A stretch of 64,000 nucleotides of DNA from positions 1,741 through 65,740 of the forward strand of contig JAUYKW010000020.1 of assembly GCA_030698395.1 (NCBI GenBank), in the 5' to 3' direction. This DNA is from a bacterium (lineage in GTDB: Bacteria; Patescibacteriota; Patescibacteriia; UBA9570). Numbering within the stretch: the first letter of the stretch is position 1; the number at the start of each line of letters is the position of its first letter. The position numbers and the translations under genes were made by a program. Below are positions 1 to 64,000 of this stretch, piece after piece. Below the pieces are notes generated by a model, which was not told where the DNA came from, searched no databases, and was given only the letters and a program-made list of their open reading frames with translations.

Positions 1-976
1 TAACATCTGGAAGGTATTCTTGATTATTTGAATCTGAAGCCAACATACGATGAGCTTGCAACAACCATAAATTACGATCGATAAAAGATTCATTACCAAT
101 TTGTTCTAGTACAGCCTCTGCTTCTGCAATGCTGCCCATAACTCTTTTATCAACACTATCCAAAAAACGTCTTTTGCCTGGCTGTAAATGTGTAAAAACT
201 GCTTTTAATCCGTTTGTTTGTATGGCTGCTCTTTTTTTTGTAATATAAGCAGATTGTAAATTATCGGCTTCTGTTAGATGTTGTAAAAGATCTCTCGTAT
301 TATTCCAACTCTTTAAAGCATTCGCTTCTTCATCAACCGCATCGTCATCCAACAACTCTGTAATAGGTGCTGGGCCACTAATTTCTTTATTATCCAAACC
401 TAACTCATCTGATAAAATTGCCGCTTCCCATTCTAACCCTCTCTGAAAACGTTCTTGAGCTATGTTATTTGGATCTGCCGCCATATCTATAAGAGTCACA
501 GCTTTTTCATGTGAGTATCTACGTACACTTTGTGCCTCAAGCATATCTGCCTTTAACAACAGCATTTGTTTCATACCAACCTGATCTGGATCACCATCAT
601 CAATATCTGGCATGTGCCGAAAGCTATCTAATGTAACATTAGCTTTTCGTTTGCCATCAATGAACCTCCGCAAAATTTCTCCTCCTTTGACTGGATCCGC
701 GAATAGTCTAATAATAATATTTTCTCTTGTGTCTGCAATCTGCTTTTTAGCATATTCGACATCTACTGGAGCATCAATATCTGTTCTAGAAGATTCTAAC
801 TCAAAAATGGCTCTATTAATTTGAACCAATTCAGCATCAGTTAAACTAATGCCTTCATTGTGAAATAATAATTCAATCCGAGCTACTTGCTCCTGTTTTG
901 CATCCTGCTTTATATCGGTATCACTTTCTGTGCCTAAATCAGGACGTAAAGAATTATTTGTTAATTCATCTACCAT
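1..976 (-). CDS. hypothetical protein, partial (3' end beyond window start); start ATG at 976
   Basis: Uninterrupted minus-strand reading frame from ATG at 974-976 (MVDELTNNSLRPDLG...) to window edge. No recognisable motif. Absent from the ORF track because no stop lies in the window. Confidence 0.5.
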   Translation of the reverse strand, partial: MVDELTNNSLRPDLGTESDTDIKQDAKQEQVARIELLFHNEGISLTDAELVQINRAIFELESSRTDIDAPVDVEYAKKQIADTRENIIIRLFADPVKGGEILRRFIDGKRKANVTLDSFRHMPDIDDGDPDQVGMKQMLLLKADMLEAQSVRRYSHEKAVTLIDMAADPNNIAQERFQRGLEWEAAILSDELGLDNKEISGPAPITELLDDDAVDEEANALKSWNNTRDLLQHLTEADNLQSAYITKKRAAIQTNGLKAVFTHLQPGKRRFLDSVDKRVMGSIAEAEAVLEQIGNESFIDRNLWLLQAHRMLASDSNNQEYLPDV

Positions 977-1061
977 TTTTGTATTCTAGCACATTTTACA
1001 GAATTTGTCAATATATAATAAAAACAACTAGCTTATTACAAGACATAACTTAAACTACGTT

Positions 1062-1583
1062 TTAAAGCTCGTATACGTATATAGAAATATCCTTTGGCGT
1101 TGGTTTATCAACAACTACTGGCGTTAGGCCAGGAAAGGAAAATGTATAGGAAATAATGCGACTACCAGGTTTCAGTTCTTTTACTAATTTATCTTTCAAT
1201 TTATTTTTAATCGTTTTTGGCATGCCAAATACATACACAACATCGGCATCAGAAAAATCTTTATTAAAAATATTTCCTAGTTTGAAATTAATATTCTTGC
1301 GCATCGATAAAGTTTTTCGAACCTTGCAAATAAGATACATGGGCAATGCTAATTCTATGCCAATAGCAGTAATATCATTCCTCTCTCCAGCATAAAGAAC
1401 CACTTTCCCATCTCCACAACCCAAGTCATAAAACGTCTCCCCTGATTTAAAGTTGGCAAGTTTATTTATTCTTTCAAGATCTCGACTCCGCATTGGAACC
1501 CAAGGAGCCAAGGATAATGCGGCAATTGCAAATGAAAATAAAAAAAGAGTAGTAAAAAATAGAATAAGAGTACCAGTCGTCAT
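1062..1583 (-). CDS. class I SAM-dependent methyltransferase, N-terminal membrane anchor
   Basis: N-terminal hydrophobic helix, then motif I DLGCGDG typical of Rossmann-fold SAM methyltransferases. Confidence 0.65.
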   Translation of the reverse strand: MTTGTLILFFTTLFLFSFAIAALSLAPWVPMRSRDLERINKLANFKSGETFYDLGCGDGKVVLYAGERNDITAIGIELALPMYLICKVRKTLSMRKNINFKLGNIFNKDFSDADVVYVFGMPKTIKNKLKDKLVKELKPGSRIISYTFSFPGLTPVVVDKPTPKDISIYVYEL

Positions 1584-1587
1584 AAAA

Positions 1588-4347
1588 CTATACTTGATCT
1601 GCTTTAATTACGCGCACTTCTCCACCAGGCTGAAGTTCAACTATATCACGACGTCCCAATTCTTTACTAAGCAATAATTTAGCAATTGCATCTTGAGTCG
1701 TATCTTGAATTAATCTTCGCAACGGACGTGCTCCAAATATTGGATCATATCCCCGTTTTGCCAAATCACGCAAAGCATCTTCGGTCCATTGTAAAGACAC
1801 ACCCTTTTCTTCTAACTGCTTTGCTAATTTACGCAATAATAAATCACATACCTGCATTAATTCAATCTCACTAAGCGGCGTAAACACAACGATGTCATCA
1901 AATCTATTCAAGAATTCTGGTCGAAATGAATCCTTTAACAAATCCCCCTCGATTAACTGGCGCTTTATCTGCTCACTGTTTTGCCCTTCCTTATATGCAT
2001 TTTGAATCGCATTTGTTCCAGAGTTTGATGTCGCGATTATCATTGCGTTTGTAAAATCATTTACTCTTCCAGTACCATCAGTCAAACGTCCGTCCTCCAT
2101 TACTTGCAAGAATAAATTCAGTACATCGGGATGAGCCTTCTCTAACTCATCTAGTAATACTATTCCAAAAGGAGTGCGCTTTATTGCATCTGTAAGTAAG
2201 CCCGGTTTACCAGCACCACCGATTAGTTTTTGAATACTACCTTGACTATCGTACTCACTCATATCAAACCTCATCATATTTTGCTCATTGCCAAAATATG
2301 TAGCTGCAATAGCTTTTGCAGTTTCTGTTTTACCAACACCAGTTGGCCCAAGAAATAGCAAACTTGAAATAGGACGATTAGCATCTCTAATATCCTGGCT
2401 AGCGCGTCGTAACGATCTAGCAATTGCTACTATAGCTGCATTCTGGCCAATTACCTTATGATGCAAAATTTCTTCAAGATTCAATAATCGCGATGCTTCA
2501 TCATCTGATATTGAACTAACAGCCACATTAGTTTTTTCCGACATTACTTGCTGGATAGCCTGTTTTGTAACTAAAGATTGTGCACCAAGTTTTTCTTTAA
2601 CATATACTGCAGATTCCTCCATAATATCTATTGCTTTTGATGGCAAATGTCGATTCTTAATAAACCTATCACTTAAATTAACACACGCTTCCAAAGCATC
2701 GTAAGTAAAAAATACTTGATGCTTAGCTTCTATGAATGGAGCTCTACCTTCTAAAACAATTATGGCATCAGCTGGTTCCAATTCTGGAATCTGTACTACC
2801 TGGAATCTTCTTAAAAAAGTTTCTTGCGGTTCTATGTACTGCTGAAATTCCTGAGTAGTTGTAGTGCCAATAACTCGCAGATATCCTTGGGATATATAAT
2901 TCATTAAAATTTTACCTATATCAATACTAGAGCCAGTGGATCCTGCGCCTAACAATGTATGAATATCTTCTAGTCCCCAAATTACATTTCCTGCCATAAT
3001 AATGTCACCAATAATTTGCTGCATCCGCAGTTCTATACCGCCAATATCAGACGCACCAGCAATAATTGCACTTGGATCTGTAACAACAAATCTCATATCT
3101 TGTAATTCCTTCGGCACATCCTCAGCACTCATCAAACGAGCAATGCCCTGTAAAATAGTACTTTTACCAACACCGGAAGGTCCTACTAATAAAACGCTAT
3201 TTGTGCTCTGTTGCAAAACTCTGAAAGCTTCTTCTATTTCTTTACTACGTCCTATTGGTGGCAAATAACCATTAGCCTTTGCAACTGCTGTAAAATCTTG
3301 AGACACTGCATCCAATTTATCAGTTGGTCTTGCTGTCATCGCTCTATTCATAATGCCCTTTGGCTTACTTCTGGACATCTTCTTTCGATTTTTTTCTTTT
3401 TCAATAATATCCTCAACTAAGTTGCTCCAATAAACTAAATTACGAACTTTATTAATATCAACAGATCGATCATAAAAAGCATCCTCAATTAATTTATTGC
3501 TCAATATACATCCCACCATTAATTCTACTTGGGCAACCGCTGGTCTTTCATTTATTCTAGCCTCGCTATATGCGTACATTAATGTTTTTACAAAATCCGC
3601 ACCTCTACTTACTTCCGTAGATGCAGAAGCCTGCTCTTGCATTTTAATTGCGATTCTTCCCAGTGCATCTATAAGATCGTTCAGATCTATCTCTAACCTC
3701 AATAATACAGATCTTAATTCCGTAGATTCTGCCATGCTTATTAATAAATGAATAGGTCGTACTTCTGTATGCCCCAACTGAGCAGCTTTAGTAAAAGATT
3801 TATCAAGAGCTATTAATGCATCAGGTTTAAAATATTTCGAAATTTCTATTTTTTGCTTACTCGACATCCCTTTCCAATAATTCCAATCCCCTACATCACC
3901 AGTAATTGATACGTTAGCTAAAATATTTTCGCGTAAAATTGTGGGCGCTGGTTTACGATGTCTCTCAATTCGGTAATATAGTAAAATATCGTTTATTATA
4001 GTTAACCAAAATAACAACATTAGTCCAGATTGATCTCCAAAAACTCCGTAAAAATATTTCTCAGTTTGATAAAAATTAAACATGGCCACAACCAAAGCGA
4101 TTATGCCAGCTACTGCAATTATTAAAAGTACTGTATCGATTAATCTATCAAAAAACTTTTCTATTTTTTTTTGTTTAACCCTATCTACGCTAATTTCCTT
4201 ATCCCAATATATTGAATCATTTTCAATAAAACCAAAAGTACTTTGATCGCCCTCGCAAAGAGTACAGCTAACATGTTTTCCACTAGGAGTTATATTAAAT
4301 CCATAACCATGACATTGCGGACAATCAATAAAACTTACTACCCCCAT
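1588..4347 (-). CDS. Clp/Hsp100 AAA+ ATPase (ClpA/ClpC-like, two AAA modules) with N-terminal zinc ribbon and two TM helices
   Basis: CPQCHG...CTLCEG Cys4 ribbon, two hydrophobic helices, Clp_N-like repeats. D1 Walker A LLVGPSGVGKST, D2 Walker A LFLGPTGVGKTETAKAIA, sensor-2 GARPLRRLIQ. No long M-domain coiled coil, so ClpA/C-like rather than ClpB. Confidence 0.8.
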   Translation of the reverse strand: MGVVSFIDCPQCHGYGFNITPSGKHVSCTLCEGDQSTFGFIENDSIYWDKEISVDRVKQKKIEKFFDRLIDTVLLIIAVAGIIALVVAMFNFYQTEKYFYGVFGDQSGLMLLFWLTIINDILLYYRIERHRKPAPTILRENILANVSITGDVGDWNYWKGMSSKQKIEISKYFKPDALIALDKSFTKAAQLGHTEVRPIHLLISMAESTELRSVLLRLEIDLNDLIDALGRIAIKMQEQASASTEVSRGADFVKTLMYAYSEARINERPAVAQVELMVGCILSNKLIEDAFYDRSVDINKVRNLVYWSNLVEDIIEKEKNRKKMSRSKPKGIMNRAMTARPTDKLDAVSQDFTAVAKANGYLPPIGRSKEIEEAFRVLQQSTNSVLLVGPSGVGKSTILQGIARLMSAEDVPKELQDMRFVVTDPSAIIAGASDIGGIELRMQQIIGDIIMAGNVIWGLEDIHTLLGAGSTGSSIDIGKILMNYISQGYLRVIGTTTTQEFQQYIEPQETFLRRFQVVQIPELEPADAIIVLEGRAPFIEAKHQVFFTYDALEACVNLSDRFIKNRHLPSKAIDIMEESAVYVKEKLGAQSLVTKQAIQQVMSEKTNVAVSSISDDEASRLLNLEEILHHKVIGQNAAIVAIARSLRRASQDIRDANRPISSLLFLGPTGVGKTETAKAIAATYFGNEQNMMRFDMSEYDSQGSIQKLIGGAGKPGLLTDAIKRTPFGIVLLDELEKAHPDVLNLFLQVMEDGRLTDGTGRVNDFTNAMIIATSNSGTNAIQNAYKEGQNSEQIKRQLIEGDLLKDSFRPEFLNRFDDIVVFTPLSEIELMQVCDLLLRKLAKQLEEKGVSLQWTEDALRDLAKRGYDPIFGARPLRRLIQDTTQDAIAKLLLSKELGRRDIVELQPGGEVRVIKADQV

Positions 4348-4733
4348 AGTATTTCGTAAAAGTTAAACTGAATAATTCCTATTTGAAACGCAATGTTATA
4401 CAAAATAAATATAGGAAACAACAACCATGCTATAAGTACTAATACCAAAAATAACATATAAACAAACGCTGCAAAAGATAAAACAACAAATTGTACTATC
4501 CGCACAACTATACTAATTGCTCGACTCGCAAAGTCTGTGTAACCATACATCGGTGCAAATAAATACTTACGCAGAGTTCCTAAATTTAGATTTCTAATTA
4601 AATCTTTAGCTGCACTTAATAATGCCTTTTGAATTTTGCCCCTGCCACTCCCATACCACCATGGCATAAAAAACAGAACACTCTTTGCGGTGTCTAAGCC
4701 AATAAATGTAATTGCACGTCTAAGTACTTGCAT
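4338..4733 (-). CDS. hypothetical membrane protein
   Basis: Two long hydrophobic segments. 10-bp overlap with the upstream Clp gene in the same orientation. Confidence 0.45.
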   Translation of the reverse strand: MQVLRRAITFIGLDTAKSVLFFMPWWYGSGRGKIQKALLSAAKDLIRNLNLGTLRKYLFAPMYGYTDFASRAISIVVRIVQFVVLSFAAFVYMLFLVLVLIAWLLFPIFILYNIAFQIGIIQFNFYEILWG

Positions 4734-4756
4734 TACGCTAAATTATACCACAAATA

Positions 4757-5131
4757 TTACTCAAAATGAAGATATGGACCAAACGCAAATAAACAGATAA
4801 AAGCTACCAGAAAAAAACCACTCAACAACACATTCCAGCCAAATAGAAGAAAAGAAAGTAATCCAAATATAGTAATAATGGTTGCAAATATCCATGAAAT
4901 TGACTCCCGACGAAACACCCATTTAAAGAGTGCTCCCAAAATAACCAATCCAAAGGTTAGGCCAACAAATATATAAATCAAAATTAAGGCTTTATCTGAT
5001 GCAAATGGAGTCGTATACTGTAACGCCAAAGCAAGAACAGTCATTGCAATATTTATAGATAAAGTAACACCCCAAAGAATGTAAGAGGATGTCATGTCTC
5101 GATGATTGATGATTGTATCCGACTTGGCCAT
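4757..5131 (-). CDS. hypothetical polytopic membrane protein
   Basis: About 4 hydrophobic helices, same strand as neighbours. Confidence 0.45.
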   Translation of the reverse strand: MAKSDTIINHRDMTSSYILWGVTLSINIAMTVLALALQYTTPFASDKALILIYIFVGLTFGLVILGALFKWVFRRESISWIFATIITIFGLLSFLLFGWNVLLSGFFLVAFICLFAFGPYLHFE

Positions 5132-5152
5132 TTAATGTTTATCCGCCTTAAC

Positions 5153-5503
5153 TTAGATACAAGTAAATGCCATAGAAATCATCTTAATTAAATAAGTAAT
5201 CATTCCACACATAAGAAAAGTAATAAATACAACTAGTGCAACGTGTTTCTTATGATGCTCATACAAGTTATATGCTTCCAACATCAATGCAATAAAAACT
5301 ATACCAACGCCATAATATCCGATAACGGCAATTGCTCCGAATAATTCATCAGCACAAATCTGAGTAAAAGCAGGAAAAATTAACATGCCAAAAACTACAC
5401 TTACCACAATAGTTCCAACAAATGCTAAGAATATTGGTAATACAGGATGTAAACCATGTCTTGTTTGATGATGCTCACGCCTTTTATGTAAAAGCTCTTT
5501 CAT
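5153..5503 (-). CDS. hypothetical membrane protein
   Basis: Three hydrophobic helices, co-oriented with neighbours. Confidence 0.45.
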   Translation of the reverse strand: MKELLHKRREHHQTRHGLHPVLPIFLAFVGTIVVSVVFGMLIFPAFTQICADELFGAIAVIGYYGVGIVFIALMLEAYNLYEHHKKHVALVVFITFLMCGMITYLIKMISMAFTCI

Positions 5504-5524
5504 AAACTTAATTATAGTCTCTTT

Positions 5525-6337
5525 TTAAGGAAGATACAACACTGATGGTACAACAGCAGAAGAATTTTCATAAACAATATCAGCGCCTAAAATCGAGATT
5601 CCAGTTGACGTGCCACCATCTAAATTTAATGCTGTTGTAACAGGAATGTCTAAATCCTCTAAAATTAAATCATCCACGTCCTGCAAAGTCACCATGCCAG
5701 TTTCCGCAATTATTAAATACATCAAACCATCCTCATCCATGGCCACTACAGAGCGTTGCGCAATATCATCAGAGCTATCATCTACTAATGCTACTGCATT
5801 ACTAATTAACATTGGATAAGATTGAATGCTATATTCATAATCTTTGATAGCCATATCTTGAGTAGCTGCGATTATCCACCTCTTTCCATCAGTAGTAGAC
5901 GCTTTTGCTGTTTTTCCAGACAATAACGGACCATTAACTTTTCCCTCTACTATAGTTTGAGTTGTTAAATTAAATTCTTCATCAAAAAAAGAAGCATTAA
6001 TAACAACAGTTGCTCCTAACTTAGATCTCCATTCGCTGACAGTAAGTGGATTATCTGTATCAACCGCGATTTGTAAATTATTATTTGCAGGACTAAATTT
6101 AACAATACTAAATAATTCTGATCCTAAAGCTGCATCTGCTTGCATTTGTTTAAATTCAACTCCCTCGGATATTTGTGTCCATTCTTTATATTTAAAATTA
6201 TCAGTTTTAGAAACTGCTTTATCTCCAGAAGTTGTAAGATCGAAGTCTAATTGTGAAGTTGAACAGCTAGAACCAATAGTGACTAAACAGACTACTACTA
6301 TGAAAGATACCGTAACTTTTTGTATAATTGATTCCAT
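5525..6337 (-). CDS. secreted/lipoprotein, possibly phosphodiester glycosidase (NAGPA/DUF2233-like)
   Basis: Signal peptide with lipobox-like Cys (LVTIGSSCS). C-terminal NLDGGTSTG resembles the DGGGS motif of phosphodiester glycosidase family; weak. Confidence 0.4.
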   Translation of the reverse strand: MESIIQKVTVSFIVVVCLVTIGSSCSTSQLDFDLTTSGDKAVSKTDNFKYKEWTQISEGVEFKQMQADAALGSELFSIVKFSPANNNLQIAVDTDNPLTVSEWRSKLGATVVINASFFDEEFNLTTQTIVEGKVNGPLLSGKTAKASTTDGKRWIIAATQDMAIKDYEYSIQSYPMLISNAVALVDDSSDDIAQRSVVAMDEDGLMYLIIAETGMVTLQDVDDLILEDLDIPVTTALNLDGGTSTGISILGADIVYENSSAVVPSVLYLP

Positions 6338-6354
6338 TTTAGAGAGTCAGATTA

Positions 6355-7071
6355 TCACGAATACTGACTAGTGACAAACTGAATTAAATCACCATATCTT
6401 TTTAACCAATTTTTAGAAATCGTAGCATTGTCTGTATGCTGATTAACTAACTTCCAAAAACTTTTAGAGTGATTCAAATGATTTATATGTGATAATTCAT
6501 GAATAACGACATAATCTTGCGCATAAATTGGAGCACACATTAATTTCCAATTCATGCTGATACTCCCCTGTTGCGAACAACTCCCCCACATTGTTTTTTG
6601 TCCCCGAATTGATAAACGTCGATATTTGACGTTCATTTGTTCACTGTAATTATCTAGCTTTTGTTTAAGGTTATCTCTGGCAGTTCTTTTTATCCATGAA
6701 AAATATAATTTTTTTATATCCCGTGTTGCAATACTTTGATTTGATATATTAACAACATTATCTATAATTTCAATTTTTCTTGTACCTGTTGAAATATTTA
6801 ACTCATGTGGCAAGCCATGCAATATTGTATTTCCATAATGCTGAAACTTATATTTGGCAAATTGCTTTTGTTGAGGCTCAATTTTTTTTAACTGCTGCTT
6901 TATCCAGGAATTATATTTCCGCAACATCTTTTTTACATATTTATCAGATAATTGACGAGGCATAATAATGCTCAACCCATCAACTGGACTAATAGAAAAA
7001 GACAACCTCTTTGCCCTAGGATTTAAAACTACTTTATAAGAATATTCACTTTCCATGTTAAGCATAATCAA
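6355..7071 (-). CDS. YgjP-like M48-family metal-dependent hydrolase (DUF45/SprT-like)
   Basis: C-terminal HELSHINHLNHSKSFW matches the DUF45 HExxH...NHSxxFW signature. Confidence 0.75.
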   Translation of the reverse strand: MIMLNMESEYSYKVVLNPRAKRLSFSISPVDGLSIIMPRQLSDKYVKKMLRKYNSWIKQQLKKIEPQQKQFAKYKFQHYGNTILHGLPHELNISTGTRKIEIIDNVVNISNQSIATRDIKKLYFSWIKRTARDNLKQKLDNYSEQMNVKYRRLSIRGQKTMWGSCSQQGSISMNWKLMCAPIYAQDYVVIHELSHINHLNHSKSFWKLVNQHTDNATISKNWLKRYGDLIQFVTSQYS

Positions 7072-8179
7072 TCGCTTCCCGTATTTCTGCCATCATTTGC
7101 ACATAAAAACTCAAATTATGAATTGATGTAAGTTTCTTTGCTAAAGGATCGTCTATAGTAAAAAGATGACGAATATAAGCCCGGGAATATCCAGAAGCAC
7201 AAGTATAACATTCACAAAAAGGATCTAAAGCTAATTCTGATAAATCATGTATAGCACCTTTTATTGTAATTTTCTCATAATAAATTTCTGATAAATCCTG
7301 AGCTACTAAACCATCTTGTTGAGTTCGTATATATACTTGGCCATGGCGAGCATTCCTAGTTGGTAAAACACAATCAAACATGTCTACACCCCTTTTTACA
7401 GCTTCTAAGACCTGCTCTGGTTGACCAACACCCATCAGATATCTTGGTTTATTGGTTGGTAACTCAGGAACCACATTATCTAAAACTTCATACATAATTT
7501 CTGGCGGTTCTCCAACCGCAAGGCCTCCAATTGCATAACCATCAAAATCAACTGCCAACAATTGTTGAGCACTACTTTTACGTAAATCTTTATAACTTGA
7601 TCCCTGGACGATTCCAAAGAGCAAAGACCTCACGGATTTGGATCGTTTCTGCATCACCATATCGTGCCATTGTTTACATCGTAATGCCCAAGCCGTTGTT
7701 AAATATACTGATTTTTTTGCAACATCATAGTCTGCAGGATAGCCAGGAAAATAATCAAAACACATCCTAATATCAGAACCTATAGCATCTTGAATTTCCA
7801 TAGACAACTCTGGAGTAAAAAAAGTTTCTTTACCATCAATGTGAGAATTAAAAACAACACCATCATCAGTTAACTTACGCAATCGTGCCAAACTAAATAC
7901 TTGAAAACCACCGGAATCTGTCAAAATGGGTTTTTGCCAATTCATCAACTTATGTAAATGTCCAAATGAGTTTAATTTTTCAATACCAGGACGTAAATAC
8001 AAATGGTATGCATTTGATAGTAATATCTGATTTCCAAGTTGTTTAAAATCTGAATTATCTAAATACTTTACAGCACCTTTAGTAGCTATCGGCATAAAAA
8101 AAGGTGTTTCAATATCACCGTGTGCAGTACGCAAAGTTCCTCTCCTGGCACCTCCCAGTTCGGCTTTTAAATTAAACAT
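7058..8179 (-). CDS. tgt: queuine tRNA-ribosyltransferase
   Basis: MFNLKAELGGARRGTLRTAHGDIETPFFMP N-terminus, VLPTRNARHGQ, and zinc-site Cys/His at the C-terminus (CECYTC...H). Confidence 0.9.
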   Translation of the reverse strand: MFNLKAELGGARRGTLRTAHGDIETPFFMPIATKGAVKYLDNSDFKQLGNQILLSNAYHLYLRPGIEKLNSFGHLHKLMNWQKPILTDSGGFQVFSLARLRKLTDDGVVFNSHIDGKETFFTPELSMEIQDAIGSDIRMCFDYFPGYPADYDVAKKSVYLTTAWALRCKQWHDMVMQKRSKSVRSLLFGIVQGSSYKDLRKSSAQQLLAVDFDGYAIGGLAVGEPPEIMYEVLDNVVPELPTNKPRYLMGVGQPEQVLEAVKRGVDMFDCVLPTRNARHGQVYIRTQQDGLVAQDLSEIYYEKITIKGAIHDLSELALDPFCECYTCASGYSRAYIRHLFTIDDPLAKKLTSIHNLSFYVQMMAEIREAIDYA

Positions 8180-8184
8180 GACGT

Positions 8185-10275
8185 TTATGGTTTTTTTACA
8201 ACTACGCCATCATCGGTTACTCCCGGATCCGTTATCAAATGGCTAGTTACTTTATTTGCCTGAGCTTGAATGGCTTCATTACTATTTGCATCAATTGCTG
8301 AAAGTATAGATTCATTTGTTAAAACTAATAATTTTCCAACATCCTGACTGGTAGGTGTAACTGAAACTATAAAATCAATTTCCCGTATTTGATTAGCTTT
8401 CATTGATTTAAAATCTAACGTTACAGTAGAACTAGCAACATCATAACTAACACGATCATCACTTGAACCTATGTATAGTACACCATCTGGCAAAGTAGTC
8501 TTAACCTCTAAATTATCCATATCTCCCCCACTGGATTCAATATACCAACGAATTACAAATTCTGTTGTATTACCAACTTGAGGTGGTAATGGACCAGTTC
8601 CTAACTTGGTTAAATCATCATCATAATATCTACCCACCGCACTAATCTGTACATTACCCTGTAATCTCGTAATAGCTTCGCTAGTCTGCTCAAACTCTAC
8701 ATCTCCACCATTTACTTGAGCATTTATAACACTAAGAGTTGCTTTAATATCTGTTGTTTCGTCTGTATAAGCCTGTCTTAAAGTGCTGTTATATGTTAAT
8801 TGTTTACTTTCTCCAGGTGCAAGTAGCTCAATAGTATCTAACTCAACCTCCGATCCATCTAACAATTCACCATCAAATTTCAACCTCAATTCTAGATTTT
8901 CAATGGTAGCTTCTGATGTGTTCTGCACTTCAATCGCATACTCTAAATTATCTCCTGGTTGTGCGAACTCGGGAGCCATTAACTGCATTGATAATTCTGG
9001 GTTTACAACTTCAATTTCATTACTTGCCTCAGCCTGCACATTAAAGAAACCATCAGGCTCTTGGATGCCTACTTGTAAAACAAAATTCTGAATTGTACCG
9101 CCATCTCCAGTTACTTCACCATTAACTTTTACTTCATTACTTTCTCCCGGAGCTAACTCTGATACCAACCATGTATGATTTCCTTGATCGGCAGATGGAC
9201 TTGCTGAAACAGGCCGGAATCCAGTCGGATAAACTAACAGAGCCTTTAAATTAACCAATGAAAAAGCTGATGTGTTTGTAAAGGTGTAAACATACTGAAT
9301 CGCTTCACCCGTATGCGCTCTCTCTTGGACATTTACCTCTACTTGAATAATTGATTCATCTAGTAAAACCGAAGTATGTTCTGATACTTGAAAATCAGAT
9401 GTAAAATTAGCCGGCGTATATGTTAATAAAGATGTAAAATCTTTAGTTTCATCTTTTTGCCCAACAATTTGCCCAATAACACTAATAGTACCTTTGCTTC
9501 CACTAGGAACGTTAGTGATTGTCCATTTATTAGAACTTGCATCAACTGGTTGTGGATCTGAAGATCTAAAATAAAATCCCTGTGGATAAAGAACTTCAAT
9601 CGTGCCTTCCTCAATAGTTGAATTGCTACTATTTTCATAAACTATCTCTAATTCTATCTGGTCCCCGGATGCAATAGTTTCTACAGTTGAAATACTCAAA
9701 GAAACTTTACCTTGTTCAACGTCAACTCGATTAGCACCAAATATTAAATATCCCAGTCCAGCTGCTACTGCAGATAAAACAATAATGACAATTGCAAAAA
9801 TTGTTACTAAATTCTTCCGACTAGATCCTCTATCTAAAGTAGTCATGTCGATATCTGATTCACCAGGCTCAGATTTGTATAAATTTACAAAGTCATCTGT
9901 GCCATTCTCCTCATCATCATCTTTATCAACGTCTTCATCTGAATCTTCTTCATCATCCACATCCATATCATCGTCTATGTTCTTTGTGTCTTCCTCGTCA
10001 TTTTCTATTTCATCAACAATCTCATCAATAGATTCAGTCTCTAATTCTTCAGTAACTGTTTCAGTTAGTAGCTCCTCATCAAGTGTTTCATCAATCTCTT
10101 CTTCCTCAAGTTCTAGCTTTGGTTTTACTGCTGATTTTGATTGTTTTGATTTGATATTCTTACTAGTTCTTTTAGTAGATGTTGCCTTTTTACGTTTAAT
10201 AGACTGCTTCTCTTTAGCACTTTTGTTATCAACGCTTTTTTCAACCTTTGATTCTTTCTTTTCTTCTTTAGACAT
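8185..10275 (-). CDS. membrane-anchored protein with highly charged N-terminal tail (K-rich then D/E-rich) and repeated beta-sandwich-like extracellular domains
   Basis: Residues 1-55 Lys-rich, 56-130 Asp/Glu-rich low complexity, one TM helix (IFAIVIIVLSAVAAGLGYLIF), then ~500 aa of repetitive T/S/V/E-rich domains. Confidence 0.5.
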   Translation of the reverse strand: MSKEEKKESKVEKSVDNKSAKEKQSIKRKKATSTKRTSKNIKSKQSKSAVKPKLELEEEEIDETLDEELLTETVTEELETESIDEIVDEIENDEEDTKNIDDDMDVDDEEDSDEDVDKDDDEENGTDDFVNLYKSEPGESDIDMTTLDRGSSRKNLVTIFAIVIIVLSAVAAGLGYLIFGANRVDVEQGKVSLSISTVETIASGDQIELEIVYENSSNSTIEEGTIEVLYPQGFYFRSSDPQPVDASSNKWTITNVPSGSKGTISVIGQIVGQKDETKDFTSLLTYTPANFTSDFQVSEHTSVLLDESIIQVEVNVQERAHTGEAIQYVYTFTNTSAFSLVNLKALLVYPTGFRPVSASPSADQGNHTWLVSELAPGESNEVKVNGEVTGDGGTIQNFVLQVGIQEPDGFFNVQAEASNEIEVVNPELSMQLMAPEFAQPGDNLEYAIEVQNTSEATIENLELRLKFDGELLDGSEVELDTIELLAPGESKQLTYNSTLRQAYTDETTDIKATLSVINAQVNGGDVEFEQTSEAITRLQGNVQISAVGRYYDDDLTKLGTGPLPPQVGNTTEFVIRWYIESSGGDMDNLEVKTTLPDGVLYIGSSDDRVSYDVASSTVTLDFKSMKANQIREIDFIVSVTPTSQDVGKLLVLTNESILSAIDANSNEAIQAQANKVTSHLITDPGVTDDGVVVKKP

Positions 10276-10282
10276 GCAGAAA

Positions 10283-10912
10283 TTATACTAAAAATTTCTC
10301 CGCCTGTATATGGCCAGAAGCATGATCATATAGCCAATTCTGGATGACATGTAACAACTTGTTCCACTGCTCCTGATTTACGCGTAATTTTTGAACATCT
10401 TCAAAAGACATGGTCTGTAGCCAAAGAATGACTTTTTTTGTGTCTACATCTTTAGTTTGAGCAGCCAAATCGTACCCTAATATTCTGGCACTTTTTATAA
10501 CAAAACTATACAATACTGTTCTTTGTGCAGAATTATGATTTTGCCATGACAAAGTACTATATAGCAACTTATACAGTTCTGGTTCTGGAGAATCTTCCTT
10601 AGTTATATTACTTACGACTTCACTAATAAATGCAGCCGCGTTCAATCGTCCAATGTCATTATGAATGTTTCGAAAAGCATCTTTCACTACTGCTCCACCA
10701 ATTTTATTAATCAGCTTACTTTCAATCACAAACAACTCAACTTCAGCGTAGGGCTCTAAAGATCCTGCTAACTTTGCTTTAATCTTCTTAATACCATGAG
10801 CTCTTAGTAATTGTTTACCAAAAAGTTCAGTATAAATTGTATAAAGTCTATCAGCTTCTTTAAATGGTGTATAAAAAAGGACAATGCCTTTAGTATTCCA
10901 CGTGTTAGTCAT
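10283..10912 (-). CDS. recO: DNA repair protein RecO
   Basis: N-terminal OB-fold pattern GIVLFYTPFKEADRLYTIYT typical of RecO. Size 209 aa. 8-bp overlap with ileS. Confidence 0.6.
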   Translation of the reverse strand: MTNTWNTKGIVLFYTPFKEADRLYTIYTELFGKQLLRAHGIKKIKAKLAGSLEPYAEVELFVIESKLINKIGGAVVKDAFRNIHNDIGRLNAAAFISEVVSNITKEDSPEPELYKLLYSTLSWQNHNSAQRTVLYSFVIKSARILGYDLAAQTKDVDTKKVILWLQTMSFEDVQKLRVNQEQWNKLLHVIQNWLYDHASGHIQAEKFLV

Positions 10913-13742
10913 TAACGGTTAAAGTAATGCTTAAAGCAATACCATTAACTTTCAGCTCTACCTCTCCATCTCCTTCAGAGAAAGAACTTGCCAAGACGCT
11001 TTTCTGCAAATCCTCTGACAGCTCTGTAATTACAGATTTCAACAAAGCATCATCAGTTTTGTATTCCACAACTACTTGATCATTGATAGTTAACTTTTGC
11101 TTTTTTCGTAATGCATTAATTGAACGTACTAACTCCCGAAATAATCCTTCTTTTGCCAACTCCTCTGTAATTTCAACATTCAAATCAAAATACTGTCCAT
11201 CTTTTACATTTTTTACATTAACTTCTCCGGCCAATACTTCTTTTAATCCATCAGCTAACTTATCTACACCAGGAATACTTACCCAAGCCAAAGGCTGGCG
11301 AACTTTAATTCCTGCTTCCTCTCGAGATGCCAAAGTTTTTTCTACATATTGTCGCAACGCATCCATATCCGTTAAAAGTTGTTCATTCTCATGTGCTGTA
11401 TTAGATTCTGGCCATGTATCTAAATGAACTGAATCTAAAGGACCGCTCATATCTAGATAAATACGTTCACTAATAAACGGTGTAAATGGTGCTAGCAATT
11501 TAACAGTAGTGAGCAATACATAACGCAATGTAGAAAGAGCAGCTTTCTTTTCTTCATCATTACCTTTAAAGCGATCTCGACTTCTTCTTAAATACCAAGT
11601 TGATATTTGTTGTACAAGCTCTTCTAGCTGACGCGTTACTGGCAAAAGTTCGTATTTTTCCATAGCATCAGTTATTTCTATAACTGATTTATTTAAATAC
11701 GCCAATATCCATTTGTCCATTACATGTTCGCTGTCTGGTTGTTCATTAACATCTTGGCCATCTGCAAACATAGCGTAAAAAGTATGAACGTTCCACAATG
11801 TCATTATTAATCGCTTCATTACTTGATCTACACCTTGCTCTGAGAATCTTAAGTTTTCTGCATTTACTACTGGTGAATTCATCAAATAAAATCGCAATGC
11901 ATCTGCACCATACTTTTCCATTACAATGTTCGGTTCCGGATAGTTCTTCAAGCGCTTGCTCATTTTCTTTCCATCTTCAGCCAGTACCAATCCATTCACA
12001 ATTACATTCTTAAAAGCAGGTTTATCAAACAAAGCCGTACTCAGCACAATTAATGTATAGAACCATCCACGAGTTTGATCCAAACCTTCGGCGATAAACT
12101 GTGCCGGAAATGTAGCTTCGTATTTTTCTTTATTCTCGAATGGATAATGTTCCTGAGCATAAGGCATAGACCCAGACTCAAACCAACAATCTAACACCTG
12201 CGGTACTCGATGATATTCTTTGCCATCCTTATTAATCACAACTTTATCAACGTGTTGTTTGTGTAAATCATCTACTTCTACGCCAGATAGTTCCTTTAAT
12301 TCTGCAATACTACTAACACAAATTGTATCACCGTCTGCTGATTGCCAAACTGGTAAAGGTGCCCCCCAATAACGATCACGCGAAATTGCCCAATCTTTAG
12401 CACCTTCTAGCCATTTACCAAATCTTCCCTCTTTAATATGATCCGGCACCCACAATATTTCTTTATTGTGCTTTATCATTCTCTCTTTTAAATCTGTAAC
12501 TTTTACAAACCATGATGCTGTTGCATAATTCAATAATGGAGTATCACAACGCCAACAATGTGGATAGCTATGCAAATATGTACTCTCCCAAAAAAGTCCT
12601 CCGGTTTCTTGTAGATACTTCACAATTTTTTGATCACTCGCCATATGATTGTCTGTAGGCTTTACATCTTCACCTGCAAAATCAGTTACCGCTGAAATGT
12701 ATTTACCATCCGTTCCCACATGTTGAATTAAAGGAATGTTTTTCTCTATTGATAACTGGTAATCATCCTCACCATAACCACTGGCAATATGTACAATGCC
12801 AGTACCCTCATCAGTAGTAACAAAATCCGCCTCCCAAATTGTAAACATATTTTCTGAACCATCCATATCTCCTCCAATAAAATATGGAAATAATGGTTGA
12901 TATTTTTTACCAATTAATTCTGTATTAGCTACAGCCTCTTCAATAGTATGCTCAACATCCGAAAAAACTTCCGCCACTCTTTCCCTTGCTAAAATGAATC
13001 GTTTATCATTTGAAGATACTTGAACATAATCAACATCTGGGCCAATTGCCAATCCCACGTTGCCAGGTAACGTCCAAGGTGTAGTAGTCCAAGCTAATAA
13101 ATATGTATCTTCTTCATCTTGTAGTTTGAACTGCGCAGTTACAGATTGGTCTGTTATATCTTTATAGCCTAAAGTAACTTCAAAATTAGAAAGCGTTGTC
13201 TCGCAACGAGGACAAAGATGCATTGCCTTCTTGCCCTCATAAATTAATCCTTGATCGTAAAGATTTTTAAAAGCCCACCAAATAGATTCTGTATATGATG
13301 TATCCATAGTGCGATAATCATTATCCATGTCAACCCATCTCCCGAGACGTTCTATAACAATCTGCCACTCCTTAGCATATTTAAGCACACTCGCCTGGCA
13401 AGCATCATTAAACTTATCTACACCAATAGCTTCAATATCTTGCTTGGTTTCTAATCCTAATTCTTTTTCGATTAAATTTTCAATTGGCAAGCCATGACAA
13501 TCCCAACCCCAACGTCGTTCTACACGATGTCCGCGCATAGTTGCATAACGTGGAATCACATCTTTTAATGTTGAAGCAACAATGTGTCCGTAATGTGGCA
13601 ATCCAGTAGCAAAAGGAGGTCCATCATAAAAAACAAACTGTTTATCTTCTGGTCGTTCTTCTACAGAACGTTCAAATATTTTTTCTTTCTTCCAATGTTC
13701 AACGAGCGCTTGCTCCATTTCTGAAAAATTCGTTCTTGCCAT
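10905..13742 (-). CDS. ileS: isoleucine--tRNA ligase (type 2)
   Basis: HIGH-class motif PPFATGLPHYGH, GWDCHGLPIE, KMSKRLKNYP (KMSKS); 945 aa. Confidence 0.9.
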   Translation of the reverse strand: MARTNFSEMEQALVEHWKKEKIFERSVEERPEDKQFVFYDGPPFATGLPHYGHIVASTLKDVIPRYATMRGHRVERRWGWDCHGLPIENLIEKELGLETKQDIEAIGVDKFNDACQASVLKYAKEWQIVIERLGRWVDMDNDYRTMDTSYTESIWWAFKNLYDQGLIYEGKKAMHLCPRCETTLSNFEVTLGYKDITDQSVTAQFKLQDEEDTYLLAWTTTPWTLPGNVGLAIGPDVDYVQVSSNDKRFILARERVAEVFSDVEHTIEEAVANTELIGKKYQPLFPYFIGGDMDGSENMFTIWEADFVTTDEGTGIVHIASGYGEDDYQLSIEKNIPLIQHVGTDGKYISAVTDFAGEDVKPTDNHMASDQKIVKYLQETGGLFWESTYLHSYPHCWRCDTPLLNYATASWFVKVTDLKERMIKHNKEILWVPDHIKEGRFGKWLEGAKDWAISRDRYWGAPLPVWQSADGDTICVSSIAELKELSGVEVDDLHKQHVDKVVINKDGKEYHRVPQVLDCWFESGSMPYAQEHYPFENKEKYEATFPAQFIAEGLDQTRGWFYTLIVLSTALFDKPAFKNVIVNGLVLAEDGKKMSKRLKNYPEPNIVMEKYGADALRFYLMNSPVVNAENLRFSEQGVDQVMKRLIMTLWNVHTFYAMFADGQDVNEQPDSEHVMDKWILAYLNKSVIEITDAMEKYELLPVTRQLEELVQQISTWYLRRSRDRFKGNDEEKKAALSTLRYVLLTTVKLLAPFTPFISERIYLDMSGPLDSVHLDTWPESNTAHENEQLLTDMDALRQYVEKTLASREEAGIKVRQPLAWVSIPGVDKLADGLKEVLAGEVNVKNVKDGQYFDLNVEITEELAKEGLFRELVRSINALRKKQKLTINDQVVVEYKTDDALLKSVITELSEDLQKSVLASSFSEGDGEVELKVNGIALSITLTVND

Positions 13743-13774
13743 AAATACTTCTATTTAAATTTTATTAATAAAAA

Positions 13775-13990
13775 AAGTGACTTCACAGAGGGCCCATCAA
13801 CTTTCTGGGCGGTACCACCTCTTATTATCACTTCATTTCAGCGCTTACGGGCTTACCCGGCTTAGTCTATTTTTCTTCAATATTTTAAATAATTTTGAAG
13901 AATTTCTTTAGGCTACCTGTTGAATAAATTATTCAACTCCCCTACTGATAACAGAGTTTAGGTATTTATAGTTGTTACTGTAAATTGTAC
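13775..13990 (-). promoter_or_regulatory. candidate T-box leader (Ile) upstream of ileS
   Basis: Minus-strand AAGAGGUGGUACCGCCC (plus 13807-13825) resembles T-box core AGGGUGGNACCGCG; a U-run (plus 13772-13778) lies about 30 nt before the ileS ATG; candidate specifier GUUAUCAG and possible promoter TTTACA-N17-TACAAT at about 14010-13982 are further upstream on the minus strand. Confidence 0.45.
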
Positions 13991-14028
13991 ACGTGATTGT
14001 ACCAAAAAAAGCTACTTTTGTAAAGGTT

Positions 14029-14565
14029 CTATTTATCTTCAGTTTCTATCCTAAATCTTTTATATACCAAGGCAGCTAAATTATCTGGGATAAAATTATC
14101 AATATTTCTAGTACTAAAATGAAACGTTATTCTTTCCTTACCATTTTGAGGTAGAACCACATAGCAACAAAGATCACCAGAAACACAGGATGAATGTACA
14201 CCCATTTTTACTCCTCTCAATTGTTCTTCGTTTCTATCTTGCACTAACATTGAAATCGAATCCAGCATTTCCTCCACGCTTACTGGGGAGCTATGGAATT
14301 TTTGACCGGGCTCTGAATCTAAAACCCGAGCAATTCTTTCATCATCTTCATTAAGCTCTGCTGGAATAACATCTTCTCCACCTTCTGCTCCATAAGGAAT
14401 ACCTAATTCTTCTTCAGCATGCGTTAACAAAGATGCATCTTGCATCTTTAGTAAGTTATCCCAATAACTAGGATCTAGTTCATAATCACTCCTGCCCCTG
14501 TCTTGGGGCGGTAGCTTTGATCTATCTATCTTTCCTCTTGGCTTAATATCTTTTGGTTCTCCCAT
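14029..14565 (-). CDS. hypothetical protein
   Basis: 178-aa ORF co-oriented with neighbours, no recognisable domain. Confidence 0.4.
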   Translation of the reverse strand: MGEPKDIKPRGKIDRSKLPPQDRGRSDYELDPSYWDNLLKMQDASLLTHAEEELGIPYGAEGGEDVIPAELNEDDERIARVLDSEPGQKFHSSPVSVEEMLDSISMLVQDRNEEQLRGVKMGVHSSCVSGDLCCYVVLPQNGKERITFHFSTRNIDNFIPDNLAALVYKRFRIETEDK

Positions 14566-14637
14566 AAAATTTTATTATCTAATTCTAAATCTATTATAAC
14601 AATTTTGATAAGACTATCAAATGATTTGGAAATGAAG

Positions 14638-14932
14638 AAGGCCTGATAAGTGACGATCTTCAGCAACGCAAGCGTTACATTAGATACTACTTATCAGGCC
14701 TTACTTCCAGGGAGTTTCATGCCCCAAGAAATACGTATTATTTTACTCAGTTCCGCGTCCAGAACTGTTTTTACCCTCTTATGATGAAGAGCGCGGGGTT
14801 CTGTTAACAGAACCCCATTGCCGATTCTTGCCGAAGCAAGTTTACCGGTTAGCAATGCATGAGCGGGTCATCGCTGCTAGGCTCACCGCACATCAGGTAG
14901 ACAGACTACCCATCTCAGAGATGCCGCTCTGA
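14638..14932. repeat. cluster of perfect inverted repeats (hairpins) at the low-GC / high-GC boundary
   Basis: 14-bp arms AAGGCCTGATAAGT (14638-14651) / ACTTATCAGGCCTT (14689-14702). 22-bp perfect palindrome GGGGTTCTGTTAACAGAACCCC (14795-14816). CTCAGAG-ATGCCG-CTCTGAG (14913-14932). Further stems CTCTT..AAGAG and CAGTTC..GAACTG lie between. Confidence 0.6.
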
Positions 14933-14947
14933 GTTATTTTGTACTTG

Positions 14948-17900
14948 CTATCGACCGCGCTTGGCCTCGATCTGGCGCCGCTGATCCTCGACCCACCGGG
15001 TGGCGAGACGGAACAACCAACGCAGATCTTCGGCTTGAGCTTCCTGCTCGGCGAGGTTGCGAGCCGTCTTGGCCGACCGACTCTTGCTACCCTGGGTCTC
15101 GCTGATGGCGAGATCCAAGGCTGAGAGCTGCTGCTCGACCGCGGTGGCGAACTCACCCACCTGGAGCACCATGCTCTCGAGGCCAACACTGCGCATCTGC
15201 GAGAGATCGTTGAAGCGCTGGTTTGCCATGCGACGGCTACCCTGCACATCCAACTTCATGTTCTCCCACGCGTGCCGTACGGTCTCACCGATCGGCACGA
15301 GCTTGCGGCCAGCACCCGGGTAGGGGTGCATGATGAACTGTTCGCCAGTGCGCCTGATCATGGCGTCCGGCGCCTGATGGGACCAGGGATCGGACTCCAT
15401 GGGATCCTCGGGCAGATCGCTTCCGCAGATCAAAGCCGTGAGGAACGGCCCCATCACCTTGCTCTCCTGCACCTCCACGAGGGTGGGCAGATGAACGAAG
15501 GGGAGGAGGGCCACGGCACGGGAGTTGTCCGCACCGACGAGACGCGTCTCCCAAGTGGACACACCCGAGATCGCGCCAGCCTTCACACCGTACACGACGA
15601 TGACGATGTTGATCTCGTCATCGTGACCGTTGGTCTCGTAGCGGAGCTGCTTCTTGGCCAACTGCTCCCGAAGAACCGGGTGCTGCAGCAAAGCGGGGGG
15701 ACCGCTCATGAAGATGCGCGTGACCGTACGGCCGTTGCACCTGCTACCATTGAAGGACAGGAAGGGATCGGATCGCAAGACCCGCTCCAACTCGTTCAGC
15801 ACGACCGGGTTCCGGCACAGCAGAGTGGCGCGATCCATGGTCGCGTTACCACCGCTGAGGACACCGTTGATGTTGGTGAGGACGTCTCCGCCCTGCGCCA
15901 GCGCCTTGGTGTCGATGTCGGGCAGATTCGCCATGATGGTGTCGAGATCGGCGCCGAGGACCTTGCGGAACCCCGTGCCCTCGACGACCGGTGGCGGCGC
16001 GCTGATGTTCATGTGCGCCGTCTGCTCGATGATCCGGTGAGCCGTGGTGAGAGTACTCGCCACGTTGCGGACGTCACGCTGGGTGGTCCGGACAAAGCCG
16101 TTCCACTGCTCGGCCAGGTGACGCTCGCGGTCCAGCTTCTCGCCGATGATCTGGGATGCGAGCCGAGAGGCATCGCGAGCCAGGCCACCGAGGAAGGCGT
16201 TCCACTGCTCGGCCAAGATGAACTCGCAGCGGGCCTTGTAGTGGGCCATGACGCGACCGATGAGGTCACTCGCGTGCTCCTGAGAGCTGATGTCCAGTTC
16301 CGCCTTGCCCTTGATCCGCTCCCACATCGTGGGCTTGCGGTCCTCGTGCTTGACAGCGGTCTCCATACGAAGAGCAACGTCGCTCAGGTCCCCAACGATG
16401 TCGAGAACCGGATTGACGATCTGCTCCAACCGGAGGATCTCCTGAGACAGTTCCACTGAAAACGGCTGCAAGTTGCGCTTGCCGTGATCCTGGACGAACC
16501 GCTGGATGGCGGACTGGGGCGCACTGCGCTGACCACCGAAGAAGGTAATCAAGCCGTCCCGGTAAGAGTCCATGTTGTGTTCCAACTCGCTCAACACCCG
16601 CGTGACCACGCTGGTGCCGGAGGAGCGGACATCATCCGGATCGAGGCTCAGCCGAGGCCGAGTCACGGTCACCTGGTCGAAGCCGATCGGCAGGATCTGC
16701 TCGGCCAGGTTGCGGATGTCGTCCACGGACACGTTGGGGCGACCACTGCTGTCCGTCTCCGCCAGCTGGAGGCCAGCGGACCAGGAGCTGAGGCCGGAGG
16801 ACATGCTGGCAAGATTGAAGTCACCCGCGTTGTCCTGAATCCAGACTTCGATCATCTGGACCGTCTGCACAGTGGGCAGGCTGGCACCGCCGGCGAACTC
16901 CTCCATGGTAATGGGGAGCAGCTGGTCGGTGAGGCCGGTCACCATGTAGTTGGGAATGGCCGGGAGACCGAGGAAAGCATGCGCCGTGCGGTGACGCATG
17001 ACATCAGCCTCGAGCTGGCTGGTATCGGCGAGCTGGAAGCGGTAGGCTCCCACACCCGTGACACAGCGCAGCGGGTCGTCCATGACGATGTTGCCAAGCA
17101 CGTCGACCTCCTCATCCGCGATGGCCTTCCCGATGACCGGGTTGGCATCAAGGACGAGGTACGTGCCGAGCTGGTCCAGGACCTGCTCGAGGCTGATGTT
17201 GCCCTTGGCCGAACGGCTGCTGATCGTCGTGATCTTGTGCAGGAAACCCGGGGGCACCGAGACATCCATGCGATCACCACCCTCCGGGAAGGTCATGGTC
17301 ATGCCCTCGCGCTGGGCCTGCATGATCTCGCGCAGGGTGAAGACAGCGTTCCGCTCCACCTGAGCGCGCAAGCTGGCAGCCACGTTGTAGCAGTCCGGAA
17401 GTACGAGAACCACGCGGATCTCGAGCCGCACGAGGCTGGCATCGAAGTTGGCGTGGAAGGCATCGTGGGCCAGCATGGCGGCACGAAGGATGTTCGCGGA
17501 ACCAGTGCCACCCGAGGCACCGCAGACCAAGTTGATGGACAAGACGGCGTGATCGCAGTCTTCCACCAAGCGCACCTGGTCCATCGCGGTCTCGAGGGCA
17601 CTCCGGATCTCGAAGCCCTTCTCGTGACCAGCCGCGGAACCGATGATGCGCTGCTTGGCGGCGCCCGAGGCCACGTTGGCCGGGAGCGGCATGATGAACA
17701 TGCCATCGAGGACAGCACTGTGCTCGTCCTGCCACACGGAGAGGTCAGATCCGGTCAGACGCACGATGGTGAGCTGGTCGTCGAGCGCGTCGAGGTCGAT
17801 CTCGATCGAGAAGGCGTCGTCGTCGCTGGCGCCCTGCTCGGTCTTGGGGCTGTCGGTATCGATCAGGATCGTACGGAAGTGCTTGGCACCGGCTTCCTGG

Positions 17901-17995
17901 AGAACCTGGTGAGACAGCATCACGATGAAGCTGCCAAGGCCACCAAGGCCAATGTTGATGCGGGGAGAGGGAGAGAGAGAGCGGCTGATAGTCAT
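14948..17995 (-). CDS. tubulin/FtsZ-superfamily GTPase-like protein with ~800-aa C-terminal extension (high-GC island gene)
   Basis: N-terminus INIGLGGLGSFIV (T1 glycine loop) and about 145 aa later LVCGASGGTGSANILRAAML (tubulin signature [SAG]GGTG[SA]G). SD-like AAAGGA before the ATG. GC about 65%, GC3-rich codons. Surrounding plus-strand ORFs are antisense artefacts. Confidence 0.55.
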   Translation of the reverse strand: MTISRSLSPSPRINIGLGGLGSFIVMLSHQVLQEAGAKHFRTILIDTDSPKTEQGASDDDAFSIEIDLDALDDQLTIVRLTGSDLSVWQDEHSAVLDGMFIMPLPANVASGAAKQRIIGSAAGHEKGFEIRSALETAMDQVRLVEDCDHAVLSINLVCGASGGTGSANILRAAMLAHDAFHANFDASLVRLEIRVVLVLPDCYNVAASLRAQVERNAVFTLREIMQAQREGMTMTFPEGGDRMDVSVPPGFLHKITTISSRSAKGNISLEQVLDQLGTYLVLDANPVIGKAIADEEVDVLGNIVMDDPLRCVTGVGAYRFQLADTSQLEADVMRHRTAHAFLGLPAIPNYMVTGLTDQLLPITMEEFAGGASLPTVQTVQMIEVWIQDNAGDFNLASMSSGLSSWSAGLQLAETDSSGRPNVSVDDIRNLAEQILPIGFDQVTVTRPRLSLDPDDVRSSGTSVVTRVLSELEHNMDSYRDGLITFFGGQRSAPQSAIQRFVQDHGKRNLQPFSVELSQEILRLEQIVNPVLDIVGDLSDVALRMETAVKHEDRKPTMWERIKGKAELDISSQEHASDLIGRVMAHYKARCEFILAEQWNAFLGGLARDASRLASQIIGEKLDRERHLAEQWNGFVRTTQRDVRNVASTLTTAHRIIEQTAHMNISAPPPVVEGTGFRKVLGADLDTIMANLPDIDTKALAQGGDVLTNINGVLSGGNATMDRATLLCRNPVVLNELERVLRSDPFLSFNGSRCNGRTVTRIFMSGPPALLQHPVLREQLAKKQLRYETNGHDDEINIVIVVYGVKAGAISGVSTWETRLVGADNSRAVALLPFVHLPTLVEVQESKVMGPFLTALICGSDLPEDPMESDPWSHQAPDAMIRRTGEQFIMHPYPGAGRKLVPIGETVRHAWENMKLDVQGSRRMANQRFNDLSQMRSVGLESMVLQVGEFATAVEQQLSALDLAISETQGSKSRSAKTARNLAEQEAQAEDLRWLFRLATRWVEDQRRQIEAKRGR

Positions 17996-18100
17996 GGTAT
18001 GTTATCCTTTGATCCCGCACCGGATTCTTATACCGGGAGTATTGGGATCGTATGAGGGGCTGTGTTGGAGGTTGAAGAAGGAAAGACCGAACCGTTGATA

Positions 18101-19741
18101 CTATCGCAGGCCCATGCAACGGAAGGTGAAGAAGACTGAGCCGTCATCGGCCAGCACCTCAGCTCCGTCCACCATTTTCACGGGGATGTTCGGTGCAACG
18201 TAGCGCTCCGCGCCAGCCACCCGAACCCGAACTGTGTCTGTCGTCAGGATGTTGATCCGTGACTGCTTCTTCTTGCCGGTAGCCCGGAAGGTGAAACCGT
18301 CGATGATCTGTTCCTGCTGATCCGTCTTGAGTCGGATCACGGATCCATCAGGGAATTCCAACCGCCCCTTGAGCAAAGGCTTGTTGAGTTCCTTCTGCCG
18401 CGGCCGCACCACCAGGCGGTAGTACAACACGCAGAGCAGGAACAACAACAGAACCGTGCTCGGCAGGGTGTGCTTCCAGTTCTCCATGTACCAACCACGA
18501 CGCTTGACGGACACCGGTACAACGACCGGGTCCAGCGCCACAGTAGCGGGAGCCTGGAAGGTTAGCTGACCTTCGTACGAACCGGGCGGAGCCGAGTCCA
18601 GGGTGAAGCGGATATCGACGCCATGCTGGTTGGGAACCGCGATGGTGTCGGGCGTCACCGTAATGTGGACATCGTCGGGCAGGCCGACCAGATTCACCTC
18701 CACCTGCTTGGCTTCGGCGACTGTGTCGTCTGCTTCGAACTTGACGTGGACCGAACCGGTCTCTCCGGGTCGCAATGCACCCACGTTGATGGACTCCTGG
18801 GACAGCCGCACACGCAGCATGTCCTTAGTGAAGTTCACCTCAAGGGTGGGAGTGACCACGGCGAGGTTGCCGGTGGCTCGAAAGATGATCTTTCCGCCGT
18901 AGGTACCGGGTTCCAGATCATTAGCCAGCCGAATTTGACAGCGCAGATCTCCCGGAGCCGTGAACAGATCGCAGTCCAGTTCAACACCTTCAGGGAAGTT
19001 CCCCTCTGGCGTGAGCTGAATGCTCGAGCTGGCGCCCGTGACTGAAAAGCTCGTGCGAATCTCCGCACTGCCTCCCAGCTTCAGGTTGCCGAGCTCGAAG
19101 CTCTGCTGATCCGCCGCGACGAAAACGCGGATACCGGATCGGATCCTCTCACCGATGACCGCCAGGCTGTCGACCGTAGCGTCGTGGACGGTAGCGCCGA
19201 GACGCGTACCGACCTTGTCCACTGTGGGCTTGCTAACAGCAGTGAGAGCGACCACGTGAATGGCCACACCGTCACAGGCAGCATCGAGATCGTCCCAGCG
19301 GGCGGTCAGGCCACGCGGAATTTCCTCTTTGCCGTCCGTGAGCAGCACGAGCCCCTTAGGTCCTTTCTGTTGCTGCAACACCGTACAGGCATCGAACAGG
19401 CCACCGGAAGTGTAGGTCCAGTTCTGGCTGAAGTCGAAGCCATCCACGATGAAGTGCAGATCTGCCAGGTCATTGGGCCGGTTGGTATCCGAGACGTTGA
19501 TGGGCCGGTCGACCCAGATCTCAGTACCGAACGACGCCATGATGACCCGGTCACCAGTGTAGACCTCGTCCACAAACTCGCCCAGAAAACCCTGGACGGG
19601 AACGACGAGGTGGTTCGACTTCATCGACCCCGAAAGGTCGGTGAGCAAAACCAGGTTGAGGTTAGCGCCCGTAGACGCGTATGCCGTAGCTCCAAGAAGG
19701 AACCACAGCGCGATCAGTAGCATGCTGGTGATCTCACGCAT
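18101..19741 (-). CDS. secreted vWA (MIDAS) domain protein with Ig-like domains, C-terminal TM anchor and ~95-aa cytoplasmic tail (high-GC island gene)
   Basis: Signal peptide MREITSMLLIALWFLLGATAYA, MIDAS DLSGSM then LVLLTDG, two beta-sandwich-like regions, TM LPSTVLLLFLLCVLYY, charged tail. AGGAGG SD 7 nt upstream of the ATG. Confidence 0.7.
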   Translation of the reverse strand: MREITSMLLIALWFLLGATAYASTGANLNLVLLTDLSGSMKSNHLVVPVQGFLGEFVDEVYTGDRVIMASFGTEIWVDRPINVSDTNRPNDLADLHFIVDGFDFSQNWTYTSGGLFDACTVLQQQKGPKGLVLLTDGKEEIPRGLTARWDDLDAACDGVAIHVVALTAVSKPTVDKVGTRLGATVHDATVDSLAVIGERIRSGIRVFVAADQQSFELGNLKLGGSAEIRTSFSVTGASSSIQLTPEGNFPEGVELDCDLFTAPGDLRCQIRLANDLEPGTYGGKIIFRATGNLAVVTPTLEVNFTKDMLRVRLSQESINVGALRPGETGSVHVKFEADDTVAEAKQVEVNLVGLPDDVHITVTPDTIAVPNQHGVDIRFTLDSAPPGSYEGQLTFQAPATVALDPVVVPVSVKRRGWYMENWKHTLPSTVLLLFLLCVLYYRLVVRPRQKELNKPLLKGRLEFPDGSVIRLKTDQQEQIIDGFTFRATGKKKQSRINILTTDTVRVRVAGAERYVAPNIPVKMVDGAEVLADDGSVFFTFRCMGLR

Positions 19742-19785
19742 GTGGATCCTCCTGTCTGAGCAGCTGTGAGTAGTTATTGGGATTT

Positions 19786-19837
19786 GGGTTGGATTTTTAG
19801 AATCAAAAGAATTATCTTAATTCCAAGATTCCAACCC
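19786..19837. repeat. 52-bp hairpin (GGGTTGGA...TCCAACCC with nested GAATTA..TAATTC) at the high-GC island boundary
   Basis: Read directly from sequence. Lies between the DUF167 gene end and the vWA gene start. No flanking U-run on either strand. Confidence 0.5.
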
Positions 19838-20011
19838 AAAAACGACCAACAACTTTACTCTATTTATTATTGATTATTTCTTTATTATCTAACTAAATTG
19901 TCAACGTACATACTATGGTACAAAATCCTTTATCTAGACAAAAAATGCCTAAACAAAGACCAAGCAATGTACATTAAAAAGAAGCTTTTGTCAAGCCCCT
20001 TTAATTTTGAT

Positions 20012-20308
20012 TTATGCTAATGTTAGCAATTTTTTTTCCAGCTCTTTTTGTTCTGATTTACTAACTTGAACAACAATGTTCTTCTCAGGACTACTTTTTC
20101 CAAATTTCACAGAGATATTAGATTTTTTCAGTCCTAACAACTCTGCTAAAAAAGAAATCAACATTGCATTAGCTTTCCCCTGCTCTGGTGGTGCAGCTAC
20201 TTTTATTTTTAATCTGTTTCCTAGTAGGCCAACAATTTCTGTTCGCGATGCTCCAGGAACAACTTTAATTAGAAGTAGTAAGCCTTCATTAATTTCCTTA
20301 AACCACAT
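20012..20308 (-). CDS. DUF167 (YggU-like) family protein
   Basis: RLKIKVAAPPEQGKANAMLISFLAELLG matches the DUF167 core (xxPxxGKAN). Confidence 0.7.
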   Translation of the reverse strand: MWFKEINEGLLLLIKVVPGASRTEIVGLLGNRLKIKVAAPPEQGKANAMLISFLAELLGLKKSNISVKFGKSSPEKNIVVQVSKSEQKELEKKLLTLA

Positions 20309-20320
20309 GACAACTTAATA

Positions 20321-23300
20321 TTATGATCTCAAACCTGCAATAGTAGCATCTAAATTTGCTAAATCAATACTGCTTCCGGAAGCCAAGCCGACAGCTTCAC
20401 GACGTGCCTTTTTAGTTTGAATTGAAGCACCACTATCTGGTAAATCATCTAATTTTTGATCATATTGCATTGCAACCAACTCTAAAAGATCAACACTCGC
20501 TGTATCAAGATCAAGAATTCGTCCACTCAATGCCCTTTTTGCATCAGATCCGTATTTAGCCGCAAATTCATCCAAAACCTGTACGCGTCTAGCTGCAAGT
20601 TCAGCTACTTTTGCTGAATCTATTTCTGGTGTCACAGGAGCGCTACCTTCAGTAGGTGCTACCTCTGTTGGTGCCTCTGCTTCAGCTGGAGCTTCACCAG
20701 GAACCGCCTGTTTTAATAAATCACCAAACTTATCACCAAATGTCGAATTTCCACCTTGATCTGCGTGTACAACTTTTGTTTCAGCTACTGCTGAAGCTGG
20801 TTTAGCTTTTCGAGTTTTAGGAGCTGCTGCCGTTGGAGCTGCTGCCGATGCAGTCTTTGGAGGTTCAGCCGCTGCTGGCGCAGGAGTTGGTATAGTCTTT
20901 GGAGGTTCAGCCGCTGCTGGCGCAGGAGTTGGTATAGTCTTTGGAGGTTCAGCCGCTGCTGGCGCAGGAGTTGGTGCTATATTCTTTTGCTTGGCCTTAT
21001 TTATCACGGAATTATCAAATAGAGGTTGTCCAGTCTTTAGTTTATCTATGAATGCTGGTAACAAAGTTACGTCCACTTCAATTGCATCAGAATCTGGACC
21101 AACTAAACCAAAAGCTTTCAATTTTGTATTTAATGCTCTCTCTCTAAATAATTTCTTATTTTTTATTCTATTATCTACTTCTTGAATTGCATCTGAAAGT
21201 CGCTGAACATAAGTTACTTGCTCAGTCATTGGTTCCATGTTTGTAGCTCGCTCAAAAGCACGAGAAAATTCTTGACCCATGTAAAAATTACCTTTTCTCT
21301 TTTTCCCTTGAGGTCCAACTTCGCCCATTTGATACAGCGTTGAATTTCTCTCAAGCAGATCAATGTCACTCACAGCTTTAATATCTGCTATAAACCTATC
21401 ATTTAATACCTGTTCATTTACCGTGTCATCAGCATTAAGTAATCCCATAGCTTCTAATGCTGCGGATATCCTTCTGTTTGCAGGCGTATCTGCAGGTATC
21501 TCAGTACTAGCATTTAATGAAATTATTCTGTCGGCAAGAGCTTCAGATTGTACTGGACTTAAACCTTTTGCATGAGTTGATAATGCATCTAACAATTCAG
21601 GACTAACGTTACCAAACATGGTCGCAACAGATCTCTCACGATCTTCCCATCTATTACGAGTTCTAGCTTGATTTACTCGATAGAACAAATCTGAACTTTG
21701 TTGATAAAATTGTTTTTCTACTTTCGGACTTGCTTTTAATGTATCAAATACAGAACTTAATGTATCAAATCTTGCATTCCATTCTCCTGTATTAACAGCC
21801 TCCATTCGTTCCGCTCTGTATTTATCAGTATTCCGTAACTCAGCATCTAATGCTTCTTGAGTAAATTTCAATTGAGCTACCAACCATCTATCTGCCGCCC
21901 TACCTAAACCTTCCAAAATGTCAGATACTCTTTTATGTAATCTTGCAGGTTGCTCAGATACTTTAATATTGTCTCTGCCAACTCTAATATCCACATCCTT
22001 CAAATCGTCAGGAATAACAATGGCGTCAACACCTTGTTGAGCTGCACGCACCTGCTCTTTCCAAGCTTTGAGCGCTGTTAATGCATTTCCTAATTCTGCC
22101 GGATCTTGCAATGCAGATTCAATAAAATACATATCTTTTAATCTATCGCGAACTGTAAGTAATTCATCAATTGGCTTTTCAGTTGGATCTATTACTTCTC
22201 TTCTAGCTCTACCAAGTTTATCACGAGCACTTTCTGGTCCTGCTGGTTGGCCTGCAGTAATTGCTGGATCAGGAGTCCCGGCAACTGGTGCTGGTGTAGG
22301 TGTTGCTGTTGGAGGCGTAGGTGTTCCAGTAGGTGCTGCAGGAGTAGCTGGTGCTGGTGGAGTTCCAGTCGGTGTCGTTGGAGCCGGAGTTCCGCCCGCA
22401 GGTGCAGTCGGAGGTGTACCAGTTGTTGGAGGTGTCTCAAATGGATCTGCTTTAGGATCTGCTTTTAATCTGGCAATAACTTCCTGAATACGAACACTAT
22501 TTGGAGTTCCATCACTTGCAGCAAGGCCGGCATTTACAACTGCATCATCAATTGAACCACGTTTTTTTAGTGTATTCCTAAATCTTCGTAAATGTTGTCT
22601 ATCTAATATTCCTTCACTTTCCATTGCATCTAGTATAGCTTCTAGAGTATCTAATTGTTCAGTGAAATATCCTGAGCTCGTCTCTGGAAGAAAACTGTTA
22701 GCAACCACGCTATCAACAGCTGAGATTCGATTACGTAAACGTAATTCATGCTCTGCTTTTGCTTGTGCTTCGGCCTGTTCTTTTAACCGCTGTTGAGCTT
22801 CGGCCTGTTCTCTAGCTTCTCGCGCAGCTTTTTCGGCAGCAGTTTCAACAGGTGCTGTTGTACCGGGTGTAACTGGTGCACCAGTAGGAGGCGTAGGCAC
22901 TCCCGTAGGTGATGTTACTGGAGGAGTTACTGGAGGAGTTACTGGAGTTGGAGCAGGTATTCTTAACTCAACAAGTTTTGCATCCAATAAGTCCCTTACT
23001 GCTAAGTATTCTCCAGTCATCGCCTGATATTTTGCAGCTAGTGCATCATACTCTGCTCTCGGTAAATATGTTGGCGCTTTTCCAAGAGTTTTCAAATCAG
23101 TATATAGCTTAGCAAGTAATTCTCCAAAATCATTACTATTTTTATCTAACATTTGTTGTACTTCAGCTTCTGTAAATGCTGTACCTTTTAGATATGTCTC
23201 AACATCTTTTCTAAATATCGCTTGACCTGTCTTGGCTCTATCGGCATTTTTATTACCACGATCTAATATATTCTTTTCAAGCTCATCGCCAAGATTACTC

Positions 23301-26300
23301 AAATCACCATTAAACATCCCCATTTTTCTGCGCAATGTTACAATTAACGGGCCAAAATAATTTGGAAGCCTGGCATCAAGTAATGTAACATCAGTTCCAG
23401 TAATAAGACTATCCATTTTTATTGTTAAACTTCTTAACGAATCCTTACCGTCTGCCTCGCGCCGTTGTGTTAAAGTATCCCAATTTTTATCACGCCAATC
23501 ACCTCTCATATCCCCGAATGAATCAAGTAGATCATTATACTCTGGGCTTTGCCAGATATCGAATAAATCCTCATGCACTCTTAATACTTCCACTTCCTGA
23601 TCTGGTGTTAATGGATGTTCTGGTCCAGTAGTTTTGGTTCCATATTCTGGTATTAATCCACCAGATCGCAAAGCTTTATTTGTTTCAGTAATATGTGATG
23701 TATCTTTCCAAAGTTGAGCAGATAAAGAAGTTTCTGATGCCTGGCTACCAGTAGCAATTGCTGATGATACTAGAAGATCACCTAATAATCCACTTACTAT
23801 TCTTTGTTGTTCTAGAGTCATACCTCGTAAGTCAGGATTAAAGAATTCATCATCACTAGAATAATATGCATCTCCTAAATCTACTTGTCCAGAATCTGTA
23901 CCTACTGAAAAATTAACTTCTCCAACTTCTGGAATTCCTGGCGTGCCTGGTTCAACTACTGGAGGTGTTGAAATATGACCACCACCAAGACCAGATTCAT
24001 AAGCTTCTTTAACGCTTCTATATCCTTCTGTCCAATAAGCTGGTCTATTGCTAAATTCACTTTTTGGAATGCCAAATTGCTCTTTATAAGCACTTTGCCA
24101 ATCTTCGTAGCTCATACCGGGTCTATAAATTGGATCAACTGATCCTGGAGCAAATGTATGGTCTATTCCTTGATAATTTAAAAATCTCTCAACGTTAGTA
24201 TGTTGACCAATAACATTCTCTATTGGTATTCCACCTTGCTGTGGTCGCCGAATTTCTTCAGCCCATTGTTGAAAAGACATGTCCGGATGTTGTACAGTAG
24301 CTCTTGATACTACTTCTCCTACTCTTGCTGGCATTCTATCTAGTGCTGCATCTAAACCAGATTGATTCAATTGCGTATGAGCAGTTGCATCATAAATTTG
24401 AATTGTTGGATGTGCCGGATCTCCAGTTAAAGTTACTGCGTATTTATCTGGTGCCATTACCCACAATTGCTCGTTTGTAGAAGGGTCCCAAATAGAAACT
24501 TCCTTACCATCAACCATTACTTTAGATTGTTCTCTCAATACTTTAACAGTCTCTCGTAATGCCCAGCTATGTTTATCTCCAGTTCCATCCCAGCCATATT
24601 GTTCCGCCTTTGCTTCTAATTGACGTGATATTGCATGAGAAAATCCTTCACCTTTATGAACAGTTGCCATAGTCCAGTCTGCTGGAGTAAATCCAGCAAT
24701 ACCTGCATCTGGTGTTATTGGTGCAGCAACAATTTCTCCGCCTTCTCCAATAAATTTCGCTACAACTTCTTCATTATAAATTGATTTTACAACTATTTCA
24801 TTACCCGAAACTTCCACTTTAAATTGACCAGCCGCTTTAACTATACCATCGGCCTCACTAACACCTTTTTCAGTTGCAATTTCTTGTAATCTTGCTTTTA
24901 GGCTATCAGAGAAAACTTCTTGTGGCGGTGCTAAATGATCAGAAAGATTCAAAGTACCGTCTTCGGCTACTGAAGTTAAAACTAATTGATTTTCATTATT
25001 TAAAACTAATCCATATTTAATTCCACCTAGTTCAACAGTATGCTGAGCCTCGGTTGTTAAATTTGGTGCTAATATTGGTGTTCGTAACTCTGCATAATCT
25101 ACACCAGGAGAAAAAGTATTTAATTCGATGGACGCAAGTGGCCTACCTGTAGTTGCATCAATTAATGTAAAATCGTCTGTGATGACCACATTATTTATAT
25201 CTATATCGTCAGGAATATCTATCACATGAGAATCCAGTGCGGATTTCACTAATAAATCTCCATTCACAGTAGGGCTAATTACGTAAGCATCACTGTCTAC
25301 CGTTAAAGAAACTTCTGCTGAGCTACCTCCAAAGGTTGGGGTTTCAGAAACATCACCAATTCGACCAGCGAACCAATTATCACCTTCGAACCATCCCATG
25401 GCCATTGAAGATGCTCCGCCAAAAAAACCACCCAAAGCTCCACCAACAATCATACGTTTCGTTTCTCCTCTGCTCAGAATTGACTCTAATTTATTATCAA
25501 TAATTGTTACAACATCTTGAGCATCTGCCATTATTATTTGCATCTCGCTTTCAAGTGTGAGTATTTGTCTATCATCCAAATGCAACTTTGCTTCATTAAT
25601 ATTTTGTGCGGCGTCACGTAAATTTTTTAATAAATCTATTTGAGATTTAAGCCTATTGTCTAATCCAAATGAAATATAATCTTGTTTATTTTTACCCTTT
25701 CCAATTCTAGTCTGTAACAATCTAGCCTCTGCATCAGCTACAGTTTTATATAAATTTGTAATAGTATTTGGTAAATCATTCAAGGCATCAGGATTTGTAT
25801 TAACCTCTTTAAGAATTCTCTGTACTTCTGCAACTCTTAAAGCCACTTCCTGATTAATCGACTCAGCACTTTTAACTGCTTCTACTTGCTCTGTTTCATT
25901 TATGTTAACCATTTCCGGAGCGTTTGCTCCCACGGCTAAATCAATCTTGCGTTGCCCCCTACGAGCAAACTTATATTGTGCCCACTGTGATACAACTCCA
26001 GCAGCGGCACCAGCACCAGCTGCCACCAAAACACCTGCTCCAATTGGAGTTGCTAAAAAAGCCGTAGCCGCTACGGTACCACCAATAGCTACTTTCGCAG
26101 CTGTACGTGTACTAAAAGCCCATAATGTTCCAGAACCTAATAACTTAGCTGCAATTACTTTTAATTTTACACTATCAGATCTATAGTGCTCGGATGCCAT
26201 ATTGCTCATTTCGCTTAATTCGGCTAATTGAGCTACTTCATCACGCAATAAAAACTCCATATGCCTTCTAATTGCGTCTGCAACTTCTGGGGTAACAGGG

Positions 26301-26992
26301 ACCTCTAATGGAGACCCGTCAGGATTAACTCCAATTTGATAAGGATCTGGAATTTCTAGACTGCCAGATATTAAAGAAATGCCATCTTGATAATCAGAAT
26401 TATTTACTAAATCATTAGCTGAAAAGCTTTCTCCGTTTTCATCAACACCACGTTTAAATTGCTCAACAATTTTTTGAAAATCATCACCACCTAGCTGCAT
26501 ATACTGATTATATCTTTTGCGCATAGATCTTCGTTCCAAAGCAGAGCGGACTACGTCTTGCATGTAATTCTTATCATCCAATCTGCCTTGAGTATAATCT
26601 TTTACTCGAGTAGCAATTTTTCCACTACCAACTGTTTCCAACATTTCTGCCCAGCGCAATTTCACCTTTGCAACAACACTAAACAGACTTGTACTCTTTC
26701 TCTCTTCATCATGCTCATGTCTAGCGATAACGTTTGATTCTACAGATAACTGTTCTTCAACTTCTGGCATTGCTTCTTTTATCTCATCCAAAGTTAAACC
26801 ATACTGATTTGCAACATCTACTAATTCAAGTAAAGCTGTATCAGCACTACCATCCTCAGCAGTTAATCCTTCATTTTCTTTGCCTTTTAAAGAGGCTTCA
26901 ACCAAAGTAGTACGTAACTGATCCAACGTCACTGAACCGCGCGAACCACCTTGCTCAATTGTTTTTTGATAATAATTACTTTCCATTACCAT
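20321..26992 (-). CDS. giant protein (2223 aa) with TM segment, coiled coils, Pro/Thr/Ala-rich linkers and 14-aa tandem repeats; function unknown
   Basis: 6.7-kb uninterrupted ORF. Hydrophobic Gly/Ala-rich segment (AIGGTVAATAFLATPIGAGVLVAAGAGAAAGVV). EQAEAQQRLKEQAEAQAKAE coiled coil. PVTPPVTPPVT and PTGTPPAPATPAAPTGTPTPP linkers. No recognisable catalytic motif. Confidence 0.7.
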   Translation of the reverse strand: MVMESNYYQKTIEQGGSRGSVTLDQLRTTLVEASLKGKENEGLTAEDGSADTALLELVDVANQYGLTLDEIKEAMPEVEEQLSVESNVIARHEHDEERKSTSLFSVVAKVKLRWAEMLETVGSGKIATRVKDYTQGRLDDKNYMQDVVRSALERRSMRKRYNQYMQLGGDDFQKIVEQFKRGVDENGESFSANDLVNNSDYQDGISLISGSLEIPDPYQIGVNPDGSPLEVPVTPEVADAIRRHMEFLLRDEVAQLAELSEMSNMASEHYRSDSVKLKVIAAKLLGSGTLWAFSTRTAAKVAIGGTVAATAFLATPIGAGVLVAAGAGAAAGVVSQWAQYKFARRGQRKIDLAVGANAPEMVNINETEQVEAVKSAESINQEVALRVAEVQRILKEVNTNPDALNDLPNTITNLYKTVADAEARLLQTRIGKGKNKQDYISFGLDNRLKSQIDLLKNLRDAAQNINEAKLHLDDRQILTLESEMQIIMADAQDVVTIIDNKLESILSRGETKRMIVGGALGGFFGGASSMAMGWFEGDNWFAGRIGDVSETPTFGGSSAEVSLTVDSDAYVISPTVNGDLLVKSALDSHVIDIPDDIDINNVVITDDFTLIDATTGRPLASIELNTFSPGVDYAELRTPILAPNLTTEAQHTVELGGIKYGLVLNNENQLVLTSVAEDGTLNLSDHLAPPQEVFSDSLKARLQEIATEKGVSEADGIVKAAGQFKVEVSGNEIVVKSIYNEEVVAKFIGEGGEIVAAPITPDAGIAGFTPADWTMATVHKGEGFSHAISRQLEAKAEQYGWDGTGDKHSWALRETVKVLREQSKVMVDGKEVSIWDPSTNEQLWVMAPDKYAVTLTGDPAHPTIQIYDATAHTQLNQSGLDAALDRMPARVGEVVSRATVQHPDMSFQQWAEEIRRPQQGGIPIENVIGQHTNVERFLNYQGIDHTFAPGSVDPIYRPGMSYEDWQSAYKEQFGIPKSEFSNRPAYWTEGYRSVKEAYESGLGGGHISTPPVVEPGTPGIPEVGEVNFSVGTDSGQVDLGDAYYSSDDEFFNPDLRGMTLEQQRIVSGLLGDLLVSSAIATGSQASETSLSAQLWKDTSHITETNKALRSGGLIPEYGTKTTGPEHPLTPDQEVEVLRVHEDLFDIWQSPEYNDLLDSFGDMRGDWRDKNWDTLTQRREADGKDSLRSLTIKMDSLITGTDVTLLDARLPNYFGPLIVTLRRKMGMFNGDLSNLGDELEKNILDRGNKNADRAKTGQAIFRKDVETYLKGTAFTEAEVQQMLDKNSNDFGELLAKLYTDLKTLGKAPTYLPRAEYDALAAKYQAMTGEYLAVRDLLDAKLVELRIPAPTPVTPPVTPPVTSPTGVPTPPTGAPVTPGTTAPVETAAEKAAREAREQAEAQQRLKEQAEAQAKAEHELRLRNRISAVDSVVANSFLPETSSGYFTEQLDTLEAILDAMESEGILDRQHLRRFRNTLKKRGSIDDAVVNAGLAASDGTPNSVRIQEVIARLKADPKADPFETPPTTGTPPTAPAGGTPAPTTPTGTPPAPATPAAPTGTPTPPTATPTPAPVAGTPDPAITAGQPAGPESARDKLGRARREVIDPTEKPIDELLTVRDRLKDMYFIESALQDPAELGNALTALKAWKEQVRAAQQGVDAIVIPDDLKDVDIRVGRDNIKVSEQPARLHKRVSDILEGLGRAADRWLVAQLKFTQEALDAELRNTDKYRAERMEAVNTGEWNARFDTLSSVFDTLKASPKVEKQFYQQSSDLFYRVNQARTRNRWEDRERSVATMFGNVSPELLDALSTHAKGLSPVQSEALADRIISLNASTEIPADTPANRRISAALEAMGLLNADDTVNEQVLNDRFIADIKAVSDIDLLERNSTLYQMGEVGPQGKKRKGNFYMGQEFSRAFERATNMEPMTEQVTYVQRLSDAIQEVDNRIKNKKLFRERALNTKLKAFGLVGPDSDAIEVDVTLLPAFIDKLKTGQPLFDNSVINKAKQKNIAPTPAPAAAEPPKTIPTPAPAAAEPPKTIPTPAPAAAEPPKTASAAAPTAAAPKTRKAKPASAVAETKVVHADQGGNSTFGDKFGDLLKQAVPGEAPAEAEAPTEVAPTEGSAPVTPEIDSAKVAELAARRVQVLDEFAAKYGSDAKRALSGRILDLDTASVDLLELVAMQYDQKLDDLPDSGASIQTKKARREAVGLASGSSIDLANLDATIAGLRS
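20852..20977. repeat. 42-bp tandem repeat x3 (encodes PTPAPAAAEPPKTI x3 near giant-protein C-terminus)
   Basis: agtctttggaggttcagccgctgctggcgcaggagttggtat repeated head-to-tail, with a degenerate copy preceding. Confidence 0.85.
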
Positions 26993-27005
26993 ATATATAT
27001 TTATG

Positions 27006-27317
27006 TTAAGCCTTTTGAATGAAATTAATATATTCTTGTTCGAAATCTTTAAAAACCGTGGCTAACAGATTCTTGATATCTGGAATTAATTTTTGTATGA
27101 ATTCAGTAATCTCTTCTTGCGGAGCTTCTCTTTGCATCATACTTAAGTACTCTACATGCTCTACTTCAGGTAGTACTTCCAATATCTTTGCTTGAATTCG
27201 GGACTCAAGCTGAATCATCATATCTTGTATCATCTTATCCTCTAAAGGTTCTGGTAACTCAGCTGAATGAGCTGATCTTAGAACGTTGCGTAAGAATGCT
27301 TGTAATTGAATGTCCAT
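27006..27317 (-). CDS. hypothetical small protein, likely first gene of the giant-protein operon
   Basis: 103-aa ORF ending 14 bp upstream of the giant gene start, same strand. Confidence 0.4.
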   Translation of the reverse strand: MDIQLQAFLRNVLRSAHSAELPEPLEDKMIQDMMIQLESRIQAKILEVLPEVEHVEYLSMMQREAPQEEITEFIQKLIPDIKNLLATVFKDFEQEYINFIQKA

Positions 27318-27365
27318 ATATATATGAAAAAATTAACTTGAGAGTCTAGCGCATAAATAGCCTTT

Positions 27366-27400
27366 TGTCAAGGCATTACGTAATCAAATTACGTGATAAT
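27366..27400 (-). promoter_or_regulatory. putative promoter plus perfect palindrome ATTACGTAAT (27375-27384) with adjacent half-repeat ATTACGTGATAAT
   Basis: Minus strand TTGACA-N17-TAGACT about 35 nt before the 103-aa ATG; palindrome immediately upstream of the -35. Confidence 0.3.
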
Positions 27401-27592
27401 GCGAAAGAAAATATATTAAATAATGTAAAAAACTATAATTATTATAACACATTTTTCAAACCAAATCAATCTGGATTAAGTTTAGACCACCCCTACCCCC
27501 CAGATTAGGAGTGATTATATAAAATATTACCTATCTTAATCAACTTGATCCCCTCACCTCCTTGCAGGAAGAGAAGGTTAGGGCGAGGAGGC

Positions 27593-28147
27593 CTAAGATA
27601 ACTCTAGATATATGCCAAAATTCGTATTGTCCCCTGCTCGATGCGAATAATAAGTATCCACATTGCATTTTGTACAAATATTCATGATCTCAATATTTTG
27701 CATTGGCACACCACTTTCAATAGCCTGCATATAATTTTCCTGCTTAATATCAATATCTTCATAGCAACACGCTCCAATTGCTGGTCCAATTCCAACGTAT
27801 GTATTAACTGTATCAAATTCCTGCAATACTACTTTTAAAATTTCCGAAACAGTACCTCGAAAACCTGCATGTATTACGCCACCGGCATGAGCAACTACAT
27901 CATACACAATTATCGGTACGCAATCATGAACACCCACGCGTAATTTAATTCCAGATGTTCTAGTTAATAGAGCATCAACATTTTCTACTAAGGTTATACT
28001 AGCATCATCAACCCAAGCATAATCATTACCATGTACTTGATTTGCCTGCACGTCAAAAGATTGATCCTGTTCGGAATGTCTATTAGAAATTCCATGACTA
28101 ATATTATTAATACCCCGCAAATGTTCAAATTGTAGCAAGTCGTTCAT
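27593..28147 (-). CDS. pgeF: PgeF/YfiH-family (DUF152, laccase-domain) purine nucleoside phosphorylase-like protein
   Basis: QVHGND, HDCVPII, GPAIGACCYE conserved His/Cys/His triad context of YfiH family; somewhat short (184 aa). Confidence 0.6.
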   Translation of the reverse strand: MNDLLQFEHLRGINNISHGISNRHSEQDQSFDVQANQVHGNDYAWVDDASITLVENVDALLTRTSGIKLRVGVHDCVPIIVYDVVAHAGGVIHAGFRGTVSEILKVVLQEFDTVNTYVGIGPAIGACCYEDIDIKQENYMQAIESGVPMQNIEIMNICTKCNVDTYYSHRAGDNTNFGIYLELS

Positions 28148-28179
28148 GCGAACCTTTGTTACCTTAGTTAGGTATATAA

Positions 28180-29331
28180 TTAGGAATAATTTTCCTTATA
28201 AACTTTTTTATAAATCTTCAAAGTTTGCTTGGCACACTTATCCCAAGAAAATTTCTTGGCTTGTTTTTTTCCACTCTTTGCCAACTTTGTTCGCGTAGCC
28301 TTACGCGTAATAACCTTATGAATTCCTTTCTTCAAAGATTCAAGAGAACTTGGATCTATCAACTCCGCTGCCTTCCCTGCTACCTCTGGTAATGATGATA
28401 CGTTAGATGTAATAACTGGAATACCATAACTCATTGCTTCTAATACTGGCAAACCAAATCCCTCGTAATGAGAAGGAAAAATAAATGCTTCAGCGTTATT
28501 AAGTAAAGCAATTTTTTCTTTTTCCGTAACATAACCAATGTAACGAATTTTTCCAGACTTAGCATTTTTAATAGCATTGTAATTATCCTGAAATTCAAAA
28601 CCTTTTGCACCAGCAATAACTAATTGCATATCTTTATACTTTTTTAGTTTCTCCAAAGCTAACTCATCGAAAGACTGGATAATTCCAGCAATGTTTTTTC
28701 TTGGTTCTAAAGTTCCAATATAAAATAAGTATCTATCTGCTAACTTCCACTTCTTTAAAGTTCGTCGCATACTTAATTTACTTGGTGCTTTAACTTTTGT
28801 CACACCTTCATAAACAACGGAAACCTTCTTTTTGGAAACATTGAATAACCTCTTTAAATCTTTCTCGGTTGATTCGGATACCGCAATTACATGTTCTGCT
28901 TTTTCTATACTCTTAGGTACTAAAACATTAATAGAAAAATTCTGCTTTGATGGAAACCACTCCGGATGAGAATATATTGCAAGATCATGTATTGTAACAA
29001 TAGACGGTTTCTTGTATTTCATCGGAATGACGTTTGCCGGGGAATGAAAAATATCTAAATTCGCTTCATTTAATACTTTGGATACAAAAACGTGCGAATA
29101 TGCATATGGCAAATAACGTTTGTATTCAGACATTTTAAACTTAACTATTTCTGTATTCTTTTGTTTAAACTCCTTCAGCTTTGGCGAACGATGATCAAAA
29201 AACAATACGTACGTATTTTTCTTATCATGCTTTAATAGATGTTTAACCAGGTAATAAGTATAGTGTCCTACTCCTGCTTTCTCCCCCTTTTCTGGGCTAA
29301 GCAATGTTCTGCAATCAATCCCAATTCTCAT
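28180..29331 (-). CDS. glycosyltransferase family 4 (GT-B)
   Basis: EGFGLPVLEAMSYGIPVITSN C-terminal GT4 signature. Confidence 0.75.
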   Translation of the reverse strand: MRIGIDCRTLLSPEKGEKAGVGHYTYYLVKHLLKHDKKNTYVLFFDHRSPKLKEFKQKNTEIVKFKMSEYKRYLPYAYSHVFVSKVLNEANLDIFHSPANVIPMKYKKPSIVTIHDLAIYSHPEWFPSKQNFSINVLVPKSIEKAEHVIAVSESTEKDLKRLFNVSKKKVSVVYEGVTKVKAPSKLSMRRTLKKWKLADRYLFYIGTLEPRKNIAGIIQSFDELALEKLKKYKDMQLVIAGAKGFEFQDNYNAIKNAKSGKIRYIGYVTEKEKIALLNNAEAFIFPSHYEGFGLPVLEAMSYGIPVITSNVSSLPEVAGKAAELIDPSSLESLKKGIHKVITRKATRTKLAKSGKKQAKKFSWDKCAKQTLKIYKKVYKENYS

Positions 29332-29334
29332 ATA

Positions 29335-31020
29335 TTACATTGATTCGGGCGCCGAGATGCCCATTAATGATAATGTGTTAAATAGCACTATTTTCGTTGC
29401 TTGCGCCAACTGTAATCTACTATAGTTTACTTCTTCTTCATCTATTACTCTGCTGGTATTGTAGAACTTATGAAATGCTCTGGCAACTTCCATGGCATAT
29501 TGAGGTAATTTATGTACTTGATAATCCTGGCTCACATCCTCAACAATTTCCGGCAATTTAAAGAGAATTTTTGCTAACTCCTCCTCTGCAATGTTAGTAA
29601 ATTTAATCTGAGTATTTTTTGATCCATCAACTTTTTTTAGAATGCTACAAATTCTAGCATGAGCATACTGCACCGAATATACTGGATTTTTTTCTGATTG
29701 CTCTCGTGCCAGATTTAAATCGAAATCCATATGTGTGTTTGGTTCATGCATTAAGAAAAACCATCGCACCACATCTAATCCAACTTCACCTACTAATTCT
29801 TCTAGAGTTACAAAAGCACCTTTACGTTTAGACATTTTTAATTCTTTACCATTGAATATTAACCGCACAAGCTGAACAAAAATTATATCCATCTTTCCTT
29901 TATGATTTAAAGCTTCCAAAGCTGCTTCCATTCTTGGCTTGTAACCATGATGATCTGCTCCTAACAACCAAATCCAATGATCAAATTTTCGATCTTCAAA
30001 TTTTTCAATCAAGTAAAGAATATCTGAATAAAAATAAGTCGGCTCACCATTAGCACGAATAATCACTCTATCTTTATCATCGCCGTACTTGCTTGATCGA
30101 AAAAATTGCGCACCTTCGCTAGTATAGATTAAGTTACGCTCCTCTAAAAAACTTGTTACCCTTGCTAAATTATCATCAGTATATAGAGATTTTTCTGATT
30201 TCCAAACGTCATATTTAATATCAAGCTGATTTTCTACCAAGTTCTTAATACGATCTATCATCTCTTTTAAAGCCCATTCCTTAACTTCTGTTCTCATCTG
30301 AGCCATGGCATCCGTGCTACCAATCGGAACATCCTTTAATTCTAATTCGTCTGCTAACTCTTTGATGTACTCTCCTTGATAAAGATCTTCAGGATAATCT
30401 ATCTTAATTCCCTGTTTTTGGAGATACCTTCGTAAAACAGACTCGGCCAATGTATCAGTCTGGCTACCGTAATCATTGATAATATATTCTGCAGTAACAT
30501 CATATCCAGATGCTCGCAACACTCTAACAATTACATCACCTGCAAAACCACCTCGGCCATTTCCTAAATGCAAAGGACCAGTTGGATTGGCAGATAGAAA
30601 CTCCACCATATATTTTTTTTGAGAGCCATCTTCTTTTAATCCGGTTTTATTCTTTCCATAATTATCATTCTCTTCTAATAAGTAACGGATACCACCATCA
30701 AGGAATTCTTCATTAATAAAAAAGTTTATAAAGCCAGGAGCAACAACTTCTATTTTGCTCAAGCCCTCCATATTAATATGGTTCTTTAGCTCCTCACAAA
30801 TATCCAATGGGTTTCGCTTCAAAACCTTTGCTAATTTCATTGCGATGCTAGATGCATAATCACCATGCTCACGATGTTGCGAATAATCTACCTCTACTTG
30901 TAGCATCTGAATTTCAGACCAGATGTGCTGACTTTGTAGTTGCTTAATCGCTTCGTTAATTTTTCTTGCAATCACATGTTTCATGCGCCAAATTATACCG
31001 TAATTACTAGCTATGTTCAA
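29335..31020 (-). CDS. argS: arginine--tRNA ligase
   Basis: ANPTGPLHLGNGRGG (class I HIGH region of ArgRS), C-terminal DALR-type anticodon-binding region, 561 aa. Confidence 0.85.
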   Translation of the reverse strand: MNIASNYGIIWRMKHVIARKINEAIKQLQSQHIWSEIQMLQVEVDYSQHREHGDYASSIAMKLAKVLKRNPLDICEELKNHINMEGLSKIEVVAPGFINFFINEEFLDGGIRYLLEENDNYGKNKTGLKEDGSQKKYMVEFLSANPTGPLHLGNGRGGFAGDVIVRVLRASGYDVTAEYIINDYGSQTDTLAESVLRRYLQKQGIKIDYPEDLYQGEYIKELADELELKDVPIGSTDAMAQMRTEVKEWALKEMIDRIKNLVENQLDIKYDVWKSEKSLYTDDNLARVTSFLEERNLIYTSEGAQFFRSSKYGDDKDRVIIRANGEPTYFYSDILYLIEKFEDRKFDHWIWLLGADHHGYKPRMEAALEALNHKGKMDIIFVQLVRLIFNGKELKMSKRKGAFVTLEELVGEVGLDVVRWFFLMHEPNTHMDFDLNLAREQSEKNPVYSVQYAHARICSILKKVDGSKNTQIKFTNIAEEELAKILFKLPEIVEDVSQDYQVHKLPQYAMEVARAFHKFYNTSRVIDEEEVNYSRLQLAQATKIVLFNTLSLMGISAPESM

Positions 31021-31070
31021 ATCTGTGAACTAAAGACAAATATATTCTTTTTGCTATACTATCCTCACCT

Positions 31071-31517
31071 ATGGCAACTTTAGTAAAAAATAAACGAGTT
31101 CGTTACGATTATCATGTTCTTGAAGAACATGAGGCCGGCTTAGTATTGTCTGGTGCAGAAGTAAAGGCAACGAAAGCTAAGAAAATCAGCTTGGAAGGAT
31201 CTTATATTACCCATAAGAATAACGAGTTATGGCTAATAAACATGATGATTAGTCCCTATCAATCCTCAAATCAACGCAACTATCAACCAATGAGAGATCG
31301 CAAGCTAATCATGCATCGTAGTGAAATTGATGGTTTATTGGGAAAAGCCAAGCAACAAGGCTTGACATTACTAGTAGAATCCTTGTATACTACGAGAGGT
31401 CTAATTAAGGTTAAAGTGGTTCTGGCACGTGGAAAAAAGCAATATGACAAGCGTGCAATTAAGAAAAAGCGGGACACTGACAGAAGTATTGCAAGGGCCA
31501 TGCGGAAAAAAGTTTGA
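31071..31517 (+). CDS. smpB: SsrA-binding protein
   Basis: MATLVKNKRVRYDYHVLEEHEAGLVLSGAEVKA canonical SmpB N-terminus. Confidence 0.9.
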   Translation: MATLVKNKRVRYDYHVLEEHEAGLVLSGAEVKATKAKKISLEGSYITHKNNELWLINMMISPYQSSNQRNYQPMRDRKLIMHRSEIDGLLGKAKQQGLTLLVESLYTTRGLIKVKVVLARGKKQYDKRAIKKKRDTDRSIARAMRKKV

Positions 31518-31564
31518 CAACCCATTATCATAGGCATTCACCGGTCACTCGATCATACGGTAAA

Positions 31565-31620
31565 GGGCCAAGGACATTTTGCTCCGCAAAATGAACTGGC
31601 CCGTACATCCGTCAATTTTA
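31565..31620 (+). terminator. possible smpB terminator hairpin
   Basis: GGGCCA-AGGA-CATTTTGC-tcc-GCAAAATG-AACT-GGCCC followed by T-rich stretch about 10 nt later. Confidence 0.35.
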
Positions 31621-31640
31621 AAAAAATTGATCGGATGTCC

Positions 31641-32038
31641 GGGGATGTTTATATTCGATAATACTGCTCCTTTTATTACTGGCTAGGGATGCTGAGTACC
31701 ACCCAAAACTGCTCAAATTTCTCTAAGTGCAAACTTTGTAGAAAAAGCAAAAGATAAGGTACGAGCGCTTGCTAGTGCTTTGCAACCAGCTTTTGCTCCT
31801 GTTGTAGCATAAGCCTACGACCATCCGCGGTTCTGACACCTAATAGGAATCATCCGGGTGCCAAATTATTAGGATATACTACGTTAGGCTGAAATAACGT
31901 AGCGAAAATTCTTCAGATCGAGAATTACTATTTTGACTGGTTTTAAGGTAATTCTTTAAATATAAAAACCAATCTATCCTAGTAGAAGGTAATAAATTGA
32001 CATATTAGACGCGGGCGTGAACCCCGCCATCTCCACCA
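31641..32038 (+). ncRNA. ssrA: tmRNA (transfer-messenger RNA)
   Basis: 5' GGGGAUGUUUAUAUUCGAU; 3' GACGCGGGCGUGAACCCCGCCAUCUCCACCA (T-arm + CCA); acceptor stem 5' GGGGAUG paired with 3' CAUCUCC, including G3.U70; internal tag frame ...ASALQPAFAPVVA ending TAA at 31810-31812; immediately downstream of smpB. Confidence 0.8.
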
Positions 32039-32107
32039 GTATTCTACTGTGTGAACTAATTTGGATATTTTTTATTCAAATTATATTTAATAGAAGCACC
32101 AATTTTA

Positions 32108-32647
32108 ATGGGAAAATACAAAAGATACGCATCAAAGAAAAAGGAGTTTAGACGAAATGAGCAAATTCATGCTACAGAAGTAAGTGTAATTGATGAAAAA
32201 GATAATCAATTAGGCATACTAGCAACTGCCGATGCTCTACGCGAAGCAAAGTCTCGTGGCTACGATTTAGTTGAAGTATCTCCCCTGGCAAAACCGCCAG
32301 TATGTAAAATTGTAAATTACGGTCAGCTTCAATACGAAAAAAGCAAAAAAGAACGTAAACAAAAAAGTAAGCAGAAGAAAACCGAGATAAAAGGAATTCG
32401 TCTATCCACCACGATCAGTGAGCATGATATGGGCGTACGTGTAGATAGAGCAAGAAAATTTCTAGAAAAAGGACATAAAGTACAAATGGAACTTTTACTC
32501 CGAGGCCGACAAAAGGCACATCCGGAAATTGGTGAAGACGTAATGAAGAAATTCATTAGTGAACTAGATGAAGTATCCAAAGTTGAATCTCCCGTATCCC
32601 GAAAAGGTGGAAAATTTATAGCATTAATAATACCAAAAAATAATTAA
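32108..32647 (+). CDS. infC: translation initiation factor IF-3
   Basis: Full-length similarity pattern: VRVIDENGEQLGI-like N domain, KPPVCKIVNYGQ, C-domain. Confidence 0.9.
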   Translation: MGKYKRYASKKKEFRRNEQIHATEVSVIDEKDNQLGILATADALREAKSRGYDLVEVSPLAKPPVCKIVNYGQLQYEKSKKERKQKSKQKKTEIKGIRLSTTISEHDMGVRVDRARKFLEKGHKVQMELLLRGRQKAHPEIGEDVMKKFISELDEVSKVESPVSRKGGKFIALIIPKNN

Positions 32648-32652
32648 ATATT

Positions 32653-32853
32653 ATGGCAAATCAGAAACTCAAGACAAATAAAACCATCAGTAAGCGAGTA
32701 AAAATATCTCGTGGTAAGAATAAAACTATTACTGTACGTAAAGCTGGGCAGGATCATTTTAATGCTAAACAATCCGGTAAAACTAAAAGAAATAAAAGAG
32801 GAGGCACATCAGTTGCAAAAGTAAATGTTAGAAACATTCGTCGATCTATTTAA
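32653..32853 (+). CDS. rpmI: 50S ribosomal protein L35
   Basis: MANQKLKTNKTISKRVKISRGK... basic 66-aa protein, conserved infC-rpmI-rplT order. Confidence 0.9.
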   Translation: MANQKLKTNKTISKRVKISRGKNKTITVRKAGQDHFNAKQSGKTKRNKRGGTSVAKVNVRNIRRSI

Positions 32854-32893
32854 CATCAAGAAATCAATTTTCTGAGAATAATAATTTAAAATT

Positions 32894-33235
32894 ATGTCTA
32901 GAGTAAAAAGAGGTACAACTCATGTAAAGAAAAGACGCAAGCTGTTAAAGCAAGCAAAAGGTTTTAAGTCAGGAAGAAAGAATAAAATTAAGTTAGCAAC
33001 TACTGCAGTTACTAAAGCAGGAGCTAATGCGTATAGAGGACGTAAAGAAAAAAAACGTACAGCTAGATCATTGTGGAATGTAAAAATTAATGCAGGGGTA
33101 AGACCTCATGGTTTATCATATAGTGCATTCATTCATCAACTAAATGAAAAAGATATTCAGCTGAATAGAAAAGTTCTCAGCGAACTTGCAGAAAAACACC
33201 CAGAAGTGTTTGAAAAGTTAGTTAAATCTCTATAA
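32894..33235 (+). CDS. rplT: 50S ribosomal protein L20
   Basis: MSRVKRGTTHVKKRRKLLKQAKGF canonical bL20 N-terminus. Confidence 0.9.
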   Translation: MSRVKRGTTHVKKRRKLLKQAKGFKSGRKNKIKLATTAVTKAGANAYRGRKEKKRTARSLWNVKINAGVRPHGLSYSAFIHQLNEKDIQLNRKVLSELAEKHPEVFEKLVKSL

Positions 33236-33236
33236 C

Positions 33237-33264
33237 AAAACGCGGTCTTCCGACCGCGTTTTTT
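33237..33264 (+). terminator. rho-independent terminator after rplT
   Basis: AAAACGCGGTC-TTCC-GACCGCGTTTTTT perfect 8-bp GC-rich stem plus U-run. Confidence 0.85.
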
Positions 33265-33266
33265 CT

Positions 33267-34265
33267 ATGAAGTGGATAATTAAACATTTATATCCAGAAG
33301 AAATTATTGTACTGCTTACATTCATTTTTATTGGTGTTGTATTTTTAGTACTTCCGTATGAATTTCGATGGTTTGATAATGGATTAACAGTATTTTGGAT
33401 TCATAGATTGTTCGCACCCGCAATAAGCTTCTTCATCATTATTTTCTTTATCGCTGTATTCAAAGATATAAAATATAAAAAAAATCAAACCATTACACAT
33501 TTACTTGCGATCACCCTACTCGATGCAACACGAATCTATATAATCTTCTATATAGCTTTAATGATACATTTCAATATAAAAATACATATCGGCCTTTTTC
33601 GAGATGCCCTTTATGACCCTGCTCTGCACGTAGTAGATTTATGGCTAATGCAATATTTTGGTTTTTTATCAGATATTATGGTAAATATCCATGAAGTTAT
33701 GGATTTATCACCGCTGTATTTTTTAATCTACGAGTTAATGTTTCTCCTTACTTTTATTGCCCTGTACATTAGAAACAAAAAACAATTCAGATTACTTTTT
33801 TGTGCAACTATAATTACAACATTACTTGGCACACTCGGATACTATTTATTTCCTGCTATTGGACCCTTTCTTTATGATCAACCACATGCTCTTTATATGC
33901 AAGAATCAATTGCTGATATGTGGGCGAATTATCTAGCCTTTATTGCCAGTGGTGGAATGGATTATAAATTTGGACTCTTAATTAAAGGCATCGCTGCAAT
34001 GCCTAGTTTACATACAGCTAATGCAATTGTATTTACATTTTTCGCATGGAAATATGCCAGATACTTATTAATTTTCTACATCCCCTTCACTATCTTTATA
34101 TTAATCGAAGCACTATTCACTAAATTTCACTATTTTTTAGATTTAGTACTAGGAGCAGAAATTGCTGCTATAGCCATTATAACTACCTACATCTTATACC
34201 ATCTCCGAGGTAGATACTTTGCAGCAAATAATATATCAAATGAAACAACTTCAGAATCTCTGTAA
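33267..34265 (+). CDS. hypothetical polytopic membrane protein
   Basis: About 8 predicted TM helices, aromatic-rich; no motif recognised. Confidence 0.5.
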   Translation: MKWIIKHLYPEEIIVLLTFIFIGVVFLVLPYEFRWFDNGLTVFWIHRLFAPAISFFIIIFFIAVFKDIKYKKNQTITHLLAITLLDATRIYIIFYIALMIHFNIKIHIGLFRDALYDPALHVVDLWLMQYFGFLSDIMVNIHEVMDLSPLYFLIYELMFLLTFIALYIRNKKQFRLLFCATIITTLLGTLGYYLFPAIGPFLYDQPHALYMQESIADMWANYLAFIASGGMDYKFGLLIKGIAAMPSLHTANAIVFTFFAWKYARYLLIFYIPFTIFILIEALFTKFHYFLDLVLGAEIAAIAIITTYILYHLRGRYFAANNISNETTSESL

Positions 34266-34851
34266 TCAACAACAGTGGCAATTGATAATCCAATACGCCA
34301 AACTGCTTAGAGAAATTAATCAACAAGTAAACTTGATATCTCGAAAAGACATCAATAATTTATTTGAAAATCATATTGCACCAAGCTTCGCTTATAAAAT
34401 TTTAGATCGCATTCATACAAATGAATATATTCTAGATATAGGTAGTGGCGGTGGTTTGCCAGGAATTGTTAATGCAATTCTTTTTCCTGAATCTGATTTT
34501 CTATTAGTGGATTCAACTAAAAAGAAAGTTACAGCCTTAGATAAAATTATTTCAGAATTACACCTCACTAATATATCTGCATTATGGTCAAGAGTTGAAG
34601 AAATGAACATTCCTGAATATCAAAACAAATTCGATCGTACAACTAGCCGAGCTGTTGCACCAATGCAAAAAATAATTGAATGGAGCAAACCACTGCTAAA
34701 AGATGGTGGCACCATTGAGGCTCTAAAAGGTGGAGATATCGAAAAAGAAATTTCTGAATCTAAGCAAGTCATAACAAAATATAAATTGCCTAGTGAGTAC
34801 CATTATACTGAGCGCATGAAAAACCTAGTATTATTAAGTACAACAAAATAA
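34219..34851 (+). CDS. rsmG: 16S rRNA (guanine527-N7)-methyltransferase
   Basis: ILDIGSGGGLPGI motif I and overall GidB length. Annotated start overlaps the previous gene by 47 bp, so the true start may be the internal Met at 34240. Confidence 0.75.
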   Translation: MQQIIYQMKQLQNLCNQQQWQLIIQYAKLLREINQQVNLISRKDINNLFENHIAPSFAYKILDRIHTNEYILDIGSGGGLPGIVNAILFPESDFLLVDSTKKKVTALDKIISELHLTNISALWSRVEEMNIPEYQNKFDRTTSRAVAPMQKIIEWSKPLLKDGGTIEALKGGDIEKEISESKQVITKYKLPSEYHYTERMKNLVLLSTTK

Positions 34852-36027
34852 CTAGCTATTAAAATATTTTCTATCTTTTAAATGCTCTGGTAAATTTGAT
34901 TGTCCTTTATCTTTGCCGTAGCCAACATCTTTCATTAATTGAGTTGGCGCATTACGCAAATGCATAGGAACTGGTGAATTTTCTGTTTCTTTTATATCTG
35001 TATTAATCTGCTTGGCAACATTATAAATTGCTCTTGATTTTGGTGCATTGGCACAATATGCTACTGCCTGAAAAACTGCATACTGTCCTTCTTGTAATCC
35101 TAAAAAATGCACTGTTTGGTATGCAGCAATACATAGCTGAAGTGCTTGCGGATCTGCGTTGCCAATATCTTCGGATGCAAATTCTACTACTCTCCGCATC
35201 ACGTACAAAGGATCCTCGCCAGAATTCAGCATTCTACCGCACCAGTATAAAGCTGCATCTGTGTCACTAGCTCGCATAGTTTTATGCAAGGCGGATATTG
35301 TATTAAAATGTTCTTCACCTGCTCGATCATACCGCAAAGCAACTTTTTCTAATACGTTTTTTACGTCTGCTTCAGAGATTGTTGATATATCGTCATAACT
35401 CTTTTGTAACATTTCAACCGTATTCAAAGCTACCCTAGCATCTCCTTCGGCTATTCCAGCAATTAGCTCGCTAACTTCTTTACTTAATTTATCAGTTGCT
35501 CTATTTATTATTTTTAACAACGAATCTTTGCTTAATTTATCAAATACAAACACCTGAGATCGAGACAGCAATGCATTGTTCAGCTCAAATGATGGATTTT
35601 CGGTAGTAGCTCCAATCAATGTAATTATACCCTGCTCTATATAAGGAAGTAATGCATCTTGCTGACTCTTGTTCCAACGATGAATTTCATCTATAAAGAG
35701 AATTGATTTTTTTTGATGCAACTCTTTATCTGTTTTTGCTTGATCAATAATCTTCCGTAAATCTTTAACTCCTGAAGAAACAGCAGAAATAGTAATAAAT
35801 TCTGCCTCGGTTAAATTAGCAATAATTTTTGCTAATGTTGTTTTACCACTTCCTGGCGGTCCCCAAAAAATCATAGACACCAATAGATCTTGTTCGATCA
35901 TTGTTCTAATAGAACCTTTTTCACCAATTAATTTTTCTTGCCCTACAAACTGATCCAATCCTTGCGGACGCAACTGTTCCGCTAAAGGTTGATGCGCTGT
36001 TAAATTTTGGCTAAACAAAGAGTCCAT
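34852..36027 (-). CDS. rarA: replication-associated recombination protein A (MgsA/WRNIP1-like AAA+ ATPase)
   Basis: MIFWGPPGSGKTTLAKIIAN Walker A, FIDEIHRWNKSQQDALLPYIE, ATTENPSFELNNALLSR. Confidence 0.85.
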   Translation of the reverse strand: MDSLFSQNLTAHQPLAEQLRPQGLDQFVGQEKLIGEKGSIRTMIEQDLLVSMIFWGPPGSGKTTLAKIIANLTEAEFITISAVSSGVKDLRKIIDQAKTDKELHQKKSILFIDEIHRWNKSQQDALLPYIEQGIITLIGATTENPSFELNNALLSRSQVFVFDKLSKDSLLKIINRATDKLSKEVSELIAGIAEGDARVALNTVEMLQKSYDDISTISEADVKNVLEKVALRYDRAGEEHFNTISALHKTMRASDTDAALYWCGRMLNSGEDPLYVMRRVVEFASEDIGNADPQALQLCIAAYQTVHFLGLQEGQYAVFQAVAYCANAPKSRAIYNVAKQINTDIKETENSPVPMHLRNAPTQLMKDVGYGKDKGQSNLPEHLKDRKYFNS

Positions 36028-36031
36028 AAAT

Positions 36032-36712
36032 CTATTTCTTCGTTGCTATCATTACGCCAGATTCAATTGCAATTGGCACAGCAATAAAATCATCAGATTC
36101 TGCCAACATGCTATTTAACTCCTGAGCTTTTTTAATTCTGCCATCATATACAGCATCGGCCACAGTATTCCCTTTCCATCCAGAAGAAAAAATCACATTA
36201 TCAACTACTAACATTCCACCGGATTTCAATAAACTTTTACTAAGCTGAAAAAACCCTGGATACTCACGTTTATCAGCATCAATAAAAACAAAATCAAATT
36301 CTTCCGGCTGAAACTTTTTCAATTCTTCAAGAGCATCACAATGGCGCAAATCCACTCGAGACATATCCATTTCTGAAAAGAAATCTTTAGCCAAATTATA
36401 ATGCTTCAATTCCTTTTCTAGCGTTACAATTTTACCGTCAACCGCCAAGCTTTGGTATAACCACCATGTGGAATATCCCCACATAGTACCAATTTCTAAT
36501 ATTGATTTAGCACCCTTTGCTTGCACTAATACTTGAAGCAACTTTCCAAACTGAGGCTTAATATGATGCGGTGGTATTGGCAGTGATTTAGCACGTCTTT
36601 CAAATTCAAGCACTTTTTCTGGCACATCAGTATATTTATCCACGATGTACTTATTTACTTGTTCTCTTTTTTCTAACGGAATTTCCATGACAGCAGTATA
36701 ACACAATAACAA
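36032..36712 (-). CDS. class I SAM-dependent O-methyltransferase (family 3, caffeoyl-CoA OMT-like)
   Basis: ILEIGTMWGYST, DFVFIDADKREYP typical of OMT family 3. Confidence 0.7.
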   Translation of the reverse strand: MLLCYTAVMEIPLEKREQVNKYIVDKYTDVPEKVLEFERRAKSLPIPPHHIKPQFGKLLQVLVQAKGAKSILEIGTMWGYSTWWLYQSLAVDGKIVTLEKELKHYNLAKDFFSEMDMSRVDLRHCDALEELKKFQPEEFDFVFIDADKREYPGFFQLSKSLLKSGGMLVVDNVIFSSGWKGNTVADAVYDGRIKKAQELNSMLAESDDFIAVPIAIESGVMIATKK

Positions 36713-36744
36713 AGAGACGGGCTTATACCCGCCTCTTTTGCATA

Positions 36745-37938
36745 TTATTTGACTATCTTTGCTTGTTTATTAGATTGAATGGATCGTTTAATTTTACGAT
36801 ACATCCCTCTAATTATAAACCATATTGGCACGTAAATTGCACTATATACAGCCAGCCAAATTGCGAATCTCATTAACTTACCACTCGATCTAATAAGAGA
36901 GCTACTTGCTTTTCCTAACTCATATTTAATGCTGCCAAAAAAGGTAGATCTGTCGTACTGATAATAATTACCTTCCCAAAATGATTTATGTTCCTGAATA
37001 TGTAAAGTAACATTTACTAAATTATATTCAGCGATAGTCTCGGTGCGTTCAATATTCTGATCCTCAATGTATTCTACCTGTGAAGAAATATTTTGTTCTA
37101 TATCTGATCTTTCTTCAGCAGTAAGATCTTCATTTTGCAACCTCTCTTTTGCTTGATCAATCTGTTTTTGAGTTTGAGAAATACTCTCATCAATTTGTAC
37201 AACTTCCTCACTAACATTTTCTACATTATATTGAGTAACTTCAACTTCATTGTTAGCATCAAGATCTTTTAAGTATGCCTCAAATACACTAAGCTTTTCT
37301 GCTGGAAGTTGTAAATTTATAGTTCCATTTGAAGTATAATAATTTACTTGAATTATATATCCATCTAAATTTGTAACTTCTGTTCTTAATTGATCTATCA
37401 TTTCCAATGGATTATCTTTTGTATCGATGGTCATGGTAACAGATTCATCAAACAATTGCTTCTGTTCAGAATCATCTTTATAAAATGCATTTTCATCAGG
37501 AAATGGTTGTTCATATAATGCAGGCTCATAACCCATGTCATCACTTACCATATTAGCTTTTCTAGATATATCTTGTTTGTCTGATAATCCACCCATAGAT
37601 AATGTTGAAATTCCAGATTCCTCACCCATTGATTCTACTGATAATCCAGTAGTTGATAACAACGTAGGTGCAGATGGAATTGAAGCATAATCACTGCCTG
37701 ACTGTACTACTACAGTTGTTATTAATGCTACTAGGGCTAAACCAGCTCCGCTTAATGTAAAGCTTAATATTTTCCAGCTTGATTTTTTTTCTTTATTCAT
37801 AGTTTTGAGTTCACTCACAGTATTGGCTTTTTGCCACGCTGAACTTAAATTTTGTTCAACGCGAAGCTCCATACCATTGGTATCCACACTATCCAACTGC
37901 TGTTTTAATCGATGCAATTTTTGTTCAGCATTATTCAT
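36745..37938 (-). CDS. putative anti-sigma factor-like membrane protein (DUF4349-like)
   Basis: 4-bp overlap (ATGA) downstream of ECF sigma gene; cytoplasmic N-term, TM helix, extracytoplasmic coiled-coil region, C-terminal TM. Confidence 0.4.
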   Translation of the reverse strand: MNNAEQKLHRLKQQLDSVDTNGMELRVEQNLSSAWQKANTVSELKTMNKEKKSSWKILSFTLSGAGLALVALITTVVVQSGSDYASIPSAPTLLSTTGLSVESMGEESGISTLSMGGLSDKQDISRKANMVSDDMGYEPALYEQPFPDENAFYKDDSEQKQLFDESVTMTIDTKDNPLEMIDQLRTEVTNLDGYIIQVNYYTSNGTINLQLPAEKLSVFEAYLKDLDANNEVEVTQYNVENVSEEVVQIDESISQTQKQIDQAKERLQNEDLTAEERSDIEQNISSQVEYIEDQNIERTETIAEYNLVNVTLHIQEHKSFWEGNYYQYDRSTFFGSIKYELGKASSSLIRSSGKLMRFAIWLAVYSAIYVPIWFIIRGMYRKIKRSIQSNKQAKIVK

Positions 37939-38507
37939 AGAAAATTTTGTAAACGCTTTAAAGCTCGGTGCAGTTTAACGCCACAACTATTTTCGGAAAT
38001 ACCTAACACCTCTGCAATATTTTGATTTGGCATATCGTCTACATACTTCATAAGCAACAATTCTTGATCCGCATCTGTTAATTTATACAAGGCCAGATAA
38101 AAATCCATCCATTCTTGCTGATAAGTTGGTTGATTAGGCAAAATTTCAGCAATTGCTTCAATGTCTGTAAATTGATAATTCTTGTGCTTCCGAAAATGCA
38201 TGCGAGCGTGATTAATTGCAATTTGGAACAGCCAACTGGAAAATGGGGCGCCAGATGGAGTGTAATTTACTATTTTATTAAGTACTGTTAGGAATGTTTC
38301 TTGAGTTAAATCTTCAGCCAACTCTTTATTGCTGGTTCGTGCCAATAAAAATCTAAAGACACGTTTAACATAATGGCGGTATAATTGGATAAAATCCGCT
38401 TCTGATTGTTTTGCTGATTCAATTAATTCAAAAGAAACTTCCTTATTCATTTGTTTTATTATACGCGTATTACGAAGAAGTGCACTGCTTCTATATGTAT
38501 AATGCAC
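37935..38507 (-). CDS. RNA polymerase sigma-70 factor, ECF subfamily
   Basis: Region 2 LTQETFLTVLNK, region 4 HTH NIAEVLGISENSCGVKLHRALKRLQ. Confidence 0.8.
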   Translation of the reverse strand: MHYTYRSSALLRNTRIIKQMNKEVSFELIESAKQSEADFIQLYRHYVKRVFRFLLARTSNKELAEDLTQETFLTVLNKIVNYTPSGAPFSSWLFQIAINHARMHFRKHKNYQFTDIEAIAEILPNQPTYQQEWMDFYLALYKLTDADQELLLMKYVDDMPNQNIAEVLGISENSCGVKLHRALKRLQNFL

Positions 38508-38543
38508 TAACCTAGTTAAATATTACACTTACAGTAATTCTAT

Positions 38544-39983
38544 CTATTTTCTCCTTTTAACTAATCTACGTCTTGTCCTTATGAAAAATACGATATTTAA
38601 ACAAACGCTTATAACTGTTATACCTATTAATGTATAGAAGATATATTTCTTGTTACTTTCCAATATTTGATAGAAAGACTTAGTATCGTCACGTGGATCA
38701 GGCATGTCTACTGGCCAATCGATATCATCTAACCCATAACGGTAAGATCTAAAAATTGCATTTAGATGGGCTGTATTTGAATAATGCGGACTAATATATT
38801 CCCAAACTATTTCATTATCAAACTTTAAACGATATAGTGGTTTGTTCTTTTCTTTCTTGCCATTAGGTTTTACCTCAAAAATTCTACCAAAGTCACCCTC
38901 TGTAATTAATGTATTACCATTTGGTAAGCGCTGAGTACCAGAAATTTTACCGGAAAAAAATCTGCTACCATCCATACCATCACCTTGATACTCCCAAACT
39001 ATTTCGTTTGTTTGCGGATTAACTTCAATGACTTTTGAATTTGGTCGCTGAGTTTTTTTCAAAGCTGGCCTGTGCATTCCGTTGTCATACAACAACACAT
39101 TACCATTCTCCAACAACGTAGAATCATGTTGTCCATTTAATATTCCATCGCCCCACTCCCAACTAATTTCTCCAGTTGCTTTATTAATTATCATTACTGT
39201 ATCTAAATACCTGAAGCTCGTTAAAACTGATTCTTCTCCATTATATGAATTTCCAGCTGGTAAATATTCTACCGTATTTGCATGCGTCCATTCATTTCTA
39301 TTATTAAGATCATCTATCGAGTAATTTTCTATCTGCATCATATCTTGTGTATGCCATTCCCAAACAATTTCCTTTGTATCATAATCAATTTCAATAAGCA
39401 CATCACTCCATGTTACTCCATCCCAATCCTTTGCAATTATCCCACCACGAATCCGATCCATGTTTTCAGTTTTTATAGGCTCCCACATGATTGCCATGAT
39501 ATTACCGTTTGGTAATTTATCAAAATCATGATGCAGAAAATCATTTTTATATTCCCACATAATATTTCCATCCCAATCAATCTCTTGAATTACTCCACCA
39601 CCGCCACCTGGTAAAGATTCATGATTACTTGTACTTCCAGCATATAAAAGCGTACTATCTTTTAATAAAAAACCATAAAGTCCCGGAGAATGATTTACTG
39701 GCCAGGAATGAACAACATCTCCTTGCATATCTACCAAATACACATGATGTAATAGTTTGCCCTTTTCGCGAGAAACTGGTGTATATAAAGTAAAACCATC
39801 ATATGTATCGGTTGGTTTATCTATTGTTACTCCATGTTGAACCACCGAAGGATATGCAAAAACCGCTGAAGCAAAGAAAATAAAAAAAATAGAGTTAATT
39901 AAAACAAACCATAATCGCTTGATCTGTTTTAAACTTCTATATTCAAAAAAAAGTTTCCAATTCATAAATCCAGAAATGTGCAC
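38544..39983 (-). CDS. membrane-anchored beta-propeller protein, arylsulfotransferase (ASST)-like
   Basis: N-terminal TM, repeated NGN-containing blades (LPNGNIMAI, ENGNVLLYDNG, LPNGNTLITEG), HHDFD motif, C-terminal TM. Confidence 0.4.
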   Translation of the reverse strand: MHISGFMNWKLFFEYRSLKQIKRLWFVLINSIFFIFFASAVFAYPSVVQHGVTIDKPTDTYDGFTLYTPVSREKGKLLHHVYLVDMQGDVVHSWPVNHSPGLYGFLLKDSTLLYAGSTSNHESLPGGGGGVIQEIDWDGNIMWEYKNDFLHHDFDKLPNGNIMAIMWEPIKTENMDRIRGGIIAKDWDGVTWSDVLIEIDYDTKEIVWEWHTQDMMQIENYSIDDLNNRNEWTHANTVEYLPAGNSYNGEESVLTSFRYLDTVMIINKATGEISWEWGDGILNGQHDSTLLENGNVLLYDNGMHRPALKKTQRPNSKVIEVNPQTNEIVWEYQGDGMDGSRFFSGKISGTQRLPNGNTLITEGDFGRIFEVKPNGKKEKNKPLYRLKFDNEIVWEYISPHYSNTAHLNAIFRSYRYGLDDIDWPVDMPDPRDDTKSFYQILESNKKYIFYTLIGITVISVCLNIVFFIRTRRRLVKRRK

Positions 39984-39993
39984 AAAGTGTTCA

Positions 39994-41679
39994 TTAACCT
40001 TTTATCTGATTAAATGTAATCTCAATATCATCTTTAATTGCGTCTGGTAACGTACCTTCTTGGATAGTGCCAGTATCATTAATATCCTGCACAGCTTTTT
40101 CTATATATGAAATAGTTGTTCGTCCTTCAGCTAAATTATTTTCAATTCCATCACTACAATGCACAACAATATCTCCCGGATTAACAGATTCCACAAAAAC
40201 ATTTGATGTTTTGTTTTTTCGATCATCAGAAATTTCAGGTACCTTGCCTCTATTTTTTATTATCACATTACGAATATGTCCCCGTTCTGCTGGATCGTTC
40301 AGTGATCTTGCTATTCCATTACTTACAATATATGTTTCACTATCACCAATATTCACTACAACAACTGCACTATGCTCAGGAAAATACCTAGAACCCACAA
40401 TTGTTGTTCCAGCCATTCCTTCAAGATCTGTACAAGATTCCGGCAGCTCGTTTAAGCGTGACGTCACATGTTGCTGAATCTCCACTAAAGACATTTCTGC
40501 TGGGACTGATTCAAAAATATGCATTAATGCATTTGAAACACGTTTTGCAGCCTCTGCGGAACTTTCGCCTGTTGAATTTCCATCTGCTAATATTGTTGCT
40601 CCAATTTCTGCATTTACAACACTATAATCTTCACCATGTTTATTTAAATCAAAGGTCATCCTTCTTTCTTGAGTTGCGCGCCTATTTAAACGAGGAATTT
40701 TTCCTTTTTTCTTTGCTCCATATACTTGTATTGAATTTTTTTCTGTATCAATATTTTTTATAGATTCAATTACTCCTTTATCTGAGGCTCTTGCCATTTC
40801 TAAAAAAATAGCATGAGCTTCTGAAGCAACTTTTCTATTAATCACCTCTGCAATTACGTTGTCAGTGCAAATCCAATCAGGTAGATTCTGTAATATTTGA
40901 TTTACATCATCAGCTAGATCTTGCGCAACCTGTAACATTTCTGGTCGAATACGAATTTTCTCACTCCTTTTACTTCGAATATATTTTTTTACCTCTGTTA
41001 TACGCTGGACTGTTTCCGACATTAATTCTTTCGGGGGTAAATTTGTGTTGATTCGTTCAAAAAAATTAGCAGGTACTAATTCTGTATCATCTCTCCATTC
41101 TATTTTTTCTTTTTTTGATACAGCCTCTTCCGTGTCTGGCTTACTATTATCTACCTCATCTGGCTCGTCAAAACTGGAAAGGTCTGCTATGTCAGTAGAC
41201 GACAATCCTGAAGAAGATTCTATATATTCCTGAACATCATAACTAAGAAATTTGATTTCTTCCATGTGCGCCCTCGCTTCTGCTGGAGTCATGCTAGCCA
41301 CTTTAGTTTCGTGATCAGTTAGTTTTTTTTGTAGTTCTGTCAACTTCGTTCTGTGCTTTGTTTCGCCATCCCACCACATTTTTAACTTTTTCACAAAATC
41401 CATCATTTGTTCATAACGATTATCCGATGCCTCCAATGCTCTATCTAAGTGTCCTTGGATATATCTCACTTCTGATGCTATATCATCATGTACAGTTTTT
41501 CCTTCAAGCACCGCTCTAACCTCCTCTAAATAGTCTGCTCTATCAGACTCTGGAATGCCTTCATCAAAAGCAGTATCTCCAAAACGATCCTCGGTTTGTG
41601 CTGACACAGGTATACCCACGATAGGTTCTTGCCGTGGAATCGGAACTGGTCTGATTGGTGCTCGTACTGGCTCTCCCAT
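39994..41679 (-). CDS. PP2C-family Ser/Thr phosphatase domain protein with long N-terminal coiled-coil region
   Basis: C-terminal region VVVNIGDSETYIV (PP2C GDSR-like motif) and VVHCSDGIENN (DG motif). Confidence 0.55.
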   Translation of the reverse strand: MGEPVRAPIRPVPIPRQEPIVGIPVSAQTEDRFGDTAFDEGIPESDRADYLEEVRAVLEGKTVHDDIASEVRYIQGHLDRALEASDNRYEQMMDFVKKLKMWWDGETKHRTKLTELQKKLTDHETKVASMTPAEARAHMEEIKFLSYDVQEYIESSSGLSSTDIADLSSFDEPDEVDNSKPDTEEAVSKKEKIEWRDDTELVPANFFERINTNLPPKELMSETVQRITEVKKYIRSKRSEKIRIRPEMLQVAQDLADDVNQILQNLPDWICTDNVIAEVINRKVASEAHAIFLEMARASDKGVIESIKNIDTEKNSIQVYGAKKKGKIPRLNRRATQERRMTFDLNKHGEDYSVVNAEIGATILADGNSTGESSAEAAKRVSNALMHIFESVPAEMSLVEIQQHVTSRLNELPESCTDLEGMAGTTIVGSRYFPEHSAVVVVNIGDSETYIVSNGIARSLNDPAERGHIRNVIIKNRGKVPEISDDRKNKTSNVFVESVNPGDIVVHCSDGIENNLAEGRTTISYIEKAVQDINDTGTIQEGTLPDAIKDDIEITFNQIKG

Positions 41680-41845
41680 ATAAACTTATCAACAATAATT
41701 AATATTATGATTAATTGACTTATGCCAAATTATTTCAGAGATAATTATAGCATACATATAGGAATACTTTTAAAAAAAAGACTTGACAAAAGCTACTAAA
41801 AATGCTATTATTAACTTCGTATTTCATAGTAATTACTATACTCAG

Positions 41846-44800
41846 ATGCCAGAAGAGTTAATCGCTCCAATAGCAAATAATGACAGTAATAATCGTCCTG
41901 ATCAAAATCAGCGGCGTTTGAATTTAGAAACATCAGAACTAACTACAGCAGATGAAACAACACAACAAACTCCTCGATCACCTGCGGAAGAAGCTCGATG
42001 GCGTATTGATTATTGGATGCAAAAAGCAGAAGAACAACACAATCAATTGCAGGAAGATGAACGTGTTATAAAAATTCAAGCAGAAATTGAAGATAAGGAA
42101 TGGAAAAAAAACCACGATTTTTTGTTTGAAACAGATGATTCTGCAAACCCTGAATTAGATTCTCCAGCTATTACCAACTACAAAAAAATAGTGAATGATG
42201 AACCTAGTGGTATAGAAAATACCAGACGCTGGTTAAATCGTGGTGCAATGAGCGTTTTTGATAGAATTCAAAATCCTGATAAAGTTCAAACAACTGTAAG
42301 ATATCTCGAAGCAACAGTTCAAGATGAAGATAGCCAATATATTTACCGAAAAAAAAATGAGAGCATAGATTCCTTGCGAAAAAGAATAAAAGTTTTTTTA
42401 GCTAAAGGTTATAAAATAGGTGACAGAACTGATTTAGACGATGATGATATACATAGTATAAGGCTTGATAAAGCAAAAAAACTACACCTCAATAGAAATT
42501 CTCGACAAAATATAGATCGTCTAAGTTCAGTTATAGAGGATCCCGCTTTTACGTTACACGCACTCCGAGCAATAGGACTAAATGTTACTCCAAGACTTTT
42601 TCAAATTGGAAAAAGCTATGAAGAACACGGAACGATGCAAAACTTAGAAAAAATGTGCAAAGCAGTAAATGGTATGCAAGACGTATTAATAGATCTTGGA
42701 CAAGGAATATCTTGGGAACAATTTCCCGCCTACAATGATGATGTGGTAGAAATTTTTGGAAAAAAAGAAATTTTTGCAAAACTATCCGATCAAAAAATAC
42801 GCAGGTCACTAAAAGAGTTTATAAATAAAATGGCAGACAAGCCACATTTTCGTGATATTGAAGCGTTAATCGGCATTGTGATTGATGATAATTATATTGC
42901 GACACTACAACTATTATCTGAATCAACAAAATACAATATGGCAAAATCTGCATCTATTCGAGCAATTCATAGAATGGGGCAAGTTGGAGATTTAACCATC
43001 ATGGCTCGGATGCAACGTGCTGGCATTAAACTAGATAGACATGACAGGGGCGATATTGTAGAGATAACTGAATATACCAATAACAATGAACCGGTAGAAC
43101 TGGAAAGGGCAAATGAAGTTTTAAAAAGGACAAAAGCTAGAATAGGCGAAAGCTTAGCTGATGATAATGTAATATTTTTTTTACAGAAATTACGAAGTAT
43201 CGTACCAATTAAAATTTATCCTGGAGAATTAGATAGCATAGCCAAGCTTTATGAACACGAAAAAGAAGTAATCGCCTTCATAAGTTTTTTAGTATCTATA
43301 AATGCAGACATGGCAAAAAAAGTTACGTTGCGAGATATTGAAAATGCAGTTACTAATCCGGAAAATCTGGCGAAAGTGCTCAATCCTAAATATGCAAAAT
43401 TCTTGAAGATACTTATAAAAAGCGATTTAAGACTAAATTTAGGATACGATCCTATAAGTGAGATGACCAGTTTTAGCTCAGGCCAAATAAATTGGGTATA
43501 TAGCCTATTTCAAAATGAAGAAATTAGAGAAGCTTTTTTTGATGAACCATTACACGAATTCCTTAATTATTTGAACGAAAATGGAATAATAGTTCGCATA
43601 GACAGATGGTCTAGTCATGTTAACTTTCTAATAAAAGTAGGTAAAATAGCTGGGGTACCTAAAATTTTAAGTGCCCTAAAAGCGCACGGCATTGAACATG
43701 AAGATTTAGATGGTATGTTTTATAATCGTAATGAAATATTTAACTTATGCAATGCAGAAAGTATTGCGGCTCTAAATGACCCCCGCTTTGAAGCAATCAA
43801 AACCAGATTAGCAGAACTTCAATTACAACCCTCTAGTACTGAAGATATACCAAATAATAAAATTTTTGAACAAATCCGTAATGCAATCACAGCACTAAAA
43901 TCTCCTGAATTAACGGAAGCATTACTTGATGATAATAAATATGAAAAGATAAAAGCTTTCATTGCAAGATTGGCAGAACATGGTAAAAAACTAGTTGCTG
44001 ACTCCCCTGATGAAATAGCTAAACTAACAGATTCGCATGTTCAGAAACTTGATGAATTTATAGAATTTGCAACCTCTTCTACAACAGTAAATATTTCCGA
44101 CTACTTAATTTTTTGTAACCAAACCGCAATTGTAAAACGCGGTCTGAGCAGATATCAAGAACTTCACCAAACAACTGAAATACCAGCCGATATTAGAAGT
44201 CTGGCAAAAATTGGAGAAAGTGAATCTTGGCAAGTTAATGAGCTAAAAAAATTAATTGGAGAACAAGAACGTACAATAGAAGAAATTCAAGCTGTAATGC
44301 AAGACTTTGCTGGCTTTAAAGAATTTGCAGAATATTATGCTTCAATAACTGGATACAACATTATCGATGCCACACGTAACAAAATACTCAAATTATCAGA
44401 ATTCGTTCCATTCAGAAAACAAATAACTGAAATACAAAATGATTTTAAACTTGCAACAGGAAAGGAATTAGTAAGTCGAGATATTTTAGAAACTAGCATA
44501 GATAGTCTTCAAATTTTTTGTAATATTAACAGTGCAACAAGACAAGAACTCTTTAAACACTTTAACAATAGAAGCAAAAGCTTTGATGAAGTTATTAGTT
44601 CTGCGCTAAATTTTTATAACGAAATAAATGAGCTTCCAAATATAATTATAGATGCTATTAACGAACGCTTCGGTGATGATTGGGACGCACCTCTTGATCT
44701 CTCTTCTCTAAAATCGTTAACAGAAGATGACTACATTGCTATTTTAGATGCCTTTGTAATATTTAGTGAAAAATATGAAGTTTCATTCCAACATTTACCA

Positions 44801-47302
44801 GAATTTATTAAATTATATAGAGGCGGTGTATTAGATATTATTGATAATGCAAAAACTTCCTATGGATATATACCAAACATGAATCGTCATTGGGACGATT
44901 TGTGCAGATTTGCAGAACAAAATAAAGATAATCAGGCATGGAATGCGTTTGTTGATGTCCACGAAAGATTTGGTATTTCCTTCATTGCTGCACTCGAAAA
45001 TCCAGAAGCAGTTATTATATTAAGTCAATCTACTAATATTCCTATTGCCATCGAACAGTTAAAAACTGCTGGCATACAAATGGACGAATTTGGTGATTTA
45101 TTAAATGCTGTTAGTTATTGGGAGCAAGCCGGACAAAATCCAGCCAGTTTTAATTTAATGCTTCGACTTAAGGATTACTTTGTAACTCTAAATATTTATG
45201 ACATAAGGTATTTTTCACCTTTTAAAGAGATAGAAAATGTTGCTGATGTAGAATCCTATGTTGCTGAAATAACAAATAGTAATAATGGTAAACTAAATCC
45301 TAGTCAAATTGGAAAAATAATTGATACATTACAACATCGAGAAACAGTTATTACACTACTAACCCAGTACAATATAGATTTTTCCGATATCATACTAGGC
45401 TCAGAATTAAAATTTACCGAAGAATTATTAAAAGCTGGAATTATTGAAGAAGTCACTAAAAATAAAAAATTTAAGTATGAATTTAATATTAATCATGCAT
45501 ATAGATTAAAAGTACTCACCGACGACCAGCAAAAATGGAATACTATAATTAAATTAAATGAAAAATACGGCATTATTTTAGAAGACTTTATTATAAATGA
45601 TGAAGTTTTGAATATGTATTTATTAATAGAACCAGAACTAAGATATGCTGAAACTGAACCATTAAATATTCGCGATCAACAAATATTAGCAGCTGGCTTA
45701 ATGAGTCGCATGATTCATGATGAAAGATTCGAACCTTTAGATGATTTAAAAATAACGGTCACTACGGAACATGGAACAGAAGTTCCAGCCTCAGCATATG
45801 CCAAAGAGTTTTTAGAAGCCTATCAAATTGGTAACAAAGGAAGAACCATCCTTACCTTGTTAATGGCACGAGAATTTATTGTTGACATGCCTATAGAAAA
45901 TGTATTTACAAACGTATTTGAAGCACTTGTAAATTATAGAAAAATACTAGACTCCTATAATGACAACCAAATACCAAATGGACTTAGAGCATCTATTGGC
46001 ATGGAACATGAAATAACCAATAGCACTGATGTTTCATATCGAGATACTGTTAATGCTAGAGGCCTAAAATTTGATATGCAAACTATTTCTAAGTATGCGG
46101 GAATTAGTCAAGGCAATGATGCAGTTCATGAAATAGCAACCAGACCCACAAATAATCCATATGCCCTTTTATTAGAAATGAAGTTATTGCAAGATCTAGA
46201 ATTCTTTGATCTTAACTTTAGTCGGCATGGTTATGAAAAAGGTGCTCATGGCTACCACTTAACCATAGGTGGTGAACGTGGAATTAAAGCAACTCCGAAT
46301 GTACATTTTTTACAAAATCTTTTAATTATATCAGGTTGGGGCGGAGTTAATGCTGGTGATTCCGTAAGTTACGTATCTAGAGGTAGAACAAGCAGTGCTA
46401 TTAGAGAAAGAAACTTATATGGAAGTAATAATATCCAAGTATTTGCAAACGCTACAGCATCAACAGAATTAAGATCATTATCCATTGATCAGTGGGAACC
46501 ATTTGAAAGATCCATAATTACAAGCCACTATGCCGCTGTTGCCATTCAAGCAATGGAAGAGTTTACAAAAATTACACCAGAAGATATTTACAAATTTGAT
46601 AATTTACCTGCAACACCAGCAGATCTAAGAGAAGCGTTGGCAATGAACGATCTTCTACCCACCGATACGCCTCCGCCACTCGATAAAGTTTCATTCGAAA
46701 TAATTCATGCATGGTTACAACTAAATGTCGAGATACAAAAAATTATTAAAGATCATAATGAAAATTTCTTAAATAATGAAAGCTATGGTTACGAAAATGA
46801 AAGAGGAGTATGGGTAGAAATAGAAGAGTTTGGAGGTGAACAAAATCGCAATAGATTTACTGCTGTAGTTAGTAGCATAGATGAAAGTAGATCTTTAGAA
46901 GATTATACTTCCAAATTGACAATCGATCCAGAATCTCTTTACGATGGTACCGAACCTGAATTTGTAAATACATTAATCAAAGTAAATAATTTATTCTTAA
47001 AGCCTTCCACTAAATCGTCATCTGGCGAAACTGTAGATAGTCCAAGAGAAAATGCTCTAGCAATGCTAGATACAACTAAGCGTAATGGAAACAGAATAGA
47101 AGATGCAAAATCTGGAGCAGCATCTCAATCCATATTCGATAATAATGGTATGACCAGACGCGGATACTACAACGCACAAGGTGGTAGCGAAAGAATGATT
47201 ACTCACGCAGTACAAATAGCACTATTGAAATTTAATGCCAAAATGGAAAAGTTAGTAAGAAAACCTACCCCAATAGAAGAACCTAAAACAATGGCAGCAT
47301 AA
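41846..47302 (+). CDS. giant hypothetical protein (about 1818 aa from ATG 41846; ORF track uses TTG at 41783)
   Basis: 5.5-kb uninterrupted ORF. The upstream TTG start (41783-41785) is the first three bases of the promoter-like hexamer TTGACA (41783-41788), followed by N17 and TATTAT (41806-41811), so the ATG at 41846 (MPEELIAP) is the more plausible start. Helical N-terminal two-thirds, no recognisable domain. Confidence 0.65.
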   Translation: MPEELIAPIANNDSNNRPDQNQRRLNLETSELTTADETTQQTPRSPAEEARWRIDYWMQKAEEQHNQLQEDERVIKIQAEIEDKEWKKNHDFLFETDDSANPELDSPAITNYKKIVNDEPSGIENTRRWLNRGAMSVFDRIQNPDKVQTTVRYLEATVQDEDSQYIYRKKNESIDSLRKRIKVFLAKGYKIGDRTDLDDDDIHSIRLDKAKKLHLNRNSRQNIDRLSSVIEDPAFTLHALRAIGLNVTPRLFQIGKSYEEHGTMQNLEKMCKAVNGMQDVLIDLGQGISWEQFPAYNDDVVEIFGKKEIFAKLSDQKIRRSLKEFINKMADKPHFRDIEALIGIVIDDNYIATLQLLSESTKYNMAKSASIRAIHRMGQVGDLTIMARMQRAGIKLDRHDRGDIVEITEYTNNNEPVELERANEVLKRTKARIGESLADDNVIFFLQKLRSIVPIKIYPGELDSIAKLYEHEKEVIAFISFLVSINADMAKKVTLRDIENAVTNPENLAKVLNPKYAKFLKILIKSDLRLNLGYDPISEMTSFSSGQINWVYSLFQNEEIREAFFDEPLHEFLNYLNENGIIVRIDRWSSHVNFLIKVGKIAGVPKILSALKAHGIEHEDLDGMFYNRNEIFNLCNAESIAALNDPRFEAIKTRLAELQLQPSSTEDIPNNKIFEQIRNAITALKSPELTEALLDDNKYEKIKAFIARLAEHGKKLVADSPDEIAKLTDSHVQKLDEFIEFATSSTTVNISDYLIFCNQTAIVKRGLSRYQELHQTTEIPADIRSLAKIGESESWQVNELKKLIGEQERTIEEIQAVMQDFAGFKEFAEYYASITGYNIIDATRNKILKLSEFVPFRKQITEIQNDFKLATGKELVSRDILETSIDSLQIFCNINSATRQELFKHFNNRSKSFDEVISSALNFYNEINELPNIIIDAINERFGDDWDAPLDLSSLKSLTEDDYIAILDAFVIFSEKYEVSFQHLPEFIKLYRGGVLDIIDNAKTSYGYIPNMNRHWDDLCRFAEQNKDNQAWNAFVDVHERFGISFIAALENPEAVIILSQSTNIPIAIEQLKTAGIQMDEFGDLLNAVSYWEQAGQNPASFNLMLRLKDYFVTLNIYDIRYFSPFKEIENVADVESYVAEITNSNNGKLNPSQIGKIIDTLQHRETVITLLTQYNIDFSDIILGSELKFTEELLKAGIIEEVTKNKKFKYEFNINHAYRLKVLTDDQQKWNTIIKLNEKYGIILEDFIINDEVLNMYLLIEPELRYAETEPLNIRDQQILAAGLMSRMIHDERFEPLDDLKITVTTEHGTEVPASAYAKEFLEAYQIGNKGRTILTLLMAREFIVDMPIENVFTNVFEALVNYRKILDSYNDNQIPNGLRASIGMEHEITNSTDVSYRDTVNARGLKFDMQTISKYAGISQGNDAVHEIATRPTNNPYALLLEMKLLQDLEFFDLNFSRHGYEKGAHGYHLTIGGERGIKATPNVHFLQNLLIISGWGGVNAGDSVSYVSRGRTSSAIRERNLYGSNNIQVFANATASTELRSLSIDQWEPFERSIITSHYAAVAIQAMEEFTKITPEDIYKFDNLPATPADLREALAMNDLLPTDTPPPLDKVSFEIIHAWLQLNVEIQKIIKDHNENFLNNESYGYENERGVWVEIEEFGGEQNRNRFTAVVSSIDESRSLEDYTSKLTIDPESLYDGTEPEFVNTLIKVNNLFLKPSTKSSSGETVDSPRENALAMLDTTKRNGNRIEDAKSGAASQSIFDNNGMTRRGYYNAQGGSERMITHAVQIALLKFNAKMEKLVRKPTPIEEPKTMAA

Positions 47303-47306
47303 ATAT

Positions 47307-47738
47307 ATGACAAAACCACATTTAAGACTAATTCAAGAAGGAGAAGTATTTCCAACAACGGGGGTTTATGAATTATTAAAATTAGCAATCACGCAAGAAA
47401 TAGTTGAAGATCCCGAATTGCTACGCGATGTTTTAAATGACGTATATAAAGAACTGTCTCCTAGCGACTATGAATTAATCGAAGCTTTAACGTTTTTAGA
47501 AGATAGTGGTGCAATAACTCGTGAAGACAGAATGTTTTTCTTTGTATTATTTGCCGTCGCTAAAAATATAGGTCCATTCAATTTAAATGATATTAGAGAT
47601 GCTATTGTATTTGGAACTTTACAACCAGAAAGTATGCAAGAAAAGATCATTGATATTGATATCAATGATACGATAAAAGACTATCTCATAGCAGGCTTAG
47701 CAAAACTAAGTATAAAGAGAATTCCGAAAGAAAGTTAA
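47307..47738 (+). CDS. hypothetical protein, co-transcribed partner of giant protein
   Basis: Starts 5 bp after the giant gene stop; 143 aa, acidic. Confidence 0.45.
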   Translation: MTKPHLRLIQEGEVFPTTGVYELLKLAITQEIVEDPELLRDVLNDVYKELSPSDYELIEALTFLEDSGAITREDRMFFFVLFAVAKNIGPFNLNDIRDAIVFGTLQPESMQEKIIDIDINDTIKDYLIAGLAKLSIKRIPKES

Positions 47739-48832
47739 GGTAATGTTTTAAATTTTTTAATATTCGTCCACGGAGTAAAAGCATCCGCTACTTTAGCTCT
47801 TATTCTAATTTGATATCTTTTTCCAGGTTTTAAATTCTTAAATGTCCAATTTTTTTTCTGAGTACTTTTAGTACGTAGTCTCTTGCCTTTATTATTACGT
47901 AATTGAATTTTATATTTTGAAGCACCTGATAACGCATGCCATTTTATTTTTGCTGATGTAGTAGTTCTATATTTCTTAGGTATTGTAACATCTCCAACGC
48001 TTACTCCTTCTAAAATATATGAAAAAATACTGGTTTGATCCTTTAAGGTTAAATCGTTATATGTAAAAATCTGCATTTGTATAGTATCGTCGTACTCAAA
48101 GTGTGTATTACTAAAAAGGTCTGAACTGGCATCTGTACTTAACAATGCAAATTTCAATTCATATGCTGTTTCATTATCAAACTCTTTATTATTATAATCA
48201 TTAAATAAAAATAAGTTTGTATCTTCATTAGGATTAAAACTAACTTCCGTGAAACTACCAATATCAGTTTCCTGATAAATGACTTTCTCCATGATAGGAC
48301 TAGAAATATCTGTTTCTCCAACAGCCACACTAAAATGAGCCGTAAAGTAATAAACTTCATTTAAGCTGTCAGTCTCCGCCATTTTAATTACAAACCACAT
48401 ATCAAAATCTTCGGGCAATCCAATGCTATTACCAGCACCATTAGGATCACCAAATTCATAATATTCATCGCCAGCAATATCAAATATCTTTAAAAATGGA
48501 TAGTAAGTTGCAAAATAAATATATGTATTAGTTGCAGAATTACATAATTTAACATCCTCAATATCAAACATCTCATCAATGACTGTAGAGTAAGTATCAT
48601 TAACACTTGGTGTGGTAGACCAAGTTGTTCCGGCATAATACCAAGTTGTTCCGCTTATTTCATCCGTGTCTGTAACGACATCACTTACTCTATTCCACTC
48701 ATCAGGATTATCATTGATGGTAATTTTTTGATCACAAGAATAAGCAGGCGTTTCAACAGCCAAAGCGCTAGTTACAAAACCAAATACTCCTATAAATAAA
48801 GCTCCTATTAAAATGAATAATTTAGTCGGCAT
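47735..48832 (-). CDS. secreted protein with C-terminal fibronectin type III-like domain
   Basis: Signal peptide MPTKLFILIGALFIGVFGFVTSALA; C-terminal ~85 aa with FN3-like pattern (W...Y..Q.R). Confidence 0.5.
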   Translation of the reverse strand: MPTKLFILIGALFIGVFGFVTSALAVETPAYSCDQKITINDNPDEWNRVSDVVTDTDEISGTTWYYAGTTWSTTPSVNDTYSTVIDEMFDIEDVKLCNSATNTYIYFATYYPFLKIFDIAGDEYYEFGDPNGAGNSIGLPEDFDMWFVIKMAETDSLNEVYYFTAHFSVAVGETDISSPIMEKVIYQETDIGSFTEVSFNPNEDTNLFLFNDYNNKEFDNETAYELKFALLSTDASSDLFSNTHFEYDDTIQMQIFTYNDLTLKDQTSIFSYILEGVSVGDVTIPKKYRTTTSAKIKWHALSGASKYKIQLRNNKGKRLRTKSTQKKNWTFKNLKPGKRYQIRIRAKVADAFTPWTNIKKFKTLP

Positions 48833-50594
48833 GCTTGATGCGATATCTCCGGCGCCAATTATGATTATGCTTTACTTTAAGCTCAAGTTCTAATGTAGGT
48901 TGATATAAAAATTCTATGTAATCCTTTAACATTCTATTTGCCGAAAATCCACTCCACGCAACCGCCATTGTTTTTCTCATCCGCTCTACCCATTCTTCAG
49001 GAATACCATTAGCATTGCGTTTATAGTAAAGAGGAATTACTTTCTTTTCAAAAATTTCATACACATGCTTACCGGTATTTTTATCTGGAATTTCCCAACC
49101 TACTCCATTAAGATCAATTTCATCTACCCAGCCATCACTTACAGAGCATTGTAATACACCGTTAGCAGCTGCTTTCATACCACTGGTACCACTAGCCTCC
49201 TTGCCTCTGTATGGCGTATTCAACCAAACATCTGAACCAGCTACCAATACATCAGCTAAAGCCATGTTGTAGTTTGGAATGAACACAAAATGATCTTCCA
49301 ATCCATGATCATGAATTGCATTTACAATATTCTTGATAATCTTATGACCAACGTCATCTCTAGGATGTGCTTTTCCGGCCATTAAAAATTGTACCGGTTG
49401 ATGCACTTGAAAAATCATTTCTTTTAAGCGTGAAATATCTTCAAATAATATCTCTGGTCTTTTATAAGATGCAAATCTTCTAGCCCAGGTAATAATAATG
49501 GTATCCTTGTCTAATTCTTTACCAGTGCGATATTCAACTTCATCAAGCAATCTAAATTTGGCCATTTCATGTAATCTCCATATAGCTTCTGCGGGTAATT
49601 TTTCTAGCAATTCTAAATCAAAATTAGGTGCCTGTGCTTTTAAATCAGCACTTACCCATGTTGGAAGATGGACACCGTTTGTTATGCCTACCATTTCATG
49701 ATCTGGCCATACTTCTTTTGCCATTTTTGCATGCAACTTACTAACCGCATTAACCCGTGCTGCCATATCTAATGCCAGCGTAGACATGCCAAATTGATCT
49801 GCTTGATCTGGAGACTTCCCCTTATGTAGTACGTAATCAATTTCCAATCCTAATTCTTTAGTGTAGCACTCCAAATACTGTTTTACTAATGAATTTGGAA
49901 ATACTTCATTTCCTGCTGGAACTAAAGTATGATTCGTAAATACAATTTTCTTTGCAGCATATTCATACGCTTCTTGAAAAAACATACCAAGTTCCTTCAT
50001 GTAATGATGGGTAATTTCAAAAATTGCAAATGCAGAATGTCCTTCATTTAAATGATAAATTGAAGGATGGATATGTAATGCATCCAACGCTCTAACTCCG
50101 CCAATTCCTAAAACCATTTCCTGTAATATCCTAGTTTCCTTGTCACCACCATATAAACGTCGAGTAATTAATTGATGTTCTGGGGTATTTTCAGGGACGT
50201 CTGTATCTAATAAATAAACGGACACATCACCCTCTGAATATTCCCAAATTTGAAAATGTATAAGATGATGTTCAACTGGAATACTAATTTTTATTGGATC
50301 CCCATCTGTATCAATAACTAAATTTACTGGTGCCTCAGCAATGTTCATTATCGGATATTCTTCACTCTGGCCATTTTTATCAATCTTCTGTCTGAAATAT
50401 CCTTCTTTATAAAGTAATCCTACTGCAACGAAAGGTAATTCCAAATCATTAGCTGCTCTAATAATGTCGCCGGCAAGGATACCTAATCCACCGGAATAAA
50501 TATGTAATCGATCATCAAGACCGAATTCTGCGCTCATGTACGCAATTGGATGCTGGCCTAGGGCCCAACGAAATTTTTGTAAATTTAAAGCCAT
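48822..50594 (-). CDS. glgP: alpha-glucan phosphorylase (GT35)
   Basis: SAEFGLDDRLHIYSGGLGILAGD N-terminus and PLP-lysine motif EASGTSGMKAAANG. Confidence 0.85.
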   Translation of the reverse strand: MALNLQKFRWALGQHPIAYMSAEFGLDDRLHIYSGGLGILAGDIIRAANDLELPFVAVGLLYKEGYFRQKIDKNGQSEEYPIMNIAEAPVNLVIDTDGDPIKISIPVEHHLIHFQIWEYSEGDVSVYLLDTDVPENTPEHQLITRRLYGGDKETRILQEMVLGIGGVRALDALHIHPSIYHLNEGHSAFAIFEITHHYMKELGMFFQEAYEYAAKKIVFTNHTLVPAGNEVFPNSLVKQYLECYTKELGLEIDYVLHKGKSPDQADQFGMSTLALDMAARVNAVSKLHAKMAKEVWPDHEMVGITNGVHLPTWVSADLKAQAPNFDLELLEKLPAEAIWRLHEMAKFRLLDEVEYRTGKELDKDTIIITWARRFASYKRPEILFEDISRLKEMIFQVHQPVQFLMAGKAHPRDDVGHKIIKNIVNAIHDHGLEDHFVFIPNYNMALADVLVAGSDVWLNTPYRGKEASGTSGMKAAANGVLQCSVSDGWVDEIDLNGVGWEIPDKNTGKHVYEIFEKKVIPLYYKRNANGIPEEWVERMRKTMAVAWSGFSANRMLKDYIEFLYQPTLELELKVKHNHNWRRRYRIKHAD

Positions 50595-50656
50595 AATAAC
50601 ATTATTATAGCAGAAAAATACACTCTAATCAAGTAGCAAGAATACTTATTTTCTAA

Positions 50657-50965
50657 TTATGACAGTTTGTTCTTTTCGCACCAACCAATAAACATGCTAG
50701 TAAGAGCAAAAAAAGCCGGAATCGTACCAACGTCATCAACATACCCTATTACTGGTAAGAAAAGTTCTGGGATAATATCAATTGGAAATATTACATACAC
50801 AAGTAAAGCTATGCTAGCAACCATGTATCCAACTTTTCCATTCTTGGGAATATGTTGAGACATTAAATATCCCCATGCCAAAGGAATTGTTTCCCAAAAT
50901 TGCCACCACTCTGGCAGATAATGCCGTCCTGGTGGTTTATTTTGCGGTGTAATCTGTTGATTCAT
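50657..50965 (-). CDS. DUF1232 (YkvA-like) membrane protein
   Basis: IDIIPELFLPVIGYVDDVG matches the DUF1232 core. Confidence 0.6.
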   Translation of the reverse strand: MNQQITPQNKPPGRHYLPEWWQFWETIPLAWGYLMSQHIPKNGKVGYMVASIALLVYVIFPIDIIPELFLPVIGYVDDVGTIPAFFALTSMFIGWCEKNKLS

Positions 50966-51219
50966 ACTAAAAGTTTAGGTGGAAGAAGCAGTGCGTGGAT
51001 CACGGCCCAGATCGCGCAGATCAGGACGAAATCCACAGTCACCACGATCATCAGCAATACCTTGGGAGGTGCAGCGATGCTGTCGTCGCGGATGTGGTGA
51101 CTAGCCTCTGCGACTTGGCCCCACGTAGCGTCCTTGAACGCCGAAAGTAAATGCCACATGACCTTGAAGGGCAAGGTCAGCCCCTGAGCAATGCTCAGCT
51201 TCTGCAGGCTAGGATCCAT
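50962..51219 (-). CDS. small GC-rich membrane protein of apparent foreign origin
   Basis: 85-aa ORF, about 57% GC in a 34% GC context, AGGAG 8 nt before the ATG, C-terminal TM helix, ATGA overlap with DUF1232 start. Confidence 0.35.
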   Translation of the reverse strand: MDPSLQKLSIAQGLTLPFKVMWHLLSAFKDATWGQVAEASHHIRDDSIAAPPKVLLMIVVTVDFVLICAIWAVIHALLLPPKLLV

Positions 51220-51432
51220 CGAATCAACTCCTGGTTGATGGATTTATTGGAAAAGGTAAATGGATGAAACATCAAAAGAACATTGCTCTATCTGCATTTA
51301 TAATGCCAACAAGAGACCGAACAATATATCAATAATTATAAATATAGTCAAGGGTAAGCAAAAGGGTAAATAAAAAAGAAATAATCCATATAATTCTTTG
51401 TCATTTCTAACAAATATGCTACAAATATAGCC

Positions 51433-52077
51433 ATGTCTAGTAGAGATAAAGAAAAACGCTTCGCAGCTGTAACGGCATTTCCTAATGTTTTGGAATTTCC
51501 AGAAGACATTAAAGGCAAATGGAACTCTGATCAATTTGATGATAATCAACCGATTACGTTGGAACTTGCTTGTGGCAAAGGTGAATACACAGTAGAAATG
51601 GCTCGCAGGTTTCCAAAGCAAAATTTTATTGGCAGTGATATTAAAGCTGAACGTATTTATATTGGTGCTAAAACAGCCATAGCTGAGAAATTAAATAACG
51701 TTGCTTTCTTACGAACTAAAATAGAACAACTAGATTTATATTTTATTGAAAATGAAGTAGCTGAAATCTGGATAACTTTTCCGGATCCATATCCAAAAAA
51801 GAAACATGCTAAACGCAGACTAACATCACCATATTTTTTAGACATGTATAAAAAAATTCTCCAACCCGGTGGACTTGTGCATTTAAAAACGGATGCAGAT
51901 GATTTACATAACTACTCTCTAGAAACTGTCACAGCTGCAGGTGCAAATGTAAAAGAAGCAGTTATGGATATCTATAACAAACCACTCACTAATCCACTTT
52001 TAGAAATAAAAACAAACTTCGAGAATAAGCATTTAGCTGATAACCGAACAATTAATTATCTGTGTTTTCAATTTTAG
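51433..52077 (+). CDS. trmB: tRNA (guanine46-N7)-methyltransferase
   Basis: ITLELACGKGEYTVEMA (SAM motif), ITFPDPYPKKKHAKRR (TrmB FPDPWPKKRH). Confidence 0.85.
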   Translation: MSSRDKEKRFAAVTAFPNVLEFPEDIKGKWNSDQFDDNQPITLELACGKGEYTVEMARRFPKQNFIGSDIKAERIYIGAKTAIAEKLNNVAFLRTKIEQLDLYFIENEVAEIWITFPDPYPKKKHAKRRLTSPYFLDMYKKILQPGGLVHLKTDADDLHNYSLETVTAAGANVKEAVMDIYNKPLTNPLLEIKTNFENKHLADNRTINYLCFQF

Positions 52078-52080
52078 TTA

Positions 52081-52737
52081 TTACACTAAGTAATTATAAA
52101 TCACCCAAAAGTGACTAAAGCTACCAGCTAAAACAAATACGTGAAACACCTCATGCATGCCAAAAATTTTCATGCGTGGTGTAAATTTGTCTAACCCATG
52201 AAAAATCACACCAACAGTATAAAATAATCCTCCAAGAAAAATCCATCCTAATGCAGGCAGAGACAATGCTTGCCATAGTGGGACAATCGCTATAACCACT
52301 ATCCAACCCATAATTAAGTATTTAATTGCGGGAACCCACCCTGGCATTCTAGGAAAAACATTTTTTAAGACAACGCCGATAATAGCCATGCCCCAAACAA
52401 CACCAAAGATACTCCAACCCCAAGCACCTTGAAGTTTTAATAAACATACTGGAGTATACGTGGCTGCAATAAAAATAAATATCATAGAATAATCCAATCT
52501 TTGAAAAAGGCTTTTAGCACGTGGAGCCCTACGCGGTATAAGATGATATAATGAGCTAATAGTGTAAAGCAATATCAAACCACTACCAAATATAGAAAAG
52601 GTAACTACATGCATAACTGTACCTTGTTTTACTGCCAATAAAATTAACATTACCAAAGCAACGATTGATAAGCCAATGCCAAAAACATGCAGTATTCCGC
52701 TAGTAATATCATTATCTCTGTGATGATGAAATTTCAT
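52081..52737 (-). CDS. hemolysin III / PAQR-family channel protein
   Basis: 7 TM helices, SSLYH and HEVFHVFVLAGSFSHF histidine motifs. Confidence 0.7.
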   Translation of the reverse strand: MKFHHHRDNDITSGILHVFGIGLSIVALVMLILLAVKQGTVMHVVTFSIFGSGLILLYTISSLYHLIPRRAPRAKSLFQRLDYSMIFIFIAATYTPVCLLKLQGAWGWSIFGVVWGMAIIGVVLKNVFPRMPGWVPAIKYLIMGWIVVIAIVPLWQALSLPALGWIFLGGLFYTVGVIFHGLDKFTPRMKIFGMHEVFHVFVLAGSFSHFWVIYNYLV

Positions 52738-52785
52738 ACCTCAAGGGTAACTCTTTTTAATTAATGTGTCGATAATCATAATATC

Positions 52786-52815
52786 TTGACAGGTGAACGA
52801 TTGTTCACTTATAAT
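52786..52815 (+). promoter_or_regulatory. lexA promoter (TTGACA 52786-52791, N18, TATAAT 52810-52815) with embedded SOS box GTGAACGATTGTTCAC (52793-52808)
   Basis: GAAC-N4-GTTC palindrome of the LexA/DinR-type operator sits between the -35 and -10 hexamers about 60 nt upstream of lexA. Confidence 0.6.
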
Positions 52816-52843
52816 AGTAGCTACATGCTATGGCATGTAGCTA
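52816..52843. repeat. perfect 12-bp-arm palindrome AGTAGCTACATG-CTAT-GGCATGTAGCTACT in lexA leader
   Basis: Read directly; lies between the -10 and the lexA start codon. Confidence 0.7.
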
Positions 52844-52868
52844 CTATAACCAACGATAAATAAATAAA

Positions 52869-53444
52869 ATGTCTACATACGAACAACGTAAAAATAAAAT
52901 AACCAATTTTTATACTAAACATAAGCGTCTACCAAGTTACAGCGAGATGCTAGAGTTATTTTCATTAAAATCCAAAAATGCAGTTGCCAGAATTGTCCAA
53001 AAATTAATTGAGCAAGAAATTGTAGAAAAAGATAACACAAATAGATTGATACCCGGCAAACTATTAGGTGGGGTACGTAAGCTAGGTACAGTTGAAGCTG
53101 GCTGGCCATCCCCTGCTGAAGAAGAGTTAGCTGACGCCATAAGTTTAGATGAATACCTAATTGAAAATAAGGAAGCTAGCTTTCTCTTAACCGTTTCCGG
53201 AGAATCCATGATTGGTGTTGGAATTAATCCAGATGATCTAGTAATAGTGGAACGCGGTAAACCACCTCGTTCTGGAGATATTGTAGTAGCAGAAGTTGAT
53301 GGCGAATGGACTATAAAAACATATGAAAAGCACGGTGACAATATCAGGTTATTACCAGCTAACTCTAAATTTAAACCAATTATACCTCGAGAAAGCTTGC
53401 ATATTGCCGGAGTGGTAACAGCAGTGGTTCGTAAATACAAATAA
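52869..53444 (+). CDS. lexA: LexA repressor (S24 peptidase)
   Basis: N-terminal wHTH, cleavage-site region VEAGWPSPAEE, catalytic SGESM...K (LLPANSKF). Confidence 0.85.
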   Translation: MSTYEQRKNKITNFYTKHKRLPSYSEMLELFSLKSKNAVARIVQKLIEQEIVEKDNTNRLIPGKLLGGVRKLGTVEAGWPSPAEEELADAISLDEYLIENKEASFLLTVSGESMIGVGINPDDLVIVERGKPPRSGDIVVAEVDGEWTIKTYEKHGDNIRLLPANSKFKPIIPRESLHIAGVVTAVVRKYK

Positions 53445-53457
53445 CACATAGCTTATA

Positions 53458-54765
53458 ATGTCTTATCATGGATCTTATTTACCAAATGCCCTTCTACACA
53501 TAGATGCTGATGCTTTTTTTGCATCCTGCGAACAAGCAGTAAATCCAGCATATCGCGGTAAACCAGTTATCACTGGAGCAGAACGTGGTATCGTAGCAGC
53601 TGCCAGCTATGAAGCAAAAAAACTCGGCATCAAACGCGGTGTATCATTGCGCGATGTACGCAAAATATGTCCAGACGCTATTATATTACCTTCTAACTAC
53701 GAAACTTACAGTTTGTTTTCTAAACGCATGTTCGATATCATTCGCCGAACTACCTCCGCAGTAGAAGAATACTCCATCGATGAAGCCTTTGCAGATATTA
53801 CTGGCTTACGCCGGCCCATGAAAATGTCTTACTCCGATATTGCTAAACACATACAAACAAATATCCATAATGATCTTGGTATTACAGTATCAGTAGGCTT
53901 AGCTAGCACCAAGGTATTAGGCAAGGTAGCTGCTAATTGGAATAAACCAAATGGTTTTGCTGCTATCACTTCGCAAAACAAAGAACAATATCTTGCTAAA
54001 CTAGATGTTGAAGAAATATGGGGTATTGGCAGACAAACTGCCAAACACCTTTATAGGCTTGGCATTACCACGGCTTTACAATTTGCCCAACGTCCTGAAA
54101 ATTGGGTAAAAAACAACTTCACTAAACCTCATCAAGAAATCTGGCAAGAACTTAATGGCCATAGCGTTTATAAAATAGAAACTGCAGAAAAAGAAAGTTA
54201 CGCTAGCATTAGTAAAACGCGCACCTTCACTCCCTCTTCTGCAAATGCAGAATTTGTTTTTGCTCAACTAGCTAAAAATGTAGAAAATGCTTTCATTAAA
54301 GTTCGTCGTCATCAATTAGTTGCGAAAAAAATTATTGTGTATCTAAAAACTCAGCAATACAGATACCTTGGGCTAGAAGCTAAACTTAACAGACCAACTG
54401 CATTTACACATGAAATCTTGCCATTGGTTAGACAATTATTTAAGCAACTGTTTGTAACTAATACTCAATACCGCGCAACTGGTGCTGTACTCTGCGGTTT
54501 GCAAACAGATGAATCTATTCAAATGAGCTTATTCGAAAATCCTTTAGAATTAGATAAACTTAAAAAAGTATATTCGTCTATAGATAAGCTATCCAATAAA
54601 TATGGAAAGCATACTATATTTTTAGGTAGCAGTATGCCAGCACACACTGTTAGCCAACACCAAAATTTTCGAGGTTCTGTACCTATAGCAAAACAACTAC
54701 GTTCCAAAGCATTAAACCAAAGAAAATTTATGAACCTACCAGTTTTATTAGGATCTGTAAAATAA
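53458..54765 (+). CDS. Y-family DNA polymerase (DinB/UmuC-like)
   Basis: LHIDADAFFASCEQAVNP..GKPVIT (catalytic Asp pair region), SIDEAFADITG; immediately downstream of lexA. Confidence 0.85.
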   Translation: MSYHGSYLPNALLHIDADAFFASCEQAVNPAYRGKPVITGAERGIVAAASYEAKKLGIKRGVSLRDVRKICPDAIILPSNYETYSLFSKRMFDIIRRTTSAVEEYSIDEAFADITGLRRPMKMSYSDIAKHIQTNIHNDLGITVSVGLASTKVLGKVAANWNKPNGFAAITSQNKEQYLAKLDVEEIWGIGRQTAKHLYRLGITTALQFAQRPENWVKNNFTKPHQEIWQELNGHSVYKIETAEKESYASISKTRTFTPSSANAEFVFAQLAKNVENAFIKVRRHQLVAKKIIVYLKTQQYRYLGLEAKLNRPTAFTHEILPLVRQLFKQLFVTNTQYRATGAVLCGLQTDESIQMSLFENPLELDKLKKVYSSIDKLSNKYGKHTIFLGSSMPAHTVSQHQNFRGSVPIAKQLRSKALNQRKFMNLPVLLGSVK

Positions 54766-54800
54766 AACTCCCCTCTCTCTCTCAAACTTAAAAATATAAT

Positions 54801-54827
54801 CAAAAACCCCCTCCAATAAGGAGGGGG
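54801..54827 (-). terminator. rho-independent terminator (CCCCCTCC-AATAA-GGAGGGGG) for the minus-strand gene, located between convergent genes
   Basis: 8-bp G/C stem; U-run follows on the minus strand (plus AAAAA at 54802-54806). Confidence 0.65.
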
Positions 54828-54867
54828 CATGCTTAGTAGCTACCAAGTACAAGGGAAAGTCTACAAG

Positions 54868-55575
54868 TTATTTTGTTCTAAAGTTAAACTTAACCATATC
54901 GCTATCGCTAAATGGTGACTTTTTAGCTGTAATTCTTACGTAGTATTTTTTTCCACTCTTTAAGTTCTTAATTGCCAAGCTATCCTTGATGAATAAAGTT
55001 TCTTCTGCTAACAAAACATCATCCGAAGTTTTGTTATTTTTAAAAACCTTCACGTGATAATATGGCCCAGCATCTTTCAATGCAGCTGTTGGCGTCCAAG
55101 TAACTTCTACAGATTTTTTCTTTCTGCTAGTTAAACGCACATTCTTTACAATTGGCACACCACTTCTAAACATTGCAGTATCACTCCACATAGATTTTGT
55201 TCCATCATCATACTTCTCGCGCACTCTTACAAAATACTCATCTAAAACATTAATGCCATCTTTACTAGTCAACCATGTAGTATAGGTTTCATCATTAAAA
55301 CTTCCTGTATAAAAAATCTTAGCTTCTTTACTCCAGTCAGCTACAGTTGAAGCCTCTACAATATATCTATCAACATTCTTTGTACCTCCATAATATGTTT
55401 GACTTTGCTTTGAAGCAGACCAATTAACTTGTCCCTGATCTGGGCTCGTACGATCGGTTGTTGATGTCCATACACATGGTTGAGTTTTAGTACTACATCC
55501 TGCTTGAGCAACGGATGCTGTCATCAAAAAGACCAATCCACTTGCCAGGATGGCGCTTGCGATATATTTCTTCAT
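54868..55575 (-). CDS. secreted protein with C-terminal FN3-like domain
   Basis: Signal peptide MKKYIASAILASGLVFLMTASVAQA; C-terminal region resembles that of 47735-48832 product (VTW.P, KxYYVRITAK). Confidence 0.5.
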   Translation of the reverse strand: MKKYIASAILASGLVFLMTASVAQAGCSTKTQPCVWTSTTDRTSPDQGQVNWSASKQSQTYYGGTKNVDRYIVEASTVADWSKEAKIFYTGSFNDETYTTWLTSKDGINVLDEYFVRVREKYDDGTKSMWSDTAMFRSGVPIVKNVRLTSRKKKSVEVTWTPTAALKDAGPYYHVKVFKNNKTSDDVLLAEETLFIKDSLAIKNLKSGKKYYVRITAKKSPFSDSDMVKFNFRTK

Positions 55576-55675
55576 AATATATGTAATTACTTATCTATTA
55601 AGTTAACGTTAATTTAATAGAATAAGGTCATATTGTCAATACAATACTCCTTTTTAACTGATTTAGAAATATTTT

Positions 55676-56101
55676 TTAAGTCCCTTGTTTAAGCAAAACT
55701 TTACTAGGAATTGATTGAAATTGTTGTAATAACTCCATACACTTAGTGACTATTTGCTTTGGTGTATAACTTGTTTTAACTAAGTATTCCTCTGCTCCTA
55801 AATCCAATCCCATTTGAGCTTCACTACCTTGTTGTAAATTAGTAAGCATTATTACTGGAATATCTTTAGTAGCTTTATTTGCCTTTAATTCTCGTAATGC
55901 TGAAAAGCCATTCATCTTTGGCATCAAAACATCTAATAATATTAAATCTGGACTTTCTGTATTCGCTAGCTCTAATCCTTCTTCTCCATTGTAGGCAGAA
56001 ATAACTTTACACCCACTACGAAAAAACTTCTGCGAGTACATTGCTTGCAACATCTCTTCATCTTCAACTAATAAAATTTTAAACTGTTTCATTTCCTCCA
56101 A
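55676..56101 (-). CDS. stand-alone response regulator receiver (CheY-like)
   Basis: KILLVEDEE, LILLDVLMP (phospho-acceptor Asp), IPVIMLT, conserved K in EYLVKT. Confidence 0.8.
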   Translation of the reverse strand: MEEMKQFKILLVEDEEMLQAMYSQKFFRSGCKVISAYNGEEGLELANTESPDLILLDVLMPKMNGFSALRELKANKATKDIPVIMLTNLQQGSEAQMGLDLGAEEYLVKTSYTPKQIVTKCMELLQQFQSIPSKVLLKQGT

Positions 56102-56293
56102 ATTGAAACTTAAAAATAAATTTATACTACAACCTCCTAAATCTCTACTATAAATTTTTTAATTGGTTGTAAGGTTATATATATTATAACATTTTTAATT
56201 ATAATTTTTTCAATATTTTTAATTACGTTTTAATGTCTGTGTTAATAAAAAAGGCACCGCATACACGACGCCTTTTTATGTTTGATCTAACTC

Positions 56294-57136
56294 TTACAAA
56301 TTGCTTATCCAATCTTCATCTTCATTATCATCAATTCCATCATTATCTTGATCATCTTGTTGATGATCAACTTCATCTTGATCGTCAATGCCATCATTAT
56401 CATCATCAGAATCTTCAGCATCATTTAAACCATCGTTATCATGATCAAATTCTTCACCTTCTACTTCATCATCATCATTAATACCATCGTTATCATCATC
56501 ATTATCAACTTTATCTACAGAATTATCATTATCATGATCATATGCTGATTCACAACCAGATTCATCCCAATCTTTCGAACCGTCATTATCATCATCTCTA
56601 TCTCTTAAATCTTTTATCCGATCATTGTCATGATTATATTGTTTTCTTCTTCCTTCATTAATATCCTTGATTCCATCATTATCATCATCTAAATCACGAA
56701 TATTCTTTCTAGCATCATTATCATGATTTCTCTTGAATCGAAGTCTCTCTACGTAATCTGGCACGCCATCTCTATCTTTATCCTCACTTACAGTTGTTAG
56801 ACGATTTTCTTCAGCTGTATCTACTACATCATCTGTATCTACATCATCTAAAATACCATCATTATCATTATCGTGGCGATATTTTGGTCGTTCTACGCAA
56901 TCTATGTAACCATCAGCATCATCATCAGCATCAATGTCATCATTTAATCCATCATTATCGTGATCTTCTGGTAAAAGATCCAGTGAATCGGATGTACCAT
57001 CCATATCTGTGTCTGTTTCAGTTTCTGCTTGAGCCATTAAAGTTAAGCTAAAACCAAAGACCAAAGCTAAAACTACAACCGTGACAATATGTTGCCACTT
57101 CAGCTGTTCCATCTTTTTAGTTATTGTTGAACTCAT
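56294..57136 (-). CDS. secreted highly acidic calcium-binding repeat protein (thrombospondin type 3-like DxDxDG repeats)
   Basis: N-terminal TM/signal, then >12 repeats of D-x-D-N-D-G-x-x-D (DHDNDGLND, DNDNDGILDD, DKDRDGVPD, DDDNDGIKD). Confidence 0.55.
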   Translation of the reverse strand: MSSTITKKMEQLKWQHIVTVVVLALVFGFSLTLMAQAETETDTDMDGTSDSLDLLPEDHDNDGLNDDIDADDDADGYIDCVERPKYRHDNDNDGILDDVDTDDVVDTAEENRLTTVSEDKDRDGVPDYVERLRFKRNHDNDARKNIRDLDDDNDGIKDINEGRRKQYNHDNDRIKDLRDRDDDNDGSKDWDESGCESAYDHDNDNSVDKVDNDDDNDGINDDDEVEGEEFDHDNDGLNDAEDSDDDNDGIDDQDEVDHQQDDQDNDGIDDNEDEDWISNL

Positions 57137-57268
57137 ATTTATTTGTTCAATTATTAATTAATATATACTTTAAAATTGAAAGTATTTCAATTTATTTTGA
57201 ATCTACATTATGTTTATACGTACCTTTCGGAAAATTGTTACGATTCCGTCCGTTATTAATTTCCCCAT

Positions 57269-57964
57269 TCACAGCAAAGGTTTTTGAGAAGGCAATTCTT
57301 TTAAGGGCTTCATCACCTCCGGATTGTCATTTGCCGGAGAATTTACATCTAGAGAAACTGGATAGGCGATCATTTTATTAGCTGGAAAAGGCTTGAGCAT
57401 TTTAATTGCATCAATCACAGGAATCGATGAGTCCAACCAACTCATTTCATCTTCGGGCAATAACATTGCAGGCATGCGGTTATGAATCCGAGCCATCATT
57501 GAATTTGCTTCTACTGTAATAATTGCAAACTCTAAAATTTCTTCCTTACTCTTATTTCTTCTAATTTTGTAAATGCCGGCCATTGCAAAAGGTGCTTCAT
57601 CTTTTCTGGTAATTCTGTATGGTTGCTTATGATTCTCATTTGGTAGTTCTGCCCACTCATAAAAACCGTCCGCTATGATCAAACATCGTTGCTGTTCTAT
57701 TGCTTTCTTGAATGTTTTCTTCTCGGTTATTGTTTCTGCTCTGGCATTAATTAAGCGACGCGGACTCACCTCAGCGCGCATCCATGCTGGAACTATTCCC
57801 CATTCTCCAAGAATAATTCTGTCTGGATGATCTGTAGTAACTAAAGGAAGTTGCTGTGCAGGCGCAACATTAAATCTAGGAGTAATCGTCCCTTCAATTT
57901 TCTTTACATTAAAACGCTCCTGTAATTCTTTCGGAAATGCAACTAGTGAGTATCTACCGCACAC
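57269..57964 (-). CDS. yedK: SOS response-associated peptidase (SRAP; abasic-site processing protein YedK/HMCES family)
   Basis: MCGRYSL N-terminus (catalytic Cys2), conserved HNRMP and GFYEW motifs. Confidence 0.85.
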   Translation of the reverse strand: MCGRYSLVAFPKELQERFNVKKIEGTITPRFNVAPAQQLPLVTTDHPDRIILGEWGIVPAWMRAEVSPRRLINARAETITEKKTFKKAIEQQRCLIIADGFYEWAELPNENHKQPYRITRKDEAPFAMAGIYKIRRNKSKEEILEFAIITVEANSMMARIHNRMPAMLLPEDEMSWLDSSIPVIDAIKMLKPFPANKMIAYPVSLDVNSPANDNPEVMKPLKELPSQKPLL

Positions 57965-57972
57965 GTTGTTAC

Positions 57973-58485
57973 TTATTTAAGAATTGGATATTTCTTCACT
58001 AATTCTAAAGATCCCCACCATTTACCTAAACCAATATATTCTCCAGAATTTGTTAAGATAAATATTTTAAGAAGCAACAGATAAATAATGTGTTCGTCGA
58101 GAAAAGGATTATTTTCCTTAGGAAGAACTGCTAGCCACATTAAAATCATGAGGATGGCACCAGAATATCCAGCAATTTTTACGCCAATACCAAGTATTAA
58201 TGCTAAGCCTATACCTAATAAACCAAGCATAAATAGCCCATCTACAAAACCATTATCAGCCATAGCTTGAAATAATGATGCGAATGGCCCAGATGTGCCA
58301 TTCTGTAAAAATCCTGCAGTAGGAGAACCTCCATCGATCCAACATTTCCCTCCCTCACTTGGAAACCCAAGACATAATAATTTATCAATGAAAGCCCAGA
58401 AAAAAATCCAACCAATCGAAATTCGTAATAAACCTAGAATAAAATGAACTTTTTTGTGTTTATTATCTTTATCATTGTTTTTCAT
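57973..58485 (-). CDS. DoxX-like membrane protein
   Basis: 4 TM helices, glycine-rich helices resembling DoxX/TQO small subunit; weak. Confidence 0.4.
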   Translation of the reverse strand: MKNNDKDNKHKKVHFILGLLRISIGWIFFWAFIDKLLCLGFPSEGGKCWIDGGSPTAGFLQNGTSGPFASLFQAMADNGFVDGLFMLGLLGIGLALILGIGVKIAGYSGAILMILMWLAVLPKENNPFLDEHIIYLLLLKIFILTNSGEYIGLGKWWGSLELVKKYPILK

Positions 58486-58500
58486 ATAAAGATATTTATT

Positions 58501-59217
58501 TTATAAAAAAGATACTACTGAGTAAATCATATATCCACCCAGAGACAATAAAAATAATCCAGTTCCTAATCGCATCAAGCCACGATGTTTCTTCCGCCAT
58601 ACTTCCAAATTATCTCCTTTCCCAATGTAAGCAAGTGTAATAACTACCAATAAAGGAAGGATAAAAATAAAATTGTAGATCAATAAATATGGAACAGCGA
58701 TAGAGTACTCGCCTTTACCCAATAATGCCAGCACTGCAAAATATGGAGCGCCGGTACATGGTAACTCCACCATCACAACAAAAATTCCCAATAAACCAAC
58801 TAATAACAAACTCGAACTCGGATATTTCTTTTGATACTCTTCAATTTTTGCTACATAAAGTTTTAAACGTTTAGCTCCACCTGGTAGCATTTGTAAAGAA
58901 AATCCCTTACCATACCAAAAATAATCTTTAATCTCAAACAGTCCAGCAATTATTGTAACAATAGCAACAATCCAATAAAAAAAATTTGATACACCAATTG
59001 ATACTGTAACTCTTAAAATACCGAAACCTAATGCTAGGTATGTTACATATACAACGGCTGAGTATAATAAACCTCCTAATAACATTTGATTCCTCTTTTT
59101 GTATATCCGTGTCAGAAATGCTAATAAAAATATTAGCACGCCAAATACGCAGGGATTAATAGAATCTGCCAATGCTGCACCTACGATAACTCCTAATGTA
59201 ATATTCTCTCCGATCAT
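58501..59217 (-). CDS. ccdA: cytochrome c-type biogenesis / thiol-disulfide transporter CcdA (DsbD TM-domain family)
   Basis: Conserved cysteines in TM1 (SINPCVFGV) and TM4 (ELPCTGAPYF), 6 TM helices. Confidence 0.7.
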   Translation of the reverse strand: MIGENITLGVIVGAALADSINPCVFGVLIFLLAFLTRIYKKRNQMLLGGLLYSAVVYVTYLALGFGILRVTVSIGVSNFFYWIVAIVTIIAGLFEIKDYFWYGKGFSLQMLPGGAKRLKLYVAKIEEYQKKYPSSSLLLVGLLGIFVVMVELPCTGAPYFAVLALLGKGEYSIAVPYLLIYNFIFILPLLVVITLAYIGKGDNLEVWRKKHRGLMRLGTGLFLLSLGGYMIYSVVSFL

Positions 59218-59226
59218 ATTAATATA

Positions 59227-59685
59227 TTATGGTAACTGGCAACCCGATGCCTCAGCTAAATCTGCTAAAGATTGTGGTCCTGATTCAAATCTATATAGAT
59301 CGTTACCTTTTGCATCTTCCAAAATCCAAGTAGGTGTATGAGAAATATCTTTTGCAATACACCGCTCTGCTTCATTATCTTCATTTCTAGGATCACACTC
59401 AATTTCTTCGATATACTGAAACGAACTACCGAACAATTCACGCTGCCTTTCACAAAATGAACAGGTTACAGATCCGTACATCTTCATGCCAGTAGCATCT
59501 AAGCATTGTGCGAATTCATCATATTCTCCCACATCAGAAATAGAATATGTATCTTCATTTTCAATCTTAGATCTATCAGGTGCTAGAAAAATAAAATAAC
59601 TAATCATTAACAAACCTACTACAACGATGGCAATCGTAACATATTTAACTTGCTTGCTTTCTTTGTTATTTTTAGATTCTGACAT
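59227..59685 (-). CDS. membrane-anchored thioredoxin-fold protein with CxxC motif
   Basis: N-terminal TM; YGSVTCSFCERQ CxxC; immediately downstream of ccdA. Confidence 0.5.
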   Translation of the reverse strand: MSESKNNKESKQVKYVTIAIVVVGLLMISYFIFLAPDRSKIENEDTYSISDVGEYDEFAQCLDATGMKMYGSVTCSFCERQRELFGSSFQYIEEIECDPRNEDNEAERCIAKDISHTPTWILEDAKGNDLYRFESGPQSLADLAEASGCQLP

Positions 59686-59689
59686 ATTC

Positions 59690-60298
59690 CTAACAATCTA
59701 GCTCACCACCAATAGAACATCCTGAGGTTGCCTCACCTTCAAAAATGCCTGGTTCTGATCCACTAAATATATAATCATCTGGATTAACTGCAGTTTCTCC
59801 ATCATGATTCCACATATTCCAATAATATTTCCACTCACTCCAACCTATTCCTAAATGTTGTACATACACCCCATTATCTGCGAGCATCAATCCAATCTTT
59901 CTACCAGTCATGCATGGTGCACTATAGCAATAAACAACAATATCTGTGTTTTGCGGTAACTCTTTAAACGAATTTACTATTCTGTCTACAGAATCATAAT
60001 CAGATTTATCTGGAGTAGCATAAACTGGAATATTGATTGCTCCAATAATATGCGCGGTTTCATATTCTTCCTGACTTCTTAAATCTACCAATGTAACTTC
60101 ACCATCACCAATATGTTTGCGCACATGATGTGGACTCACATGAACTGCATTTTCTACCTCATAGAACTCGGCAATTAGTTCTTCCTGTGTTTTCACTGTA
60201 TCTTCCGTAACTTCTGGAGCCTGATAATACAAAATGACTGTCGCGGTTACAGCTCCTGCAACTGCACCTACAATCAATGAAATTAACAAATTTTTCAT
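59690..60298 (-). CDS. rhodanese-like domain protein, membrane-anchored
   Basis: N-terminal TM; rhodanese fold pattern (VTLVDLRSQEEYETAHIIGAINIP), active-site loop CYSAPCMTGRK. Confidence 0.6.
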   Translation of the reverse strand: MKNLLISLIVGAVAGAVTATVILYYQAPEVTEDTVKTQEELIAEFYEVENAVHVSPHHVRKHIGDGEVTLVDLRSQEEYETAHIIGAINIPVYATPDKSDYDSVDRIVNSFKELPQNTDIVVYCYSAPCMTGRKIGLMLADNGVYVQHLGIGWSEWKYYWNMWNHDGETAVNPDDYIFSGSEPGIFEGEATSGCSIGGELDC

Positions 60299-60316
60299 AC
60301 AATGAATATTTTATTA

Positions 60317-60475
60317 TTAGCAAAATTCACAATTACCATCAGAGTCAGTATCCAATTTTTGTTCACTACCACAACATTGCTGACAACAATAATCTTTATC
60401 TTCTTCTTGGTGAATTCCTTCTGATTTATTTTTCTCTTTTCCGCATTTAATACAAACAAATTTATCTTCTTCCAT
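60317..60475 (-). CDS. small cysteine-rich protein (52 aa; C-x2-C ... CC-x2-CC ... C-x2-C), putative metal-binding
   Basis: Minus-strand ORF MEEDKFVCIKCGKEKNKSEGIHQEEDKDYCCQQCCGSEQKLDTDSDGNCEFC read directly; below ORF-track size cutoff. Confidence 0.45.
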   Translation of the reverse strand: MEEDKFVCIKCGKEKNKSEGIHQEEDKDYCCQQCCGSEQKLDTDSDGNCEFC

Positions 60476-60932
60476 ATATTGAATATTAAGGTATAAAATT
60501 ATATATATTAAGTATACATCAATGTTTCTACTTATAAAAGCGATGCTAAATAACTTTCATTTTTGAATTTTCCTCTAAACTTATCTAGCAACTCAACCAT
60601 CGGAGGTAACGAGATGTCTGATAGCAGAGTGTGTGGAAAGTGCAGTACATCGATCTACGCCCGTGGTGAGGCTCATCTGGTGCCGAACCCCCCACTCGGA
60701 CGGACGCTGGCACCAGCCCTCCCCTCGACGGGCTGAGAGTCGCCAAACGACAGGACCTCTTCGTCAGACGCAGTTTAGCAGCTGTTGTTCGATCGAAGGG
60801 GTCCATTCTTTTTACAAGAAATTTTTGCCAAAATACGCTTTACTTTTGCAAAACTTGATGCCATACTTTTAAAGTATTGGTTTTAATGATTATTCATGAA
60901 CTGGTACCAAGTTAATTATATAGTTACATTTC

Positions 60933-61187
60933 ATGGAAAATAAACTTTTTGTAGGTGGAATACCATTCCAATTATCAGAGGAAGAACTTCAAGCAGCCTT
61001 CGCACAAGCTGGAGAAGTTACATCTGTCAGAATTATTGTTGATAAAATGACCGGACGCTCACGTGGCTTCGGATTTGTAGAAATGTCATCTTCTGAACAA
61101 GCAAAAGCGGCAATGGAAATGTGGGACGGCAAGGAACTTGAAGGACGACAAATTGCTGTAAAGGAAGCAAAGGCACGAGAAGAATAA
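60933..61187 (+). CDS. RRM-type RNA-binding protein
   Basis: RNP-2 LFVGGI and RNP-1 RGFGFVEM. Confidence 0.85.
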   Translation: MENKLFVGGIPFQLSEEELQAAFAQAGEVTSVRIIVDKMTGRSRGFGFVEMSSSEQAKAAMEMWDGKELEGRQIAVKEAKAREE

Positions 61188-61235
61188 AGACAAAACATAC
61201 ACAACGCAAGATATTACAAAAAATCTAAACACGAT

Positions 61236-61277
61236 AAAAAAGTAGAGACATGCCATGGCATGTCTCTACCTTTTATT
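61236..61277. terminator. bidirectional rho-independent terminator (perfect 28-bp palindrome GTAGAGACATGCCATGGCATGTCTCTAC flanked by A-run and T-run)
   Basis: Read directly; between convergent RRM and FKBP genes. Confidence 0.85.
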
Positions 61278-61327
61278 AAATGATTCGATCAAACACCAGG
61301 ATAAACCCGGGGTTTTGCTTTTTCATT

Positions 61328-61663
61328 TTATATAACGTCCAGCAATTCAACGTCAAAATGAAGCACTGCTCCACCTGGTATTACATCACCTGCTCCAGAA
61401 TCGCCATATCCAAGTTCTGCTGGAATTACTAATTTTCGTTTCCCACCAACTTTCATACCAGCAACACCTTCATCCCAACCTTTTATTACCATCCCTGCAC
61501 CCAAATTAAATTTAAATGGTCCTCGACTAATAGAACTATCAAACTCCGTACCATCTTCTAAAGTTCCGGTATAATGAACACTAACCATATGTCCAGCCTC
61601 GGCTTCCTTGCCTTCGCCTACCTGTAAATCTTCATATTGTAAACCTGAAACTGTTGTTTCCAT
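61328..61663 (-). CDS. FKBP-type peptidyl-prolyl cis-trans isomerase
   Basis: [48 protein letters not shown]. Confidence 0.85.
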
Positions 61664-61681
61664 ATTTTATTTTATTACTTG

Positions 61682-62842
61682 TTAAACTTGTCCATTTAAA
61701 CGCATTGGAGTTACAGAAACATCTCCTTTTCGTTCTTCCATTCCAGATACAGGCAATGTAAAAAAGAATTTTGATCCTTTATTTTCAACCGTTTCAAACC
61801 AAATTTTACCACCACATATTTCAACTATAGACTTAGCAAAATATAAGCCCAAACCATTTCCACTGATCTGTTCTTTTCTTGCATTATCACCACGGAAAAA
61901 TTTATCGAATATTCGGTGCTGTTGATCCTTTGTAATGTCCAGGCCATTATCTTCTATTAAGAAATAGATATCGTTTTCCTCTTGGCTAATTTTAACTACT
62001 ACCTTTCCTTTTGGATGCGAATATTTTATTGCATTCGATAACAAATTAGCAATTAATTCTCTCACTAATTTTCTATCAAGATTAATTTCCGGCAAATCAT
62101 CACTGACATCTTTAATAAATTCTATCTCTTTGTTTTTTATTGAACCTTGAAGTTCTTCAGAAATTATATCAACAAATTCTTTAATATTAGTAAGTTCAGG
62201 TTTGACTGTTAGTCTACCTGATTCAATACGTCCAACATTAAGTAATATAGAAACCAAATCATGTAAATGATCGCTAGACTTTTCTAACATTTCAATAGCA
62301 TCTTTTTGCTGATCACTTAGATTAGCAAAGTCTTCAAAACCTTTGAAAAGTTCTAATGACCAATTAATCCCAGTTAATGGTGTTTGCAACTGATGTACAG
62401 CAACTGATATAAAATCCGACTGTAATTTATCAATTTCTTTATGTAAGGTTATATCCTCTTCTGTTCCGATGTATCCCAATATTTTATGCTTTTCATCTAA
62501 AATTGGCGACACAATAACTTTAGAAACGTACTCCTCACCATTCTTTCTACGATTAGTTATCTCACCGCTAAAATTTTGCTTTTTAATTTTTATCGTATTC
62601 CACATTTCCTGATAAAATTCTTTACCCATTAATCCACCCCAAAGACTAGGTCTATTGCCAATAATTTCCTCAAGTGAATATCCAGTTATTCTAGCAACTG
62701 CAGGATTTGCATAAACAATTTTCGCATCAGGATCAGTTATAATAAAATGATTAAATGCGCTTTCACTAGCACGATGAAAAGGATTACCACCATCTGTTCT
62801 TTTTGATATATCAATGACAATTTGTGAAATCTCTTTAGCCAC
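61682..62842 (-). CDS. cytoplasmic PAS-domain sensor histidine kinase
   Basis: PAS S-box (IVYANPAVARITGYSLEEIIG), H-box HQLQTPLTGI, N-box LLSNAIKYS, G-boxes DNGLDI / GNGLGLYFAK. Confidence 0.85.
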   Translation of the reverse strand: MAKEISQIVIDISKRTDGGNPFHRASESAFNHFIITDPDAKIVYANPAVARITGYSLEEIIGNRPSLWGGLMGKEFYQEMWNTIKIKKQNFSGEITNRRKNGEEYVSKVIVSPILDEKHKILGYIGTEEDITLHKEIDKLQSDFISVAVHQLQTPLTGINWSLELFKGFEDFANLSDQQKDAIEMLEKSSDHLHDLVSILLNVGRIESGRLTVKPELTNIKEFVDIISEELQGSIKNKEIEFIKDVSDDLPEINLDRKLVRELIANLLSNAIKYSHPKGKVVVKISQEENDIYFLIEDNGLDITKDQQHRIFDKFFRGDNARKEQISGNGLGLYFAKSIVEICGGKIWFETVENKGSKFFFTLPVSGMEERKGDVSVTPMRLNGQV

Positions 62843-62958
62843 CTATTTTATGAAGTAATTAATAATATATTCCGAACCAGTATTATGATAGCTTACCAAG
62901 ACACAAATATAAAGTAAATACTAAAATAACTTTCATTGATACACTCTTTGATGTATAC

Positions 62959-63456
62959 TTGGTTATATCATTAAATTTAAAAAATATGGCCAAATTAGAA
63001 ATTGGAGATAAGGCGCCTAATTTCATTCTACTAGATCAAAATGAAGCTTCTCATAGTTTAACTGACTATCTCGGCAAATGGATATTATTATATTTCTATC
63101 CCAAAGATAATACACCAGGTTGCACTAAAGAAGCCTGCGAATTAAGAAACTCATATACTGAATATAATAAAAATAATATTACAATTCTTGGTGTCAGCAC
63201 GGATTCTAGCAAAAGTCATAAAGGTTTTGCAGACAAAAACAATCTACCATTTACATTATTAGCAGACTCCGATAAAAAAGTGGTGACTCTTTATAATGTC
63301 CAAGGAGTAAAAAAAATATTTGGTAAAGAATTTAACGGCACAAAAAGAATTTCTTACCTAATTAATCCAGAAGGTAACATTGCAAAAATTTATCTAAAAG
63401 TTAAACCTACTGAACATGCATCGGAAGTTATTGCTGATGTGCTGAAAAAAATCTAA
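62959..63456 (+). CDS. bcp: peroxiredoxin, Bcp type (AhpC/TSA family)
   Basis: YFYPKDNTPGCTKEACELR with peroxidatic Cys. Confidence 0.85.
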   Translation: MVISLNLKNMAKLEIGDKAPNFILLDQNEASHSLTDYLGKWILLYFYPKDNTPGCTKEACELRNSYTEYNKNNITILGVSTDSSKSHKGFADKNNLPFTLLADSDKKVVTLYNVQGVKKIFGKEFNGTKRISYLINPEGNIAKIYLKVKPTEHASEVIADVLKKI

Positions 63457-63465
63457 AGTAATATA

Positions 63466-63499
63466 TAAAAAACACCAGCTTACAGCCGGTGTTTTTTTA
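63466..63499. terminator. bidirectional terminator hairpin (ACACCAGC-TTACA-GCCGGTGT) with flanking A-run / T-run
   Basis: Between convergent bcp and rhodanese-like genes. Confidence 0.7.
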
Positions 63500-63500
63500 T

Positions 63501-63842
63501 TTAATTTTTTTCTGGTTGATATGCTCCAACCCCACCAGTCATATTGATGAAATGATATTGGGTCAATTTTGGTTTTAATTGTTTTTGTAAGTGACCAGAT
63601 GTTCCACCAGAATGACAGTACAAAACAAAGTAAGTTCCGTCCGGATACTTCTTCTCAAATAATTCATTCGATATGGGTATAGATCCAGCTACTGGCTGAT
63701 TAATCATATCTATTAATACAACTTCTATTCCTTGTTCCGAAAGCTCAGCTTTCTTTTTGTAGTATTCTTGCCATGTCCATTTGTCCGATCCTCCACCTTC
63801 TAGTGAACAAGCATTTTTTGTGTAAAGTTTTGAAATATCCAT
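63501..63842 (-). CDS. single-domain rhodanese-like sulfurtransferase
   Basis: FVLYCHSGGTSGHL active-site loop (C-x-S-G-x-x-S). Confidence 0.65.
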   Translation of the reverse strand: MDISKLYTKNACSLEGGGSDKWTWQEYYKKKAELSEQGIEVVLIDMINQPVAGSIPISNELFEKKYPDGTYFVLYCHSGGTSGHLQKQLKPKLTQYHFINMTGGVGAYQPEKN

Positions 63843-63885
63843 GCGATTTATACTAACAGTTTTTTTTATTTATGCAATATTTTAG

Positions 63886-64000
63886 CTATTCTTCGCTTGC
63901 TTCCTTTTTTCTTTGAGACGATCTATCAACTGAGAAAAACTTCTACTAATAGCCTGCAGTTTAGTTTGAACTATTGCAGGATCAGGACTTTCAATTAATA
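63886..64000 (-). CDS. hypothetical protein, partial (C-terminal 38 aa; 5' end beyond window)
   Basis: Minus-strand frame ...LIESPDPAIVQTKLQAISRSFSQLIDRLKEKRKQAKNS-stop; open to the window edge. Confidence 0.3.

What the first reader, a model, noticed from the sequence alone, without database searches (positions are those of the whole stretch)
14640..19760. High-GC (~62-65%) island in a ~34% GC genome encoding a tubulin/FtsZ-like GTPase paired with a secreted vWA-Ig-TM-tail protein
Within an otherwise collinear AT-rich minus-strand array, base composition jumps abruptly by about 30 GC points over about 5.1 kb. The island carries two co-oriented genes. The 546-aa product has a signal peptide, a vWA MIDAS motif (DLSGSM...LLTDG), two Ig-like regions, one TM helix and a ~95-aa cytoplasmic tail. 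The 1015-aa product has an N-terminal glycine loop (IGLGGLGS) and, about 145 aa later, GASGGTGSA, matching the tubulin/FtsZ T1 and T4 (GGGTG[ST]G) GTP-binding signatures, followed by ~800 aa of unknown sequence. This suggests an outside-in module: an extracellular adhesive/ligand-binding vWA head coupled through a TM anchor to a cytoplasmic polymerising GTPase. From memory, divergent FtsZ-like families linked to membrane-remodelling operons have been described, but I do not recall this exact vWA-Ig-TM + 1000-aa tubulin-like architecture, so it may be an undescribed cytoskeletal/membrane system acquired by horizontal transfer. Alternative: a chimeric metagenome assembly joining a high-GC contaminant.
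Basis: partly seen in the sequence, partly recalled or inferred. Interest (0 to 1): 0.9.

Follow-up and report, generated by a model that had tools for sequence, protein, structure and literature searches.

The report
Mobile high-GC vWA/tubulin-like gene cassette
A 5.4-kb, GC-rich, two-gene mobile cassette sits between housekeeping genes of an AT-rich candidate-phyla-radiation bacterium; it pairs a surface vWA protein with an FtsZ/tubulin-fold GTPase, a pairing described in 2010 but never tested, and what is unusual is that every copy found keeps its foreign base composition.

Summary

An assembly chimera is excluded. A second assembler gives an identical 12.8-kb contig across both junctions. 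Five other contigs carry the same gene pair as a GC-rich block (GC3 0.70-0.91), and flanks are AT-rich wherever they are present.

The host is a Patescibacteria (CPR) bacterium. A related genome has yggU-ileS-recO contiguous, so the cassette is an insertion.

The architecture is not new. vWA/FtsZl1 operons were described by Makarova & Koonin in 2010 and reinterpreted as conflict systems by Kaur et al. in 2020.

Three things are new:
- This is a very rare, divergent, minimal two-gene subfamily. Full-length relatives are only its own members among about 15 billion proteins.
- It has a discrete unit structure: a cassette-specific AT-rich promoter/hairpin module, GC-rich genes and a structured 3' tail.
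- It sits in non-syntenic sites and shows mosaic recombination.

No high-GC donor is visible. Function is inferred only: surface sensing coupled to cytoplasmic tubulin-like assembly.

The parts
14638..19994 (-). Whole mobile unit (about 5.36 kb): upstream module, vWA gene, tubulin-like gene and structured 3' tail
   Evidence: The left end is defined by L002 versus L085: identity is 0.07-0.27 before TTGACAAAA and 1.0 after it. The right end is taken as the last hairpin before AT-rich host sequence. L083 is 100% identical to the window across both junctions.
19966..19994 (-). Sigma-70-like promoter P1 (TTGACA-17-TACATT), the start of the conserved module
   Evidence: Promoter scan scores 10/12. 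TTGACAAAA is invariant in all six cassette loci. The module pattern was found only at cassettes: once in the window, in 0 of 80 control loci and 0 times in IMG/VR.
19927..19959 (-). Conserved hairpin 1, terminator-like, directly after the P1 -10 box
   Evidence: The scan gives 14 pairs followed by ATTTTGT. RNAalifold finds 16 pairs kept in 6 of 6 loci, with compensatory changes at several pairs.
19897..19904 (-). Second conserved box TTGACAAT, a possible -35; its -10 is unclear
   Evidence: Conserved in 5 of 6 loci, with TTGAAAAT in the sixth. No good -10 hexamer at 16-18 nt in the window (read).
19769..19854 (-). 5' leader stem-loop (core TTGGGTTGGA / TCCAACCCAA)
   Evidence: Inverted repeat I1. 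The five other loci have a stem at the equivalent place with a different sequence, GAACCAGGG / CCCTGGTTC.
19748..19752 (-). Ribosome-binding site GGAGG, 6 nt before the ATG
   Evidence: Read from the sequence. GGAG is invariant in six loci.
18101..19741 (-). 546-aa protein: signal peptide, extracytoplasmic MIDAS-vWA domain, beta-rich (probably Ig-like) region of about 210 aa, one TM helix and a conserved cytoplasmic tail of about 98 aa
   Evidence: dN/dS is 0.31-0.56, so the gene is under purifying selection.
17996..18100 (-). 105-nt intergenic spacer between the two genes
   Evidence: Not conserved in sequence among loci.
14948..17995 (-). 1015-aa FtsZl1/Tubulin_2 protein: N-terminal tubulin/FtsZ-fold GTPase domain (residues about 10-295, nt about 17111-17968), then about 700 aa of mostly helical sequence with long predicted helices and a C-terminal alpha/beta part that has no detectable relatives outside the subfamily
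14630..14947 (-). Structured 3' tail: a run of about 9 hairpins ending in a perfect 14-bp stem at 14638-14702
   Evidence: MFE -123.3 kcal/mol against -87.1 +/- 5.7 for shuffles, z = -6.4. The perfect 14-nt arms are repeat I17. The 3' tails of L001 and L002 are also strongly structured, z = -6.05 and -3.8, but are not alignable.
20012..20308 (-). Host gene yggU (DUF167), the upstream flank of the insertion
   Evidence: PF02594, 79.4 bits. In L010, yggU lies directly upstream of ileS.
10905..13742 (-). Host gene ileS, the downstream flank (with orf178 at 14029-14565 between it and the cassette)

Best explanation
What it is (shown): a horizontally mobile two-gene cassette of about 5.36 kb, inserted between yggU and ileS of a Patescibacteria (CPR) genome. 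It is a divergent, minimal member of the known vWA/FtsZl1 (Pfam Tubulin_2) gene-pair class.

Gene 1 encodes a membrane-anchored protein. Its MIDAS-vWA domain and a beta-rich region face outward, and a conserved tail of about 98 aa faces the cytoplasm. Gene 2 encodes a soluble protein with a genuine tubulin/FtsZ-fold GTPase domain, followed by about 700 aa of mostly helical sequence.

The unit brings its own AT-rich promoter/hairpin module and a structured 3' tail. It sits at unrelated sites in different genomes and recombines with its relatives. Its coding composition (GC3 0.70-0.91, Arg-rich and Lys-poor proteins) reflects long evolution under GC pressure.

Origin (inferred, about 0.55): the cassettes come from an unsampled high-GC lineage or element, entered low-GC genomes fairly recently and more than once, and are only partly ameliorated.

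How it works (inferred, not shown): the vWA head binds a ligand at the cell surface through its metal site. The signal passes through the single TM helix to the tail. The tail recruits or nucleates GTP-dependent assembly of the tubulin-like protein under the membrane, and that assembly is the output. Because the unit is accessory, mobile, rare and mosaic, I think a role in biological conflict or cell-cell interaction (phage, or the episymbiont's host surface) is more likely (about 0.45) than a housekeeping cytoskeletal role.
For: Fold and family:
- Pfam Tubulin_2 scores 42.2 bits against a gathering score of 27.
- The N-terminal model has pLDDT 80.3 and pTM 0.82.
- All top-50 Foldseek hits are FtsZ or CetZ.
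- T1 and T4 glycines are invariant.
- A PDB profile search gives 34 of 37 hits to FtsZ, TubZ, RepX or CetZ.

Pairing: vWA gene followed by tubulin-like gene in 6 of 6 loci. This pairing is described in the literature.

Not a chimera: L083, from another assembler, is identical over 12,781 nt including both junctions. The same GC step recurs in L001, L002 and L084-L086.

Insertion: L010 has yggU-ileS-recO contiguous. Flanking genes differ among cassette loci. L002 and L085 cassettes are 93% identical, but their flanks are unrelated right up to TTGACAAAA.

Host: ileS is 67% identical to that of a Patescibacteria MAG, and the next hits are ABY1-type CPR lineages. The neighbouring genes are bacterial housekeeping genes.

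Foreign composition at synonymous and amino-acid level.

Functional genes: dN/dS is 0.31-0.56.

Mosaicism: L002 versus L084 is 0.73-1.0 identical through the module and the first ~170 nt of the coding sequence, then 0.37-0.87.

Rarity: the exhaustive HMMER search of 1.84e9 representatives found only subfamily members at full length.
Against: - No donor was found. Every cassette with informative flanks lies in low-GC DNA, and no close homologue occurs in any high-GC genome among about 15 billion proteins. That is awkward for a 'recent import from a high-GC lineage'.
- The AT-rich module travels with the cassette, which would be unusual in a high-GC donor.
- Cassettes differ by dS >= 0.7-1.5 yet all remain GC-rich.
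- No mobility gene or terminal repeat was found.
- The hosts of the other five loci were not identified.
- L083 may derive from the same reads as the MAG.
- FtsZl1 lacks a recognisable T7 loop and C-terminal activation domain, so polymerisation is not assured.
- PADLOC has no match and dN/dS is below 1, so there is no direct sign of a defence role.
- The Ig-like regions, the signal peptide and the tail-to-tubulin contact are predictions only.
Confidence: 0.7

Rival explanations
1. Long-term resident of CPR genomes whose high GC is actively maintained. The cassette has circulated among low-GC Patescibacteria for a long time. Its GC-rich coding composition would be held up by selection (for example on mRNA structure or stability, slow translation of a costly protein, or evasion of AT-directed nucleases or silencing) or by GC-biased gene conversion at a locus that recombines often.
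For: - All informative loci are in low-GC contexts and no high-GC source is visible in about 15 billion proteins.
- The cassette-specific module is AT-rich (32-42% GC) and shared by all six loci.
- Cassettes diverged by dS >= 0.7-1.5 are all still at GC3 0.70-0.91.
- There is evidence of recombination between cassettes.
- The GC step coincides with the coding sequences plus the 3' tail.
Against: - The amino-acid composition is also of the GC type (R/K about 2-3, against 0.6 in host IleRS; GC1 0.58-0.66). Selection on mRNA would not easily produce that.
- Cassette GC3 is lowest where the flanking or host GC is lowest (window, L086), as partial amelioration predicts.
- Polarised third-position changes are 21 GC>AT against 4 AT>GC, although that test is biased by the GC-rich outgroups.
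- A 50-60 point GC3 excess from gene conversion would be unprecedented (my own knowledge).
Confidence: 0.22
2. Membrane-remodelling or attachment cytoskeleton rather than a conflict system. As Makarova & Koonin proposed for vWA/FtsZl1 operons, the pair would build a membrane-associated scaffold. In an episymbiotic CPR cell it could organise the contact site with the host cell, with the vWA/Ig ectodomain acting as the adhesin.
For: - The literature proposal for this family.
- A vWA domain with intact MIDAS and beta-rich ectodomains is typical of adhesins.
- CPR bacteria live attached to other cells (established knowledge; context).
- Purifying selection.
- No match to catalogued defence systems.
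Against: Only about 6-7 instances exist among about 15 billion proteins. They have a patchy, non-syntenic, mobile distribution and a mosaic structure. This fits an accessory trait and not a core cell-biological device. dN/dS of 0.3-0.56 is relaxed for a structural machine. The two readings are not mutually exclusive.
Confidence: 0.3
3. Assembly or binning artefact: a high-GC contaminant fragment joined to an AT-rich CPR contig.
For: An abrupt GC step of about 27 points. Only one MAG record carries this exact sequence.
Against: - An independent Logan assembly of run SRR13727534 is 100% identical over window 8101-20881, spanning both junctions.
- Five further contigs from other samples show the same GC-rich genes joined to the same AT-rich module, and three of them (L001, L002, L084) extend into AT-rich host genes.
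- The junctions fall in regulatory DNA with promoter, RBS and terminators in the correct order.
Confidence: 0.01

Closest known systems
vWA/FtsZl1 operons (FtsZ-like 1 family = Pfam PF13809 Tubulin_2), Makarova & Koonin 2010, Biol Direct 5:33
   Same: - A tubulin/FtsZ-superfamily GTPase with conserved T1 and T4 loops and family-specific inserts between them.
- Alignable only as far as about helix H5, with a long C-terminal region unrelated to FtsZ_C or Tubulin_C and containing long helices.
- An adjacent vWA gene with intact MIDAS, signal peptide and TM segment.
- Sparse, HGT-like distribution alongside a presumably normal FtsZ.
   Different: - Only two genes: no OmpA-like protein, Ser/Thr kinase, extra GTPase or other accessory genes.
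- The C-terminal ~780 aa have no detectable homologue outside the subfamily.
- Found in a CPR/Patescibacteria genome.
- Packaged as a discrete mobile unit with its own conserved promoter/hairpin module and anomalous GC.
GAP1-N2-type GTPase-centric conflict systems with tubulin and vWA components (Kaur, Burroughs, Iyer & Aravind 2020, eLife 9:e52696)
   Same: The actinobacterial version has one tubulin fused to an uncharacterised C-terminal alpha-helical domain, plus a membrane-bound vWA protein with a beta-strand-rich domain. The firmicute version has a TM-anchored vWA in an extracellular position. Both have a membrane-proximal, sensor-like layout.
   Different: The defining GAP1-N2 protein and its partner GTPase(s), and the FNIII/HRDC components, are absent from the cassette and from its neighbourhood.
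Canonical tubulin-superfamily polymers (FtsZ, CetZ, TubZ/PhuZ, BtubA/B, tubulins)
   Different: Sequence identity is 11-21%. There is an extra ~55 aa between T1 and T4. No recognisable T7 catalytic loop or C-terminal activation domain. A ~700-aa extension follows. Polymerisation is unproven.
MoxR-vWA threat-sensing pathways (Kaur et al. 2020; experimentally supported Esr pathway in Actinomycetales, bioRxiv 10.64898/2026.09.08.750141)
   Same: Use of a vWA domain in a sensing or thresholding pathway linked to biological conflict, in one case involving Patescibacteria epibionts.
   Different: There is no MoxR AAA+ ATPase, kinase/phosphatase pair or FHA protein here. The NTPase is a tubulin-fold GTPase, and the vWA domain is extracytoplasmic.

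Membership tests
Tubulin/FtsZ superfamily | Rossmann-type GTPase-domain fold of tubulin/FtsZ | tested here: met
Tubulin/FtsZ superfamily | T1 glycine loop (GxGGxG) and T4 signature (GGGTG[ST]G-like) | tested here: met
   IGLGGLGS has G18, G19 and G21. GASGGTGSA has G162, G163, T164 and G165. These are invariant or nearly invariant in 27 Tubulin_2 relatives and align to the FtsZ T1 and T4 loops in the PDB profile hits.
Tubulin/FtsZ superfamily | T7 'synergy' loop and C-terminal activation domain needed for polymerisation-coupled GTP hydrolysis | tested here: inconclusive
   No conserved NxDxxD/E-like motif was identified after residue ~230 in A5. Makarova & Koonin likewise could not identify T6-H7 in FtsZl1. 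The model beyond residue ~295 has low confidence.
Tubulin/FtsZ superfamily | GTP binding and hydrolysis, and filament formation | not testable with these tools
   Needs biochemistry and EM.
FtsZl1 / Pfam PF13809 Tubulin_2 | Match to the family HMM above the gathering threshold | tested here: met
   42.2 bits against 27, residues 14-234. The precomputed PF13809 assignment is also present on P0001-P0004.
FtsZl1 / Pfam PF13809 Tubulin_2 | Long C-terminal region that is not FtsZ_C or Tubulin_C and contains coiled-coil-like helices | tested here: met
   There is no Pfam hit beyond residue 234. The low-confidence model predicts helices at 453-504, 571-664 and 937-1014. The coiled-coil character itself was not scored.
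FtsZl1 / Pfam PF13809 Tubulin_2 | Adjacent gene for a vWA protein with intact MIDAS | tested here: met
   6 of 6 loci. D35, S37, S39, T111 and D136 are invariant.
GAP1-N2 GTPase-centric conflict system (Kaur et al. 2020) | GAP1-N2 protein and associated TRAFAC GTPase(s) in the neighbourhood | tested here: not met
   The cassette has only two genes. The flanking genes are yggU, orf178, ileS and recO, plus a 2223-aa repeat protein. The L001 flanks also lack them.
GAP1-N2 GTPase-centric conflict system (Kaur et al. 2020) | A tubulin with a C-terminal helical domain plus a membrane-bound, extracellular vWA protein | tested here: met
MoxR-vWA ternary systems | MoxR-type AAA+ ATPase next to the vWA gene | tested here: not met
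   There is no AAA+ gene in or beside the cassette. The ClpB-like and MgsA AAA+ genes in the window lie more than 10 kb away and are housekeeping genes.
Catalogued anti-phage defence systems (PADLOC-DB v2) | Match of either protein to a defence-system HMM | tested here: not met
   0 families at E <= 1 for both proteins.
Self-mobile element (IS, transposon, integrative element, integron cassette) | Own recombinase or transposase, terminal inverted or direct repeats, or an attC/att site | tested here: not met
   The unit has only two ORFs, neither of them a recombinase. No significant terminal repeats were found; the 13-nt inverted match I23 is within chance. There is no tRNA in the window. attC-like core sites were checked only by eye.

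The most novel reading that the evidence does not exclude
The cassettes could represent a new kind of recombinase-less mobile unit that circulates among CPR bacteria. It would be delimited by a conserved AT-rich promoter/hairpin module and a structured 3' tail, and its GC-rich coding composition would be actively maintained and not inherited from a donor. Its cargo would be a minimal two-protein 'outside-in' immune or contact sensor, in which an extracellular vWA receptor directly triggers cytoplasmic assembly of a tubulin-fold GTPase.
Probability: 0.15. Interest if true: 0.8.

Novelty: new variant of a known kind. Interest (0 to 1): 0.55.

Why it matters
FtsZl1/Tubulin_2 proteins are the most divergent branch of the tubulin superfamily. 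Their pairing with vWA proteins has been known since 2010, but no function has ever been tested. This subfamily reduces the system to two genes with their own promoter, which makes it a compact construct for asking whether a surface vWA receptor can drive assembly of a tubulin-fold GTPase.

It also places the system in CPR bacteria, whose cell biology and interactions with hosts and phages are poorly known.

Separately, a cassette that stays at GC3 0.7-0.9 in genomes of GC3 0.2-0.4, across copies diverged to saturation and with no visible donor, is a clean test case for how fast foreign DNA ameliorates in CPR genomes, or whether composition can be maintained. The GC-rich antisense ORFs also misled an automatic gene caller, so such genes are probably under-counted in protein catalogues.

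Tried and rejected
- Full-length AF2 with the three-sequence alignment gave pLDDT 43 and was unusable for fold search.
- A PDB sequence search with the three-sequence profile found nothing relevant.
- NCBIfam and PADLOC gave no hits.
- Pattern-based scans for relatives confirmed none: GTDB genomes, JGI metagenomes with the tubulin and vWA alignments, and IMG/VR with both alignments and with the module DNA pattern.
- The afdb50 fold library was unavailable.
- Rfam has no family for the upstream module or the 3' tail in the window or in five other loci.
- My first module pattern had a spacing error and found nothing.
- The 3' tails of the three loci do not align.
- The neighbourhood of the nearest outgroup I was allowed to look up (P0004, Panacagrimonas) was uninformative: no vWA hit among its neighbours.
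- The polarised substitution test for amelioration (21 GC>AT against 4 AT>GC) is biased because the outgroups are GC-rich and near saturation, so I do not rely on it.
- Strong diversifying selection is rejected: dN/dS is 0.31-0.56.
- 'High GC caused by amino-acid composition alone' is rejected: the excess is largest at third codon positions.
- The long antisense ORFs (523, 395 and 178 aa on the + strand) are by-products of GC-rich sequence and not genes. They have no family support, while the sense ORFs have Pfam, homologue and structural support.
- An integron-cassette or DGR origin was considered. There is no integrase, reverse transcriptase or recognisable attC, and the cassette carries its own promoter.
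- orf178 is not part of the cassette: its composition is host-like, it has its own promoter and it is absent from other cassette loci.
- An empty-site comparison with the closest relative (L003) was impossible because that contig ends 222 nt upstream of ileS.

Full report
1. OBSERVATION

The compositional island is real and sharply bounded. In 400-nt windows, GC climbs from 0.33-0.39 to 0.55-0.66 between about 14700 and 19750, then returns to 0.31-0.38. The window without the island is 35.4% GC, and the two coding sequences are 61.6%.

The difference lies mainly at synonymous sites. GC3 is 0.74 for the vWA gene and 0.83 for the tubulin-like gene, against 0.20-0.26 for seven host genes. It also shows in amino-acid usage: R/K is about 1.5-2.9 in the cassette proteins and 0.6 in IleRS.

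As a control I used 50 low-GC loci fetched through IleRS, about 0.7 Mb in total. Their largest 1-kb GC excess over the locus median is 0.02-0.11, with one exception. Here it is about 0.27.

The long plus-strand ORFs inside the island (523, 395 and 178 aa) are the stop-poor antisense frames expected in GC-rich DNA.

2. THE TWO PROTEINS

The 546-aa protein:
- It matches Pfam VWA above threshold (29.7 bits against 23.8).
- All six homologues match (best 2.9e-13).
- The MIDAS residues D35, S37, S39, T111 and D136 are invariant.
- The best solved relative is the vWA domain of inter-alpha-trypsin inhibitor H1 (1.2e-5).
- Hydropathy shows an N-terminal signal-like segment and a single TM helix at about 425-448. 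A K/R-rich stretch and a conserved tail of about 98 aa follow.
- Residues about 205-415 give only sub-threshold hits to Ig-like families (HYDIN/VesB Ig 0.0047, NPCBM_assoc 0.0058, DUF1573, Big_5). 'Two Ig-like domains' is therefore plausible but not shown.

The 1015-aa protein:
- It matches Pfam Tubulin_2 (PF13809) above threshold: 42.2 bits against 27, residues 14-234.
- The three-sequence alignment gave a useless full-length model (pLDDT 43).
- I therefore aligned residues 1-330 with 26 relatives, most of them distant Tubulin_2 proteins found by the exhaustive search (A5). G18, G19 and G21 (T1) and G162, G163 and G165 (T4) are invariant, together with D46 and G111. T47, A112, R116, T164, P200, N216 and E223 are nearly invariant.
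- With that alignment AlphaFold gave pLDDT 80.3 and pTM 0.82.
- Foldseek against the PDB returns only FtsZ or CetZ in the top 50 (E 2.5e-7 to 1.4e-5, probability 1.0).
- A sequence profile of A5 against PDB sequences gives 34 of 37 weak hits to FtsZ, TubZ, RepX or CetZ, aligned on T1 and T4 (best E 0.0011).

The T7 loop and the C-terminal activation domain could not be identified. The remaining ~700 aa are predicted, at low confidence, to be mostly long helices plus a C-terminal alpha/beta part.

3. NOT A CHIMERA; A RECURRENT CASSETTE

Homology searches found very few relatives. For the tubulin-like protein there were three sequences in the word-indexed search of 5.8e9 clusters. In the exhaustive HMMER search of 1.84e9 representatives of about 15e9 proteins, the only full-length hits were the window protein itself and P0002, plus a 68-aa C-terminal fragment. 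All 41 other hits (E 5e-9 to 1e-3) match only the N-terminal ~230 residues. The vWA partner search added three more loci.

That gives six loci: the window (identical to L083), L001, L002, L084, L085 and L086. In every one the vWA gene is followed by an ORF that opens with the T1 loop. In every one the coding block is GC-rich, with GC3 0.70-0.91, and flanks are AT-rich wherever they are present.

L083 is a Logan assembly of run SRR13727534. It is 100% identical to window 8101-20881, so it spans both junctions. Logan's gene caller picked the antisense ORFs in place of the tubulin-like gene there, which explains why the protein itself was 'not on record'.

4. HOST AND INSERTION SITE

The neighbouring genes are ordinary bacterial housekeeping genes: a ClpB-like gene, tgt, recO, ileS, argS, mgsA and dinB. 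IleRS is 67% identical to that of a 'Patescibacteria group' MAG. The next hits are Magasanik-, Gribaldo-, Falkow-, Uhr-, Kerfeld- and Komeilibacteria. The host is therefore a CPR bacterium.

In the Kerfeldbacteria locus L010, yggU, ileS and recO are contiguous and co-oriented, with about 130 nt between yggU and ileS. In the window, the cassette plus a host-composition orphan (orf178) occupies that gap.

The flanking genes of L001, L002 and L084 are different and unrelated.

5. ANATOMY OF THE UNIT

All six loci share an AT-rich (32-42% GC) upstream module of about 250 nt. In order, it contains:
- a near-consensus promoter, TTGACAAAA-N14-TAnAtT (P1; window 19994-19966);
- directly after it, a 13-16-bp hairpin followed by a T-rich run (window 19959-19927). 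It is kept in 6 of 6 loci, with compensatory changes at several pairs;
- a second conserved TTGACAAT box;
- a long leader stem-loop. Its stem is GAACCAGGG/CCCTGGTTC in five loci and TTGGGTTGGA/TCCAACCCAA in the window;
- GGAG(G) and the ATG.

The module pattern occurs once in the window and once in each cassette locus. It occurs in none of the 80 control loci and not at all in IMG/VR. No Rfam family matches it.

Downstream of the tubulin-like gene, all three loci that reach that far have an unusually structured tail (z = -6.4, -6.05 and -3.8 against shuffles). The tails are not alignable.

The left end of the unit is sharp. L002 and L085 are 93% identical through the cassette but unrelated immediately upstream of TTGACAAAA. 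No recombinase, terminal repeat or adjacent tRNA was found, so the means of movement is unknown. Transformation followed by recombination is a guess.

6. EVOLUTIONARY SIGNALS

- The vWA proteins are 46-56% identical between lineages, and 91% for L002/L085.
- dN/dS is 0.31 for the closest pair (dS 0.167) and 0.39-0.56 for deeper pairs (dS >= 0.7-1.5, probably underestimated). That means functional genes under moderately relaxed purifying selection, without strong diversifying selection.
- Between L002 and L084 the module is 90% identical, while third codon positions are only 57% identical.
- A sliding comparison shows that the high-identity tract continues about 170 nt into the GC-rich coding sequence before identity falls. 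Mosaic recombination between cassettes explains this better than selection on non-coding DNA alone.

7. WHERE DOES THE GC COME FROM?

The GC-type amino-acid usage implies long evolution under GC pressure. The simplest reading is origin in a high-GC lineage or element, with fairly recent and repeated entry into low-GC genomes and partial amelioration. Consistent with that, cassette GC3 is lowest (0.70-0.83) where the flanking DNA is most AT-rich.

There are three points against this reading:
- No high-GC carrier is visible in about 15 billion proteins.
- The AT-rich module always travels with the genes.
- Copies that differ by dS >= 0.7-1.5 are all still GC-rich.

A rough calculation from the L002/L085 differences makes it hard, though not impossible, for all of that divergence to have happened inside AT-rich hosts. 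I assumed equilibrium GC3 of about 0.3 and used the 46 strong/weak third-position differences. On those assumptions, a drop from about 0.95 to about 0.65-0.8 is expected over dS 0.7-1.5.

I therefore rate 'import from an unsampled GC-rich source' at about 0.55, 'maintained GC in CPR residents' at about 0.2-0.25, and the rest as open. The polarised substitution count (21 GC>AT against 4 AT>GC) points to amelioration. It is biased by the GC-rich outgroups, so I do not rely on it.

8. FUNCTION AND MECHANISM (INFERENCE)

What is shown:
- the topology of the vWA protein: vWA and beta-rich parts outside, tail inside;
- the tubulin-fold GTPase domain with intact nucleotide-binding loops;
- strict co-occurrence of the two genes behind a shared promoter module;
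- purifying selection.

What is inferred: ligand binding at the MIDAS site is relayed to the cytoplasmic tail, which recruits or nucleates assembly of the tubulin-like protein under the membrane.

Makarova & Koonin proposed membrane remodelling for vWA/FtsZl1 operons. They noted that FtsZl1 may polymerise by a novel mechanism or not at all. Kaur et al. placed tubulin/vWA neighbourhoods among GTPase-centric conflict systems that intercept invaders at the membrane. A related MoxR-vWA pathway now has experimental support as a threat sensor in Actinobacteria attacked by Patescibacteria.

Because this unit is rare, mobile, mosaic and inserted among housekeeping genes, I favour a conflict or cell-interaction role (about 0.45) over a housekeeping scaffold (about 0.3). 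Nothing here tests that. PADLOC has no match.

9. COMPARISON WITH WHAT IS KNOWN

The pair meets the tested defining features of FtsZl1/Tubulin_2: HMM above threshold, T1 and T4 loops, inserts between them, a non-FtsZ C-terminal region, and an adjacent MIDAS-vWA gene. It should be filed there.

It is not a GAP1-N2 system, because it has no GAP1 protein or partner GTPase. It is not a MoxR-vWA system, because it has no MoxR.

It differs from described FtsZl1 operons in four ways:
- it is reduced to two genes;
- its C-terminal ~780 aa have no relatives outside the subfamily;
- it occurs in a CPR genome;
- it is packaged as a discrete, compositionally foreign mobile unit.

I found no paper reporting tubulin-like/vWA pairs in Patescibacteria, and none testing them functionally.

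10. VERDICT

The chimera alternative is refuted. This is a new variant of a known but experimentally untouched kind of system, with an unexplained compositional and mobility pattern. Interest is 0.55.

Main caveats:
- The hosts of the other five loci were not identified.
- L083 may share reads with the MAG.
- There is no structure for the C-terminal 700 aa or for the vWA protein.
- Function is entirely inferred.

Noticed in passing
L010:7550-9809 (Candidatus Kerfeldbacteria scaffold PFGC01000018.1): Another ABY1-type CPR genome ends in a 55-66% GC block within a 41-45% GC contig. It carries two unrelated minus-strand ORFs (314 aa and 341 aa, the latter with a masked run of N). High-GC islands with other cargo may therefore be a wider feature of these genomes.
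   Followed up: partly
window 13785-13933 (-): A weak T-box leader match (31 bits against a gathering score of 93, E 4.8e-4) lies directly upstream of ileS, between orf178 and ileS.
   Followed up: no
L083:2827-5610 (= window 15272-18055, + strand): In the Logan record the automatic gene caller called the two antisense ORFs (523 and 395 aa) in place of the 1015-aa tubulin-like gene. The protein is therefore missing from that catalogue. GC-rich genes in AT-rich contigs may be systematically mis-called and under-counted.
   Followed up: partly
window 20321-26992 (-), repeats at 20852-20975 and 22914-22947: The 2223-aa neighbouring protein is rich in Pro/Thr/Ala tracts. It contains a perfect 42-nt x 3 tandem repeat (the 14-aa unit PTPAPAAAEPPKTI) and a 12-nt x 2.8 repeat. 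These tracts produce local GC bumps of 0.45-0.50.
   Followed up: partly
window 14029-14565 (-): orf178 has host-like composition (GC3 0.25) and its own strong promoter-like site (TTGATA-16-TATAAT at 14620-14593). It has no Pfam family above threshold and no relative in any fetched locus. It lies between the cassette and ileS, and is absent from the yggU-ileS gap of L010.
   Followed up: partly
L003 (Patescibacteria SO_2017_GW1_34, contig JBAZWO010000002.1): The contig of the closest relative (IleRS 67% identical) ends 222 nt upstream of ileS, which is where the cassette sits in the window. An empty-site or occupied-site comparison was therefore not possible. The break could itself reflect an assembly problem at a compositional step.
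   Followed up: no
L004, L006, L012-L014, L019-L021, L028: Several MAGs titled 'uncultured Gammaproteobacteria bacterium' (binchicken/SRP co-assemblies) have IleRS 50-58% identical to this CPR protein and 33-43% GC. They rank among named Patescibacteria, so the organism labels look like placeholders or misassignments.
   Followed up: no
L037-L039, L044, L046, L051, L052, L062, L077 (Acidimicrobiia loci): yggU also lies next to ileS in these high-GC actinobacterial genomes, but on the opposite strand. The yggU-ileS neighbourhood is therefore widespread beyond CPR.
   Followed up: no
L001:8698-8769 (-) and 11495-11566 (+): Two tRNA genes flank the region downstream of the L001 cassette. The nearer one is about 1 kb beyond the cassette's 3' end, past a convergent LTD-domain gene, so it is not adjacent enough to suggest tRNA-targeted integration.
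   Followed up: no
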